Shown here: positions 1-31,536 of the stretch, piece by piece
Position numbering within the stretch: position 1 is the stretch's first letter
Layout: each line of letters opens with the position of its first letter
Origin: Myxococcales bacterium
Lineage (GTDB): Bacteria; Myxococcota_A; UBA9042
Assembly (NCBI GenBank): GCA_037441385.1
Contig: JBBISH010000080.1
Location: forward strand, 1-31,536
Length of the DNA: 31,536 bases
Reading direction: 5' to 3'
Program-made: the position numbers and the translations under genes
Notes under the pieces: model-generated
Seen by the model: only the letters and a program-made list of their open reading frames with translations
What the model was told of the DNA's origin: nothing
The model's database searches: none

Positions 1-146
1 CGGAACTGGTATCCTACGCACCCCACCTGATTCGCGCCTGTACGGCTTTTCTGACCCGTTCTGCAACTGGCGAGAATCAGGTGGGGACCCCGGTTCGGGC
101 CCGGAGAATTGCCCGAGTTTTCGATCCGATTCGGACGGAACTGGTA

Positions 147-1433
147 TCAGCTGGGCCGGCGGCGGATCCACAGTGCGGCCGGGGCGACGAGCAAGACTTC
201 AAGCCAGGTCCAATGATTGCGTGGCTGGCTGCTGCGGCACCCCTCGTCCCCGGCTGCGGCGGGCGTGGGCTGCGAGCCTTCCGTGGTAGCGGTGGCCGGG
301 GCCGCGAGCAGGGCTTGCACGAACGGCCAGTTGGCCTGGCAGATCTGCGCCGAAGCGTTGTTGCACAGGTGCGGCGTCAGCGCGGCGGCGCGGTACAGTG
401 GCTGCAGCGTGGCGCCAGCGTCGGTCGACCGGCCCAGGCTGAAACCAGCGCTTGCTTCGTCGGCGCAGGCGTAGAGGCCGGCCTTGGTCCAGGTGAGGCA
501 GCGCACGCCGGTGCTGTTCACCTTTTGCAGTGGACCACCGGCCGCGGCGCCGCGCCACAGCCCGCCGGTGCTGCCCGCCGTACCGGCCGCGATCTGCGTC
601 CCGTCCGGCGACACCGCAAACCCCAACAGCTTTCCGTCGGCTTGGTGGCGCAGGACCCACGTCGAGCCGCCATCGTCGCTTTGCCATAGCTGGTCGCCGG
701 CGTCGACCTGAGCGCGCAACCACAGACGCTGGCTGTTGTCGGGCGCCACGCCGCCGATCCAGGTCGCGGTGGGCGCGGCCGGGCCCGTTGGCGCAAACGG
801 CAGTGTCTGCCACGAAGCGCCGCGGTCGTCGCTCCGCAAGAGCCAGTGCTGCGCGCCGGCATTGCTCGTCCGGCTTGAGGCGTAGAGGCGCCCACCGGCG
901 GCCATGTCGACCGTGAGGACTTCGTGCTCGGCGGGCCAGGGCTGGCCCAGGGGGTGCCAAGTTTCGCCGCCGTCGGTGGTTTCTTGCAGAGAGTCGCCGG
1001 CTACCGGAGCGTGGACCAGGGCGACTGCGCGCAAGCTTTGGGTTGGATCGCGGGCCAGGTCGACACCCGCCGCCGCTTCCGCGCCAGCCGGCGGACTCCA
1101 GCTCAACCAACTGCACGCCCCCGGCTGCGCTGTACGCAGGCCAAGGGCGCTGGTCACCGTTAAATTTCCATTCCCAGCATACAGTAGAAACGGATCCAGC
1201 TGGCCAGCCAAAGGGATCGCCTCTTCGCACAGCCAGCGCCAGTGGTCGCCGCCGTCTTCCGTCAGAATCAACCCATACGTGGCGCGAATCGCGAGGATCT
1301 GTGGATTGCTGGGGTGGGCGGCCAGCAGGCCCGCCGCCGGATAGCGCCCGTTGGCTTGCGCGCTGGGCATCCCGGCCGCACACGCAACTGTAAACCAGAG
1401 AACCAAACTCGCCGACCGCGCCCGTTTCGTCAT
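147..1433 (-). CDS. Secreted BNR/Asp-box beta-propeller protein with MYXO-CTERM-like C-terminal anchor
   Basis: Likely start ATG at 1433 (MTKRARS...) overlaps the upstream TGA (TGATG). Signal peptide ends AQA. Repeated Asp-boxes (TEDGGDHW, TTDGGETW, SDDRGASW, SDDGGSTW). Tail GC...hydrophobic...RRR. Confidence 0.75.
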   Translation of the reverse strand: MTKRARSASLVLWFTVACAAGMPSAQANGRYPAAGLLAAHPSNPQILAIRATYGLILTEDGGDHWRWLCEEAIPLAGQLDPFLLYAGNGNLTVTSALGLRTAQPGACSWLSWSPPAGAEAAAGVDLARDPTQSLRAVALVHAPVAGDSLQETTDGGETWHPLGQPWPAEHEVLTVDMAAGGRLYASSRTSNAGAQHWLLRSDDRGASWQTLPFAPTGPAAPTATWIGGVAPDNSQRLWLRAQVDAGDQLWQSDDGGSTWVLRHQADGKLLGFAVSPDGTQIAAGTAGSTGGLWRGAAAGGPLQKVNSTGVRCLTWTKAGLYACADEASAGFSLGRSTDAGATLQPLYRAAALTPHLCNNASAQICQANWPFVQALLAAPATATTEGSQPTPAAAGDEGCRSSQPRNHWTWLEVLLVAPAALWIRRRPS

Positions 1434-2164
1434 CACAACCCCAGGTAGGCCAGCACGTTGGCGAGCTGCGCGTCGCTCAGCGTCTGCCGGGCAAAGGGCG
1501 GCATGCGGCCACCATAACCCAAGAACGGCCCATGGCGTACCTTCTCGATGGCGATCAGCCGCTGGTCCTGGGGCGTGTACTGCCCATGCTCTTTCACGAA
1601 TTCGTCGGGCAATATTGGAGTTTGCGCAGACAGCCGGCCGGCGCCCGTATGCACCTTGCCGTGGCAGGTCGCGCAGGCGGCTTGGTAGACCAGGGCGCCC
1701 GCCGCGACCTGACCGGCCGGCAGGTCGCTGATGGGGCCGATCGCGGACCAGGTCACGGCCTCGGGCAGGCTCGGTCCGGCCACCTCGAGCCACGCCCACA
1801 CCGCTTGGGCGTCGGCATCCGTGGGTTGCCACGCTTGGCTGGCGTCCATGAACCAGAAACGGCAGACGTTGATGGCCGGGAGCAGGTCGCGCACCTGTCC
1901 GCCCCAGTAGGATGGCCGGGCGATGGCCCCGGCGAGCGGTGCCCCTGGCAGAAGGCGCCCACCGGGGTCGAGCGCCGTCAAGGGGTGGCAAGTGCTGCAA
2001 GCAAAGGCATTGCTCGGCGAAGGCGACGCCTGCGGGTGCTCTATCAGCCAGAGCCCGTGGGCTTGCGCCGACCCCACCGCGCTTGGCTCGCTGGTGCACG
2101 CTTGCACGACCAACGCTGTGACCAACAGCAGCCGGGCCGATCCGTGGGCCAGCGCGCGGGTCAC
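1433..2164 (-). CDS. Di-heme c-type cytochrome lipoprotein (TsdA/SoxA-like ligand pattern)
   Basis: GTG start overlaps the upstream stop (GTGA). Lipobox-like VQAC, two CxxCH motifs (CSTCH, CATCH), an INVC segment and a C-terminal RMPP Met-ligand motif. Confidence 0.75.
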   Translation of the reverse strand: MTRALAHGSARLLLVTALVVQACTSEPSAVGSAQAHGLWLIEHPQASPSPSNAFACSTCHPLTALDPGGRLLPGAPLAGAIARPSYWGGQVRDLLPAINVCRFWFMDASQAWQPTDADAQAVWAWLEVAGPSLPEAVTWSAIGPISDLPAGQVAAGALVYQAACATCHGKVHTGAGRLSAQTPILPDEFVKEHGQYTPQDQRLIAIEKVRHGPFLGYGGRMPPFARQTLSDAQLANVLAYLGL

Positions 2165-3387
2165 GGTGCCCCCGCCAGGGCGACGCGGTCGGGATAGGCT
2201 CCGGTCGCCACGCTCCAAAGGCTGTGCAACGACTGCGGATCCAGCGCCAGCACCCGCCCTGGCCCCTGGTGATCGCCCTCGCAGACCACCAGCAGCGGCC
2301 CCGACTGGCTGCGCTGCACCTCGTGCGGCCTGAGGCACTCGCCAGGCAAGAAAGTTCGCTTGTTCAGGGTCTTGCCTGTTGCCGCCTCAACTTGGTAGAG
2401 GGCGTCGGGACTCTGAGTCGGCACCCACAGCGTGGCCGCGTCGGCCGACCACGCCGCAAAATACACTGCGCCCGCGGCTGCTTCGGTCCAATGGGGCGCG
2501 GCGACTTTGCCGGTTTGCAGGTCAAAGAACCACAGGTCGCGGCTCTCGGTACAGCCCACCGCCGCCACGTGGCCCAAAGGATCGGCAACCAAGCTGTAGG
2601 GGCCGTAACTCGGCGCGCCGTCGCTAGTCGCCGCCGATCCCAGGGGAGTCCGCACCACCGCCACCGGCGACTGGGTCAGGTCCACGCTCGCCACCGCGTC
2701 TTCGCCATAGCAGGCCACCCAGGCGCGGCGGCCGTCCGGCGCGACCGTCAAACCATGAGGCAGGACACAGACTTGCGTCGACTTGGGCATCTCCGCGCCC
2801 ACCTTGGCCGCCGCCATCCAGGTCAAGCGGCCGCGGCGCTGCGGCAAAGTCGCCCCTTTGGTGGCCGCGACCAGGTCGAAGTGGCTGATCACCAACGTCG
2901 ATCCGTCTGCCGACAGTGCAATGTCGCCGGGGTTGGCCTCGATCGCGCTCTCGGCCTCGGCGCGCAGATCGCTCAAGCGCAGCTTCTGCACATAGCCGGG
3001 ACGGACGCTGGAACCGTGCGCGGCATGGGGCCCGGCGGTCAGGGGCTGGGCCGGGTAACTGAGCGCGACGTATCCATATCCGCGGGCGCGATCGATGGCG
3101 AGGTGGTGCGGCCCGTCGATCGCCACCGGGTCCCGGCCGACCGCCACACTCGCCAGCCGCTGGCCGGTCAGCGGATCCAGGGCCGTCAGCGTGTCCGCGC
3201 CGCTGTCCGAAGTCAGCGCCCATTCGCCAGGTGGCCACGGAATATCGGCGGGCGCCAAGACAAACGCGTCGCCGTGGTAGGACTGCCAATCGGGCGCGAC
3301 CGATTGCGTCTGGCAGGCGACCAGCGCAAGACTGGCGAGTCCCGTCGCGGCGGCAACTTGCAGCGAAAGTGGCCGGCTCCGGGGCAT
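2161..3387 (-). CDS. YncE/YVTN-like beta-propeller lipoprotein
   Basis: Lipobox LVAC, propeller repeats (PGDIALSADGS, PHGLTVAPDGRR), RBS AGGAG upstream of the ATG. Confidence 0.75.
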   Translation of the reverse strand: MPRSRPLSLQVAAATGLASLALVACQTQSVAPDWQSYHGDAFVLAPADIPWPPGEWALTSDSGADTLTALDPLTGQRLASVAVGRDPVAIDGPHHLAIDRARGYGYVALSYPAQPLTAGPHAAHGSSVRPGYVQKLRLSDLRAEAESAIEANPGDIALSADGSTLVISHFDLVAATKGATLPQRRGRLTWMAAAKVGAEMPKSTQVCVLPHGLTVAPDGRRAWVACYGEDAVASVDLTQSPVAVVRTPLGSAATSDGAPSYGPYSLVADPLGHVAAVGCTESRDLWFFDLQTGKVAAPHWTEAAAGAVYFAAWSADAATLWVPTQSPDALYQVEAATGKTLNKRTFLPGECLRPHEVQRSQSGPLLVVCEGDHQGPGRVLALDPQSLHSLWSVATGAYPDRVALAGAP

Positions 3388-3736
3388 GGCACTCCTGCGG
3401 TGCGGTCCAAGCGCCCCGCGACTTGGGGGCAGCGGGGACTGGCTACCGGCGAGCCTACGGTCGGCCCCACCCCTGTCAAGCGCGCCGCCAAGCCACGGCC
3501 GGCGGTGGCCGACTTCGCCTGTGAACCGCGACCTTCTGATTGCAGTACCCTCGGATTCTTCTTGATGATTCGCTTTATGATTAAGTAGTTCTGCCTCGAA
3601 ATGCCGTGGGGTCGGCGGCGGTGCCCGCGCTATTTCGTGGCTTTCCTAGCGAGTGATATGGTTGTTCATCTTCTAGTAGTTGAATATTTCAGACTATTTT
3701 CCTGTAGGTCCCGTCGAAATTGGCCTTGCGTCGACC

Positions 3737-3752
3737 TGGCACGCCCCTTGCT
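3737..3752 (+). promoter_or_regulatory. Sigma-54 (-24/-12) promoter
   Basis: TGGCACG-CCCC-TTGCT matches the TGGCACG-N4-TTGCW consensus exactly, ~70 bp before ATG 3820. An AT-rich tract lies upstream at ~3550-3720. Confidence 0.75.
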
Positions 3753-3819
3753 TGCTCTTGGGGCAGAGGTCAGGCCACCCTGGTCGACCCGCACGGCAAC
3801 CCTGGAGGATGGCAACACC

Positions 3820-5151
3820 ATGGCCCTATTTCGTCCCGAATTTGCGCCGCCGCTCGCGCTCCGCTGCGCCCTGGTCCTGGCTGCCAGTGCCGCCGCGTGC
3901 ACCACCGAAGTGCAGAAGGTCGAGACCGTGTGCAAGTCCGGCACCATGTGCACCTACGCAGGCGTCGGCCGCAGTGGCTTCAACGGCGACGGCCTGGACC
4001 GCCGCGACAGCCTGTTGTCGCTGCCCGTGGACATCGCCTTTGGCTGCGACGGCCGCATGGCCATCATCGATTTCAACAACTACCGCGTGCGGATCGTCCA
4101 GGCCGACGAGACGCTGAAGACGGTGGTCGGCGACGGCTTTCCTGGTGATGGCGACCCTGCGCAAGCCGACAAGACGGCCGCAGGCGCCGAGGCCACCCAG
4201 GTGCGCCTCAACCACCCGTCGGACCTGTTCTTTCCCGCCATGGACACCGCCCTGGCCAACCAGTGCGACGGCGTCTTGACCGCCTGGCACAACCATCGCG
4301 TGCGCGTGTGGGATCCCGTGGCGCACCGCGTCTATGCCCACTGCGGTTCCAACCCAGGCTATGGCGGCGACGGCAAAGTGGTCACGCCCGCTACGCAATT
4401 CAACCAACCGTCCAAAGCTGTGCAAGACGGTGACGGCAACACCTACCTCATCGACTCGCGCAACTGGGTGATCCGCAAAATCGCCAAAGACGGCACGATC
4501 TCAACCATCGCTGGTCAAAAGCCCAAAACGCCGGCCCAGCAGTGGTCGGGCTTTGACCTGGCCTCGGATACGGCGCCGGTGCCGCTGGCGGGGTCGCCGT
4601 TCTTGTTCTTCGACCTCATCGAGTTCTCGAATCCGGTCGTGCCCGGCGGCGGCCTAGCCCTCAGCCCCGACAACACCACGCTCTACGTCGCCGACACGGG
4701 CAATCACCGCATCCGCGCCATCGACTTGAAGGCCGGCACGGTCAAGACCATCGCCGGCTCCGGCCCCTCGGGCTGCACGGACGACAAGGGCGCCGCCGTG
4801 CAGTGCCAGCAAGACACCACCTATGCCACCAAGGGCAGCTTTGCCGGCGACGGCGGGCCAGCCTTGCAGGCGCGCCTGAATGGGCCGCACGACCTGGCCT
4901 GGGGGCCCGATGGCCGCCTGTACTTTGCCGACACTGGCAACAACCGCATCCGCGCCATCAACCTGGTCACCGGGGTCATCGACACTGTCGCCGGCAGCGG
5001 CCAGGGCGATTTTGGCGATACCGACGTGGGCGACGGCAAGCCGGCTCTGCAGGCCCGTTTGGCGGGGCCCTCGGGCATCGCCTTTGACAAGGCGGGCAAC
5101 CTCTACATCGCGGATATGTTTCACTCGCGCATCCGAGTGGTGCCCAAGTAG
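3820..5151 (+). CDS. NHL-repeat lipoprotein
   Basis: GGAGG RBS then ATG 3820. Lipobox AAAC. NHL repeats (LYVADTGNHRIR, LYFADTGNNRIR, LYIADMFHSRIR, GDGGPALQARLNGP). Confidence 0.85.
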   Translation: MALFRPEFAPPLALRCALVLAASAAACTTEVQKVETVCKSGTMCTYAGVGRSGFNGDGLDRRDSLLSLPVDIAFGCDGRMAIIDFNNYRVRIVQADETLKTVVGDGFPGDGDPAQADKTAAGAEATQVRLNHPSDLFFPAMDTALANQCDGVLTAWHNHRVRVWDPVAHRVYAHCGSNPGYGGDGKVVTPATQFNQPSKAVQDGDGNTYLIDSRNWVIRKIAKDGTISTIAGQKPKTPAQQWSGFDLASDTAPVPLAGSPFLFFDLIEFSNPVVPGGGLALSPDNTTLYVADTGNHRIRAIDLKAGTVKTIAGSGPSGCTDDKGAAVQCQQDTTYATKGSFAGDGGPALQARLNGPHDLAWGPDGRLYFADTGNNRIRAINLVTGVIDTVAGSGQGDFGDTDVGDGKPALQARLAGPSGIAFDKAGNLYIADMFHSRIRVVPK

Positions 5152-5194
5152 TTCCCGCAGCTCGTCGGTGACCCGCGTTGCCGCAAGGAAGACC

Positions 5195-6688
5195 ATGATT
5201 CGCAAAGGAACTCCACTGCTGCTGGTTGCGTGCGCCGCCACCGCAGCGTGCACGACGGTTGAAAATCAAACGATCTCTCACGCCTACAAAGAGAGCTATG
5301 CTCAGCCCAAGTCCTGCGCTGGCCAAAAGAGCTGCATTACTACGGTAGCGGGCACCGGCGTGCAGGCCTACGGCGACGACAACGTGGTCGGCTGGAAAAG
5401 CGATTTGAACTTTCCGCAGGACGCCGTGGTCGGGCCTGGTGGGGTCATCTACTACATCGACTGGAACGACCATCGCATCCGCAAGCTGGACGCGACCTCG
5501 GGCATCACCACCACGGTGGTCGGCAGTGGCAAGATCGGCGACGTAGGCAAGGGCGAGATTCCGACCGACGCCGCGCTGAACCACCCGACCGGCATCACCT
5601 TCGACAAAGCGGGGGTGCTTTGGATCGCCGCCTGGCACAACTCGAAAATCAAGAAGGTCGACCCCGCCAAGAACATTCTGGAGGAATTCGCCGGCACCGG
5701 TGGCCGCGCCTTTGGGGGCGACGGCGGGCCCGCGGCCAAGGCGGTGTTCGACCTGCCGAGCGCGCTCGATTTTGACGACGCTGGCGACATGTACATCGCC
5801 GACCAGTCCAACCAGCGCATCCGCAAGGTCGACATGAAGGCGGGCACCATCAGCACCGTGGTCGGTTCGCGGTGGGTGACGGATACGCTGGAGAAGGCGG
5901 GCAAGCCCTTGCTGTTGCCCGCAAACGCGCAATGGCCCCAGAACGCCGACGGCACGCCCGCGCCGGGGGCCAAGACGCTGCCGGCGGTGACCTACGGCAC
6001 CTTCCAATGCAAGAACGGCGGCATCGGCCCGGGGCACGTCGACGCGCTGGCGCCTTGGGGCGTGGATCTGCCCACGCCGTCGACCAATTCAGTCTGCCAG
6101 TTCGACCTCACCCAGCCCGATTTCTGCAAGAAGGCGACCGATGGCACCCCGGCCAAGCTCAATCTGCCGGCGCCCGACTTGTGCGGCGGCTTTGGCGGCG
6201 ATGGCGGTCCGGCGCTGGCAGCCTATCTGGCGGGGCCCAAGCTGCAGTTCTCGTATCCGGCGAGCCGGCTGGTGATTCGCAAGAACAAGATGTTCATCGC
6301 GGACACCTACAACAACCGCATCCGTATGGTGGACCTGAGCGCGGCTCCGCCGACCATCGACACCGTGGCGGGCGACGGGACGGCTGGCTATGCCGGCGAC
6401 GGCGGCGACGCCAAGGCCGCGCAGCTGAACGGCCCCACGGACGTGGACCAACTGCCCGACGGCACGCTCTTGATTGCCGACAAGGACAACCACTGCATCC
6501 GCGCGGTCAGAGACGGCAAGATCTCGACTTTTGCCGGCCAGTGCGGCAAGCAGGGCTTTGCGGGCGACGGGGGCGCGGCCGAGCAGGCCAAGTTCAACCA
6601 GCCCTTCGGCATCGGCGTGGGTCCCGACGGCACCGTGTACGTGGCCGACACCTGGAACCAGCGGCTGCGGGCGATTACGCCCAAGTAG
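5195..6688 (+). CDS. NHL-repeat lipoprotein (paralog of the upstream gene)
   Basis: AAGGA RBS, ATG 5195, lipobox TAAC, NHL repeats (MYIADQSNQRIR, FIADTYNNRIR, VYVADTWNQRLR). Confidence 0.85.
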   Translation: MIRKGTPLLLVACAATAACTTVENQTISHAYKESYAQPKSCAGQKSCITTVAGTGVQAYGDDNVVGWKSDLNFPQDAVVGPGGVIYYIDWNDHRIRKLDATSGITTTVVGSGKIGDVGKGEIPTDAALNHPTGITFDKAGVLWIAAWHNSKIKKVDPAKNILEEFAGTGGRAFGGDGGPAAKAVFDLPSALDFDDAGDMYIADQSNQRIRKVDMKAGTISTVVGSRWVTDTLEKAGKPLLLPANAQWPQNADGTPAPGAKTLPAVTYGTFQCKNGGIGPGHVDALAPWGVDLPTPSTNSVCQFDLTQPDFCKKATDGTPAKLNLPAPDLCGGFGGDGGPALAAYLAGPKLQFSYPASRLVIRKNKMFIADTYNNRIRMVDLSAAPPTIDTVAGDGTAGYAGDGGDAKAAQLNGPTDVDQLPDGTLLIADKDNHCIRAVRDGKISTFAGQCGKQGFAGDGGAAEQAKFNQPFGIGVGPDGTVYVADTWNQRLRAITPK

Positions 6689-6695
6689 GACGGGG

Positions 6696-7802
6696 ATGGC
6701 AAAGGCGTGGGCATGTGGTGGCGGCGGACCGGGCTGGGGCTTGCCGGCGATTCTGGCCGCGACCTTGGGTTGGGTGGGCGGCTGCGACTCGTCCACCGCA
6801 ACGCCCAGCCACGAGGTCTGTGCCAGCGATCCGCCGCTGGCCGGCGCCAAGTGGCAGGTGCTCCTCGACCCGGACGTGAGCAGGGGCGCGCTGTTCAGCG
6901 TGTGGGGCTCGTCGCGCAGCGATGTGTGGGCCGTGGGAGCCGCCGACCAGCGCTTTGCCGGGCTGGGCCCGCAAGTGCTGCACTACGACGGCAAGTCCTG
7001 GCTGCGCCTCAAGTCCGGCGCCACGGGCGAGCTGTGGTGGGTCAGCCCGGGCGCCGCCAAGGGGGTGCTGTGGATGGCGGGGAGCGGCGGTCAGGTGGTG
7101 CGCAAGAACGCCGACGACAGCTTTGTCGTCCTGCACACGCCCAGTAGCACCCAACTCTACGGCGTTTTTGCGCTGAGCGACACGGACGTCTACGCGGTGG
7201 GTGGGGTCGCTGGCTGCGCGGGCGGCATCGCGTGCGGGGTCATCTGGCACTTCGACGGCAAGGATTGGACGGTGCCCGCGGGCCTGGAGCCCAAGCTCAG
7301 CGAAAAGGCCACCTGGTTCAAAGCGTGGGGCAGCGGCAGCGAGCTATGGGTGGTGGGCAGCGAGGGGCAAATCCTGCGCCGCGGCCCGTCGGGGTGGAGC
7401 AGTCAGGCCAGCGGCGCCACGGACTCGATCCTGACGGTGGCCGGCAATGGCAAACTCCGCATCGCGGTGGGTGGTTTTGGCTCTGGGCTGCTGCTAGAAG
7501 ACAGCGGCTCGGGCTGGCAGGTTGGCCAGTTTCAGGGCCAGCCGCCCGGCTTGAACGGCGTTTCCGTGCCGATGGACAGCCGCGCGGCAGCCGTGGGCTT
7601 TGGTGGCGCGGTCTGGCGCCGCTGCGATGGCCGGTGGCTCGCCGACCAGGGTCTGCAAAACCTGGGCGCCGGTGCCGACTTGCATGGTGTATGGAAGGCC
7701 CCAACCGGCGAGGTCTTTGCGGTGGGCGGCAACATCATGACGCCACCGTTTGCCGCAGGCGCACTAGTCTATTACGGGGCGCCGATCGCGGCGGTGCCGT
7801 AG
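6696..7802 (+). CDS. Secreted beta-propeller repeat protein (SxxDVWAVG-type repeats)
   Basis: ATG 8 bp after the previous stop. Repeats VWGSSRSDVWAVG, VFALSDTDVYAVG, VWKAPTGEVFAVG. Confidence 0.7.
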   Translation: MAKAWACGGGGPGWGLPAILAATLGWVGGCDSSTATPSHEVCASDPPLAGAKWQVLLDPDVSRGALFSVWGSSRSDVWAVGAADQRFAGLGPQVLHYDGKSWLRLKSGATGELWWVSPGAAKGVLWMAGSGGQVVRKNADDSFVVLHTPSSTQLYGVFALSDTDVYAVGGVAGCAGGIACGVIWHFDGKDWTVPAGLEPKLSEKATWFKAWGSGSELWVVGSEGQILRRGPSGWSSQASGATDSILTVAGNGKLRIAVGGFGSGLLLEDSGSGWQVGQFQGQPPGLNGVSVPMDSRAAAVGFGGAVWRRCDGRWLADQGLQNLGAGADLHGVWKAPTGEVFAVGGNIMTPPFAAGALVYYGAPIAAVP

Positions 7803-7803
7803 G

Positions 7804-8973
7804 TCAGGGCGACGTTTCGCCTGGGAACTTGCACTCGTAGCCGTTGAATTCCATGCCCGCCAGCCCGCAGTCAAAGCTGGCGTAGCCGGCGGCGCCGTCG
7901 CAGAAGGTCAGGGTGGTGGGAACGCTGGTGGTGGTGGCGGTGGGCACGCTGGCGCAGCTGCCTGGAATCGCACAGCCGGCGCCGGTCGGCTTGCCATCGC
8001 TGTCCAGGTGGGTCTGGCACGTCATCCCCAGCACGTTGCAGTCCAGCTTGTTCACCTGGCCGCCCTTGCAGTGGCTCCTTACGTTGCCATTGCAGTTGCT
8101 GACATAGGTGGTGTCATCGCAGGCGCCCGCGCTTGGCATCGCGCACGCGTCGGGGTCGTCGTCGAACTTGGCCGCGGCGTCGCAGGTGCCGCCGATGAGC
8201 CCGCAGTTGATCTCGATGGCGATGTTCTGCGTGCTGCCCGCATCGACGCACGCCTTGGTGATGGCACCGGCGCAGCTGAGGGTCTTGGGCGTGCTGCAGG
8301 GCGAGGTCTTGGCGCAGACGGCCTGGCTGCCTTTGTCGCCGACGAGGCTGACACAGGGCAGGCCCACCTGCGCACAGTCCACAGTGGTGGGCGTCTTGCC
8401 TTCGCAGTAGGTCATCTTCGAGCCGTCGCAGCTCCCCTGGTTGCTGGTGCAGTCCAGGTTGCCGCTCTTGACGCAGGCTTGGACTCCCGCGCAGTCCTTG
8501 GCGGTTGCGATGCAACTGGCGTAGGTGTCGATGCCGTAGTAGAGCAGGCTTTTGGCTTCGGCCAGGCCCGCGACTGCGGTGATTTTCTGGGCGATGGCGA
8601 GCGGGACCGGGTTCATGCACGTGGCGAACGAGCCGCTGAGGCAGTGGCTGGCTTTGGCGCACAGGATGGCGCGCTGGGTGTGGCTAGTGGCCGGCACCGT
8701 GCACTGGGTGGCGGTTACCACGTCGCCGGACTTGGTCTCGACGCAGGTTTCTGGGCTCTGGCAGGCGCCGTCGCTGACCCACGCGGCGTTCTTGCAGCGG
8801 ACCTTGCCGGTGGCGCCGGGCGCGCAGCCGATCTGGTCCTCTTTGGGGCAGGTGCTGCCCACGGCGCCGCCCGAGGTGACGGGTTGCACGGTGCCGCCGC
8901 CCCCGGAGTTGGGGGTGGTCGTGACACAGGCGGTGGTGGCGAGCAAGAGGGGAAGCCAGCTGGAAAAACGCAT
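7804..8973 (-). CDS. Cysteine-rich lipoprotein, function unknown
   Basis: Signal peptide with TTAC lipobox, recurring C-x-G...C...DC...G-x-x-C units, high-GC third-position bias. Confidence 0.7.
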   Translation of the reverse strand: MRFSSWLPLLLATTACVTTTPNSGGGGTVQPVTSGGAVGSTCPKEDQIGCAPGATGKVRCKNAAWVSDGACQSPETCVETKSGDVVTATQCTVPATSHTQRAILCAKASHCLSGSFATCMNPVPLAIAQKITAVAGLAEAKSLLYYGIDTYASCIATAKDCAGVQACVKSGNLDCTSNQGSCDGSKMTYCEGKTPTTVDCAQVGLPCVSLVGDKGSQAVCAKTSPCSTPKTLSCAGAITKACVDAGSTQNIAIEINCGLIGGTCDAAAKFDDDPDACAMPSAGACDDTTYVSNCNGNVRSHCKGGQVNKLDCNVLGMTCQTHLDSDGKPTGAGCAIPGSCASVPTATTTSVPTTLTFCDGAAGYASFDCGLAGMEFNGYECKFPGETSP

Positions 8974-9022
8974 GGAGTACCTCGACGGATCGGGCTGCGG
9001 CCGCGCCGAATGGGGGGCCAGT

Positions 9023-10321
9023 CTACTGCACCCAGTAAGCCTCTTCCAGGCTGTCTTCGCGCTCGGGCAGGCCGTGCAGCAGGCGCGGGCAGTGGTTGCG
9101 CAGCACCTCGTAGCTGACGCGGTTGGCGTACTTGCAGACCTGGTGGATCGACGAGTAGGTCAAGAATTCCGCAGCGTGCTTGGGCGAGTTGGGCGCGACT
9201 CGCCGGTGGTGGGCGTTGGCGACCAAGTCGTGCAGCAGCGCGCCCAAGGCCGCGTCGCCGGCACCGTTGGTGTTGTGGATGCGGCTGGGCCCGCCGTGGT
9301 AGGGGTTGATGTGCGAAAATACGGGCCGCGGGTCCTTGCAGGCCTTGCGCGGCATCGCGCGACTGTACTCGTAGCGATTGTACTCCGCGATACTTTTGGA
9401 CAAAATCGGATCGCGCGTCTCGCGCAGGTACGGTGGGTCGGTCCAGCCGGCCAGGTAGAGCCCGTGCTTGTCGCGGGTGAGCAGCACTAGGTCCACCCAG
9501 TCCAGGGCGGCGCGGCTTGCCAGCAGCGGGTCGTCTTGGCCGGTCAGGGCGCAGAGCTCGCCGTAGTTGCCGGCCAGTACGCCGACCTCGATGCCCTGCA
9601 GCAGCTCGACCAGGGCCGCGCGCTGCTCGCGGACGAGCCACTCGGTGCCGAGCGAAAGAACAACCGGCACGCGGTGTTGATTGGCAATGGCGATGGCGCG
9701 GCGGGTGGCAGCGTGGATGGGCGCCTGCGGATCGCGGAGCAGGTAGGCGGTCAGGACCAGGGCCGAGGCCTCGGCGATCAGCTCGGTGGGGATGGCGTCG
9801 GGGTGCAGCTCGTCCATGATGCCGCGGCTGATGCCAAAGCTGCGCTCGCGGTCGGGGGTGACGAAGCAGAACGCCCGCCCCATGGGCCCGTCGACCGGCT
9901 GCAGGTGCGCCAAGTTGACGCGCGAGCTGGTGTTGCGGATGTAGTGGAAGGCGTAGTCGCCCACTGCGATGGTGCGGTTGATCGAGCCGATGAGGTACGC
10001 GAGGTCGTCGGCCAGGACCGAGTAGTTGTGGAGCGTGTTGCCGACCGAGCCACCAGCGTACTCGCCGACGATGCGCCCGCGTGCCTTCAGGTCGGCGTAG
10101 AGCCGGTCGACCAGTTGCGTATCCAGTACTTGCGAGCCACCTTGGGGGATGCCCAGGGCCGCGAGTTCGCTGGCTTCAACCTCGGCCTCGATATCGACGA
10201 GCAGTTGGTCGATGCCGACAATGTAGAGGTGGGCCTCTTCGCGTTCTTCGTGCAGCGACTCAGGGCCGCGATCCGAGACCGGGAAATAGTGCTTGGTCTT
10301 GCGTTTGCCGGGGAAGCGCAT
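9023..10321 (-). CDS. gsk: Inosine/guanosine kinase (PfkB family)
   Basis: N-terminus MRFPGKRKTKHYFPV, NYSVLADD, NTSSR, catalytic NTNGAGD and C-terminus GLPEREDSLEEAYW closely match E. coli Gsk as I recall it. Confidence 0.95.
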   Translation of the reverse strand: MRFPGKRKTKHYFPVSDRGPESLHEEREEAHLYIVGIDQLLVDIEAEVEASELAALGIPQGGSQVLDTQLVDRLYADLKARGRIVGEYAGGSVGNTLHNYSVLADDLAYLIGSINRTIAVGDYAFHYIRNTSSRVNLAHLQPVDGPMGRAFCFVTPDRERSFGISRGIMDELHPDAIPTELIAEASALVLTAYLLRDPQAPIHAATRRAIAIANQHRVPVVLSLGTEWLVREQRAALVELLQGIEVGVLAGNYGELCALTGQDDPLLASRAALDWVDLVLLTRDKHGLYLAGWTDPPYLRETRDPILSKSIAEYNRYEYSRAMPRKACKDPRPVFSHINPYHGGPSRIHNTNGAGDAALGALLHDLVANAHHRRVAPNSPKHAAEFLTYSSIHQVCKYANRVSYEVLRNHCPRLLHGLPEREDSLEEAYWVQ

Positions 10322-10409
10322 GGCGGGCTCGGGGCGCGGCGGCGCCGGGGCGTACCATCCCCCGATTCGGTGGCTAGTGCAAGCTTGTGGTGGCGACGGC
10401 CCCGGTGGC

Positions 10410-11096
10410 CTATTTGCGCTCGGGCGGGTCGTAGAGGAGCATGCCGGCCAAGAGGCACGCGGTCTGGTCTGCGGTGGCCGGCGCTAGGCCCTTGCTCAGC
10501 CAGAAGCGCCCCGGGTGTTGGGTTTCTACGGCCCCGATCGGCCCGGCGCCGCGCAGCTCCCAGCCCAGGCCCATGGAGTACAGGCTGCCGTGTTCGTCGT
10601 GATCGACGGGGTTCGCCAGCAGGTTGCCGTCGCCGACGACGGCCGCGCCGCCCATGGGCGCGCCGTTTTCGCCCTTGAGCACAAAGCGGGTGCCGCTCGT
10701 GTCGGCGCCGCACGCGCAGGCCAGCGACGTCTGCTGGTTCGACAGGTGGCCGCCAAAGACCGCCACGTCCTTCTTTTCGGCCTCGACGCCGCAGTGGCCG
10801 GGCAGTTCGCCGGTGGGCGTGACGAGTACGAAGGCGTAGCCGGTCTTGATGGCGGTGGTGCTGTAGGCGCCGACGCCCCAGCCCGAGCTGCTGGTCCAGT
10901 CGCGGTCGACCTTGGTGACTTTGTAGGGGCCGAAGTTGAAGCTTTCGTCGACGAGCGCGCCCTTCCAGCTGGAGCGATTTTGGACTTCGTAGACGTTGGC
11001 GCCGCTGGCCAGGTCGGATGGCACGGCCATGCGGATGGGAGCGCAGGCGCAGGCGGCGGTGCCGAGCGCGAGGACTGCAAAGCGAGACAGGGACAT
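10410..11096 (-). CDS. Hypothetical lipoprotein
   Basis: GAGG RBS, lipobox-like ACAC, 228-aa ORF with normal codon bias. Confidence 0.7.
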   Translation of the reverse strand: MSLSRFAVLALGTAACACAPIRMAVPSDLASGANVYEVQNRSSWKGALVDESFNFGPYKVTKVDRDWTSSSGWGVGAYSTTAIKTGYAFVLVTPTGELPGHCGVEAEKKDVAVFGGHLSNQQTSLACACGADTSGTRFVLKGENGAPMGGAAVVGDGNLLANPVDHDEHGSLYSMGLGWELRGAGPIGAVETQHPGRFWLSKGLAPATADQTACLLAGMLLYDPPERK

Positions 11097-11182
11097 GGGG
11101 ACCTCGCGGCCGCCGCGTGGTTTGGAGCCGGCTTGGCGGGGAGCCTACGCTGTGCATCGGAAGGGCGTCAACTCGACAAGAA

Positions 11183-11366
11183 GGGGGGCAATTTCTACTA
11201 CCTACAATTGTTGAGGATTGGGCGCCTCGCCGCTGCCGCGGCGACCCGGCCACGACTTTGGGCGAAGGGAGTTTTCGCCATGCCCCGCGGCTGCCTCCGC
11301 CCAAAGCGGCGTTGCACGCCGCCCTTCGGGTGCGTGTCCGTGGCGCAGCGCCGCCGCGGCCGGCGG
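11183..11366. repeat. ~200-bp structured intergenic repeat, copy 1 (most diverged)
   Basis: GGGGGGCAATTTCTACT...TGGGCGCCTCGCCGCTGCCGCGGCGACCCGGCCACGACTTTGGGCGAAG...CGCCCAAAGCGGCG..., shared with the copies at 13711, 15152 and 18988. Confidence 0.9.
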
Positions 11367-11512
11367 CTGCATCGGCGCCCTGGGTTGGCCCTCGCCGCCC
11401 TTTCCGGCCTGCCCGCGCCCGCGTAGAGCGGGATGGCGTTCGCGCTGCCGCTCCGGCCATCTAGCGGCGGCTCGCCCCGCAAGCCTGCGACCCCAACCCT
11501 ACATGGAGGAAC

Positions 11513-12016
11513 ATGGCGACCGCCTACCTTGTCGAAGGCCCCGTGGGGGCTGGCAAAACTACCTTCGCCGCCCAACTTTGCCTGCGGCACCATGCGCCGC
11601 GGCTAGTGCTGGACGACTGGATGGCGCGGCTGTTCCGCCCGGATCGCCCCGCCACGGACGTCGTGCCGTGGTATCTGGAGCGCAAGCGCCGCTGCCTCGA
11701 CCAGATCTTTCAGGTAGCGAGCGACTTGCTCGAAGCCGGCAGTAGCGTGGTCCTAGAGCTGGGGCTGATTGGCGCGGGCGAACGCCTGGACTTCTATGGC
11801 CTGGCCGATGCGGCCGGCTGGGAGCTGCGCGTCTACGTGCTCGATGCCCCGTTGGAAGTGCGGCGCCGGCGGGTGCAAGCGCGCAACCGCGAGCAGGGCC
11901 CCACGTTTTCGATGGTGGTGCCGGACGAGGCCTTCGAACTGGCCAGTCGCCTGTGGCAGCCGCCCAGCGACGCCGAAGTGACCGAGCGGCGCATCGAAAT
12001 GGTGACCACGGGCTGA
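11513..12016 (+). CDS. Small P-loop kinase/ATPase (AAA_33-like)
   Basis: GGAGG RBS, Walker A GPVGAGKT, lid-like RRRRVQARN segment. Confidence 0.8.
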   Translation: MATAYLVEGPVGAGKTTFAAQLCLRHHAPRLVLDDWMARLFRPDRPATDVVPWYLERKRRCLDQIFQVASDLLEAGSSVVLELGLIGAGERLDFYGLADAAGWELRVYVLDAPLEVRRRRVQARNREQGPTFSMVVPDEAFELASRLWQPPSDAEVTERRIEMVTTG

Positions 12017-12030
12017 TCCTCGCGATGCAT

Positions 12031-12075
12031 GTTTGGGGGGGGCAATTTCTACTCTTTGAAATTGTTCGCATTTGC
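12031..12075. repeat. Partial (head-only) copy of the ~200-bp repeat
   Basis: GGGGGGCAATTTCTACTCTTTGAAATTGTTCGCATTTG, about 15 bp after the kinase stop. Confidence 0.7.
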
Positions 12076-12205
12076 TAGCGCTGCCGACCGTCCCGGGCCT
12101 GCCGCCAGCGCGAACTTGCTGTGCGTGCCGCTCTCAACACCACCTCGACCTGCTGCTGGCCGAGCCGCCATCGTCCGCATGGCAAGTTGCCTGGCAGGTT
12201 TGGCA

Positions 12206-12250
12206 CGTTGGGGGGGCGATTTCTACTATGCAAGATCGCTAAGGTTTGCC
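12206..12250. repeat. Second partial (head-only) copy of the ~200-bp repeat
   Basis: CGTTGGGGGGGCGATTTCTACTATGCAAGATCGCTAAGGTTTG. Confidence 0.6.
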
Positions 12251-12334
12251 ACGGCGGGCCTGGGAATTCCGCGACCTTCACAGGACCGCTTCGAGCGGGC
12301 CTCCCCTGCCAGGTTCACCCAAGTCCGCCCGCGC

Positions 12335-13570
12335 TTATCCGTTCGCGGCGGCGGCCAGTGCCTGATCGACAGCAGCCCTCTGGCGCCGCCACGCCACGAT
12401 GCGCTCCGGTGTGACGCGGGCTTGGAGCTGGCGATCCCGCAGCGGATGCCCCGCCACCGCACGGGCATAGCTCCCGAGCGCGACCTCCACGGAGCCCGCT
12501 GAATGCATCACGGAAACCAGCTCGCCCGATTGCCGATCGAGATCGAGAATTTCGCAAGGAATGGCCACAGCGACGCTCTGCCCCTTTGACCGAGAAAGCG
12601 AAATTCGCCCGTCGGCCTGGTCCTGCCGTGTTTGGAACCAGGGCGGCGGGTAGGGCCAGTCCGCCGGTTTGAAATTGGGCTGACTTCCAACCAGGCGCCA
12701 GCGCCCGTCCGCCACCGCGCTCAGCGACGTCGCCAGCAGAGCGCAGGCTTGTTCTGGAGCCAGGTCCTGTAGGTCCTCGATCCTTGGACATCCTTCGAAT
12801 ATCAACGGAAAGCCGTAGAGCAGGGCATCCCCAAACAGCACCAATCCGGGCTCGCGCGCGACCACCAGGGCGACGCCGATGCCGCCACCCAGCAACGGCA
12901 TGGCCAACCAGTGGCCTGCGCGCACCGACCGATCCGTAGTCCTGCCAGCTGGAATGCTGGGTTGCGCCCTCTGGGCCGCGCGTTGCCGAGCCGCAGCCGC
13001 CCACGCCGTCCAGGTGGCGAGCCGATCCGGGTCGATGGGGGTCACCTGGATGGTCAGGTCCCAAAACCCCGGCCTTCGACCCCGCGCATGGTTCCGCAGG
13101 GCCGACTCCAACCGGCTGGCGCCACTGACGAAGGAGAAGCGGGGAAAGTGGGCCGCAGTCTCGCGATCCGTCGGGTGGTTGTCCGCGACCGTCGCCGTGG
13201 CGGTGTCGTCGGTGGTCTCGATGGAGTACAGGTCGTGCGGCTCAGCCGGCCGATCGAAGTCGCCCGCCCCGGTTGGCAGGACCGGCCAGTCCGCCGGGTC
13301 AAAGTCGGCCACCGCGCCGCGTCGCTGCCACCGCCCGTTCGCAAAGGGCCGTGGCGGCAGCAAGCCAATCCAGGCGTCGGTCCAGCGGGCGAGCGGGGGC
13401 ATCTGGGCCGCAAGCTGCGGATCGACAAGGGGTTGCATGTGCAAGTACGCAAGAACCAGCGGGACTTTGCTGTTGGCGGGCGCCACCCGCGCCACCACCA
13501 GGGCAAAGTGCCCCACGTCCTGGATAGGAATGGTCCAGATGTCACCGGGTTGCACAGTGTTGTTCGCCAT
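12335..13570 (-). CDS. Tandem-duplicated Imm26-like immunity-domain protein
   Basis: Two similar halves begin VQPGDIWTIPI...ALVVAR and VRAGHWLAMPL...ALVVAR. Each later has GRW...G...FxPADWP. Confidence 0.55.
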   Translation of the reverse strand: MANNTVQPGDIWTIPIQDVGHFALVVARVAPANSKVPLVLAYLHMQPLVDPQLAAQMPPLARWTDAWIGLLPPRPFANGRWQRRGAVADFDPADWPVLPTGAGDFDRPAEPHDLYSIETTDDTATATVADNHPTDRETAAHFPRFSFVSGASRLESALRNHARGRRPGFWDLTIQVTPIDPDRLATWTAWAAAARQRAAQRAQPSIPAGRTTDRSVRAGHWLAMPLLGGGIGVALVVAREPGLVLFGDALLYGFPLIFEGCPRIEDLQDLAPEQACALLATSLSAVADGRWRLVGSQPNFKPADWPYPPPWFQTRQDQADGRISLSRSKGQSVAVAIPCEILDLDRQSGELVSVMHSAGSVEVALGSYARAVAGHPLRDRQLQARVTPERIVAWRRQRAAVDQALAAAANG

Positions 13571-13710
13571 CGAGTATCCCCTGCGTGGATCCGCCGCTCA
13601 CCAGTGTGGGCAGGGCCTTGCGGGCACAGCTGACCTGGAGCTTGGCGAAATTCGATCCTGTGGACAAGTCGTCACTCGGTCCAGCGAGCCGCTGCCAGCG
13701 CCCTGTGTAT

Positions 13711-13922
13711 GTTGGGGGGCAATTTCTACTGCGCGAGATCATTCGGATCTGGGCGCCTCGCCGCTGCCGCGGCGACCCGGCCACGACTTTGGGCGAAGAA
13801 GGCTTCCGGCCGGATTCGCGGGCTCCTGCGCCCAAAGCGGCGCGCGGCGCCGCCCTGCGGGTTCGTGTCCGTGGCGCGGCACCGCCGTGGCCGGCGGTGG
13901 GGGCCCAGCGGGAGACGGAGCC
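13711..13922. repeat. ~200-bp structured intergenic repeat, copy 2
   Basis: Near-identical to copies 3 and 4, ending GGGAGACGGAGCC. Confidence 0.95.
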
Positions 13923-13954
13923 GAAACCGGAGTCGGAACCGCAGCCGGAGGGTC

Positions 13955-14008
13955 ACCCGGCGGCTAAAGCCGCAGGCTAACTCTACAAAGCCCGGCCTCC
14001 GCCGGGCC
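13955..14008. repeat. Bipartite REP-like double hairpin
   Basis: CCCGGCGGCTAAAGCCGCAGGCT, spacer, GCCCGGCCTCCGCCGGGC. Same layout as the ends flanking tnpA at 26601 and 27099. Confidence 0.55.
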
Positions 14009-14064
14009 AGACCCCTTGTTGTACGGGGCAGTTGCCGTGTCCAGCACTGGCTGGGCGAGGCGCA

Positions 14065-14104
14065 ATTGGAACTTTTAGTTCCAATACGCGGAAAATAGAT
14101 TTCG
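14065..14104. promoter_or_regulatory. Palindrome plus GAAAATAGATTTCG motif, module 2
   Basis: ATTGGAACT-TTT-AGTTCCAAT followed by ACGCGGAAAATAGATTTCG. Confidence 0.7.
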
Positions 14105-14120
14105 CCCGCCCTGCCAACCG

Positions 14121-14352
14121 CTAATCCATCGCCGCGTTGCGTCCCTGCTGCTCGGCCTGCTCGACCTCCACCGCCGTGCGAAACGCGTCCAGCCATGCCA
14201 CCTGCCCCTCGGCCTCTACCTGCTGCAGCAGCCGCACCACCGCGCGCACGGCCTCGGTGTAGGGCTCGCGCGGCTTGCGCGGCGCCTTGTCGGTCGGCTG
14301 GCCGGCTTGCAACTGCTTGGCTTCGGCGACCACCTTGGTCACTGGGCGATTC
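14121..14352 (-). pseudogene. 5'-truncated copy of the repeated HTH/DUF3102-like gene
   Basis: Only RPVTKVVAEAK...GRNAAMD matches the full copies. Similarity stops near 14352, upstream of the MNT gene. Confidence 0.85.
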
Positions 14353-14464
14353 TGGGCTCGCTCGATCGGCCTCGACGCCGGCACGCGCTTGCCTGGGCCT
14401 GCTGCCGTGCGTATGCTGCACATGGTTCGCTGCGCCGGGTCGGCGGAACACGAGTTGATTCAAG

Positions 14465-14788
14465 ATGTCCGAGCCCTTTGCCCGCCTGCCCCCCGTTGCC
14501 TCGCGTGCCGAGGTGCTGGCGCGTCTGGCTGCCAATCAGCCGGAGTTGGCGGCCTTGGGGGTGCGGTCGCTCGAGTTGTTTGGCTCGTTTGCCCGCGACC
14601 AGGCGGGGCCCGCCAGCGACGTGGATTTCGTGGTCGAGTTCGCCGAGCCGTTGCAGGTCGAGCACTACTTTGCCTTGCGCTTTTTGCTTGAAGACCTGCT
14701 GGGCCGCCGCATCGACCTGGCGCGCAAGCGGGCGCTCAAGCCGACCTACCGCGCGTTTGTCGAGCCGGAGTTGATTCGTGTCGCGTAG
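14465..14788 (+). CDS. MNT minimal nucleotidyltransferase antitoxin (MntA-like)
   Basis: [22 protein letters not shown] is the GSx10DxD motif. Overlaps the HEPN gene. Confidence 0.9.
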
Positions 14789-15125
14789 TTGGCGCACTCG
14801 CTTGGTCGACAACGCCGAAGCATGTGAGCAAACGGCGGCGTTTGTGGCTGGCATGGACTTGGCGGGCTTCCTGGCCGACGCGCGGACCCGGGCGGCGGTC
14901 GAGCGGATGCTCGGGGTGATCGGCGAGGCGGCCAAGCACGTTCCAGCCGAGGTGCGCGAGCGGTACCCGGGCGTGCCTTGGCGCGAGGCGGCTGGAATGC
15001 GCGATGTTTTGGCGCACGACTACTTCGACGTCGACCCCGAGATGGTGTGGCTGGTCGCGACCCAGCGCGTGCCGGCGTTGCTGGCTGCCGTGCAGGCGGC
15101 GTTGGCAGCCGAAGGTGGCGAGTAG
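14778..15125 (+). CDS. HepT-like HEPN (DUF86) RNase toxin
   Basis: AVER...IGEAAK...PW...MRDVLAHDY contains the Rx4HxY motif. Confidence 0.9.
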
Positions 15126-15151
15126 CCATTGGGCAGTCGTTGCGCAGGTAC

Positions 15152-15362
15152 GTTGGGGGGCATTTTCTACTGCCCAAGATTATTCGCATTTGGGCGCCTC
15201 GCCGCTGCCGCGGCGACCCGGCCACGACTTTGGGCGAAGTAGGATTCCGGCCGGAATCGCGGGCTCCTGCGCCCAAAGCGGCGCGCGGCGCCGCCCTGCG
15301 GGTTCGTGTCCGTGGCGCGGCACCGCCGTGGCCGGCGGTGGGGCAGAACGGGAGACGGAGCC
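15152..15362. repeat. ~200-bp structured intergenic repeat, copy 3
   Basis: Begins ~27 bp after the HEPN stop. Near-identical to copies 2 and 4. Confidence 0.95.
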
Positions 15363-15428
15363 CCGGTCTCCCCGCCTGAGCAAGCTCGTCCTGCGCCCGA
15401 ATCGCCAGTCTTTAGGGGCGGTGGGTCA

Positions 15429-15573
15429 GCGGCCGGCGCGGAGGCACGGCCGCTACACCCTGGCGCACGTCCTTTGGGAGCAGCCTGTTCGTGGCGAAGG
15501 TCGAGCCGGGTTGCCAAGCGGTACCTTCCCCCTTTGGGCAGCAGGGGTAGCGGCTGGCCTCTGTGCCGGCCGC
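15429..15573. repeat. Pair of GTAG-type REP-like hairpins
   Basis: Minus strand GTAGCGGCCGTGCCTCCGCGCCGGCCG (15429-15456) and plus strand GTAGCGGCTGGCCTCTGTGCCGGCCG (15547-15573). Confidence 0.55.
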
Positions 15574-15645
15574 TCAACCGCCGGTTGTAGGTTGCTCCGT
15601 AGGTTGCTCTGCTACTGCCCGTGCTCGCCCTCTTGCGCCCGGCCA

Positions 15646-15686
15646 TATTGGACATTTTATGTCCAATACGCGGAAAATAGATTTCG
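15646..15686. promoter_or_regulatory. Palindrome plus GAAAATAGATTTCG motif, module 3
   Basis: TATTGGACAT-TTT-ATGTCCAATA is a perfect inverted repeat, followed by CGCGGAAAATAGATTTCG. Confidence 0.7.
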
Positions 15687-15703
15687 CCGGGCCACCTCAG
15701 TCA

Positions 15704-16258
15704 CTAATCCATCGCCGAGCTTCGCCCCTGCTGCTCCGCCTGCTCGACCTCCACCGCCGTACGAAACGCGTCCAGCCACGCCACCTGCCCCTTGGCCTCC
15801 ACCTGCTGCAGCAGCCGCACCACCGCCCGCACCGCCTCGGTGTAAGGTTCGCGTTGCTTGCGCGGCGGTTTGTCGGTCGGTTGGCCCGCTTGGAGGTACT
15901 TGGCCTCGGCGACCACCTTGGTCATGGGGCGGTCCAGCGCGGCCACCGGCATCTGCTGCGCCATGGCGGTGACCACTTGGGCCGTGGTGCAGTAGCGGCG
16001 CACCTGGCGGACGTCGATGCCCAGGCGCTCGGCGTGCGCGGCCTCCCAGGCGGTGACGCCGCTGCGGGCCTTGGGTTTGCTGGCCAGGAGCGTTTGGCCG
16101 AGTTTGATGCGGTAGGCGTTGGCGTGGATCTGCGCGGTTTGGGTGGTGGTCGAGAGGGAGGAGAGGTAGGATTCGGGGGTTTGGTCCGGGGCTGGGTCGG
16201 GGAGCTGGTTGAGGAGGTCGGCTATGGTTTGGGGTTCGGCGGGGCTGGGTTGCGACAT
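15704..16258 (-). CDS. Repeated HTH-containing protein (DUF3102-like)
   Basis: Likely start MSQPSP at 16258. IKLGQTLLASK...W...AERLGIDVRQVRRY resembles an HTH/DUF3102 pattern. Conserved paralog at 19280. Confidence 0.7.
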   Translation of the reverse strand: MSQPSPAEPQTIADLLNQLPDPAPDQTPESYLSSLSTTTQTAQIHANAYRIKLGQTLLASKPKARSGVTAWEAAHAERLGIDVRQVRRYCTTAQVVTAMAQQMPVAALDRPMTKVVAEAKYLQAGQPTDKPPRKQREPYTEAVRAVVRLLQQVEAKGQVAWLDAFRTAVEVEQAEQQGRSSAMD

Positions 16259-16743
16259 GGTGGGGCTTCCCGGCGTCCGATTTTGCCGGACGCGAAATAG
16301 ATTTCGACGAATTGCAGTGAGCATGTCAAGGCGTCCCGGCCCGGCGATGGAGGGTGCCGGGGATCTTCTGAACGGCTACCGCCGGGCCGTCGCGCTGCGG
16401 CCGCCGGTCGAGCGTAGGTCATGCGCGGTGACTGAGTTCTTGCTCCCGGCGGTGGCGACGCTCGGTCGCGCCGCCACCCTTGCGGGCTGGCATCGCTGAC
16501 GCGGGGTTGGGGTTTGCCGTGGTTGCGCGGGGCAGAAGGTGGGGGTATTGAGCGGCGGGAATTCATTTCCTGGAATGTGCCAGCCGAGCACAGCGTGCGT
16601 CCCTGTGAACTCCCATCCCCATGAATACTGAAGGTGAAGTTGCTGTGGCGTCGTCGCCCAGCCGTTGACTGAACTGCCCTGCAAGCGTAGCCTCGCAGGC
16701 GTCCGCTGCGGGCCGAATTGGCGACCGTGCGAACCGGAGCGCC

Positions 16744-18471
16744 ATGGTGACCGCCGTCATGCAGTTCAACACCGCGAACCAGACGCTGCGGCAGCTACTC
16801 GGCAACGGGCTCACCTACCGAGTACCGCCGTTCCAGCGCGACTATTCGTGGGACCAAGAGCAGTGGGAAGAACTGTGGCAGGATATCCTGCAAATCTCTG
16901 CTCCTACCGCCGCGGGTTCGGCGCCAAGTGCGCATTACTTGGGCTACGTGGTTCTGCAGAGTGTCGATAGCAAACAGTTCGACGTGATCGACGGGCAGCA
17001 GCGCCTGGCGACCCTCACCTTGGTGTTTCTGGCTGGCATCGAGCTGCTCGAACAGATGGTCCGGCAAGGGGTTGAGGCCGACGCCAACCGGCAGCGTGCT
17101 GTAGCCCTGCGCGCTACGTACGTCGGTTTCCTTGACCCTGTCACGCTTCTCAGCCGCAACAAGCTGACCCTCAACCGCAACGACAAGTATTTCTTCGAGA
17201 CCTATCTCGCGCCGCTGCAAGCTCCTCCGCGCGGCCGCAGCTTGGCCCCGTCGAACCGGCTGCTGCTGCAAGCCTACACTTGGCTCAGCAAGCAGCTGCA
17301 AAGCCACTTGGCCGGCGCAACCGGTGCTGCTGTGGCGCAGTTGCTGGCCGACATGGCCGACCGCCTGTTCTTCACGGTGATTTCGGTTGCCGACGAGCTC
17401 AACGCGTTTACGGTCTTTGAGACCCTGAACTCGCGCGGCGTCCGACTGTCGTCGACCGACCTGCTCAAGAACTACCTGTTCTCTCTGGTCTCGCGCCACG
17501 GCGCCGACGACCGCGAGCTCAACCAGCTCGAAATCCAGTGGCAGGCCATTCTCGACAAGCTCGGCGACGAGGACTTTCCCAACTATCTGCGCGTCTGGTG
17601 GAACGGCAGGCACCCCCTGGCGCGTCAGAGTGAGTTATTCAAAGAAGTTCGGAAACATACCACGGAGCGGGGCGAGGTCTTTGAGCTCCTGCGCGCTCTG
17701 GACCGCATGGCCGGCGTGTACGTCGCTCTGGGCAAGCCCGAATCCGAACTGTGGACCCACAGCCAGCGCGAGGCCCTTGAGCAGTTGAAAATGTTCGGGG
17801 TCAAGCAGCCCTTCGTGTTGCTGCTTGCTGCCTACGAGCAGCTTGGGCACGATGATTTTGCCCGATTGGCCGAGGCCTGCGCGGTGTTGAGCTTTCGCTA
17901 CAACGTAATCGGCGGCCTGCATACCGGCGAGCAAGAGAAGGTCTACCACGACCTAGCTGTGCGCATCAGTACCGCATCCGATTGGCGCCTGCACGACATC
18001 TTGGTCGACTTGGCCGCGCTCGCGCCTAAGGACGATCAATTTCGCTCCAACTTCGCACAAGTTCAGCTCCGCACGACCAGCCCACGCAACAAGCGAATTG
18101 CACGGTATATTTGCGCGCGCTTGCAGCATCACTTGGGTGGTGCACTGGTCGACCCCGACGACGGCACGTACACCCTCGAACATATTTTGCCTGAGAACCC
18201 GGATCCCGACGCCTGGCCCGACATCGACCCCGACGAAGCGCGTCAATGGTGCTACCGGCTTGGCAATTACACGCTGCTCGAGTCCTCCAAGAACCAATCG
18301 GCCGCCAATCGCAGCTGGGCCGAGAAGCGACCGATCTTTGGGCAAAGTGCCGTCGGTTTGACCCAGGGCGTGGCCGAGCGGTATGTCGAAGCATGGGGAC
18401 CGGTGCAGATCGACAAGCGCCAGAAGTACTTGGCGCAGCAGGCCGTTGCGGCTTGGCGACTTGTGGTTTAG
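16744..18471 (+). CDS. DUF262-DUF1524 protein (GmrSD/SspE-like NTPase-HNH nuclease)
   Basis: PPFQRDYSW, IDGQQRL and FETLNSRG are DUF262 motifs. LEHILPE...LGNYTLL...N is the HNH/DUF1524 motif. Confidence 0.9.
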   Translation: MVTAVMQFNTANQTLRQLLGNGLTYRVPPFQRDYSWDQEQWEELWQDILQISAPTAAGSAPSAHYLGYVVLQSVDSKQFDVIDGQQRLATLTLVFLAGIELLEQMVRQGVEADANRQRAVALRATYVGFLDPVTLLSRNKLTLNRNDKYFFETYLAPLQAPPRGRSLAPSNRLLLQAYTWLSKQLQSHLAGATGAAVAQLLADMADRLFFTVISVADELNAFTVFETLNSRGVRLSSTDLLKNYLFSLVSRHGADDRELNQLEIQWQAILDKLGDEDFPNYLRVWWNGRHPLARQSELFKEVRKHTTERGEVFELLRALDRMAGVYVALGKPESELWTHSQREALEQLKMFGVKQPFVLLLAAYEQLGHDDFARLAEACAVLSFRYNVIGGLHTGEQEKVYHDLAVRISTASDWRLHDILVDLAALAPKDDQFRSNFAQVQLRTTSPRNKRIARYICARLQHHLGGALVDPDDGTYTLEHILPENPDPDAWPDIDPDEARQWCYRLGNYTLLESSKNQSAANRSWAEKRPIFGQSAVGLTQGVAERYVEAWGPVQIDKRQKYLAQQAVAAWRLVV

Positions 18472-18964
18472 TGGTGGCCGTCCCGGTACGCCGCCTTTGC
18501 GGACCGCGGCTGGTCGGTGGCCGTTGGCGGCAGCTCGTTCCGCTTGGCTTGCTGCAGGGATCGGCGCTGACCTGGGCATCGCCCTGTGTGGCCAAGCCAG
18601 GCATGGCCGACATGATGGACACCGCGTTCCAGACAGCCGGTCGGGCCATGGGGCTCGCGTCCTTGGCGCCGCTCTTGTTGTGATATTTGTTGCCGTATCC
18701 ATCGAAGCTGGCCGTTTGTCGGCGGCGCGTTGGCTCAGTCGCGCATTGGCGGCGGCGGCGCTGGCGGTGGTCGCTGGCCTGGTCTGCTTGGCGGTTGCGC
18801 CAGGCTTGCTGTTGGCGGTGGCACCAATCTACCTGGTTGGCATGCCGGGCATGCCCACGCTGGCGATCGGCACGGTCAAGTGGCCCCGGGTCCGTCTCGC
18901 GCTTTGGGCGGCGTTGGTTGCCCTGTGGTCGCTCCTTGCGTTCTGGCTGCTGCGCATCGGGTAG
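18471..18964 (+). pseudogene. Small membrane protein, apparently frameshifted near 18660
   Basis: A GTG overlapping the DUF262 stop opens a signal-like frame that ends at 18683. The multi-TM part (LGAALVVIFVAV...LLAFWLLRIG) is in another frame ending at 18964. Confidence 0.35.
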
Positions 18965-18987
18965 CGGTTGTTCCGGGGGGCATCCGA

Positions 18988-19198
18988 TTGGGGGGCAATT
19001 TCTACTGCGCGAGATTATTCGGATCTGGGCGCCTCGCCGCTGCCGCGGCGACCCGGCCACGACTTTGGGCGAAGAAGGATTCCGGTTGGAATCGCGGGCT
19101 CCTGCGCCCAAAGCGGCGCGCGGCGCCGCCCTTCGGGTTCGTGTCCGTGGCGCGGCACCGCCGTGGCCGGCGGTGGGGCCAGAACGGGAGACGGAGCC
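18988..19198. repeat. ~200-bp structured intergenic repeat, copy 4
   Basis: Begins ~24 bp after the membrane-protein stop. Near-identical to copies 2 and 3. Confidence 0.95.
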
Positions 19199-19222
19199 AC
19201 GTCCGGGGCCCGCGACGGGCGC

Positions 19223-19263
19223 TATTGGAACTTTTGGTTCCAATACGCGGGAAATAGATTTCG
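19223..19263. promoter_or_regulatory. Palindrome plus GAAATAGATTTCG motif, module 4
   Basis: TATTGGAACT-TTT-GGTTCCAATA followed by CGCGGGAAATAGATTTCG. Confidence 0.7.
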
Positions 19264-19279
19264 CCCGGCCTACCAACCG

Positions 19280-19831
19280 CTAATCCATCGCCGCGTTTCG
19301 TCCCTGCTGCTCCGCCTGCTCGACCTCGACCGCCGTGCGAAACGCATCCAGCCACGCCACCTGCCCCTCGGGCTCGACCTGTTGGAGTAACCTGACCACC
19401 GCTCGCACCGCCTCGGTGTACGGCTCGCGTTGCTTGCGCGGCGGTTTGTCGGTCGGTTGGCCCGCCTGGAGGTGCTTGGCCTCGGCGACCACCTTGGTCA
19501 TGGGGCGGTCCAGCGCGGCCACCGGCATCTGTTGGGCCATGGCGGTGACCACTTGGGCCGTGGTGCAGTAGCGGCGCACCTGGCGGACGTCGATGCCCAG
19601 GCGCTCGGCGTGCGCGGCCTCCCAGGCGGTAACGCCGCTGCGGGCCTTGGGTTTGCTGGCCAGGAGCGTTTGGCCCAGCTTGATGCGGTAGGCGTTGGCG
19701 TGGATCTGCGCGGTTTGGGCGGTGGTCGAGAGGGAGGAGAGGTAGGATTCGGGGGGTTGGTCTGGGGCTGGGTCGGGGAGCTGGTTGAGGAGGTCGTGGA
19801 TGGTTTGGGCGGGGGTGGGTTCGGTGGACAT
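19280..19831 (-). CDS. Repeated HTH-containing protein (DUF3102-like), second full copy
   Basis: AAGGA RBS, start MSTEPT at 19831. Differs from the 15704 copy at 8 residues after the QTI motif. Confidence 0.75.
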   Translation of the reverse strand: MSTEPTPAQTIHDLLNQLPDPAPDQPPESYLSSLSTTAQTAQIHANAYRIKLGQTLLASKPKARSGVTAWEAAHAERLGIDVRQVRRYCTTAQVVTAMAQQMPVAALDRPMTKVVAEAKHLQAGQPTDKPPRKQREPYTEAVRAVVRLLQQVEPEGQVAWLDAFRTAVEVEQAEQQGRNAAMD

Positions 19832-19995
19832 GCTCGTGGTCCTTGGCGCCGCGGGGCGGCACACGTTGGAGCTATGTTCCCAACTTGGCTGTGGTTGTCA
19901 ATGACATATTACCTGAAATATGAAAGTAACTACTCCTTGCCGATGCCCTTCGGACGGGCTAACCTGCAACACCTCCGGAACATGGGGCCCCAGCG

Positions 19996-22900
19996 ATGCA
20001 GCCAATGAATCGTCGTGAATTCGAAGTCGCACTTTCCTTTCCAGGGGAAGAGCGCAGATTTGTGTCGAAACTTGCCAAGCATCTGGCTGACCAACTCGGA
20101 GAGCAGCGCGTGCTTTACGACAAGTTCCACATGGGCCGATTCGCTGCCCTGGACCTTGACGCCACCTTGCCCAACCTATACCGAACCGAATCGGAACTCG
20201 TAGTAATACTGCTCTGCCCCGACTACACGAAGAAACGCTGGTGCGGCCTTGAGTGGCGCGCCATCAAGCAGATCATTGCAACTCCTGAGCAAAAGCGGAT
20301 CTTGCTCTTGAAACGTGGCGATCCAGGCGATCTGAGTGCTCTCGGGATCTACCAAGGGGATGGTTGGCTGGAAACCAAGGGCAAGACAACGGGCGCGCTG
20401 GCAAAGATAATTCTTGATGAACTCGCGCGCCGCACCGGCTGGTCGCGTCCGCGCGTCGATGCCACGGTGTCCGTTCGGCGGCCGCCAGTGCTGGTTTTGC
20501 CGGAGCCTGAGGAATCCGACGTAAAAGATAGGGGTTGGCAGCTTGAGCCGGGCGTCCGCCGCAGTGTCGTAGGCCTGTCGGGCTTGGTTTCCTTTTCTGA
20601 CCTAGAAAGTGTGAGTTGCGTCGTTGCCATTGGCGAGCCAGGTATCGGAAAAAGCAAGGGCATGCAGCAAGAATTTCAGGCTGCACGCAGCCGACACGCG
20701 GGCGAACCATCCCACTTCGTCTTTGGTCGTGACCTGCGGGTGTATCGTGACGAGGGCAGGTTTGTGGCGGAGATCTTTGAGTCGGAGGGGTGGAGGAAAT
20801 GGTCGGCCGGCGAAGCGTGGCTCTCACTCTACCTCGACAGCCTGGACGAATGCCGTTTGGGCACGCCATTTGTCACAGACCTCCTCACGCACCAACTGGA
20901 ACTGAATCGGAGACACCTTGGAAAGCTCCGGCTCCGTGTCGCTTGTCGGACCGCCGACCTCCCGCGACAAATTGCAGATACCTGGTGCAGCGACCTGTTC
21001 AAGAGCGCCGGATTTCAAGTCGTTCGCGTTCCACCCCTGAGTGATAGCGAGGTAAGAACTATCTTGGTAGGGACTGGTGTCGACGCCGATGACCTGACCA
21101 GGCGCGTAACAGCCTTGGGGGCGGCAGACCTGCTGCGGCGGCCCATCACGTTGAACATGTTGGCGAAGGCCTTTCAGCAGGAGCATCCGCCGACGACGCT
21201 GACGGCGATCTACGAGCAAGGTTGCCTTGCACTCGCCGACGAGTGGAGCCAGGCGCGGAAGGATGAAGCCCGACTTATGTCTGGGTATCTTTCGGCTCAA
21301 GCGAAGTTGGCTATCGACACTCACGCCGCAGCTCTATTGATCCTTTCGAATCGTCGGTTTATGGGTGACCGCGAGTTCGAGCACGCGGAGGACAGCATTC
21401 CTGTAGCAGATGTAGCCACTGGCGCTCCGGTGCCCGCGGGTGCCACCGCTGACCGGCTGGGCGCAGTTCGCGACTGCCTCAAGATGGCCTTGTTTTCCAT
21501 GCCAGATCCAACGCAGGACCTGACGGAGTTCGCGCACCGTACCTACTGCGAGTTCCTGGCAAGCCGGCACCCGAATCGCGAGGCATTGATCTCCTTGCTC
21601 AAAACCGACGGCGAGTCCGGAGCGCGCATCGTGCCGCAACTTGCGGAAGTTGCGGCTTGGCTTGCTTGCAACGACGAGGAGTTTCGCCGCTTCGTGCTGT
21701 CGACGCAGCCTCAACTGTTGCTCAGCAGTGATGTCGTACGGTCCGATGAGCTAGGCAAGGCCGACGTTGCAGAAGCGCTAATAGGGGCCGTCGACGACAA
21801 GAAAGTCGCGCTGAACGAGGTACTGTACCTCGACGGATTTCCCGATTTGAAGTCCGACCGCGTTGCCGGGCTCGTTGGCTGCTGGATTCAAGACAACAAT
21901 CGCACACTTGAGGCCAGACTGCTCGCTTGCACTATTGCCCATGAGGCCAAGCTACTGGCCACGGCAGATGGTCTATATGCTGTCCTTGCCGACAAAGACC
22001 AGGATCTCCGGCTTCGAGTTGCCGCCGCGCGTACCATCGCCGGCTTGGGCGATGTGAGGGTCAACAGGCTGCGGCCGTTTGCCGAAGGACTTCCAGAAGA
22101 CGCCAACGACGAAATCAAGGGGTATGCGCTCAGCGCGCTCTTCCCTGCGGACATCCCTCCAACGGAACTGTTTGGATACATTTCCCCCCCAAAAAACGAC
22201 AGCTTTTACGGGGCGTACATGGCGTTCCTACATGGCCGCATGCAAAGCATCGACGTTGCGCTTGTGGTGCCGGGGCTGCGGTGGTGCCTTGGGGTGAACC
22301 GGAGCGCCCACGATTTCGGTGCAGTCATCGACCTTGCGGACGCGATAGTACGCAAAGCCTGGACGTCATTGGCAGATCCGGAAGTCGTTTCGTTGCTTGC
22401 CCAGCTTGCCGTAACCTGGGCCGGTAACTACGAATCCATACTCCCTGTGCCAGCAAAGTCTTGGGTTCACATCACGGATCAAGACGCGGTTGGCGGCGAG
22501 CTATCCGACCAGGCTCGTCGAGCGGTGATCTTCGACATGCTGGCCCACGGTCGAGCAACACGAGAACTATGGGACAATATTGTGTTTTCGCAGCATCCCC
22601 TGGCGTTGGGTAAAGACGCGGCGTGGCTGCTCGGACTCAAGAAGCAACTCCCAAGCGAGCAGCACCCAATCTGGGCCACGCTTACCGAGACTCTATTTCG
22701 CGTCCCCGGGCAGAACTACTTCGACCTAGTTGCAGAGCACCTTGCCGAAATTCTTGACGACCTTGATCTTAAGTGTGCGTTTTCAAAAGTTTTGGAGCCT
22801 GTCGCCCTCGCCGGTCCCGAAGCCGCATCGGCGCGGGCCATGTTGCAGAGTGATGCGGAGTGGCGCAGGCAGAGCGAAATACGAAAGCAAGAGGAAGATG

Positions 22901-24096
22901 AGCGGAAACTGAAAGAGGACCCTCGAACACGGGTGCTTCGCTTTCTGGAAGAGGCCGAAGGCGATCAGGTAAACGGCTGGTGGAAGGTCTGGCTGCAACT
23001 AACCCTGACCCCTGACAGCACGCGGTACGGTAACCCGCTCCACACGATCGTGACGGCGATGCCTGGGTGGCGCGACGCTGGCCCGGATACCAGAGAGCGA
23101 CTGGTCGCACTTGCGGCCAGGTACTTAGAGACAGGAAGTCCTAGCTTTTCGGAGTGGTTTGGAAAGTCAACGATCCACTACCCGGCTTCAGCCGGTTACG
23201 CCGCGTTTGGTCTGTTGTTCGAGGCTGCGTCACCGCAGTATCAGGCAATTCCTTCGGGGATCTGGCAGAAGTGGGCAAAAACGATCGTCGCGGTGCCGGT
23301 AGACGGCGAAGCTGAGAGGTCGCTCCATGCAATGCTTGTCGCCGACGCTTACGCTGAAGCGCCAGAGGAGGTCCTAGACACTCTACTTGAGCTCATACTC
23401 GAGGAAAACAGAACCCATGGCCACATCTTCAGCCACACCCTAGTCGCTGCTTGCTGGGATGAGCGAATTCGTCTGTTCTTCCAGAACCTTCTCACTACTC
23501 CCGAAATGAAGCCTACGCCCGTAGGCATAGTAGCTGAGGTTCTCCTTGGGCGTGACGACAATGCAAGCCTCGGCTGGGCGTGCGATACCGTATCCGATGA
23601 AAACGCGCCTAGTGACCTTCGAATTGCCGTTGCCCGTGCCCTCATGACCAAAGCCCACGGCGCGAGTTGGGGGCGCCTCGCGCCGATCCTATGGGCGGAC
23701 CATGACCTTGCGCGCTCAGTGTTTTCGGCAGTTGCCAACTCCGCAGGATTCCTCCGGGCCTGGCCAGAGCAAGTGGACGTGGCGCGCGACGGTGCAGTTT
23801 TGACGCTGATGATCCAGGTCTTTCCGTACGCGAACGATGTTCGCCCACTGGGAGCACATACCGTTGGCCTACAAGAGCAGGCCCAGGAGATTCGCGACTC
23901 CCTCTTGCGTCGAATCGCCGGTCTGGGCACACACGCGGCTGCAGATTTCATGTCGCAGCTTGCTGTCGAACATCCCGACCTCCACTGGCTCCGAGACAGG
24001 GCACTCGAAGCCAGAACACTGGCGGAACGGAAGTCGTGGAGTCCCAAATCGCCTAAGGAGGTAGCAGCAATTCTGGCAAACAGGAACCGTCAATGA
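19996..24096 (+). CDS. TIR - STAND (NACHT-like) NTPase - helical repeat protein, putative defence sensor/effector
   Basis: N-terminal TIR (FEVALSFPGE, WCGLEW with catalytic-type Glu), Walker A GEPGIGKS (20632-20655), Walker B LYLDSLDE, FAHRTYCEFLAS winged-helix motif and a long alpha-helical C-terminus. Visibly lower GC than the flanks. Confidence 0.85.
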   Translation: MQPMNRREFEVALSFPGEERRFVSKLAKHLADQLGEQRVLYDKFHMGRFAALDLDATLPNLYRTESELVVILLCPDYTKKRWCGLEWRAIKQIIATPEQKRILLLKRGDPGDLSALGIYQGDGWLETKGKTTGALAKIILDELARRTGWSRPRVDATVSVRRPPVLVLPEPEESDVKDRGWQLEPGVRRSVVGLSGLVSFSDLESVSCVVAIGEPGIGKSKGMQQEFQAARSRHAGEPSHFVFGRDLRVYRDEGRFVAEIFESEGWRKWSAGEAWLSLYLDSLDECRLGTPFVTDLLTHQLELNRRHLGKLRLRVACRTADLPRQIADTWCSDLFKSAGFQVVRVPPLSDSEVRTILVGTGVDADDLTRRVTALGAADLLRRPITLNMLAKAFQQEHPPTTLTAIYEQGCLALADEWSQARKDEARLMSGYLSAQAKLAIDTHAAALLILSNRRFMGDREFEHAEDSIPVADVATGAPVPAGATADRLGAVRDCLKMALFSMPDPTQDLTEFAHRTYCEFLASRHPNREALISLLKTDGESGARIVPQLAEVAAWLACNDEEFRRFVLSTQPQLLLSSDVVRSDELGKADVAEALIGAVDDKKVALNEVLYLDGFPDLKSDRVAGLVGCWIQDNNRTLEARLLACTIAHEAKLLATADGLYAVLADKDQDLRLRVAAARTIAGLGDVRVNRLRPFAEGLPEDANDEIKGYALSALFPADIPPTELFGYISPPKNDSFYGAYMAFLHGRMQSIDVALVVPGLRWCLGVNRSAHDFGAVIDLADAIVRKAWTSLADPEVVSLLAQLAVTWAGNYESILPVPAKSWVHITDQDAVGGELSDQARRAVIFDMLAHGRATRELWDNIVFSQHPLALGKDAAWLLGLKKQLPSEQHPIWATLTETLFRVPGQNYFDLVAEHLAEILDDLDLKCAFSKVLEPVALAGPEAASARAMLQSDAEWRRQSEIRKQEEDERKLKEDPRTRVLRFLEEAEGDQVNGWWKVWLQLTLTPDSTRYGNPLHTIVTAMPGWRDAGPDTRERLVALAARYLETGSPSFSEWFGKSTIHYPASAGYAAFGLLFEAASPQYQAIPSGIWQKWAKTIVAVPVDGEAERSLHAMLVADAYAEAPEEVLDTLLELILEENRTHGHIFSHTLVAACWDERIRLFFQNLLTTPEMKPTPVGIVAEVLLGRDDNASLGWACDTVSDENAPSDLRIAVARALMTKAHGASWGRLAPILWADHDLARSVFSAVANSAGFLRAWPEQVDVARDGAVLTLMIQVFPYANDVRPLGAHTVGLQEQAQEIRDSLLRRIAGLGTHAAADFMSQLAVEHPDLHWLRDRALEARTLAERKSWSPKSPKEVAAILANRNRQ

Positions 24097-25349
24097 GTGA
24101 CTTCCCGGCTTTGCCCGACATCAATAGCGATCAGGTCTCGGTCTCTGTACCAAATCCAAAACCATTGGACATCCTCGTGTTCGCCACGGAGTGGGCGCCG
24201 AGGCACGGCGGGCTGTCGACGCTAAATCAGAAGCTCTGCGTTGCACTAGCCGCCACTGGCCGCTGCCGGGTAGTCTGCTACATTCCCCCGGAGAGTGGGG
24301 AAACCCCGCGCGAAGATCGCGGTGTCCTACTGCTTCCCGCAAGGGCGGTGCCTGGCTTCCCGGCCAGCGACACGGCCCTTCTGCTGCGTCGTCCCGGGTT
24401 CGCTACCTTGCCGCGCTTCCAGGACTTTGCGCCAGATTTCGTTGTCGGTCACGATGACAAGACTGGGCCACATGCTTTGGCGGCGTGTCAGGACCACTTC
24501 CCAAGCGCCAAGCGGGTCCAGTTTGTGCATACGGAGGTCTATCCACTCCAAGGCGCAAAGACTCACTCGTCAGGCCAATTGACAAGTGCCAAGGCGTGTT
24601 TGGCCTCGGACCTCGTGAGAGAGGCTGACCTCGCCGTTGGCGTAGGTCCGCTGCTGGCCGAGGTGGCCTTTGGATACGGCGCCAAGCGCGAGCTTGCGTA
24701 TCAGCTGGATCCGGGGTTTGAGCTGTCGACTTGCGAGGTGCCACTTGCAGCGAACACCCAGCGGCGACTGAATGTTCTGGTCATTGGCCGGACGAAGGAC
24801 CCAGAGGTCAAGGGCCTTGAGCGCGCCTGCGTTGTACTTGCCGACGTGGCTGCCTACGTGCAGCACGAGGTCAATCTAATAATTCGTGGGTCAGATGATC
24901 AAAGTCAAAAGCACCTCAGCAAGCTCGCAAGAACATGGAATCGGAAGTGCCCGAACTTGAAGATTCAACCGCGTGAATTCACAGTTGAAAAGCGCGAGTT
25001 GGCGCAAGACTGGCGGGCTGCTCACCTTCTTATCGCGCCTTCTACCGTGGAAGGATTTGGGCTGGTTGCGCTTGAGGCTGCTGAGCGCGGAGTGCCCTTT
25101 CTAATTTCGAACCCATCCGGCTTCGCAAAGTGGCTCAACAGCTTGGATTCCTCTGCGTTCGACCGCCACGTGATCAATCCGCCGGGCGACGAGGAGGCTC
25201 TTCACGACGCATGGGTTGATCGAATCACCAGAATCTATCGCGACCCGGAAGGGGCCCGCCGCGAGTGCAGGAAAACCCAGGGCCTACTAGCGCCATACAC
25301 CTGGGAGCGGGCCGCGAACCAGTTGCTGGACAGGCTCGCCAGACTGTGA
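24093..25349 (+). CDS. GT4-type (GT-B) glycosyltransferase resembling the conflict-associated clade
   Basis: ATGA overlap with the TIR-STAND gene. ATEWAPRHGGLSTLN N-terminal motif, GR...KG, and Ex7E motif EGFGLVALE. Confidence 0.8.
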   Translation: MSDFPALPDINSDQVSVSVPNPKPLDILVFATEWAPRHGGLSTLNQKLCVALAATGRCRVVCYIPPESGETPREDRGVLLLPARAVPGFPASDTALLLRRPGFATLPRFQDFAPDFVVGHDDKTGPHALAACQDHFPSAKRVQFVHTEVYPLQGAKTHSSGQLTSAKACLASDLVREADLAVGVGPLLAEVAFGYGAKRELAYQLDPGFELSTCEVPLAANTQRRLNVLVIGRTKDPEVKGLERACVVLADVAAYVQHEVNLIIRGSDDQSQKHLSKLARTWNRKCPNLKIQPREFTVEKRELAQDWRAAHLLIAPSTVEGFGLVALEAAERGVPFLISNPSGFAKWLNSLDSSAFDRHVINPPGDEEALHDAWVDRITRIYRDPEGARRECRKTQGLLAPYTWERAANQLLDRLARL

Positions 25350-25433
25350 CCGTCGCCCACCGGCCGCAGACAAGCGCCAACTCGGGCCCCCCGGCCATTC
25401 CTGGCGCGAGTTCACTCGCCAACCTACCACCCC

Positions 25434-26474
25434 TCAAACACAAAACTCCGCCAAAACCTCCCCCACCCGCAACTCCCGATTCCCCAAAACCTCCCGCACC
25501 CGCGCCACCCCGCGCCGCAACAACTTCCCAGCGCTCACCGGCACCGCCGCCAGCGCATCCTCGATCGCCCCAGGATGCTGCTCGGCCAAGACCGCCAGCA
25601 GCACCGTGGCCTGCCGCACCTCTGTGTGCGAGCCGCCCCGCAACTCCGCCACCAGCAGCTTGTGCACCGCAAAGCGCTCGGGCGCCGGCACCCGCACTTG
25701 GCAGCAGCCGTCGCGGGCCAGCAGCAGCCCCGAGTGCGTTTCGCCAAGCAGATACCGTAGATACGGCAAGGCTTGCGCGTGTGCCTGCAGCTCGGGCACG
25801 GCCACGATGCCAAACGTGTCGTCGGGCGACGGCACTAGCAGATCCACCTGAAAGCGGCTGCGGCCTTGCTCTTTCCAACTCGTCGCCGGCTGGCGCGCGT
25901 CCAGGCCAGGCACTTCCACGAACGCAATCCCTGGCGCCCCGAGCATTTCGAGCAAGCTTTGGCGCGGCGGCTCGGCAAAGGCCAGGGCGCCCTGCCGGGC
26001 CACATCGACGTCTTCGGTCGCGTACCCTGCGGCGCGGGCCCCCAGTTGGTTCAAGAGCACCCCAAAAGCGTGCGAGCCGATGAGCACCGCCCCGGCTCGG
26101 AACACCCCGTGGTTGTGCAGGCTTGCCAGCGCCGCAAACGCCCGCGGATCGGCCAGTTGATAGCCCTCGCGACCCAGCAGGCGCAGGTCTTGGGCGGTCG
26201 TCCTGGCCTCCTCCATCCGCAGCCGGAGCTGCTCGGCGGCCTGGTCGGCCACGGCGTCGCCCACCGGCCCGGCCACGTACTGCTCGCGCTTCTTGCTGTC
26301 GGCATCGTAGAATTGCCTGGCATAGAAGCGGAACCCCGCCGCGTTCTCGCGTTGCAGCAGCGAGCCGGGCGTGCCGATGAGCACCTCGCCCTGGGCCGCG
26401 GCGTGATTGGCCAGGTCGCCGTACAGCACGGTCAGCGGCCGCGGGTGCAGGGTGTACAGGGGTCGGCCGTTCAT
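25434..26474 (-). CDS. GSU2403-like nucleotidyltransferase-fold protein
   Basis: Likely start MNGRPLY at 26474. LIGSHAF, ATEDVDVA, VDLLVP and PERFAVHKL motifs. Confidence 0.75.
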   Translation of the reverse strand: MNGRPLYTLHPRPLTVLYGDLANHAAAQGEVLIGTPGSLLQRENAAGFRFYARQFYDADSKKREQYVAGPVGDAVADQAAEQLRLRMEEARTTAQDLRLLGREGYQLADPRAFAALASLHNHGVFRAGAVLIGSHAFGVLLNQLGARAAGYATEDVDVARQGALAFAEPPRQSLLEMLGAPGIAFVEVPGLDARQPATSWKEQGRSRFQVDLLVPSPDDTFGIVAVPELQAHAQALPYLRYLLGETHSGLLLARDGCCQVRVPAPERFAVHKLLVAELRGGSHTEVRQATVLLAVLAEQHPGAIEDALAAVPVSAGKLLRRGVARVREVLGNRELRVGEVLAEFCV

Positions 26475-26523
26475 GGGAGCCTTTGCGGCGGTCGCGCCTG
26501 GCGGAATTCTGGCGATTTCCCGA

Positions 26524-26554
26524 GTATCCGTCAACCCGCCAACCTGACGGATAC
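26524..26554. terminator. 10-bp stem-loop (terminator or element-end hairpin)
   Basis: GTATCCGTCA...TGACGGATAC, repeated at 31078-31116. No clear U-tract. Confidence 0.35.
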
Positions 26555-26600
26555 AGCCCGACGAGCCCGCCAGCCGGTACGGCGGCCCCGGCACGGCGGG

Positions 26601-27156
26601 GGCGACCCAGGAATGAATTCCCGGGCTCGCAGTGACCAACGCCCTCCTCCGAGGGCTGCTCAGGCGCTTCGGTCGGTGCTGGGCAGCACGTCGCGGCTCC
26701 GCTCCCAGTCGGCGTGGACTGTGCCGGTGCTGTGATGCTGCTCCTGGCCCTGCACATAAGCCGCTACATCCTCAAAGTCCGCCGCCGCAAACGTGAACGC
26801 GCCATACCCTCCCTGCCAGCGCAGGGCAACTTGACGGCGGCCCGCTTCGCGGCTCGTGGCGCCCTTCAGGTCCTTGACCACGTCGGCCACGGCCACAGTC
26901 GCCGGCAGATCCATGGCGATATGCACATGGTCTTCAACGCCCCCGACCACTACGATGCCGGCGCCGAGGCTTCGGGCCCGCTGCGCAAGCGCCGGATGCA
27001 GCCACTGGCGCACCTCAAGAGTCAGAATGGGCGCCCGGTCCCACGTGGACCAAACCAAGTGCACGTACAGCTGCTTGAGCGAACGAACCATTCCTTCCTC
27101 AGCCCGCGGAGGCGGGCGTCTTTAACGCGAGCCCGGGAATTCATTCCCGGGTCGCC
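26601..27156 (-). mobile_element. REP-flanked Y1 transposase unit (IS200/IS605 TnpA or TnpA-REP type)
   Basis: 30-bp inverted ends GGCGACCCAGGAATGAATTCCCGGGCTCGC and GCGAGCCCGGGAATTCATTCCCGGGTCGCC (1 mismatch). Each is itself a hairpin, with a second inner hairpin. Confidence 0.75.
26660..27091 (-). CDS. tnpA: IS200/IS605-family Y1 HUH transposase
   Basis: HLVWST, GGVEDHVH (HUH), LKGATS, WQGGYGAF and catalytic Tyr in AAYVQGQEQHH. Confidence 0.9.
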   Translation of the reverse strand: MVRSLKQLYVHLVWSTWDRAPILTLEVRQWLHPALAQRARSLGAGIVVVGGVEDHVHIAMDLPATVAVADVVKDLKGATSREAGRRQVALRWQGGYGAFTFAAADFEDVAAYVQGQEQHHSTGTVHADWERSRDVLPSTDRSA

Positions 27157-27517
27157 ATTTGCGTTTCGCAAACCGCGGTGGCCGTCGCATTGGGTTGGGG
27201 GTGCTGCCTGGCGCTGCTCGTGCCCCTTCGTCCCCGCCCCTCGCCCCTCGCTTCTGGCCCCTGGTATCGCCTTGCCGCTGTGTCGCCTTGCCGCTGGTTC
27301 CGCACGTCGCGGCGCGCTGGAGGCCGTCGCTTCGCTGCTGGCCTCGCCAATCGCTTCTGGTTCTTGTTATCGCCTTGCTGCTGGTTCCAACCATCCCTTC
27401 CGGCACGTGGCGGCCCCTGGTTCAGGCACAGGGACAGGCACAGGTTCAGCGACAGGCTCCGGCGAACGCGCCGTCAGCCCAAAGCCTCTGCCACCGCACC
27501 AAGGTAGTGCGCTGCAT

Positions 27518-28030
27518 TCATGGAGCAAACATGCCCAGCAGCACGACCAACCCCACCTCCCGCTCGCGCGCCCGGCCCACCCGCAGGCAATCCAGGGCGG
27601 CCATCGCTACGTGCAGTTGCGGCTGATCGGCACACGCCTCGGGCACGCTGCGGTACAGCGGCGCCACGGTCGGCCCGTAACTGGGCCCCGGCTCCCAAGG
27701 CCAAACCAACGGCGGGTCGGGCGGCACCAGCGCTGGCACAGCCGCCGCTGCCGTGGGCAGCCCCCGCGATGGCGAGCCATATTCGGCAGGAAAAACATAG
27801 CGAAGGCCGTGCTCGGCGAACTCCAAGAAGTTGTGGGGGTTCGGCCGACGCTGCGCCAGGCTCGCGGCCTCGATGAGTTGCGAATGCTCCAGGCGGGCGA
27901 GCGCCGCGTGGGTCTCCGAGCCCGACACGTGGATGAGTCTTGCCAACTCCGGCAACGTGGCCGCGTGCGCCTGGGTCTTAAGCAGGACCTGCAATCCAAC
28001 CAGGGCCAGGATGTCTTGAGGTTTGAGCAT
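27518..28030 (-). CDS. wHTH antitoxin-like protein (type usually paired with an AbiEii-like nucleotidyltransferase)
   Basis: MLKPQDI, HTH LPELARLIHVSGSETHAAL, EF...HGLRYVFP, PLY.SVP and GRARER. Family association is from recall. Confidence 0.6.
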   Translation of the reverse strand: MLKPQDILALVGLQVLLKTQAHAATLPELARLIHVSGSETHAALARLEHSQLIEAASLAQRRPNPHNFLEFAEHGLRYVFPAEYGSPSRGLPTAAAAVPALVPPDPPLVWPWEPGPSYGPTVAPLYRSVPEACADQPQLHVAMAALDCLRVGRAREREVGLVVLLGMFAP

Positions 28031-28044
28031 CGCCCACTTCGTGT

Positions 28045-28059
28045 TTCGCGATTCGCGAA
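28045..28059. promoter_or_regulatory. Candidate operator palindrome
   Basis: TTCGCGA-T-TCGCGAA, 15 bp upstream of the wHTH gene start. Confidence 0.45.
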
Positions 28060-28219
28060 CAGCGAAATACTAGCGATTTCCTGGTGCTAGGGCAAGTGCG
28101 CCCGCCCAAGACGTCGCCAGCCCCGTGAGCACGCCGGCCGTTGACCGGCGGCGAAGTGGGGCTTGGCAAGCGTGGGCGCGCGTTCACTCGCCGGCCCGTA
28201 CCGGCCGGCCCCCACCACC

Positions 28220-29128
28220 CTACTTCTTCTTGCGGTTGGCTTTCCGCGACTTGTTGGCCATCTTGTTCTTCTTGGCGCGCTTGACCGCCTGACTCGCGGT
28301 GATCCGCTTGACCACGCCCTCACCACTCCCACCAGCCGCCGGTGCTGACCGGCCGCGTTCGCCCTGATTTTCCTCGAAAGCCGCCCACCAGCTTAGCCGC
28401 GCGTGCAGGTCCGCGGGCTCGTAGCGGGCCAGCTCCTGCCGCCATTCCTGCAGCAACTTAGCCCAGTGCTCGGGGCTGTCGGTCAACAAATCCTCAAGAT
28501 CTTCGCCGACCTCTTGTGGGAAGACTACACCGTCGACCACCCACGCGCGGGCCAACTCCGCGTACTCTACAGGGTGCATGGCCAAGAATTCGTAGCTGGC
28601 CTGTTCTAGAAGGTAGTCGTCTTCGCACTGCGGGTCTGGCTCGGAGCGCAGCGTGTCGACCACACAGTCGAGCAGCACTGTTCGTGGCACTCGTCCTTCT
28701 GCCGCCCCATACTGCAGCGCCCGGTAGGCGGCGTCGCGTACCCACTGGCTCACACCGCGATTGGCATACAGCGCCCTGCATTCGTCGAGCCTCGGCCCGC
28801 AGCAGCGGTAGAGAATCTGGCCGAGATCCTCGGTGGCAAGGTCGCCCAGTTGGTCATCGGCGACGCGCGGTGGCAGCGTGCACAGTGCCAGGATGGCGGG
28901 CCAAGCAGTCTCGTCGCGGAGATGGCCGAACAGCGTCAGCGTGTAGAACGAACCCATCCAGTCGTCAAAACGTTCAGGGTCGTCGCGCAGCCCCGCCACC
29001 TGGGTCAAGACGTGGGCGATGAGCAGCGGGCCGACCTCGCCCCACTGGTCTGCGGCGGCTTGCATCGCTTCGCGCTGGTAGTGGCGAATCGGCGAAAACA
29101 GGGCGGAGAAGATGTCTTCGGTCGTCAT
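28220..29128 (-). CDS. DUF1186-like protein with basic C-terminal tail
   Basis: Likely start MTTEDIF. LGDLATEDLGQIL and WVRDAA motifs. Ends KRAKKNKMANKSRKANRKKK. Confidence 0.65.
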   Translation of the reverse strand: MTTEDIFSALFSPIRHYQREAMQAAADQWGEVGPLLIAHVLTQVAGLRDDPERFDDWMGSFYTLTLFGHLRDETAWPAILALCTLPPRVADDQLGDLATEDLGQILYRCCGPRLDECRALYANRGVSQWVRDAAYRALQYGAAEGRVPRTVLLDCVVDTLRSEPDPQCEDDYLLEQASYEFLAMHPVEYAELARAWVVDGVVFPQEVGEDLEDLLTDSPEHWAKLLQEWRQELARYEPADLHARLSWWAAFEENQGERGRSAPAAGGSGEGVVKRITASQAVKRAKKNKMANKSRKANRKKK

Positions 29129-29329
29129 GCGGGGCTCCACTTTGCGGTTGTGCTGTGCTCAGGCCTGTCGATGGGGCGGCGCGACCGGCGTCCACAGCGA
29201 CTCATGCCGATACTGCCACAGACGGCACGTCCAGGGCCAGCGGCACCTGCTGGCTCGATTCGCAGGCCACCGCGGGTGCGTCGCCGCGAGGGGCCAAATC
29301 GGCCGCGCGCTGGGTCACCCAACCGGTGC

Positions 29330-29440
29330 CCGCCCCTGCCGCATCCAGGTACAAGGCGATGGTCACGCCGCCCACGAAGACGGCGTCGACCTGTGCCTCG
29401 ACCAAAGCCGCCGCCCAGCGACGTGGAACGTAACGATTGA
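29330..29440 (-). pseudogene. Fragment of a nucleotidyltransferase-like gene
   Basis: Minus-strand frame reads DAVFVGGVTIALYLDAA, like the N-terminus of NTases partnered with the wHTH family. No continuation. Confidence 0.35.
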
Positions 29441-29501
29441 CCGCCAACCGCCAAGCGCCTAGCCTCGCAGCCAAGACCACGCGGGCCAGCCTGGAGAACG
29501 C

Positions 29502-30407
29502 ATGAATCGCCGAGTTTCCTCCCAGGCGACTGCACTTGCAGCACTGACCGCCTGCCTGGTACTCGGCGCTGCGAGTTGCACTGGGCCTGCCGCAACCCCC
29601 GGCGCGGCCAAGGCTTTCAGCGATGCTTTGCAGGCGGCCGATGCGGCCGACACCGCGCAAGTCGAGGCAGCCACAGACGCCGTTGGCGACACCAGCGCTG
29701 ACGCCAGCCCGCCAAGCTCCGCCGACGCGGTCACCGACCTGCCCAGCTGCGAAGACGCCTGCAGCAAACAAATCGCCGCCGGGTGCCTCAAGGGCGTGGT
29801 GGCCTTCTGCACTGGAACCTGCGGGTTCGTAGTCGACATCGAAGCGCCGTGCAAGGTCGCCATCGACGCAGCGCGGAGCTGCGCCAGCCAGGCGGGGGCC
29901 ACCTGTGCCGGCTGCGAGGCCGCCTTCGCCGCAGCGCTCGCCTGTCAGGCGGAAGAACCAATTCCGTGCGACAAGCCGTTCTGCGGCCTCCACTTCGGCG
30001 CCGATCCGGCCTCGAGCGGCTGCAGCTGCGAGGCTACCTGCGGGTCGGCCGGCGTATCGCTGGAGTGCAATGGCGACGTGTGTACCTGCAAGGTGGCGGG
30101 CAAGGTGCTCGACAGTTTTGCCTCGGCGGGGATCTGCGATGGCTCCAAGGCAGCCTTTGCCAGCCACTGCGCGCCCTTGGCGCCACCGGGACCAGCGCCG
30201 ACCAGTTGCATGATCAACGACGACTGCGGAGCGCTGCAGTGGTGCATCCATGCCAAGTGCAGCGAGCCGGGGCTGTGTTTTTCGCCAAGTGGCAGTGGAG
30301 GTTGCCTGGGCGTTGCGGACAAGCCGGTGTGCGGCTGCGACGGCCAGAAGCACTGCAACCGCACCCAGGCGATCGAGTGGGGCGGCGGGGTCGGCACGTG
30401 TAACTAG
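29502..30407 (+). CDS. Cysteine-rich lipoprotein with Kazal-like C-terminal motif
   Basis: GGAG RBS, lipobox AASC, Asp/Ala-rich linker and KPVCGCDGQKHCN. Confidence 0.7.
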   Translation: MNRRVSSQATALAALTACLVLGAASCTGPAATPGAAKAFSDALQAADAADTAQVEAATDAVGDTSADASPPSSADAVTDLPSCEDACSKQIAAGCLKGVVAFCTGTCGFVVDIEAPCKVAIDAARSCASQAGATCAGCEAAFAAALACQAEEPIPCDKPFCGLHFGADPASSGCSCEATCGSAGVSLECNGDVCTCKVAGKVLDSFASAGICDGSKAAFASHCAPLAPPGPAPTSCMINDDCGALQWCIHAKCSEPGLCFSPSGSGGCLGVADKPVCGCDGQKHCNRTQAIEWGGGVGTCN

Positions 30408-30505
30408 CATCCACCTCGACCATCGCCGCACCCCACGCTTTGACGCCCGCGACCCCGCCCGCTACAGTGCCCTTGGTGCTTGGCGCCGGCCGGCAGGGTT
30501 TCCCG

Positions 30506-30838
30506 ATGCATCTCCCGAACTTCAAAAACGCAGTCGTTGACGAGCACAAGCTCAGCGCCTATGTGCTGAACCACAACCACCCCGAAGGTCGGCACAAGGC
30601 CCGGGTCTTTCAGGCTGCGCTTGGTGTGCACGCGCGCGATGCGCAGTGGCTGGCCCAGGCTTTGCTCGCCGGGCTTGCGACCGCGGAATGTGAAATCGGC
30701 GTTGTGGATAGCTACGGCGCACGGTTCGCCGTCGAGATGGCGATCGTTCGCCAGGGCCGCTCGGCCCGTGTGCGTACAGCCTGGATCGTTCGCGCGGGCG
30801 AAGAAGTGCCGCGCTTGGTCACATGTATTGTCGTCTAG
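30506..30838 (+). CDS. DUF6883-like protein (putative toxin)
   Basis: Likely start MHLPN. KL..YVLN..HPEGRHKARVF...LG, VRTAWIV and PRLVT motifs. Confidence 0.75.
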   Translation: MHLPNFKNAVVDEHKLSAYVLNHNHPEGRHKARVFQAALGVHARDAQWLAQALLAGLATAECEIGVVDSYGARFAVEMAIVRQGRSARVRTAWIVRAGEEVPRLVTCIVV

Positions 30839-30847
30839 GAGGCCCCG

Positions 30848-31057
30848 ATGAAGCTATTCGACGTAGTTGCTCTGACCCACGACCTCCCCGAGCACCAGCT
30901 GCGGGCCGGTCAAGTGGGCACTGCGGTGACCGAATTGGGCGACGGCATGTTCGAGGTCGAGTTTGCCGACCTGGCGGGCCGAACCTATGCGATGGTGCCC
31001 CTGCGCGCGGCGGATGTGCTCGTGCTTCATCATGAACCGGTGCCGCTGGCGGCATAG
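30848..31057 (+). CDS. DUF4926-like protein (putative immunity/antitoxin)
   Basis: AGGAGG RBS. FDVVALTHDLP...LRAGQVGT...FEVEF motif. Confidence 0.8.
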   Translation: MKLFDVVALTHDLPEHQLRAGQVGTAVTELGDGMFEVEFADLAGRTYAMVPLRAADVLVLHHEPVPLAA

Positions 31058-31076
31058 CCAGCCCCCCGACCCGGCC

Positions 31077-31438
31077 AGTATCCGTCAACCCGCCAACCCG
31101 CCAACCTGACGGATACAGCCCCACGAGCACGCCGGCCGGTACTGCGGCCCTGGCACCGCGGGGGCGACCCAGGAATGAATTCCCGGGCTCGCAGTGACCA
31201 ACGCCCTCCTCCGAGGGCTGCTCAAGCGCTTCGGTTGGTGCTGGGCACCAGGTCCCGGCTCCGCTCCCAGTCGGCGTAGACTGTGCCGGTGCCGTGATGC
31301 TGCTCCTGGCCCTGCACATAGGCCGCTACATCCTCCAAGTCCGCGGCCGCAAACGTGAACGCGCCATACCCTCCCTGCCAGCGCAGGGCAACCTGACGGC
31401 GGCCTGCTTCGCGGCTCGTGGCGCCCTTCAGGTCCTTG
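31077..31438 (-). pseudogene. Truncated duplicate of the tnpA 3' half plus its REP end and flank
   Basis: Diverged direct repeat of 26523-26876. Coding remnant 31222-31438 lacks the HUH motif. REP end at 31163-31220. Confidence 0.85.
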
Positions 31439-31507
31439 TAACCGCCCCACCAACCCCATCTTCGCGAGGCGACCCTCGTGCGCCACACTTGGCGCAGGAG
31501 GCACCCC

Positions 31508-31536
31508 ATGCAAGCCATCGAACTCGACTCGCCCGT
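31508..31536 (+). CDS. Start of a gene running off the window (MQAIELDSP...)
   Basis: AGGAGG RBS at 31496-31501 before the ATG. Confidence 0.45.

Follow-up and report, generated by a model that had tools for sequence, protein, structure and literature searches.

The window, a stretch of 31,536 nucleotides from a Myxococcales bacterium, holds a piece of myxobacterial chromosome in which toxin-antitoxin (TA) and anti-phage cassettes lie between constant folded repeats and one recurring small gene. Three young copies of a long repeat, which we call S, are each followed by a short palindromic element, P, and then by a minus-strand gene for a putative DNA-binding protein, with different TA or defence cargo between successive modules. 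The cargo units consist of one or two genes, several of them with foreign G+C (0.58-0.62 in the cargo against about 0.68-0.70 in the flanks). The array begins with the oldest S, which abuts a conserved minus-strand flank gene (10410-11096), and continues with a plus-strand AAA_33 or zeta-toxin-like P-loop kinase (11513-12016; AAA_33 1.4e-21, Zeta_toxin 0.003) and a minus-strand gene for a 411-residue protein with a weak Imm26 match (12335-13570; 6.8e-06, 26.8 bits against a cut-off of 23.3). The remaining cargo is all on the plus strand: an MntA-like nucleotidyltransferase (14465-14788) with a HepT RNase (14778-15125), recognised by domain match and as PDC-S09; a GmrSD type IV restriction enzyme (16744-18471; domain match) with a hydrophobic ORF (18383-18964), the pair being conserved in one of five relative loci (L001 to L005); and a low-G+C block (19996-25349, 0.58-0.61) made up of a TIR plus NACHT-like STAND NTPase gene (19996-24096) and a GT4-conflict glycosyltransferase gene (24093-25349). 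The true start of the hydrophobic ORF is probably near 18472.

A repeat search found S, of 211 nt, in four co-oriented copies at 11181, 13712, 15153 and 18988. In blastn comparisons the young copies share 93.5-95.3% identity with one another, and the oldest (over 11183-11366) shares 80.4-81.1% with them. The 17-mer at the head of S, GGGGGGCAATTTCTACT, has six matches with at most one mismatch, all on the plus strand (11183, 12037, 12211, 13714, 15155 and 18990), where 0.04 would be expected and none of 100 shuffles reaches six. All four long copies belong to one subtype, A, and score 189.6 bits with model R1 for the oldest (11181-11391, 73% identical to the reference copy), then 234.4 (13712-13922), 233.7 (15153-15363) and 247.1 bits (18988-19198). 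The sequence-only reading had listed these copies and had described an older repeat and two repeat heads flanking the kinase and the Imm26-like gene; the older S is there, while the "heads" are plus-strand S copies whose core has been deleted, at 12033-12133 (head 12037-12074; R1 20.7 bits, E 0.0036, 127 model positions skipped) and 12207-12324 (head 12211-12248; R1 14.2 bits, E 0.099). It had overlooked a complete copy of a second subtype, B, on the plus strand at 16329-16510 (core 16390-16504), between the promoter of a putative DNA-binding gene and GmrSD. S is an element of about 170-210 nt in two subtypes; all copies are on one strand, and the cargo-sense strand folds into a four-way junction. 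An unrelated long hairpin or REP-like insert occupies one S-P spacer (15417-15583, plus strand) and has relatives at 349-494 of L001.

The fold of the S core shows covariation. In an alignment of 11 copies, 94.4% of cells are paired, compared with 85.8% in shuffles, and 10 pairs carry double changes, compared with 3.9, values which none of 500 shuffles reaches, the structure tested being derived from the same alignment and the copies representing effectively three lineages only. Slid controls were 32-49% paired; the number of further pair types, 16 against 14.5, was not significant, since 108 of the 500 shuffles attained it. In the P2 stem, CTTTGGGCG/CGCCCAAAG of type A is matched at the identical position by CCGCCGG/CCGGCGG of type B, and on this comparison the stem conserves structure over sequence. 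By folding energy S does not surpass its shuffles (z -0.31 for the plus strand, -1.18 for the minus strand), and Rfam covariance models returned two matches to S in E-value mode (E 3.9 and 4.9) and none at the gathering threshold; the whole window has no match at the gathering threshold of Rfam 15. The G-U pairs in S indicate the plus strand, and a covarying fold containing them fits a plus-strand RNA. S might be the gene of a small RNA, terminating at the P hairpin and convergent with the recurring gene, the whole being a portable regulator of the neighbouring defence or TA genes that was duplicated within an ordinary defence island. We regard this as an unlikely, if credible, account. It agrees with the divergence of each of the three window copies of the recurring gene from its cargo, but in the window an antisense gene and 0.5-1.4 kb lie between S and the cargo that would be regulated, and a scan for promoters and terminators gave counts no different from chance (2 against 0.8 expected, 4 against 8.2 expected).

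P is an element of about 50 bp that consists of a perfect hairpin, with arms of 9-13 bp and a centre of 5-7 nt, and a conserved tail on its 3' side only. The pattern TATTGG-N11-CCAATA matches the window three times (14064, 15646 and 19223), with 0.00 expected and 0 of 100 in the shuffle controls, and the corresponding elements lie on the plus strand at 14052-14111 (hairpin 14064-14086), 15634-15693 (hairpin 15646-15668) and 19211-19270 (hairpin 19223-19245). The tail of the first holds ATAGATTTCG, a motif with four occurrences against 0.31 expected, three of them beside P and the fourth in the promoter of the second copy of the recurring gene (16297-16306). All 15 P or P-like copies compared have sharp edges within unrelated flanks, one orientation and one strand. 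The motif common to the P flank and a promoter would suit a regulatory module, as would the P copies of L003 to L005, where the hairpin is followed by GGTTTTGAATTT and looks like a plus-strand terminator; the window-type P, on the other hand, has no U-tract.

The recurring gene always ends beside P. Its minus-strand copies are a truncated one at 14121-14423, of which only the C-terminal ~75 residues are homologous (homology 14059-14348), one at 15704-16258 encoding an all-helical, putative DNA-binding protein of 184 residues, and one at 19280-19831 encoding a putative DNA-binding protein of 183 residues. The family is tiny, with nine clusters among 5.77e9 including the window's own. Pfam gave no family for the window protein at E-values up to 10, and no family is common to more than one of 10 members. 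What had been called an HTH gene encodes a protein that matches no recognised HTH family, and it lacks the wHTH plus WYL domain combination of BrxR-type regulators. DUF3102 (PF11300), a lead from the ESM Atlas, was rejected, with hmmscan matching none of 10 members and none of 37 distant relatives; among Atlas neighbours only 16-26% of members carry it. For this protein a homodimer is predicted (score 0.79, best control 0.00, runs agreeing on at least 97% of contacts, pLDDT at least 83); among proteins of solved structure, 20 of 30 pairs and 1 of 23 single chains attain the mark for this score. A predicted dimer would be in keeping with a regulator, whereas the absence of WYL or any other known regulator domain from the protein speaks against one.

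A pattern search of genome contigs with the recurring protein gave 111 matches, of which five were confirmed, on five contigs of three Myxococcota metagenome-assembled genomes (MAGs). These loci were fetched by that protein alone, so the sample consists of loci that carry its gene. In all five an S core lies within 1 kb of the gene and P is present, and the cargo comprises HipBA, GmrSD, DUF4160/DUF2442, RhuM, VapBC-like PIN/RHH, DUF433 and a pair of ATPase and TPR genes. One flank is syntenic, L001 8932-10946 matching window 11051-9024 at 81% (pfkB and its neighbour), and the array adjoining it differs. The block of GmrSD and membrane gene is kept at L001 2203-4545; the two sequences part at window 18964 and L001 2203, after which the window has an S head and L001 has HipBA. 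Ahead of a cassette of P and a Zn-ribbon gene, L003 has S spacer (4307) and L004 has the end of a TPR gene (4170), and homology stops at the left edge of P, the rearrangement breaking exactly there. P alone bounds many cassettes in the relatives, and S lies upstream of the recurring gene in L003 and L004. The Zn-ribbon gene can replace the recurring gene beside P; in L004 it abuts the recurring gene with no P between them. Cassettes of L003 flanked by P alone, with neither S nor the recurring gene, argue against the regulatory account.

The array that the sequence-only reading described is confirmed. Its unit of repeat, palindrome and gene, three times in one orientation, was recovered by repeat search, pattern search and location of the gene copies, and domain annotation of the window ORFs gave different plus-strand cargo after each. 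It had put the cargo stops about 15-27 bp before the next repeat, and the distances measured are 20 nt (12016 to 12037), 27 nt (15125 to 15153) and 23 nt (18964 to 18988). The module is constant in that its elements recur and are co-oriented, but in the relatives, where the reading had suggested looking for it and for its neighbours, the same elements stand beside other cargo and do not form a fixed trio. Divergence between copies had been taken to argue against duplication in assembly, and the wider comparison agrees. All the sequence, from the window and the relatives alike, comes from metagenome assembly, six short contigs in total, and the contig ends L004 1-190 and L005 9360-9549 share 96.8% identity, which suggests assembly breakage at repeats. 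An artefact or chance repetition is nevertheless very improbable: divergence between the copies is 5-27% and their flanks are unique, three independent MAGs share this architecture, and shuffle controls gave 0 of 100.

We favour, at a probability of roughly 0.45, the reading that the locus is a lineage-specific island of TA and anti-phage cassettes, anchored in the chromosome of a narrow Myxococcota clade, whose cassettes come, go and change order at the S and P junctions. This reading builds on the array itself, the recurrence of its elements with other cargo, the synteny of one flank, the breakpoints at element edges and the covariation of S. Also in its favour are the closer likeness of copies within a genome (87-96% identity) than between genomes (70-83%), the G+C of the cargo, the homodimer prediction, the motif common to P and a promoter, and the lack of S and P in the non-array flanks examined. 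Cassettes would most likely be gained, lost and reordered at S and P, which would act as recombination substrates, either through homologous recombination between repeats or by catalysis in trans. The dimeric recurring protein probably binds the palindrome of P and its tail as an autoregulator or insulator, and its own gene is the commonest cassette. Counting against this reading are the TIR-GT4 cassette with no S or P after it, the L004 junction that lacks P and the unremarkable folding energy of S. Many junctions are, besides, imprecise, as seen in the truncated gene at 14121-14423, a ~60-nt remnant in L002, a fragment from inside GmrSD in L001 and the core-deleted S copies, which implies that much of the change in the array is plain deletion.

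The likeness to an integron lies in the outcome alone, and the machinery differs. Integron arrays and CALINs are likewise tandem series of short, co-oriented cassettes, many of them with TA or defence genes, with a structured repeat a few bases past the cassette stop whose structure is kept more than its sequence, and with content that varies between relatives. An attC site has R''/L''-L'/R' boxes (RYYYAAC...GTTRRRY) and a length of 57-141 nt. Our reading of 15 aligned P copies and of the S copies found no R''/R' boxes in P or S, AAC...GTT occurring only in the P variant of the window and L001 and being absent from the other P variants. S has a branched fold of ~200 nt whereas attC is a bulged hairpin, the cassettes here have their own promoters and can point either way, one protein-coding gene keeps returning between them, and no IntI was found among the scanned ORFs. 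The repeats had already been judged unlike attC arrays, and they are neither attC nor tRNA. The earlier idea of an integron-like or tandem-accretion capture platform stands as to the cassette-like array, the co-oriented repeats and the cargo that varies in relatives; the capture mechanism it implied is not supported.

SCC composite islands and tycheposons grow by tandem accretion at one att site, and the units of S, P, recurring gene and cargo could similarly be non-autonomous integrative elements that a site-specific recombinase encoded elsewhere had stacked at one and the same att site. We think this improbable. Cargo-only units with no recombinase of their own, in one orientation and beside a conserved chromosomal gene, are shared with those islands, and the short head-only or core-deleted S copies between cassettes and the foreign G+C of the cargo would fit. 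Against it, no rlmH-type or tRNA target and no Ccr gene was found here, ARAGORN finding no tRNA or tmRNA gene in the window, and no integrase domain occurs among the scanned ORFs of the window (27 and 7 more) and the relative loci. The two ends carry no clean direct repeats; the right end has no terminal repeat, the TIR-GT4 cassette being followed by neither S nor P. The head-only S copies are deletion products and not clean att scars. From genome to genome the module has diverged to nearly the same degree as the flank (83% against 81% identity), which suggests vertical descent and not repeated arrival.

The statement that the window holds no recombinase has to be corrected, since a search for a linked recombinase or HUH protein, as proposed with it, found an intact IS200/IS605-family Y1 (HUH) transposase gene (26660-27091, minus strand) 1.3 kb to the right of the array. 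Hairpins of 20 nt, inverted relative to each other, flank the gene (26606-26625 and 27132-27151); it is supported by Pfam Y1_Tnp (3.9e-19), NCBIfam NF033573 (58.4 bits against a cut-off of 55) and PDB TnpA matches, and its translation shows HVH and Y..Q..HH motifs. Such an enzyme might cut and join hairpin-bounded cassettes as single strands in the manner of PATEs or REPs, with P and perhaps S as one-strand recognition signals, an idea whose chances we put slightly lower still. The strand constancy of all 15 P and all S copies and the behaviour of the P2 stem would suit it, and short, sharp-edged extragenic hairpins on one strand near a hairpin-flanked Y1 gene are what REP/REPIN-RAYT systems and IS200/IS605 PATEs present. 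The Y1 hairpins are, however, unrelated to P and S: CCCGGGAATKMATTCCYGGG matches the window at only three places (26606, 27132 and 31168), none within the array, and in none of the five relative loci, where no Y1 homologue was found either (best E 0.53). Asymmetric hairpin bulges usually mark the active strand, whereas P is a perfect palindrome. The cassettes here are, moreover, whole genes, and S and P lie within arrays only, with none in ~33.5 kb of non-array flank (window 1-11180 and 25350-31536, L001 6415-15203, L002 3403-10803). Nothing in these comparisons ties Y1 to S or P.

It is also conceivable, though doubtful, that this is an undescribed cassette platform, in which the P hairpin and the S junction form strand-specific bounds and an enzyme other than an integron integrase excises, inserts and reorders the cassettes; candidates would be a Y1 enzyme of the HUH type, working on single strands, and a recombinase recruited by the dimeric P-binding protein. 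If so, Myxococcota would possess an integrase-free bank of defence genes. A retron would have a reverse transcriptase gene beside its structured ncRNA, and no RT domain occurs among the ORFs scanned in the window and relative loci. The pdif (XerC/XerD) modules of Acinetobacter plasmids are small, often carry TA or resistance genes and are delimited by short sites built of two inverted arms, a likeness that extends to the modules here; the P copies differ in their single orientation, arm and centre lengths and one-sided tail, and the setting is chromosomal. Regulators of the BrxR/CapW WYL family are constant companions of varied defence systems, and here too one small putative DNA-binding gene is divergent from varied defence systems. 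The gene at this locus encodes no WYL domain or known HTH family, and the similarity reaches beyond it into the non-coding S and P, at 87-95% nucleotide identity.

The array in this window, which seems to be an entire contig of 31,536 bp (G+C 68%), is composed of a repeat, S, a hairpin element, P, a recurring minus-strand gene and differing toxin-antitoxin (TA) and defence genes as cargo. A repeat search of the window gave four co-oriented copies of the 211-nt unit S at 11181, 13712, 15153 and 18988; the three young copies share 93.5-95.3% identity with one another, and the old copy is 80-81% identical to these three. A pattern scan of the window for the 17-nt head of S gave six plus-strand occurrences, with 0.04 expected; those at 12037 and 12211 belong to S copies with a deleted core (R1 20.7 and 14.2 bits). 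The repeat copies listed by the sequence-only reading stand, but a complete copy of a second subtype, type B, had been overlooked at 16329-16510, between the promoter of the second gene copy and GmrSD. P, of about 60 nt, comes after three of the S copies and consists of a hairpin, TATTGG-N11-CCAATA, with three matches in the window against 0.00 expected, and a tail holding ATAGATTTCG, a motif with four matches against 0.31 expected, found beside 3/3 copies of P and once in the promoter of the second gene copy. P is followed by the 3' end of the recurring gene, which is present on the minus strand at 15704-16258 (184 aa) and 19280-19831 (183 aa) and as a truncated copy at 14121-14423; in the latter a 100-aa ORF remains, in which a new N-terminus precedes the retained basic linker and C-terminal helices, and could be expressed as a fragment. 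The S-P spacer of the second module also holds a long hairpin with 27-nt arms (15417-15583), to which two copies in the opposite orientation after HipA in the related locus L001 (349-494) are related; these probably constitute a separate REP-like repeat family. A further candidate relation, that the S head is a degenerate P, was rejected, as the best of 11 head-P local alignments was reached by 24 of its 500 shuffles and the others by 65-392.

The cargo named by the sequence-only reading is borne out by domain and defence-system annotation: an AAA_33 kinase, a weakly Imm26-like gene, MNT/HepT, GmrSD with a hydrophobic ORF, and TIR with a NACHT-like NTPase and a GT4-conflict glycosyltransferase. 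The stop codon of the cargo lies 20-27 nt upstream of the next S. The same reading had taken the module to be a constant trio, which does not hold in the relatives. A profile of the recurring protein, scanned against 185,579 species genomes, gave 111 pattern matches, of which five were confirmed; these lie on five contigs, from three MAGs of Myxococcota. In all five of these loci (L001-L005), fetched by the protein alone, an S core lies less than 1 kb from the gene and P is present; that the array is an artefact is exceedingly improbable. In the window's orientation, L001 reads GmrSD internal fragment, S(B), DUF2442/DUF4160 (-), P, gene, GmrSD with membrane ORF, HipB-HipA and the 3' end of rpoC, and L002 reads partial S(B), RhuM, S(B), P, a gene remnant of about 60 nt, DUF4160 with DUF2442, S(B), P and gene. 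L003 begins with an S fragment with spacer and P, followed by a PIN/RHH pair, P, DUF433 (-), a degenerate P and the gene, and continues with S(A) with spacer and P, a Zn-ribbon gene (-), P, an ATPase and TPR pair, and P. L004 carries P, the Zn-ribbon gene, the gene, S(A), an ATPase fragment with a RhuM pseudogene, and P, and L005 carries S(A) with spacer and P, a gene copy with an internal deletion, and DUF2442. The window's trio is therefore just one of several arrangements. In the L003-L005 lineage, P is 50 bp long, 88-100% identical between copies and sharp-edged, and forms the sole boundary of most cassettes. The Zn-ribbon gene (L003 3554-4246, plus strand in the locus; L004 about 3520-4110) replaces the DNA-binding gene beside P; it is 93.8% conserved between two MAGs and its product of about 195-230 aa has a weak topoisomerase-type zinc ribbon (E 0.024). 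The contig ends L004 1-190 and L005 9360-9549, from one MAG, are 96.8% identical over 190 nt, and represent either adjacent parts of a single array or a pair of paralogous cassettes; a repeat is apparently where the assembly broke.

Comparison of these loci shows where the cargo changes. To the left of the window's array lie pfkB and a neighbouring gene, which recur in L001 at 81% identity (L001 8932-10946, window 11051-9024), and beside this common flank L001 has a different array. GmrSD and its membrane ORF are common to both at 81%, and this homology ends exactly at the stop codon of the membrane ORF (window 18964, L001 2203), beyond which lies an S head in the window and HipBA in L001. In L003 and L004 the cassette of P and the Zn-ribbon gene is 93.8% identical, preceded by S spacer in the one and the end of a TPR gene in the other, and the break is the left edge of P (L003 4307, L004 4170). 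Copies of the repeats are more alike within a genome (87-96%) than between genomes (70-83%), module (83%) and flank (81%) have diverged about equally between the window and L001, and the G+C content is 0.58-0.62 in the GmrSD and TIR-GT4 cargo and 0.67-0.70 in flanks and modules, all of which is consistent with in-place homogenisation of resident repeats amid turnover of foreign cargo. We give a probability of roughly 45% to the reading that S and P are repeats resident at the junctions, where cassettes would be gained, lost and reordered, with a predicted dimeric protein that would bind P as an autoregulator or insulator and whose gene would itself be the commonest cassette. Precise cassette exchange is argued against by the truncated genes, the GmrSD fragment cut at both ends, the core-deleted S copies, the absence of both S and P beyond the window's last cassette and a Zn-ribbon/gene junction without P in L004. 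The idea that the L001 GmrSD fragment is closer to the window was dropped, since its identity to the intact copy within L001 is likewise high, at 96.8%.

The recurring protein belongs to a family of nine clusters at 90% identity among 5.77e9 entries; one of the nine is that of the second copy in the window itself. Searches of Pfam, NCBIfam, PADLOC and PHROGs yielded no convincing family (best PHROG E 0.003 in one of ten members), a DUF3102 lead was not confirmed, and neither tblastn of the protein against plasmids and phages nor blastn of S and P against plasmids gave a match. The AlphaFold model is all-helical with a mean pLDDT of 83.8, and Foldseek against PDB and BFVD returned no match at E <=0.001, only weak ParB-, KorB- and DnaA-C-like rows. 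A profile search of 1.84e9 representatives found 47 proteins at E <=0.001; among the 37 distant relatives scanned for domains, ten close or short ones being left aside, 12 carry a Pfam domain C-terminal to the common region and the other 25 none. Ten of these 12 have a D12 N6-adenine methyltransferase (one of them also Dam), one has Dam only and one GP88, and it follows that the common region is a DNA-targeting module of a kind characteristic of phage-type methyltransferases. The predicted assembly is a homodimer with a score of 0.79 against 0.00 for the best control, a mark attained by 20 of 30 proteins whose solved structures are pairs and by one of 23 whose structures are single chains; contacts agree between runs to at least 97%, with pLDDT of at least 83. 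Such a predicted dimer would fit binding to the palindromic P and its tail, a step that we infer. A scan for sigma-70 promoters and terminators stayed at chance level. The P hairpins of L002-L005 are TGGCAC-N5-GTGC and TGGCAA-N5-GTGC, with GG-N10-GC spacing on both strands. Sigma-54 promoters have a GG-N10-GC consensus spacing; these variants fit it but those of the window and L001 (GTTC) do not, and P as a sigma-54 promoter was rejected as a general explanation.

S itself appears to be a structured element. Interpreted by eye, the core alignment of seven type-A and four type-B copies suggests a four-way junction closed by stem P1, with a long arm P2 (CTTTGGGCG/CGCCCAAAG in type A, CCGCCGG/CCGGCGG in type B), a short hairpin P3, a stem P4 of CCC-N3-GGG (CGC-TGC-GCG in L001) and a conserved single-stranded stretch before the 3' strand of P1. 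Pairing in a 21-pair consensus holds in 94.4% of cells against 85.8% in shuffles, and 10 pairs are changed on both sides against 3.9, neither value being reached by any of 500 shuffles; sliding of the partners left 32-49% paired. Further pair types numbered 16 against 14.5 and were reached by 108 of 500 shuffles, which is not significant; because of this, and because the consensus was derived from the same alignment of effectively three lineages, the covariation evidence is good but not conclusive. G-U pairs, present for example at two positions in 5/11 and 7/11 sequences, assign the fold to the cargo-sense strand. In this G+C-rich DNA the folding energy of S is not significant against shuffles on either strand, and Rfam, at the gathering threshold and in E-value mode, gave no family and nothing usable. 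S could act either as RNA or as folded single-stranded DNA. With a fold on the cargo-sense strand beside a gene for a putative DNA-binding dimer, a portable regulator unit of sRNA and repressor is possible, if unlikely; L003, where cassettes lacking both S and the DNA-binding gene are bounded by P, speaks against it.

Islands and integrons are known gathering places of defence and TA genes, and to our knowledge the exchange of content in integrase-less islands is mostly unexplained. The array had been called an integron-like or tandem-accretion platform, and in layout and content it does resemble an integron or CALIN, but it has neither IntI nor attC boxes (checked by eye) and so fails the defining tests. 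ARAGORN found no tRNA gene in the window as an anchor. Tandem integration through a distant site-specific recombinase would account for such a layout and is improbable. The array also differs from retrons in having no RT, and from BrxR/WYL-type regulators, as no WYL domain was found in its protein. The comparison also took in SCC islands, tycheposons and pdif modules. In the portions of the literature available to us, no description of such an array was found. What the array supplies is candidate junction signals, S and P, defined to the nucleotide, a new covarying structured element and an uncharacterised, predicted dimeric DNA-binding protein. If the junctions are active recombination sites, they would represent a second, independent solution to cassette banking and would serve for searching high-G+C bacteria for unknown defence genes; otherwise the array is still a lineage-specific defence hotspot that is well documented and contains a new non-coding motif.

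The window was said to lack a recombinase, and this has to be withdrawn: an intact IS200/IS605-family Y1 HUH transposase gene lies at 26660-27091 (-), to the right of the array (Pfam 3.9e-19; NCBIfam 58.4 bits, cut-off 55; TnpA matches in PDB). Inverted 20-nt hairpins (CCCGGGAATKMATTCCYGGG) on both sides of it (26606-27151) give a RAYT-like arrangement, and a 3' fragment of a second copy at the contig end (31090-31438) forms a 349-nt repeat of 94.6% identity with a third hairpin. Comparison with REP/RAYT (background in PMC3337134, PMC5581495 and PMC8266576) and IS200/IS605 systems thus finds a Y1 gene in the window, but the cognate hairpin differs from that of the array: it is unrelated to P and S, and a pattern search found it neither in the array nor in any of the five related loci. 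Mobilisation of single strands by this nearby enzyme is quite improbable.

Between the array and the transposase gene, directly right of the array, lies a gene for a 401-aa protein with an NTP_transf_8 nucleotidyltransferase domain (25434-26639, minus strand; 2.8e-32), into which the variable region may continue without S or P. The 3' end of this minus-strand gene contains two tandem 33-nt units (CCAAAACCTCCC..., 76% identity) at 25451-25516. Elsewhere in the window, two long NHL-repeat ORFs on the plus strand (3601-5151 and 4880-6688) overlap by about 270 nt in different frames and may be one frameshifted gene or two overlapping genes.

Follow-up and report, generated by a model that had tools for sequence, protein, structure and literature searches.

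The question raised by this locus is what kind of genetic element recurs four times along one bacterial contig, and whether its copies are kept by selection on a fold. The window, by which we mean the whole stretch of 31,536 nt analysed here, is contig C80 of a 6.6-Mb, 68% GC genome in 221 contigs. It carries four copies of a 211-nt repeat, all on the + strand, which start at 11181, 13712, 15153 and 18988 and share 73-95% identity; Tandem Repeats Finder reported nothing at the repeat locus. A preliminary description had proposed that this repeat folds into a multi-stem structure supported by compensatory changes, and that selection acts on an RNA or single-stranded DNA (ssDNA) fold, such as an undescribed non-coding RNA (ncRNA), a recombination substrate analogous to attC, or a single-strand origin. 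The repeat is itself part of a larger duplicated module, which also holds a 60-nt palindrome segment and a gene on the - strand, named gene X here.

We found that the 211-nt repeat is composite and consists of a 37-nt box, a core of ~130 nt, and a hairpin present in some copies only. The conserved family covers only ~19025-19157 of copy 4, and most relatives have neither the initial 37 nt nor the final hairpin. All four cores lie on the + strand and match a covariance model of the family: copy 4 (19025..19157) with 126.2 bits, copy 3 (15190..15322, with its box at 15153-15189) with 122.4 bits, copy 2 (13749..13881, box 13712-13748) with 117.8 bits, and copy 1, the most diverged (11218..11350, box 11181-11217), with 113.4 bits; copies 2 and 3 belong to repeat family D1. 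The 5' box of copy 4 (18988..19024, + strand), TTGGGGGGCAATTTCTAC with a weak hairpin, is a separate abundant motif outside the conserved family. On the 3' side, the hairpin P5, CACCGCCG-TGGC-CGGCGGTG, occupies 19156..19175 on the + strand, with arms at 19156-63 / 19168-75. A GC-rich hairpin stands 3' of many long-form cores and not of short forms, and no T run follows it. P5 was rejected as a general part of the element, as identical cores have different 3' flanks and the short forms lack it.

The core of copy 4, read on the + strand, begins with P0, an outer, terminal helix of 5 bp that pairs the two ends of the element (GCGCC/GGCGC, 19029-33 / 19149-53). P0 is followed by the hairpin P1 (TCGCCG/CGGCGA, 19034-39 / 19046-51) and by P2 (CGG-C-CACGA / TCGTG-T-CCG, 19054-56+19058-62 / 19139-43+19145-47), which contains a conserved C.U mismatch and closes a linker-free four-way junction with P3, P4, and P4b. 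P3 (CTTTGGGC/GCCCAAAG, 19063-70 / 19106-13) is long, and encloses a tip hairpin (GATTCC/GGAATC, 19078-83 / 19088-93); its tip is variable between subfamilies. P4 is formed by CGGCGC/GCGCCG (19114-19 / 19123-28) and P4b by CCC-TTC-GGG (19129-37), with arms at 19129-31 / 19135-37. The whole is a branched core of six helices with one three-way and one four-way junction, in which the junction nucleotides, like the C.U mismatch, are conserved among the copies. RNAalifold, run on 34 MAFFT-aligned copies from five genomes, gave the same architecture independently, with P0 as GCGCN/N'GCGC. Across 81 aligned copies the core ends read GG-GCGCN...N'GCGC-R, and the P4b loops are mostly of the UNCG type (UUCG in 23, UGCG in 17, UACG in 3, and UCCG in 3). 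Short forms of the core, 90-104 nt in length, lack the P3 tip, and a few copies carry insertions of ~45 nt.

Five of the six stems that the preliminary description had drawn for copy 4 are present in the sequence of the + strand. TCGCCGC/GCGGCGA and GCGGCGC/GCGCCGC appear as P1 and P4, the C(TTCG)G loop lies within P4b, and CTTTGGGC/GCCCAAAG enclosing GATTCC/GGAATC, together with CACCGCCG/CGGCGGTG, stand as drawn. The sixth, GCCACG/CGTGGC, which had been thought to close a junction, is unsupported and in the wrong register; covariation instead backs P2 (19054-62 / 19139-47) together with P0. The double changes noted for copy 1, GCGGCGT/ACGCCGC and GCCGCCG/CGGCGGC, are both present in the alignment, where compensatory changes of this copy fall in P4 and P5.

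For the pair count, the same 34 copies from five genomes were trimmed to the core and aligned a second time with MAFFT (alignment A3), and our own bracket string was applied to them. Here 97.2% of 1219 cells are paired, compared with 90.5% in shuffles and 28-43% with slid partners; both sides have changed in 17 of the 36 pairs, and none of 500 shuffles matches the observed values on any measure. With 81 copies, in an alignment made with the covariance model and hence biased toward it, 97.1% of the cells are paired versus 79.8% in shuffles, and 32 of the 36 pairs are compensatory. Compensatory changes were found in every helix when the alignment was thus enlarged (34 and 81 copies), and the multi-stem fold originally proposed is borne out. 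Its predicted energy gives a divided answer, since copy 4 folded as a single sequence reaches z = -0.85 on the + strand, where 32 of 200 shuffles fold equally well, and z = -2.99 on the - strand, where it folds better than shuffles. The energy check against shuffles therefore fails on one strand and passes on the other, and as the + strand is no better than its shuffles, the support for the fold is covariation and not free energy.

No Rfam 15 family reaches its gathering threshold, either on the whole window or on 12 related loci from metagenomes and viruses. When values of E up to 10 are admitted, four weak matches (E 4-9) appear over 11000-20000; they are inconsistent between copies, and the two that overlap a copy belong each to a different family and strand. 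ARAGORN found no tRNA or tmRNA cloverleaf gene in the window, and a full-text literature search, limited to the portions of text that it returned, gave no description of the core element. The compensatory changes in every helix of the larger alignment, together with the lack of an Rfam match, support the earlier suggestion of selection on how a single-stranded nucleic acid folds. Pairing of 97% is kept across copies of only 73-85% identity, which suggests that the constraint falls on every copy and not on master copies alone. The core is a real, strongly supported, uncatalogued structured element.

The core was searched for by BLAST, nhmmer, and the covariance model in its own genome and in relatives, and the matches share the core only. 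Fifteen matches were found in the own genome and 70, 54, 21, 8, 6, 5, 5, 3, 2, and 1 in the other 10 genomes of the genus. At E ≤ 0.001, the covariance model finds the core in 14 of 37 genomes of the taxonomic family, namely all 10 other genus genomes and three other genera, one of which is represented by a single match with E = 4e-5. A stricter search across the class gave matches in 12 of 107 genomes, all in one Myxococcota family and in three genera, and none outside that family. Copies are always intergenic, and they are not found at orthologous places. Orthologues were sought for genes beside core-bearing loci (two in the own genome, one in G001, and one in G009), and no core match was found in either set of nine and seven comparison loci (15 from other species and, among the nine, one paralogous locus of the own genome). 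The exception to this lack of synteny is one pair of a core and a gene common to the own genome and its closest congener.

The ends of the core are sharp. Homology between otherwise unrelated loci begins exactly at the first core base (L080/L088 and L089/L090), and two identical cores within one locus have unrelated 3' flanks; the core is thus a discrete unit. When empty sites were looked for, other species proved to have kept the flanking genes, but their intergenic DNA could not be aligned, and no pair of empty and filled sites was found. The flanks of 81 copies gave no target-site duplication, and no conserved target motif was found. The bases before GGGCGC are variable in 68 non-redundant flanks, with no conserved target of 4-5 nt upstream. 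The cores have no TCA flanks, which sets them apart from a 132-bp TCA-flanked repeat family of the same genome. Contigs of three DNA sequencing runs over 10000-21000 consist of unitigs broken at the repeats, with the short-sided joints typical of repeats, and gave no usable sign of excision or of an empty site. Two cores of another genome (L086, G005:C5, at 325-453 and 1497-1626) have near-identical flanks on both sides and different P3 tips and P4b helices, and the own-genome copy C106c resembles a recombinant of two neighbouring copies, which together suggest that copies exchange or convert sequence. In G009, the ~230 nt that follow a short-form core (L089:4734-4967) belong to another repeat family, of which G001 has more than a dozen copies at 80-86% identity on many contigs.

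The window copies lie in the intergenic DNA of a defence-type island. Between them are genes for an AAA_33/zeta-like kinase, an Imm26-like protein, an MNT/HepT pair, and a GmrSD endonuclease, and downstream of copy 4 follow a 1366-aa TIR protein and then a 'GT4-conflict' ('conflict-system') glycosyltransferase. The 1366-aa protein has an N-terminal TIR domain and a weak likeness to the NACHT antiphage models EruA and HyoA (108 and 97 bits, far below the cut-offs). The segment that holds both genes, 19996-25349, is lower in GC (58-60% versus 65-70% around it), and the two are probably a horizontally acquired defence pair. Elsewhere in the window, 3601-7802 contains overlapping long open reading frames with NHL/teneurin-type repeats and internal DNA repeats of 34-85 nt (D4, D6, D8, and D9), and probably encodes one large repeat protein, or a frameshifted one.

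Many cores stand in arrays. In the own genome 12 of the 15 matches fall into four clusters, each on one strand, and 24 of 31 adjacent pairs within 10 kb are on the same strand, a count taken from loci picked for holding several matches and from pairs that are not independent within one array. The spacing in arrays is 0.7-4 kb, and the cassettes between the cores of other genomes include BrnT, HigB, Gp49/HI1420, MazEF, MNT/HepT, Zeta, PIN, DUF2442/DUF4160, AbiEii, and Schlafen-AlbA2. One toxin-antitoxin cassette is 92% identical between two species and is preceded in them by cores of different subtype, and a HigBA cassette sits between cores in both orientations. Many other cores are singletons beside ordinary genes, for example after fumarase, transporter, or housekeeping genes, and in another genus neighbouring cores lie on mixed strands (G013:C17 and C104).

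Several further repeats accompany the cores. Six copies of the 37-nt box lie in the window against none expected by chance, every one on the + strand, and the box precedes the core only in this window's copies; two boxes without a core lie at 12037..12074 and 12211-12248 (+ strand, family D5). Elsewhere in the genome the box forms MITE-like inverted pairs 253-275 bp apart and tandem variants spaced by 21 nt that end in TCTGAA. It is also found ~150 nt upstream of a multi-copy gene of ~360 aa that is weakly similar to Y1 (HUH) transposases and breaks the assembly. Read as an 18-nt box, TTGGGGGGCAWTTTCTAC, it has 31 exact copies in the own genome and 72 with one mismatch, and its six window sites span 11183-19006 and delimit cassettes. 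A second abundant box of ~30 nt, GGTGTCAGGTATTGCCACTTGCCACATAGG, precedes three or four cores and stands alone, at 100% identity, at many sites (G000 C39:31908-31945, C184, and at least 15 others); TTGACA variants of it occur in G007 downstream of the fumarase gene.

Gene X is encoded on the - strand at 19280..19864 (194 aa), with other copies at 15704-16324 (206 aa) and 14121-14423 (truncated); all belong to family D2. It has no match in Pfam, PHROGs, or NCBIfam. In the ESM Atlas it falls, with a score of 0.95, near clusters that partly carry DUF3102 and of which many are viral, so a DUF3102-like nature is a lead only. At its 3' end lies the palindrome TATTGGAAC-N5-GTTCCAATA with CGCGGRAAATAGATTTCGCC (19211..19270, 14052-14111, and 15634-15693, + strand, family D7). 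The palindrome, also read as TATTGGNAC-N5-GTNCCAATA beside CGCGGAAAATAGATTTCGCC, is always 3' of gene X, its arms change in a compensatory way between copies, and it also follows gene X homologues in G000 (C37:4903, C37:5876, C139:5785, and C139:6593). A related palindrome comes after cores or toxin-antitoxin cassettes in other genomes (L080, L088, and L021). Gene X was rejected as an obligatory partner, because C37 and C139 carry it in the absence of cores and the majority of cores have no gene X.

Relatives of the core extend beyond the sequenced genomes. A metagenome scan gave three further loci with strong model matches (60-132 bits), two of these matches standing in a single locus beside a DDE transposase gene, and four weaker matches of a phage type. 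Two scans of viral collections gave core relatives of ~87-93 nt with 38-53 bits in seven IMG/VR contigs (L131, L133, L136, L137, L139, L141, and L299), which are phage-like and have 58-63% GC. These phage-type relatives had first been picked out by a pattern that spans P0 and P1. Even so, their 3' halves supply the partners for P2 and P0, with compensatory changes and again the C.U mismatch, and several adopt the P2/P0 architecture when folded singly. They lie within early or recombination gene blocks, mostly on the gene strand, near genes for ERF, YqaJ, DUF968/HNH, Cro/CI-type HTH, and integrase-like proteins.

Whether the fold is made by RNA or by DNA was approached from several sides. Among the non-canonical cells, G.T/T.G number 27 against 10 of A.C/C.A when one helix-end pair is left out and 27 against 41 when it is included, and 21 of the 27 G.T/T.G cells come from a single pair. 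One P2 pair is GC in 50 and GU in 21 of the 81 model-aligned copies. The mostly UNCG-type P4b loops, in four variants, hint at RNA. No peak of a -10-like TANNNT was found in 68 non-redundant upstream flanks or on the other side, and a tool scan of the four window copies gave nothing resembling a promoter or a terminator. In our reading of the sequence, a TTGGGG...GATTAT arrangement ends 8 nt before the core in the window copies. Neighbouring genes are oriented at random with respect to the core (by crude gene calls, 34 genes 5' of it point the same way and 35 the opposite way, and 3' of it the numbers are 31 and 38), and the GC skew around the own-genome copies, used as a test of replication-strand bias, is too weak for a call.

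The range of copy numbers, the lack of synteny, the sharp ends, the lack of a promoter signal, and the indifference to orientation fit a mobile element better than a conventional RNA gene. We tentatively favour the reading that the core is a lineage-restricted, non-autonomous mobile element whose branched single-strand fold is preserved by selection, with a logic like that of REPINs. Such a core would be copied or moved in a single-stranded state, for which the favoured candidate is DNA, either at a replication fork or as an intermediate of transposition, as for REP/REPIN, IS200/IS605 ends, and attC. P0 would bring the two junctions between element and flank side by side, and a putative enzyme acting in trans may recognise the conserved junction nucleotides. 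The candidates are HUH/Y1 transposases. Y1_Tnp has six matches in the genome, one of them in the window, and these lie away from the 15 core matches. The one in the window is an IS200-like gene at 26660-27091 (- strand, 69.5 bits), flanked by inverted copies of a different, 30-nt palindrome, GGCGACCCAGGAATGAATTCCCGGGCTCGC (26601-27156; I2/I3), in a RAYT/REP-like arrangement, and no Y1 gene flanked by cores was found. A third copy of this palindrome (31163-31192) and a 300-nt repeat (26511/31073) are nearby, and in another species (L086) the palindrome also follows two cores at a distance of ~45 nt. The copies may accumulate in dispensable cassette islands. Several points stand against a mobile element: the branched fold, the conserved junction nucleotides, and the mostly UNCG-type loops look more like a functional RNA than a known transposon end; the pairing kept in diverged copies suggests constraint on every copy; local duplication could account for the same-strand bias of the arrays; and the core has no linked enzyme, just as no empty and filled pair, target-site duplication, or target motif was found.

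The first of these points leads to the main competitor, in which the core is a genuine structured ncRNA family, transcribed by read-through or from promoters that vary between loci and folded as RNA. Such an RNA would act in or near toxin-antitoxin and defence islands and phage early regions, possibly as a protein decoy or partner, a processing or insulating element, or an antitermination element, and its copy number would reflect island turnover. The branched fold with its four-way junction free of linkers, the conservation of unpaired nucleotides, and the four variants of UNCG-type loop argue for it, as do the 97% pairing kept in diverged copies, the G.U tolerated at one P2 pair, the distant relatives of ~90 nt placed mostly on the gene strand in early blocks of phage-like contigs, and the TTGGGG...GATTAT arrangement in our reading. 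However, no conserved promoter signal stands at a fixed distance in the 68 flanks or came from the tool scan, the orientation to neighbouring genes is random, copies range from 1 to ~70 among congeners and are absent at orthologous loci, and singletons stand beside housekeeping genes. We regard this account as possible and, on balance, rather unlikely. The arrays in turn recall an integron, and the core could be the attachment site of a cassette system in which a site-specific recombinase other than IntI would take the folded strand as substrate and build the same-orientation toxin-antitoxin and defence arrays. Its copies are spaced 0.7-4 kb apart amid a gene content typical of chromosomal integron arrays, its own-genome clusters each keep to one strand and its adjacent pairs mostly do, as counted above, and homologous cassettes stand beside cores of different subtype in two species. 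Yet the integron integrase model TIGR02249 has no match above its cut-off in 11 genus genomes that are 61-94% complete (the best reaches 93 bits against 265, and the matches are Xer-like only), the RYYYAAC and GTTRRRY boxes are missing, and the structure is branched and not a single bulged hairpin. The same HigBA cassette in both orientations to its flanking cores, the many singletons, and the mixed strands in the other genus also weigh against this account, which we hold to be unlikely.

Further from the evidence is an orphan or satellite RNA of the guide or template type, such as a retron msr-msd, the omega RNA of TnpB/IscB, or the bridge RNA of IS110. Retron ncRNAs have an a1/a2 layout of pairing ends, which P0 and the internal hairpins recall, and the P3 tip varies between subfamilies. 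The TnpB zinc ribbon (PF07282) has no match in the own genome, however, and RRXRR/IscB (PF14239) none in the 11 genomes, a search whose control was likewise without a match in all 14 control genomes. IS110 (PF01548) is absent from G009, with its 70 core copies, and from G013, with 18, and its one match in G000 lies on a contig without a core, so that IS110 genes do not track the element. Reverse transcriptases (RVT_1) give one or two matches per genome in five genomes, none on any of the contigs listed as having a core. Elsewhere in the genome, the variable P3 tips find 13-mer matches at chance level only, on which ground the tips were rejected as guides. This account is largely refuted and very improbable. 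Of the proposals made for the repeat at the outset, a single-strand origin has nothing in its favour and is disfavoured by the dozens of chromosomal core copies.

A wider reading may be drawn from the same observations: the core might represent a novel class of elements that act as a folded single strand of RNA or DNA, common to myxobacterial chromosomes and phage early regions and signalling the junctions of an IntI-free cassette system that assembles or polices toxin-antitoxin and anti-phage arrays. We think it unlikely; if true, a putative protein would have the branched fold as its substrate or partner. The core unites traits that are mostly met apart, namely the copy dynamics of selfish DNA, a branching like that of functional RNAs, a placement recalling integrons, and distant phage-type relatives, and with six helices and compensatory changes in 32 of 36 pairs of the model-aligned copies it is among the better-supported uncatalogued structured elements. 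If mobile, it would add a branched substrate to the elements that, like REPINs and attC, depend on their fold, and would point to a new enzyme; if RNA, it would be a new family tied to defence islands. Either way, its covariance model can mark toxin-antitoxin and defence islands in uncultured Myxococcota.

Compared with known systems, the core shares features with several and coincides with none. The attC sites of chromosomal integrons include species-specific repeats such as the Vibrio cholerae repeats, and they resemble the core as folded single-strand elements of ~60-140 nt that conserve structure; many cores, like attC sites, stand in same-strand arrays and separate toxin-antitoxin-rich cassettes. 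An attC site, however, is a single imperfect, bulged hairpin with extrahelical bases, whereas the core is branched, lacks the R'' (RYYYAAC) and R' (GTTRRRY) boxes, and has no AAC...GTT pair at its ends in 81 copies; there is no IntI for it in the 11 genomes, the orientation of its cassettes is not fixed, and many copies are singletons. In the case of the PATEs of IS200/IS605 and of bacterial MITEs, the likeness lies in small, non-autonomous, structured intergenic repeats in a genome rich in such elements. The core differs from MITEs in lacking terminal inverted repeats of ~10 bp or more, as only the 5-bp P0 pairs its ends, in showing no target duplication in the flanks of 81 copies, and in its covariation in four internal helices, which recognition of double-stranded terminal repeats does not require; it differs from PATEs in having no conserved 4-5-nt target immediately 5' of it in 68 flanks. 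Orphan structured RNA motifs from mobile-element or phage contexts, such as HEARO, STAXI, radC, and RAGATH, are catalogued in Rfam. They too are multi-copy and structured and lie in mobile, defence, or phage regions, with RNA versus ssDNA function debated, but no Rfam 15 family matches the core. The REP/REPIN-RAYT system differs in that a REPIN consists of two inverted REPs forming one long hairpin, whereas the core branches at a three-way and a four-way junction, and in that no core-flanked Y1 gene was found. Both are extragenic, non-coding, multi-copy, and lineage-restricted, vary in copy number between relatives, and live in genomes with Y1 transposase genes. In the available part of one report, REPINs are described as mobile repeats for which hairpins in ssDNA or mRNA are predicted and in which compensatory changes are common (PMC3116915); within the same scope, the core resembles them in its single and clustered copies and in pairing kept by compensatory changes. 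This documented compensatory change is part of what leads us to favour a REPIN-like logic acting on a branched substrate.

Follow-up and report, generated by a model that had tools for sequence, protein, structure and literature searches.

STAND NTPases that carry a GT4 glycosyltransferase have been predicted to be conflict proteins (Kaur, Iyer, Burroughs & Aravind 2021, eLife 10:e70394, PMC8195603). Section 15 of that paper describes STAND-GT4 fusions with an N-terminal TIR domain, as well as operons of GT4 with TIR-STAND genes, and the source data of its Figure 6 list TIR+APATPase+GT4 proteins, a NACHT+GT4 protein of 1646 aa and an operon of the form GT4→TIR+APATPase+TPR. GT4-conflict is also described there as massively expanded in corals and other marine invertebrates. 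In the parts of the paper drawn on here the GT4 systems are all predictions and no experiment is reported. Experiments on any GT4-conflict protein, i.e. on a glycosylation target or on defence, were not found in the literature searched, nor were papers naming GT4-conflict, PF20706, DUF8371 or PF28130. A second related group is that of the bNACHT proteins (Kibby et al., bioRxiv 10.1101/2022.07.19.500537). In the part of that study drawn on, the list of effector types includes TIR and GT4, the bNACHT genes tested are rarely in operons and their effectors are mostly N-terminal.

The window, i.e. the whole stretch of 31,536 nt that was analyzed, contains two adjacent genes, P0001 and P0002, that combine these modules. 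The features are as follows, all on the forward strand.

19996..24096 (+), gene for the TIR-NACHT STAND protein (P0001, 1366 aa), from the open reading frame and its translation
20026..20319 (+), TIR domain, residues 11–108, with putative catalytic Glu86, from Pfam TIR_2 and alignment with RUN1/RPS4
20632..20850 (+), P-loop NTPase core from Walker A (213–220) to Walker B (278–285), from the sequence and alignment A1
21670..24093 (+), mostly helical C-terminal region, approximately residues 560–1366, presumed sensor, from the model and the homologue alignment
24093..24096 (+), ATGA stop/start overlap, from the sequence
24093..25349 (+), gene for a stand-alone GT4-conflict glycosyltransferase (P0002, 418 aa), from PF20706, AlphaFold and Foldseek
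25050..25076 (+), Ex7E motif of the GT4 (E320...E328), from the sequence and the family alignment

The stop codon of P0001 and the start codon of P0002 share the nucleotides ATGA, with the two open reading frames in different frames. Judging from this overlap, translation of the two genes is probably coupled. P0010 is the public gene call for P0001; it starts at Met4 and has a chain length of 1363 aa. The GC content of the operon is 0.575–0.614 in 1-kb windows from 19501 to 25500, about 0.59 overall compared with about 0.68 in the flanks (0.680 at 18501–19500 and 0.703 at 25501–26500). The operon is situated in a lower-GC variable stretch adjoining a GmrSD type IV restriction gene, which is located 1.5 kb upstream. 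A promoter and terminator scan of positions 18400–26000 gave counts not above those of shuffled sequence. A search for RNA runs containing the stretch found none, and the DNA runs found come from one study only. The first-pass annotation had described a lower-GC two-gene operon with an ATGA overlap, an intact TIR glutamate, Walker A and B motifs and a GT-B Ex7E motif, and each of these holds in the comparisons presented here.

The TIR_2 domain (PF13676) of P0001 is at aa positions 11–108 (E-value = 3.4e-9, 37.7 bits with a cut-off of 28). Glu86, in the sequence RWCGLE, corresponds by alignment to the Glu of the WC..E motif in the TIR chains of plant RUN1 and RPS4. This position is presumably that of the catalytic residue of the TIR NADases. 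Of 72 metagenomic loci with TIR relatives, 67 extend over this position, all of which retain Glu86; the other five do not reach it. The AlphaFold model of residues 1–195 has pLDDT values mostly below 50, and TIR is present in just three of the 20 alignment rows.

Walker A (GEPGIGKS) is at aa positions 213–220 and Walker B (LYLDSLDE) at positions 278–285. Across the 17 homologues of alignment A1, residues G213, G216, G218, K219, D281, D284 and E285 show little or no variation. Of the three families for which the first-pass annotation proposed HMM searches, TIR_2 and GT4-conflict were recovered; the Pfam NACHT model (PF05729) has no match in P0001 at E-values up to 1. PF05729 is present in two more distant TIR-bearing proteins, and clade members carry the public names "NACHT family NTPase" or "NACHT domain-containing protein". 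The AlphaFold model of residues 200–800 has a pLDDT of about 75–95. Foldseek searches with this segment give NOD2 as the best match (E-value = 1.1e-9), with NLRP2/5/7/9/14, NLRC4 and NLRP3, and then Avs4. The modelled secondary structure beyond the NTPase core is helical to residue 800, and the C-terminal helical region is presumed to be the sensor.

P0002 displays a GT4-conflict domain (PF20706) at residues 28–411 that encompasses profile positions 1–385 of 385 (E-value = 1.5e-91, 307.7 bits). The cut-off of 26 bits is permissive, as all 14 control genomes also matched, and the assignment therefore rests on score and coverage. The next-best Pfam family is Glyco_trans_1_4 (E-value = 4.9e-12), and generic GT families are at about 1e-12. 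The first-pass annotation had already proposed this assignment from an EW...GGLST.N motif, and the full-length match bears this out. The motif is at residues 33–45; in an alignment of 50 family sequences, E33, W34, G39, G40, S42 and N45 each reach 90% conservation or more. E320 and E328 of the Ex7E motif are invariant in the 50 family members, which include P0002, as are H120, H146, R233 and K240; we take the conserved Arg and Lys to bind the donor phosphate. The AlphaFold model (pLDDT 92.5) shows a GT-B fold with two Rossmann domains, and the top Foldseek matches are MshA, glycogen synthase, WaaG, BshA and PimA with 12–19% identity.

In a search of 1.84 billion cluster representatives, the best match of P0002 is P0043, which is itself the GT4 partner of a TIR-STAND gene (locus L009, see below). 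Lengths above 460 aa, taken as fusion to other domains, are found for 135 of the 149 nearest representatives. Most of the 149 are C-terminal domains of STAND or Roc-COR proteins. The clustering with ordinary LPS/EPS enzymes that the first-pass annotation had considered is thus not seen. A domain scan of 37 long relatives shows 18 with STAND-type P-loop domains, five with LRR-Roc-COR, and one with a weak TIR_2 match below the cut-off. P0067 and P0116 are stand-alone GT4s. A scan of viral contigs with the GT4 alignment (A3) gave 13 loci, of which three are near full-length, weak matches with 24–29% identity.

In all three TIR-type loci that have downstream DNA, i.e. the window, L009 (genome G018) and L163 (genome G035), the sensor gene is immediately followed by a GT4 gene, and the stop and start of the two overlap. 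The survey of co-occurrence proposed in the first-pass annotation thus shows a conserved pairing. The overlap is 8 nt in both of the other loci, ATGACTAA in L009 and ATGCCTAG in L163. The sensors of L009 and L163 have 44–45% and 44% aa identity to P0001, and P0011, a TIR-STAND protein on an 8.2-kb contig, has 55%. All three paired genomes belong to one myxobacterial family, and the three loci are therefore kin and not independent. The TIR-type sensor is patchy in distribution, being present in three of the 107 genomes of the class and in none of the ten other genomes of the genus. A metagenome scan with the TIR-STAND alignment (A2) gave 72 loci that match in the TIR part only; a P0001-like STAND domain or a GT4 was found in none of them. 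Neither the domain E-values nor the recurrence of the overlapping pair in two other genomes could plausibly arise by chance.

The C-terminal end of the sensor is a position of interchangeable domains in the large STAND clade of P0001. A DUF8371-like domain is found there in 65 of the 80 genomic loci of the clade; L055 has PNP_UDP_1 and L082 an adenylate/guanylate cyclase domain at this position. Further clade members have C-terminal TIR_2, CHAT, SIR2_2, PNP_UDP_1 or DUF4365. Among the 80 loci L009 alone resembles the window, with no C-terminal domain, a TIR and a downstream GT4. The C-terminal region of P0001 can be aligned over its length with 16 homologues, and 15 of these (15 of the 17 in the alignment) display an extra C-terminal domain of about 230 aa, which is absent from P0001. 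An assignment of this clade domain as a PD-(D/E)xK nuclease was based solely on a conserved D...ExK and was rejected; the Atlas assignment is DUF8371. A sequence search of the PDB with a profile of the domain (A5) gave no matches at E-values up to 10. P0090 (1652 aa) and P0111 (1649 aa) are of the same STAND type and have GT4-conflict fused at the C-terminal end, without a TIR. As the C-terminal position is empty in P0001 and a GT4 gene is next to it, the GT4 is best read, from this comparison of sequences, as a second effector that is provided in trans and adds to the N-terminal TIR.

A FastTree phylogeny of 151 GT4 domains places the three paired GT4s in one clade (support 88). Their sister group, inside an eight-row clade (support 86), consists of the GT4 domains of the fused proteins P0090, P0111 and P0122. 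The GT4 tree thus favors the view that the split arose when a fused NACHT-GT4 ancestor underwent fission. The STAND tree does not favor it: P0090 and P0111 are not beside the TIR-type proteins and are placed elsewhere, with weak support. Fission is therefore only one possible origin of the split, and independent capture of the GT4 is another.

We consider it probable that the two genes form an NLR-like conflict module, most likely antiphage, with P0001 as sensor and switch and with TIR and GT4 as two outputs. By analogy with Avs and bNACHT proteins, the helical region of P0001 would recognize a cue from the invader and drive NTP-dependent oligomerization. This would cluster the TIR domains and lead to cleavage of NAD+, in keeping with established TIR biochemistry. 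P0002 takes the C-terminal effector position of the clade, known from comparison, as a separate polypeptide and presumably binds the sensor. Upon sensor activation, P0002 may use an NDP-sugar to glycosylate a molecule of the host or the invader, most likely a protein. Alternatively it might merely drain the nucleotide-sugar pool. Infection would be halted under either action. A complex prediction of P0001 residues 790–1366 with P0002 (alignments A1 and A3), run without controls, gave a score of 0.20 against a mark of 0.32, a value that speaks neither in favor of binding nor against it.

The GT4 could instead be a regulator or safety device: it might glycosylate the sensor or the TIR and so keep its target inactive or return it to the resting state, or it might counter the TIR NADase in the manner of an antitoxin. 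The tight overlap of the genes in all three loci suggests a fixed stoichiometry, and P0001 already possesses one effector in its TIR. Yet P0090 and P0111 have a fused GT4 and no TIR, the position that the GT4 occupies in them is elsewhere held by recognized effectors (SIR2_2, CHAT, PNP_UDP_1, TIR_2), and GT4-conflict terminates many STAND and Roc-COR proteins that are otherwise effector-less. We therefore regard a regulatory role as unlikely. The first-pass annotation had left the GT as either a second effector or a regulator; the former fits better, given the effector position in the paralogues and the GT4 fused without TIR.

An arrangement of TIR and GT4 in series, where a nucleotide produced from NAD by the TIR, or NAD itself, is glycosylated by the GT4 so that a signal is made or quenched, would account for the two enzymes being in one operon, and is in line with the TIR+APATPase+GT4 fusions and GT4→TIR+APATPase+TPR operons in the source data of Kaur et al. 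2021 (PMC8195603). It is very improbable, however, since most of the GT4-conflict proteins scanned and the closest fused relatives have no TIR, and among the scanned open reading frames of the window neither a receptor nor a downstream effector that could respond to such a signal was seen. Least credible, and largely refuted, is a chance neighbor, i.e. an envelope or metabolic glycosyltransferase of the ordinary kind that is next to a TIR-STAND gene by coincidence. P0002 does share its overall GT-B fold with MshA, WaaG and PimA and has weak NCBIfam matches to metabolic GT4 families, but the best of these scores 39.1 bits, far under the cut-off of 259.85, and identity to the solved GT4 structures is low. 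The full-length PF20706 match and the recurrence of the overlapping neighbors in all three loci also argue against it, and no other polysaccharide gene is present among the scanned neighbors.

The preferred reading, a second effector in trans, has a more far-reaching extension. GT4-conflict may represent a new immune effector chemistry in NLR-type sensors: after sensor activation it would glycosylate a specific host or phage protein or burn the nucleotide-sugar pool, in parallel with NAD+ loss through the TIR, and in this lineage it would do so as a detachable subunit at the sensor C-terminus. In a bolder form it would act on the NAD-derived product of the TIR to give a glycosylated nucleotide. 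We think it improbable that this extension is correct. The locus is a compact natural experiment. The GT4 is already a separate 418 aa protein with a confident fold model, the paralogues of the sensor bear well-understood effector types where the GT4 belongs, and the TIR in P0001 is usable as an internal positive control. Effector status of the GT4, its target and its binding to the sensor thus become testable by ordinary genetics and biochemistry.

With respect to catalogued defense systems, P0001 matches only PDC-S66 among the PADLOC-DB v2 models (E-value = 0.0013, in the TIR part) and P0002 matches none. Weak similarity is seen to EruA (NF058535), an NCBIfam "NACHT domain-containing antiphage protein": residues 277–1363 of P0001 align with profile positions 71–1141 of 1318 (E-value = 4.8e-31). 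EruA and HyoA (NF058534) are of comparable size and have a similar layout of a NACHT followed by a long helical region. The scores of P0001 fall well short of the equivalog cut-offs (107.8 against 1000 bits for EruA, 97.1 against 1200 for HyoA), and all 11 clade homologues tested likewise match both models under the cut-offs. Unlike most EruA/HyoA-like members of the clade, P0001 has an N-terminal TIR and is without the C-terminal DUF8371 of about 230 aa, its similarity ending at position 1141 of the 1318 in EruA. A source paper for the names EruA and HyoA was not found in the literature searched, and the portions of the DefensePredictor paper drawn on mention neither these names nor GT4-conflict.

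The bNACHT proteins of Kibby et al. and the Avs proteins share with the window the tripartite logic of effector, NACHT/STAND and sensor, and the modelled fold of P0001 residues 200–800 matches the NACHT modules of NLRs as well as Avs4. The window differs from bNACHT in that it pairs an N-terminal effector with another that is encoded by a second gene. Metabolic retaining GT4 enzymes (MshA, WaaG, PimA, BshA and glycogen synthase) share the GT-B fold and the Ex7E motif with P0002; the P0002 clade is set apart from them by its N-terminal signature EW..HGGLST.N and by its association with STAND and Roc-COR proteins.

The closest correspondence is with the proteins of Kaur et al. 2021, and the GT4 of the window matches the Pfam family that was built on their clade. 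As far as the portions of that paper drawn on extend, the modules and their order (TIR, STAND NTPase, GT4) are the same, and in both cases a sensor/switch is proposed to act with effectors. The first-pass annotation had called the system uncharacterized, and that claim of novelty is toned down here, as STAND-GT4 fusions with TIR and the corresponding operons are already in that paper (PMC8195603). The single-chain TIR-STAND-GT4 arrangement described there is split into two open reading frames in the window, as it is in L009 and L163. The TIR fusions listed there have an AP-ATPase, whereas the window has TIR+NACHT with the GT4 as a separate overlapping downstream gene, and no "TIR+NACHT-> GT4" row is present among the first 30 of the 977 places where "TIR" occurs in the source data, which run through the bacterial GT4 neighborhood part. 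Because the architecture was predicted in 2021, current concepts are not changed by this locus. TIR+NACHT followed by an overlapping, separate GT4 gene is a rare variant of a design that was predicted in print in that year.

The two genes are adjacent on the forward strand and their open reading frames have four bases in common, ATGA:

19996–24096, forward strand, P0001, a TIR-NACHT STAND sensor of 1366 aa
24093–25349, forward strand, P0002, a GT4-conflict glycosyltransferase of 418 aa

GC content is 0.575–0.614 over positions 19501–25500, compared with 0.68–0.70 in both flanks. The window is the entire 31.5-kb contig, and the source genome is 6.6 Mb in size and 91% complete. The public gene call starts the sensor at Met4 (position 20005; 1363 aa) instead of Met1 (19996). 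The choice of start has no effect on the sensor domains, and a clear Shine-Dalgarno sequence is absent at both candidate positions.

P0001 displays the following domain and motifs:

residues 11–108, Pfam TIR_2 domain, score above gathering
residues 213–220, Walker A, intact and conserved
residues 278–285, Walker B, intact and conserved

Alignment pairs Glu86 of P0001 with the Glu of the ‘WC..E’ stretch in the TIR chains of plant RUN1 and RPS4, and every one of the 67 metagenomic relatives covering the position (72 loci in total) retains this residue. An AlphaFold model of residues 1–800 is good for positions 200–800 and poor for the TIR part. By Foldseek, the model most resembles the NACHT modules of NOD2, several NLRPs, NLRC4 and NLRP3, with Avs4 ranking next. 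The Pfam NACHT profile does not match P0001. The NCBIfam EruA and HyoA models (‘NACHT domain-containing antiphage proteins’) do so far under their cut-offs, which is also the case in all 11 homologues tested.

The P0002 sequence matches the Pfam GT4-conflict family across the whole profile (E-value = 1.5e-91), with generic glycosyltransferase families at about 1e-12. It retains the Ex7E motif (E320–E328) and all invariant residues of a 50-member family alignment. The predicted structure (pLDDT 92.5) has the GT-B enzyme fold, and the closest solved structures, i.e. MshA, glycogen synthase, WaaG, BshA and PimA, show only 12%–19% identity. The first-pass annotation had described a low-GC two-gene operon with an ATGA overlap, an intact TIR Glu, Walker A and B, and a GT-B Ex7E motif with a signature resembling the GT4-conflict clade; the domain evidence for P0001 and P0002 bears this out in every detail.

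The first protein search detected one close TIR-bearing relative of P0001 (P0011, 55% identity). The other relatives are 1320–1490 aa long with 19%–30% identity; these have no TIR and extend about 230 residues beyond the C-terminus of P0001. The homologue alignment, run against one genome per prokaryotic species, gave 80 loci of the clade. The approximately 230-residue C-terminal domain, assigned as DUF8371/PF28130 by the protein Atlas, is present in 65 of the 80 by tblastn, and a sequence search of the PDB with this domain type showed no relative. One locus, L009, is of the TIR type. Three complete open reading frames end differently: L055 with a PNP_UDP_1 phosphorylase domain, L082 with an adenylate/guanylate cyclase domain, and L087 with a short winged-helix-like tail (a weak match, under its cut-off). 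The remaining 11 are interrupted by contig ends or broken frames.

A word-indexed profile search of a large protein collection found 299 relatives of the sensor at E ≤ 1e-30, although the L009 sensor (P0191) is absent from the matches listed. A Pfam scan of eight proteins among the 120 listed places TIR_2, CHAT, SIR2_2, PNP_UDP_1 and DUF4365 at residues ~1200–1500, which is the C-terminal end. The locus endings together with these scans indicate that the C-terminal position of the clade exchanges effector-type domains. The EruA-like NACHT clade is a clean case of effector exchange at the C-terminus, rather than at the N-terminus. Comparison shows P0001 to be a NACHT-type STAND protein with an unoccupied C-terminal effector position. 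The domains found at this end of the clade are DUF8371, TIR_2, CHAT, SIR2_2, PNP_UDP_1, DUF4365, adenylate/guanylate cyclase and GT4-conflict, with examples in P0195, P0197, P0225, P0239, P0229, P0247, P0272 and P0219 and in loci L055 and L082.

P0002 was searched exhaustively with HMMER against 1.84 billion cluster representatives; this gave 1959 matches at E ≤ 0.001, of which 324 reach E ≤ 1e-30. Among the 149 best matches, only 14 are of stand-alone size (≤460 aa), 65 have 461–800 aa, 53 have 801–1300 aa and 17 are longer; the GT4 is C-terminal in most. Domains were scanned in 37 of the 70 proteins longer than 800 aa, i.e. all 17 above 1300 aa and 20 of the 53 with 801–1300 aa. STAND-type P-loop domains (AAA_22, AAA_16, NACHT, NB-ARC), usually with TPRs, are found in 18 of the 37 and LRR-Roc-COR in five. 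HSP70, WXG100 and a weak, sub-cutoff TIR_2 are found once each. P0044 (2733 aa) has a WXG100-like N-terminal domain and two tandem GT4-conflict domains, an arrangement that fits the secreted polymorphic-toxin use of GT4 described by Kaur et al.

The STAND type of P0001 itself occurs in four of the 149 best matches. P0090 (1652 aa) and P0111 (1649 aa) are full-length STAND proteins with a C-terminally fused GT4 and no TIR, and P0122 is a fragment of a similar fusion. P0057 (1735 aa) has the GT4-conflict domain at its N-terminal end (residues 26–389) and the same STAND type at 583–1316, thus the GT4 is able to sit at either end in this family. These fusions place GT4-conflict among the fillers of the clade's effector position. 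The first-pass annotation had weighed its proposal against a clustering of the glycosyltransferase with LPS/EPS enzymes, and the opposite is seen. On sequence comparison, P0002 is encoded exactly at the sensor's empty C-terminal effector position, as an overlapping gene.

The pairing proposed in the first-pass annotation is conserved. The best match of P0002 in the exhaustive search is P0043 (37% identity), and its gene immediately follows the sensor gene of L009 (contig 17 of genome G018), the genomic locus most closely related to P0001. The L009 sensor is 44%–45% identical to P0001, has the TIR and is without the C-terminal domain. At L163 (contig 547 of genome G035) a 44% identical TIR-STAND gene is followed by the first 172 GT4 residues up to the contig end, and the remainder of this GT4 appears on another contig. 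The sensor and GT4 genes share an 8-nt overlap in both loci. The pair is thus present, with overlapping genes, in 3 of the 3 loci where it can be checked. The module is a real, intact and conserved two-gene unit. All three genomes belong to one family, so the recurrence reflects shared descent rather than independent events, and the depth of divergence (44%–45% identity in the sensor, 35%–50% in the GT4) shows long-term retention of the pair.

Few genomes carry the module, and its distribution is patchy. Among 107 genomes of the class the TIR-type sensor was detected in three, and among 10 other genomes of the genus in none. P0002 relatives (E ≤ 1e-20) were detected in five of the 401 genomes sampled from the phylum, and two of these five are other large fusions. 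These counts are lower bounds, and the pattern used in the one-genome-per-species scan misses P0001's own sequence. No DNA match to positions 19996–25349 was found in the genus genomes, and a JGI metagenome scan showed no further instances of the module.

A FastTree of 151 GT4 domains unites the three operonic GT4s (SH-like support 88), with two other stand-alone GT4s (97) branching next and the GT4 domains of P0090, P0111 and P0122 (86) after these. The GT4s associated with this STAND clade therefore appear to form a single lineage. A second FastTree, built on 61 STAND cores, groups the four TIR-type sensors in one clade (support 100) whose sister is a PNP-bearing Minicystis protein (82), and P0090 and P0111 are placed elsewhere on weakly supported branches. 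The separate genes may go back to a fused gene that underwent fission, or a GT4 may have been transferred between sub-lineages; given the FastTree supports and the long branches, the trees should be read with caution.

With respect to possible function, the long helical region of P0001 may read an invader cue, as in Avs, bNACHT and NLR proteins. By analogy with these proteins and with TIR enzymes, NTP-dependent assembly would gather the TIR domains, leading to NAD+ cleavage, and the same assembly may activate or concentrate the glycosyltransferase. The gene overlap would keep sensor and GT4 in fixed proportion. As the putative action of the GT4, protein glycosylation is ranked first and nucleotide-sugar depletion second.

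The surroundings of the operon display the following features:

13955–14007, 15192–15328, 16330–16504 and 19027–19153, short repeats of 50–180 nt
15637–16277 and 19218–19855, ~640-bp direct repeat flanking the GmrSD gene (core 16000–16233 and 19576–19809)
16744–18471, forward strand, GmrSD type IV restriction endonuclease gene carrying the N-terminal as well as the C-terminal Pfam domain
25434–26639, reverse strand, PF12281 (NTP_transf_8) nucleotidyltransferase gene, convergent to the GT4 gene
26660–27091, reverse strand, IS200-like Y1 transposase open reading frame (Pfam Y1_Tnp, E-value = 3.9e-19)

The GmrSD gene is 1.5 kb upstream of the operon and its GC content is also lowered (~0.62). It is 81% conserved in one same-genus genome, where similarity to the window ends at about position 18964. 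The 234-nt core of the direct repeat is 96% identical between the copies, and a copy of the repeat also flanks the GmrSD orthologue in a genome of the genus (83% identity). The short repeats have dozens of copies in the source genome and other genus genomes (72%–94% identity) and are probably a structured REP-like family. The transposase, flanked by 30-nt inverted repeats with 97% complementarity (26601–27156), may be their RAYT-type partner. The PF12281 gene is conserved at 65%–72% DNA identity on other contigs of several genus genomes, and therefore lies outside the variable operon. Given its GmrSD, repeat and transposase neighbors, the operon occupies a variable region of lower GC content with many repeats, next to another defense gene. 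An open reading frame at positions 12335–13570 on the reverse strand has a weak match to Imm26, a polymorphic-toxin immunity protein (E-value = 6.8e-6, 26.8 bits against a cut-off of 23.3).

The name GT4-conflict or PF20706 is found in no paper of the searched open literature, nor is an experiment on a GT4-conflict effector reported there. Kaur et al. 2021 (PMC8195603) predict an effector role for bacterial GT4 domains, which they describe as fused to AP-ATPase, NACHT and SWACOS STAND modules, in some cases with an N-terminal TIR or caspase, and suggest that GT4 modifies invader molecules or interfaces. The source data of their Fig. 6 include TIR+APATPase+GT4 (772–839 aa) and NACHT+GT4 (1646 aa) proteins, and also operons, for example GT4→TIR+APATPase+TPR. 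An entry with TIR+NACHT and a separate GT4 gene after it is absent among the TIR-containing rows covered in their bacterial GT4 table. Kibby et al. (10.1101/2022.07.19.500537) include GT4 when listing the protein-modifying effectors that bacterial NACHT proteins may carry. The class to which the module belongs is already predicted by Kaur et al. 2021, and the module in the window, with its predicted function, is a split, dual-effector variant of that class.
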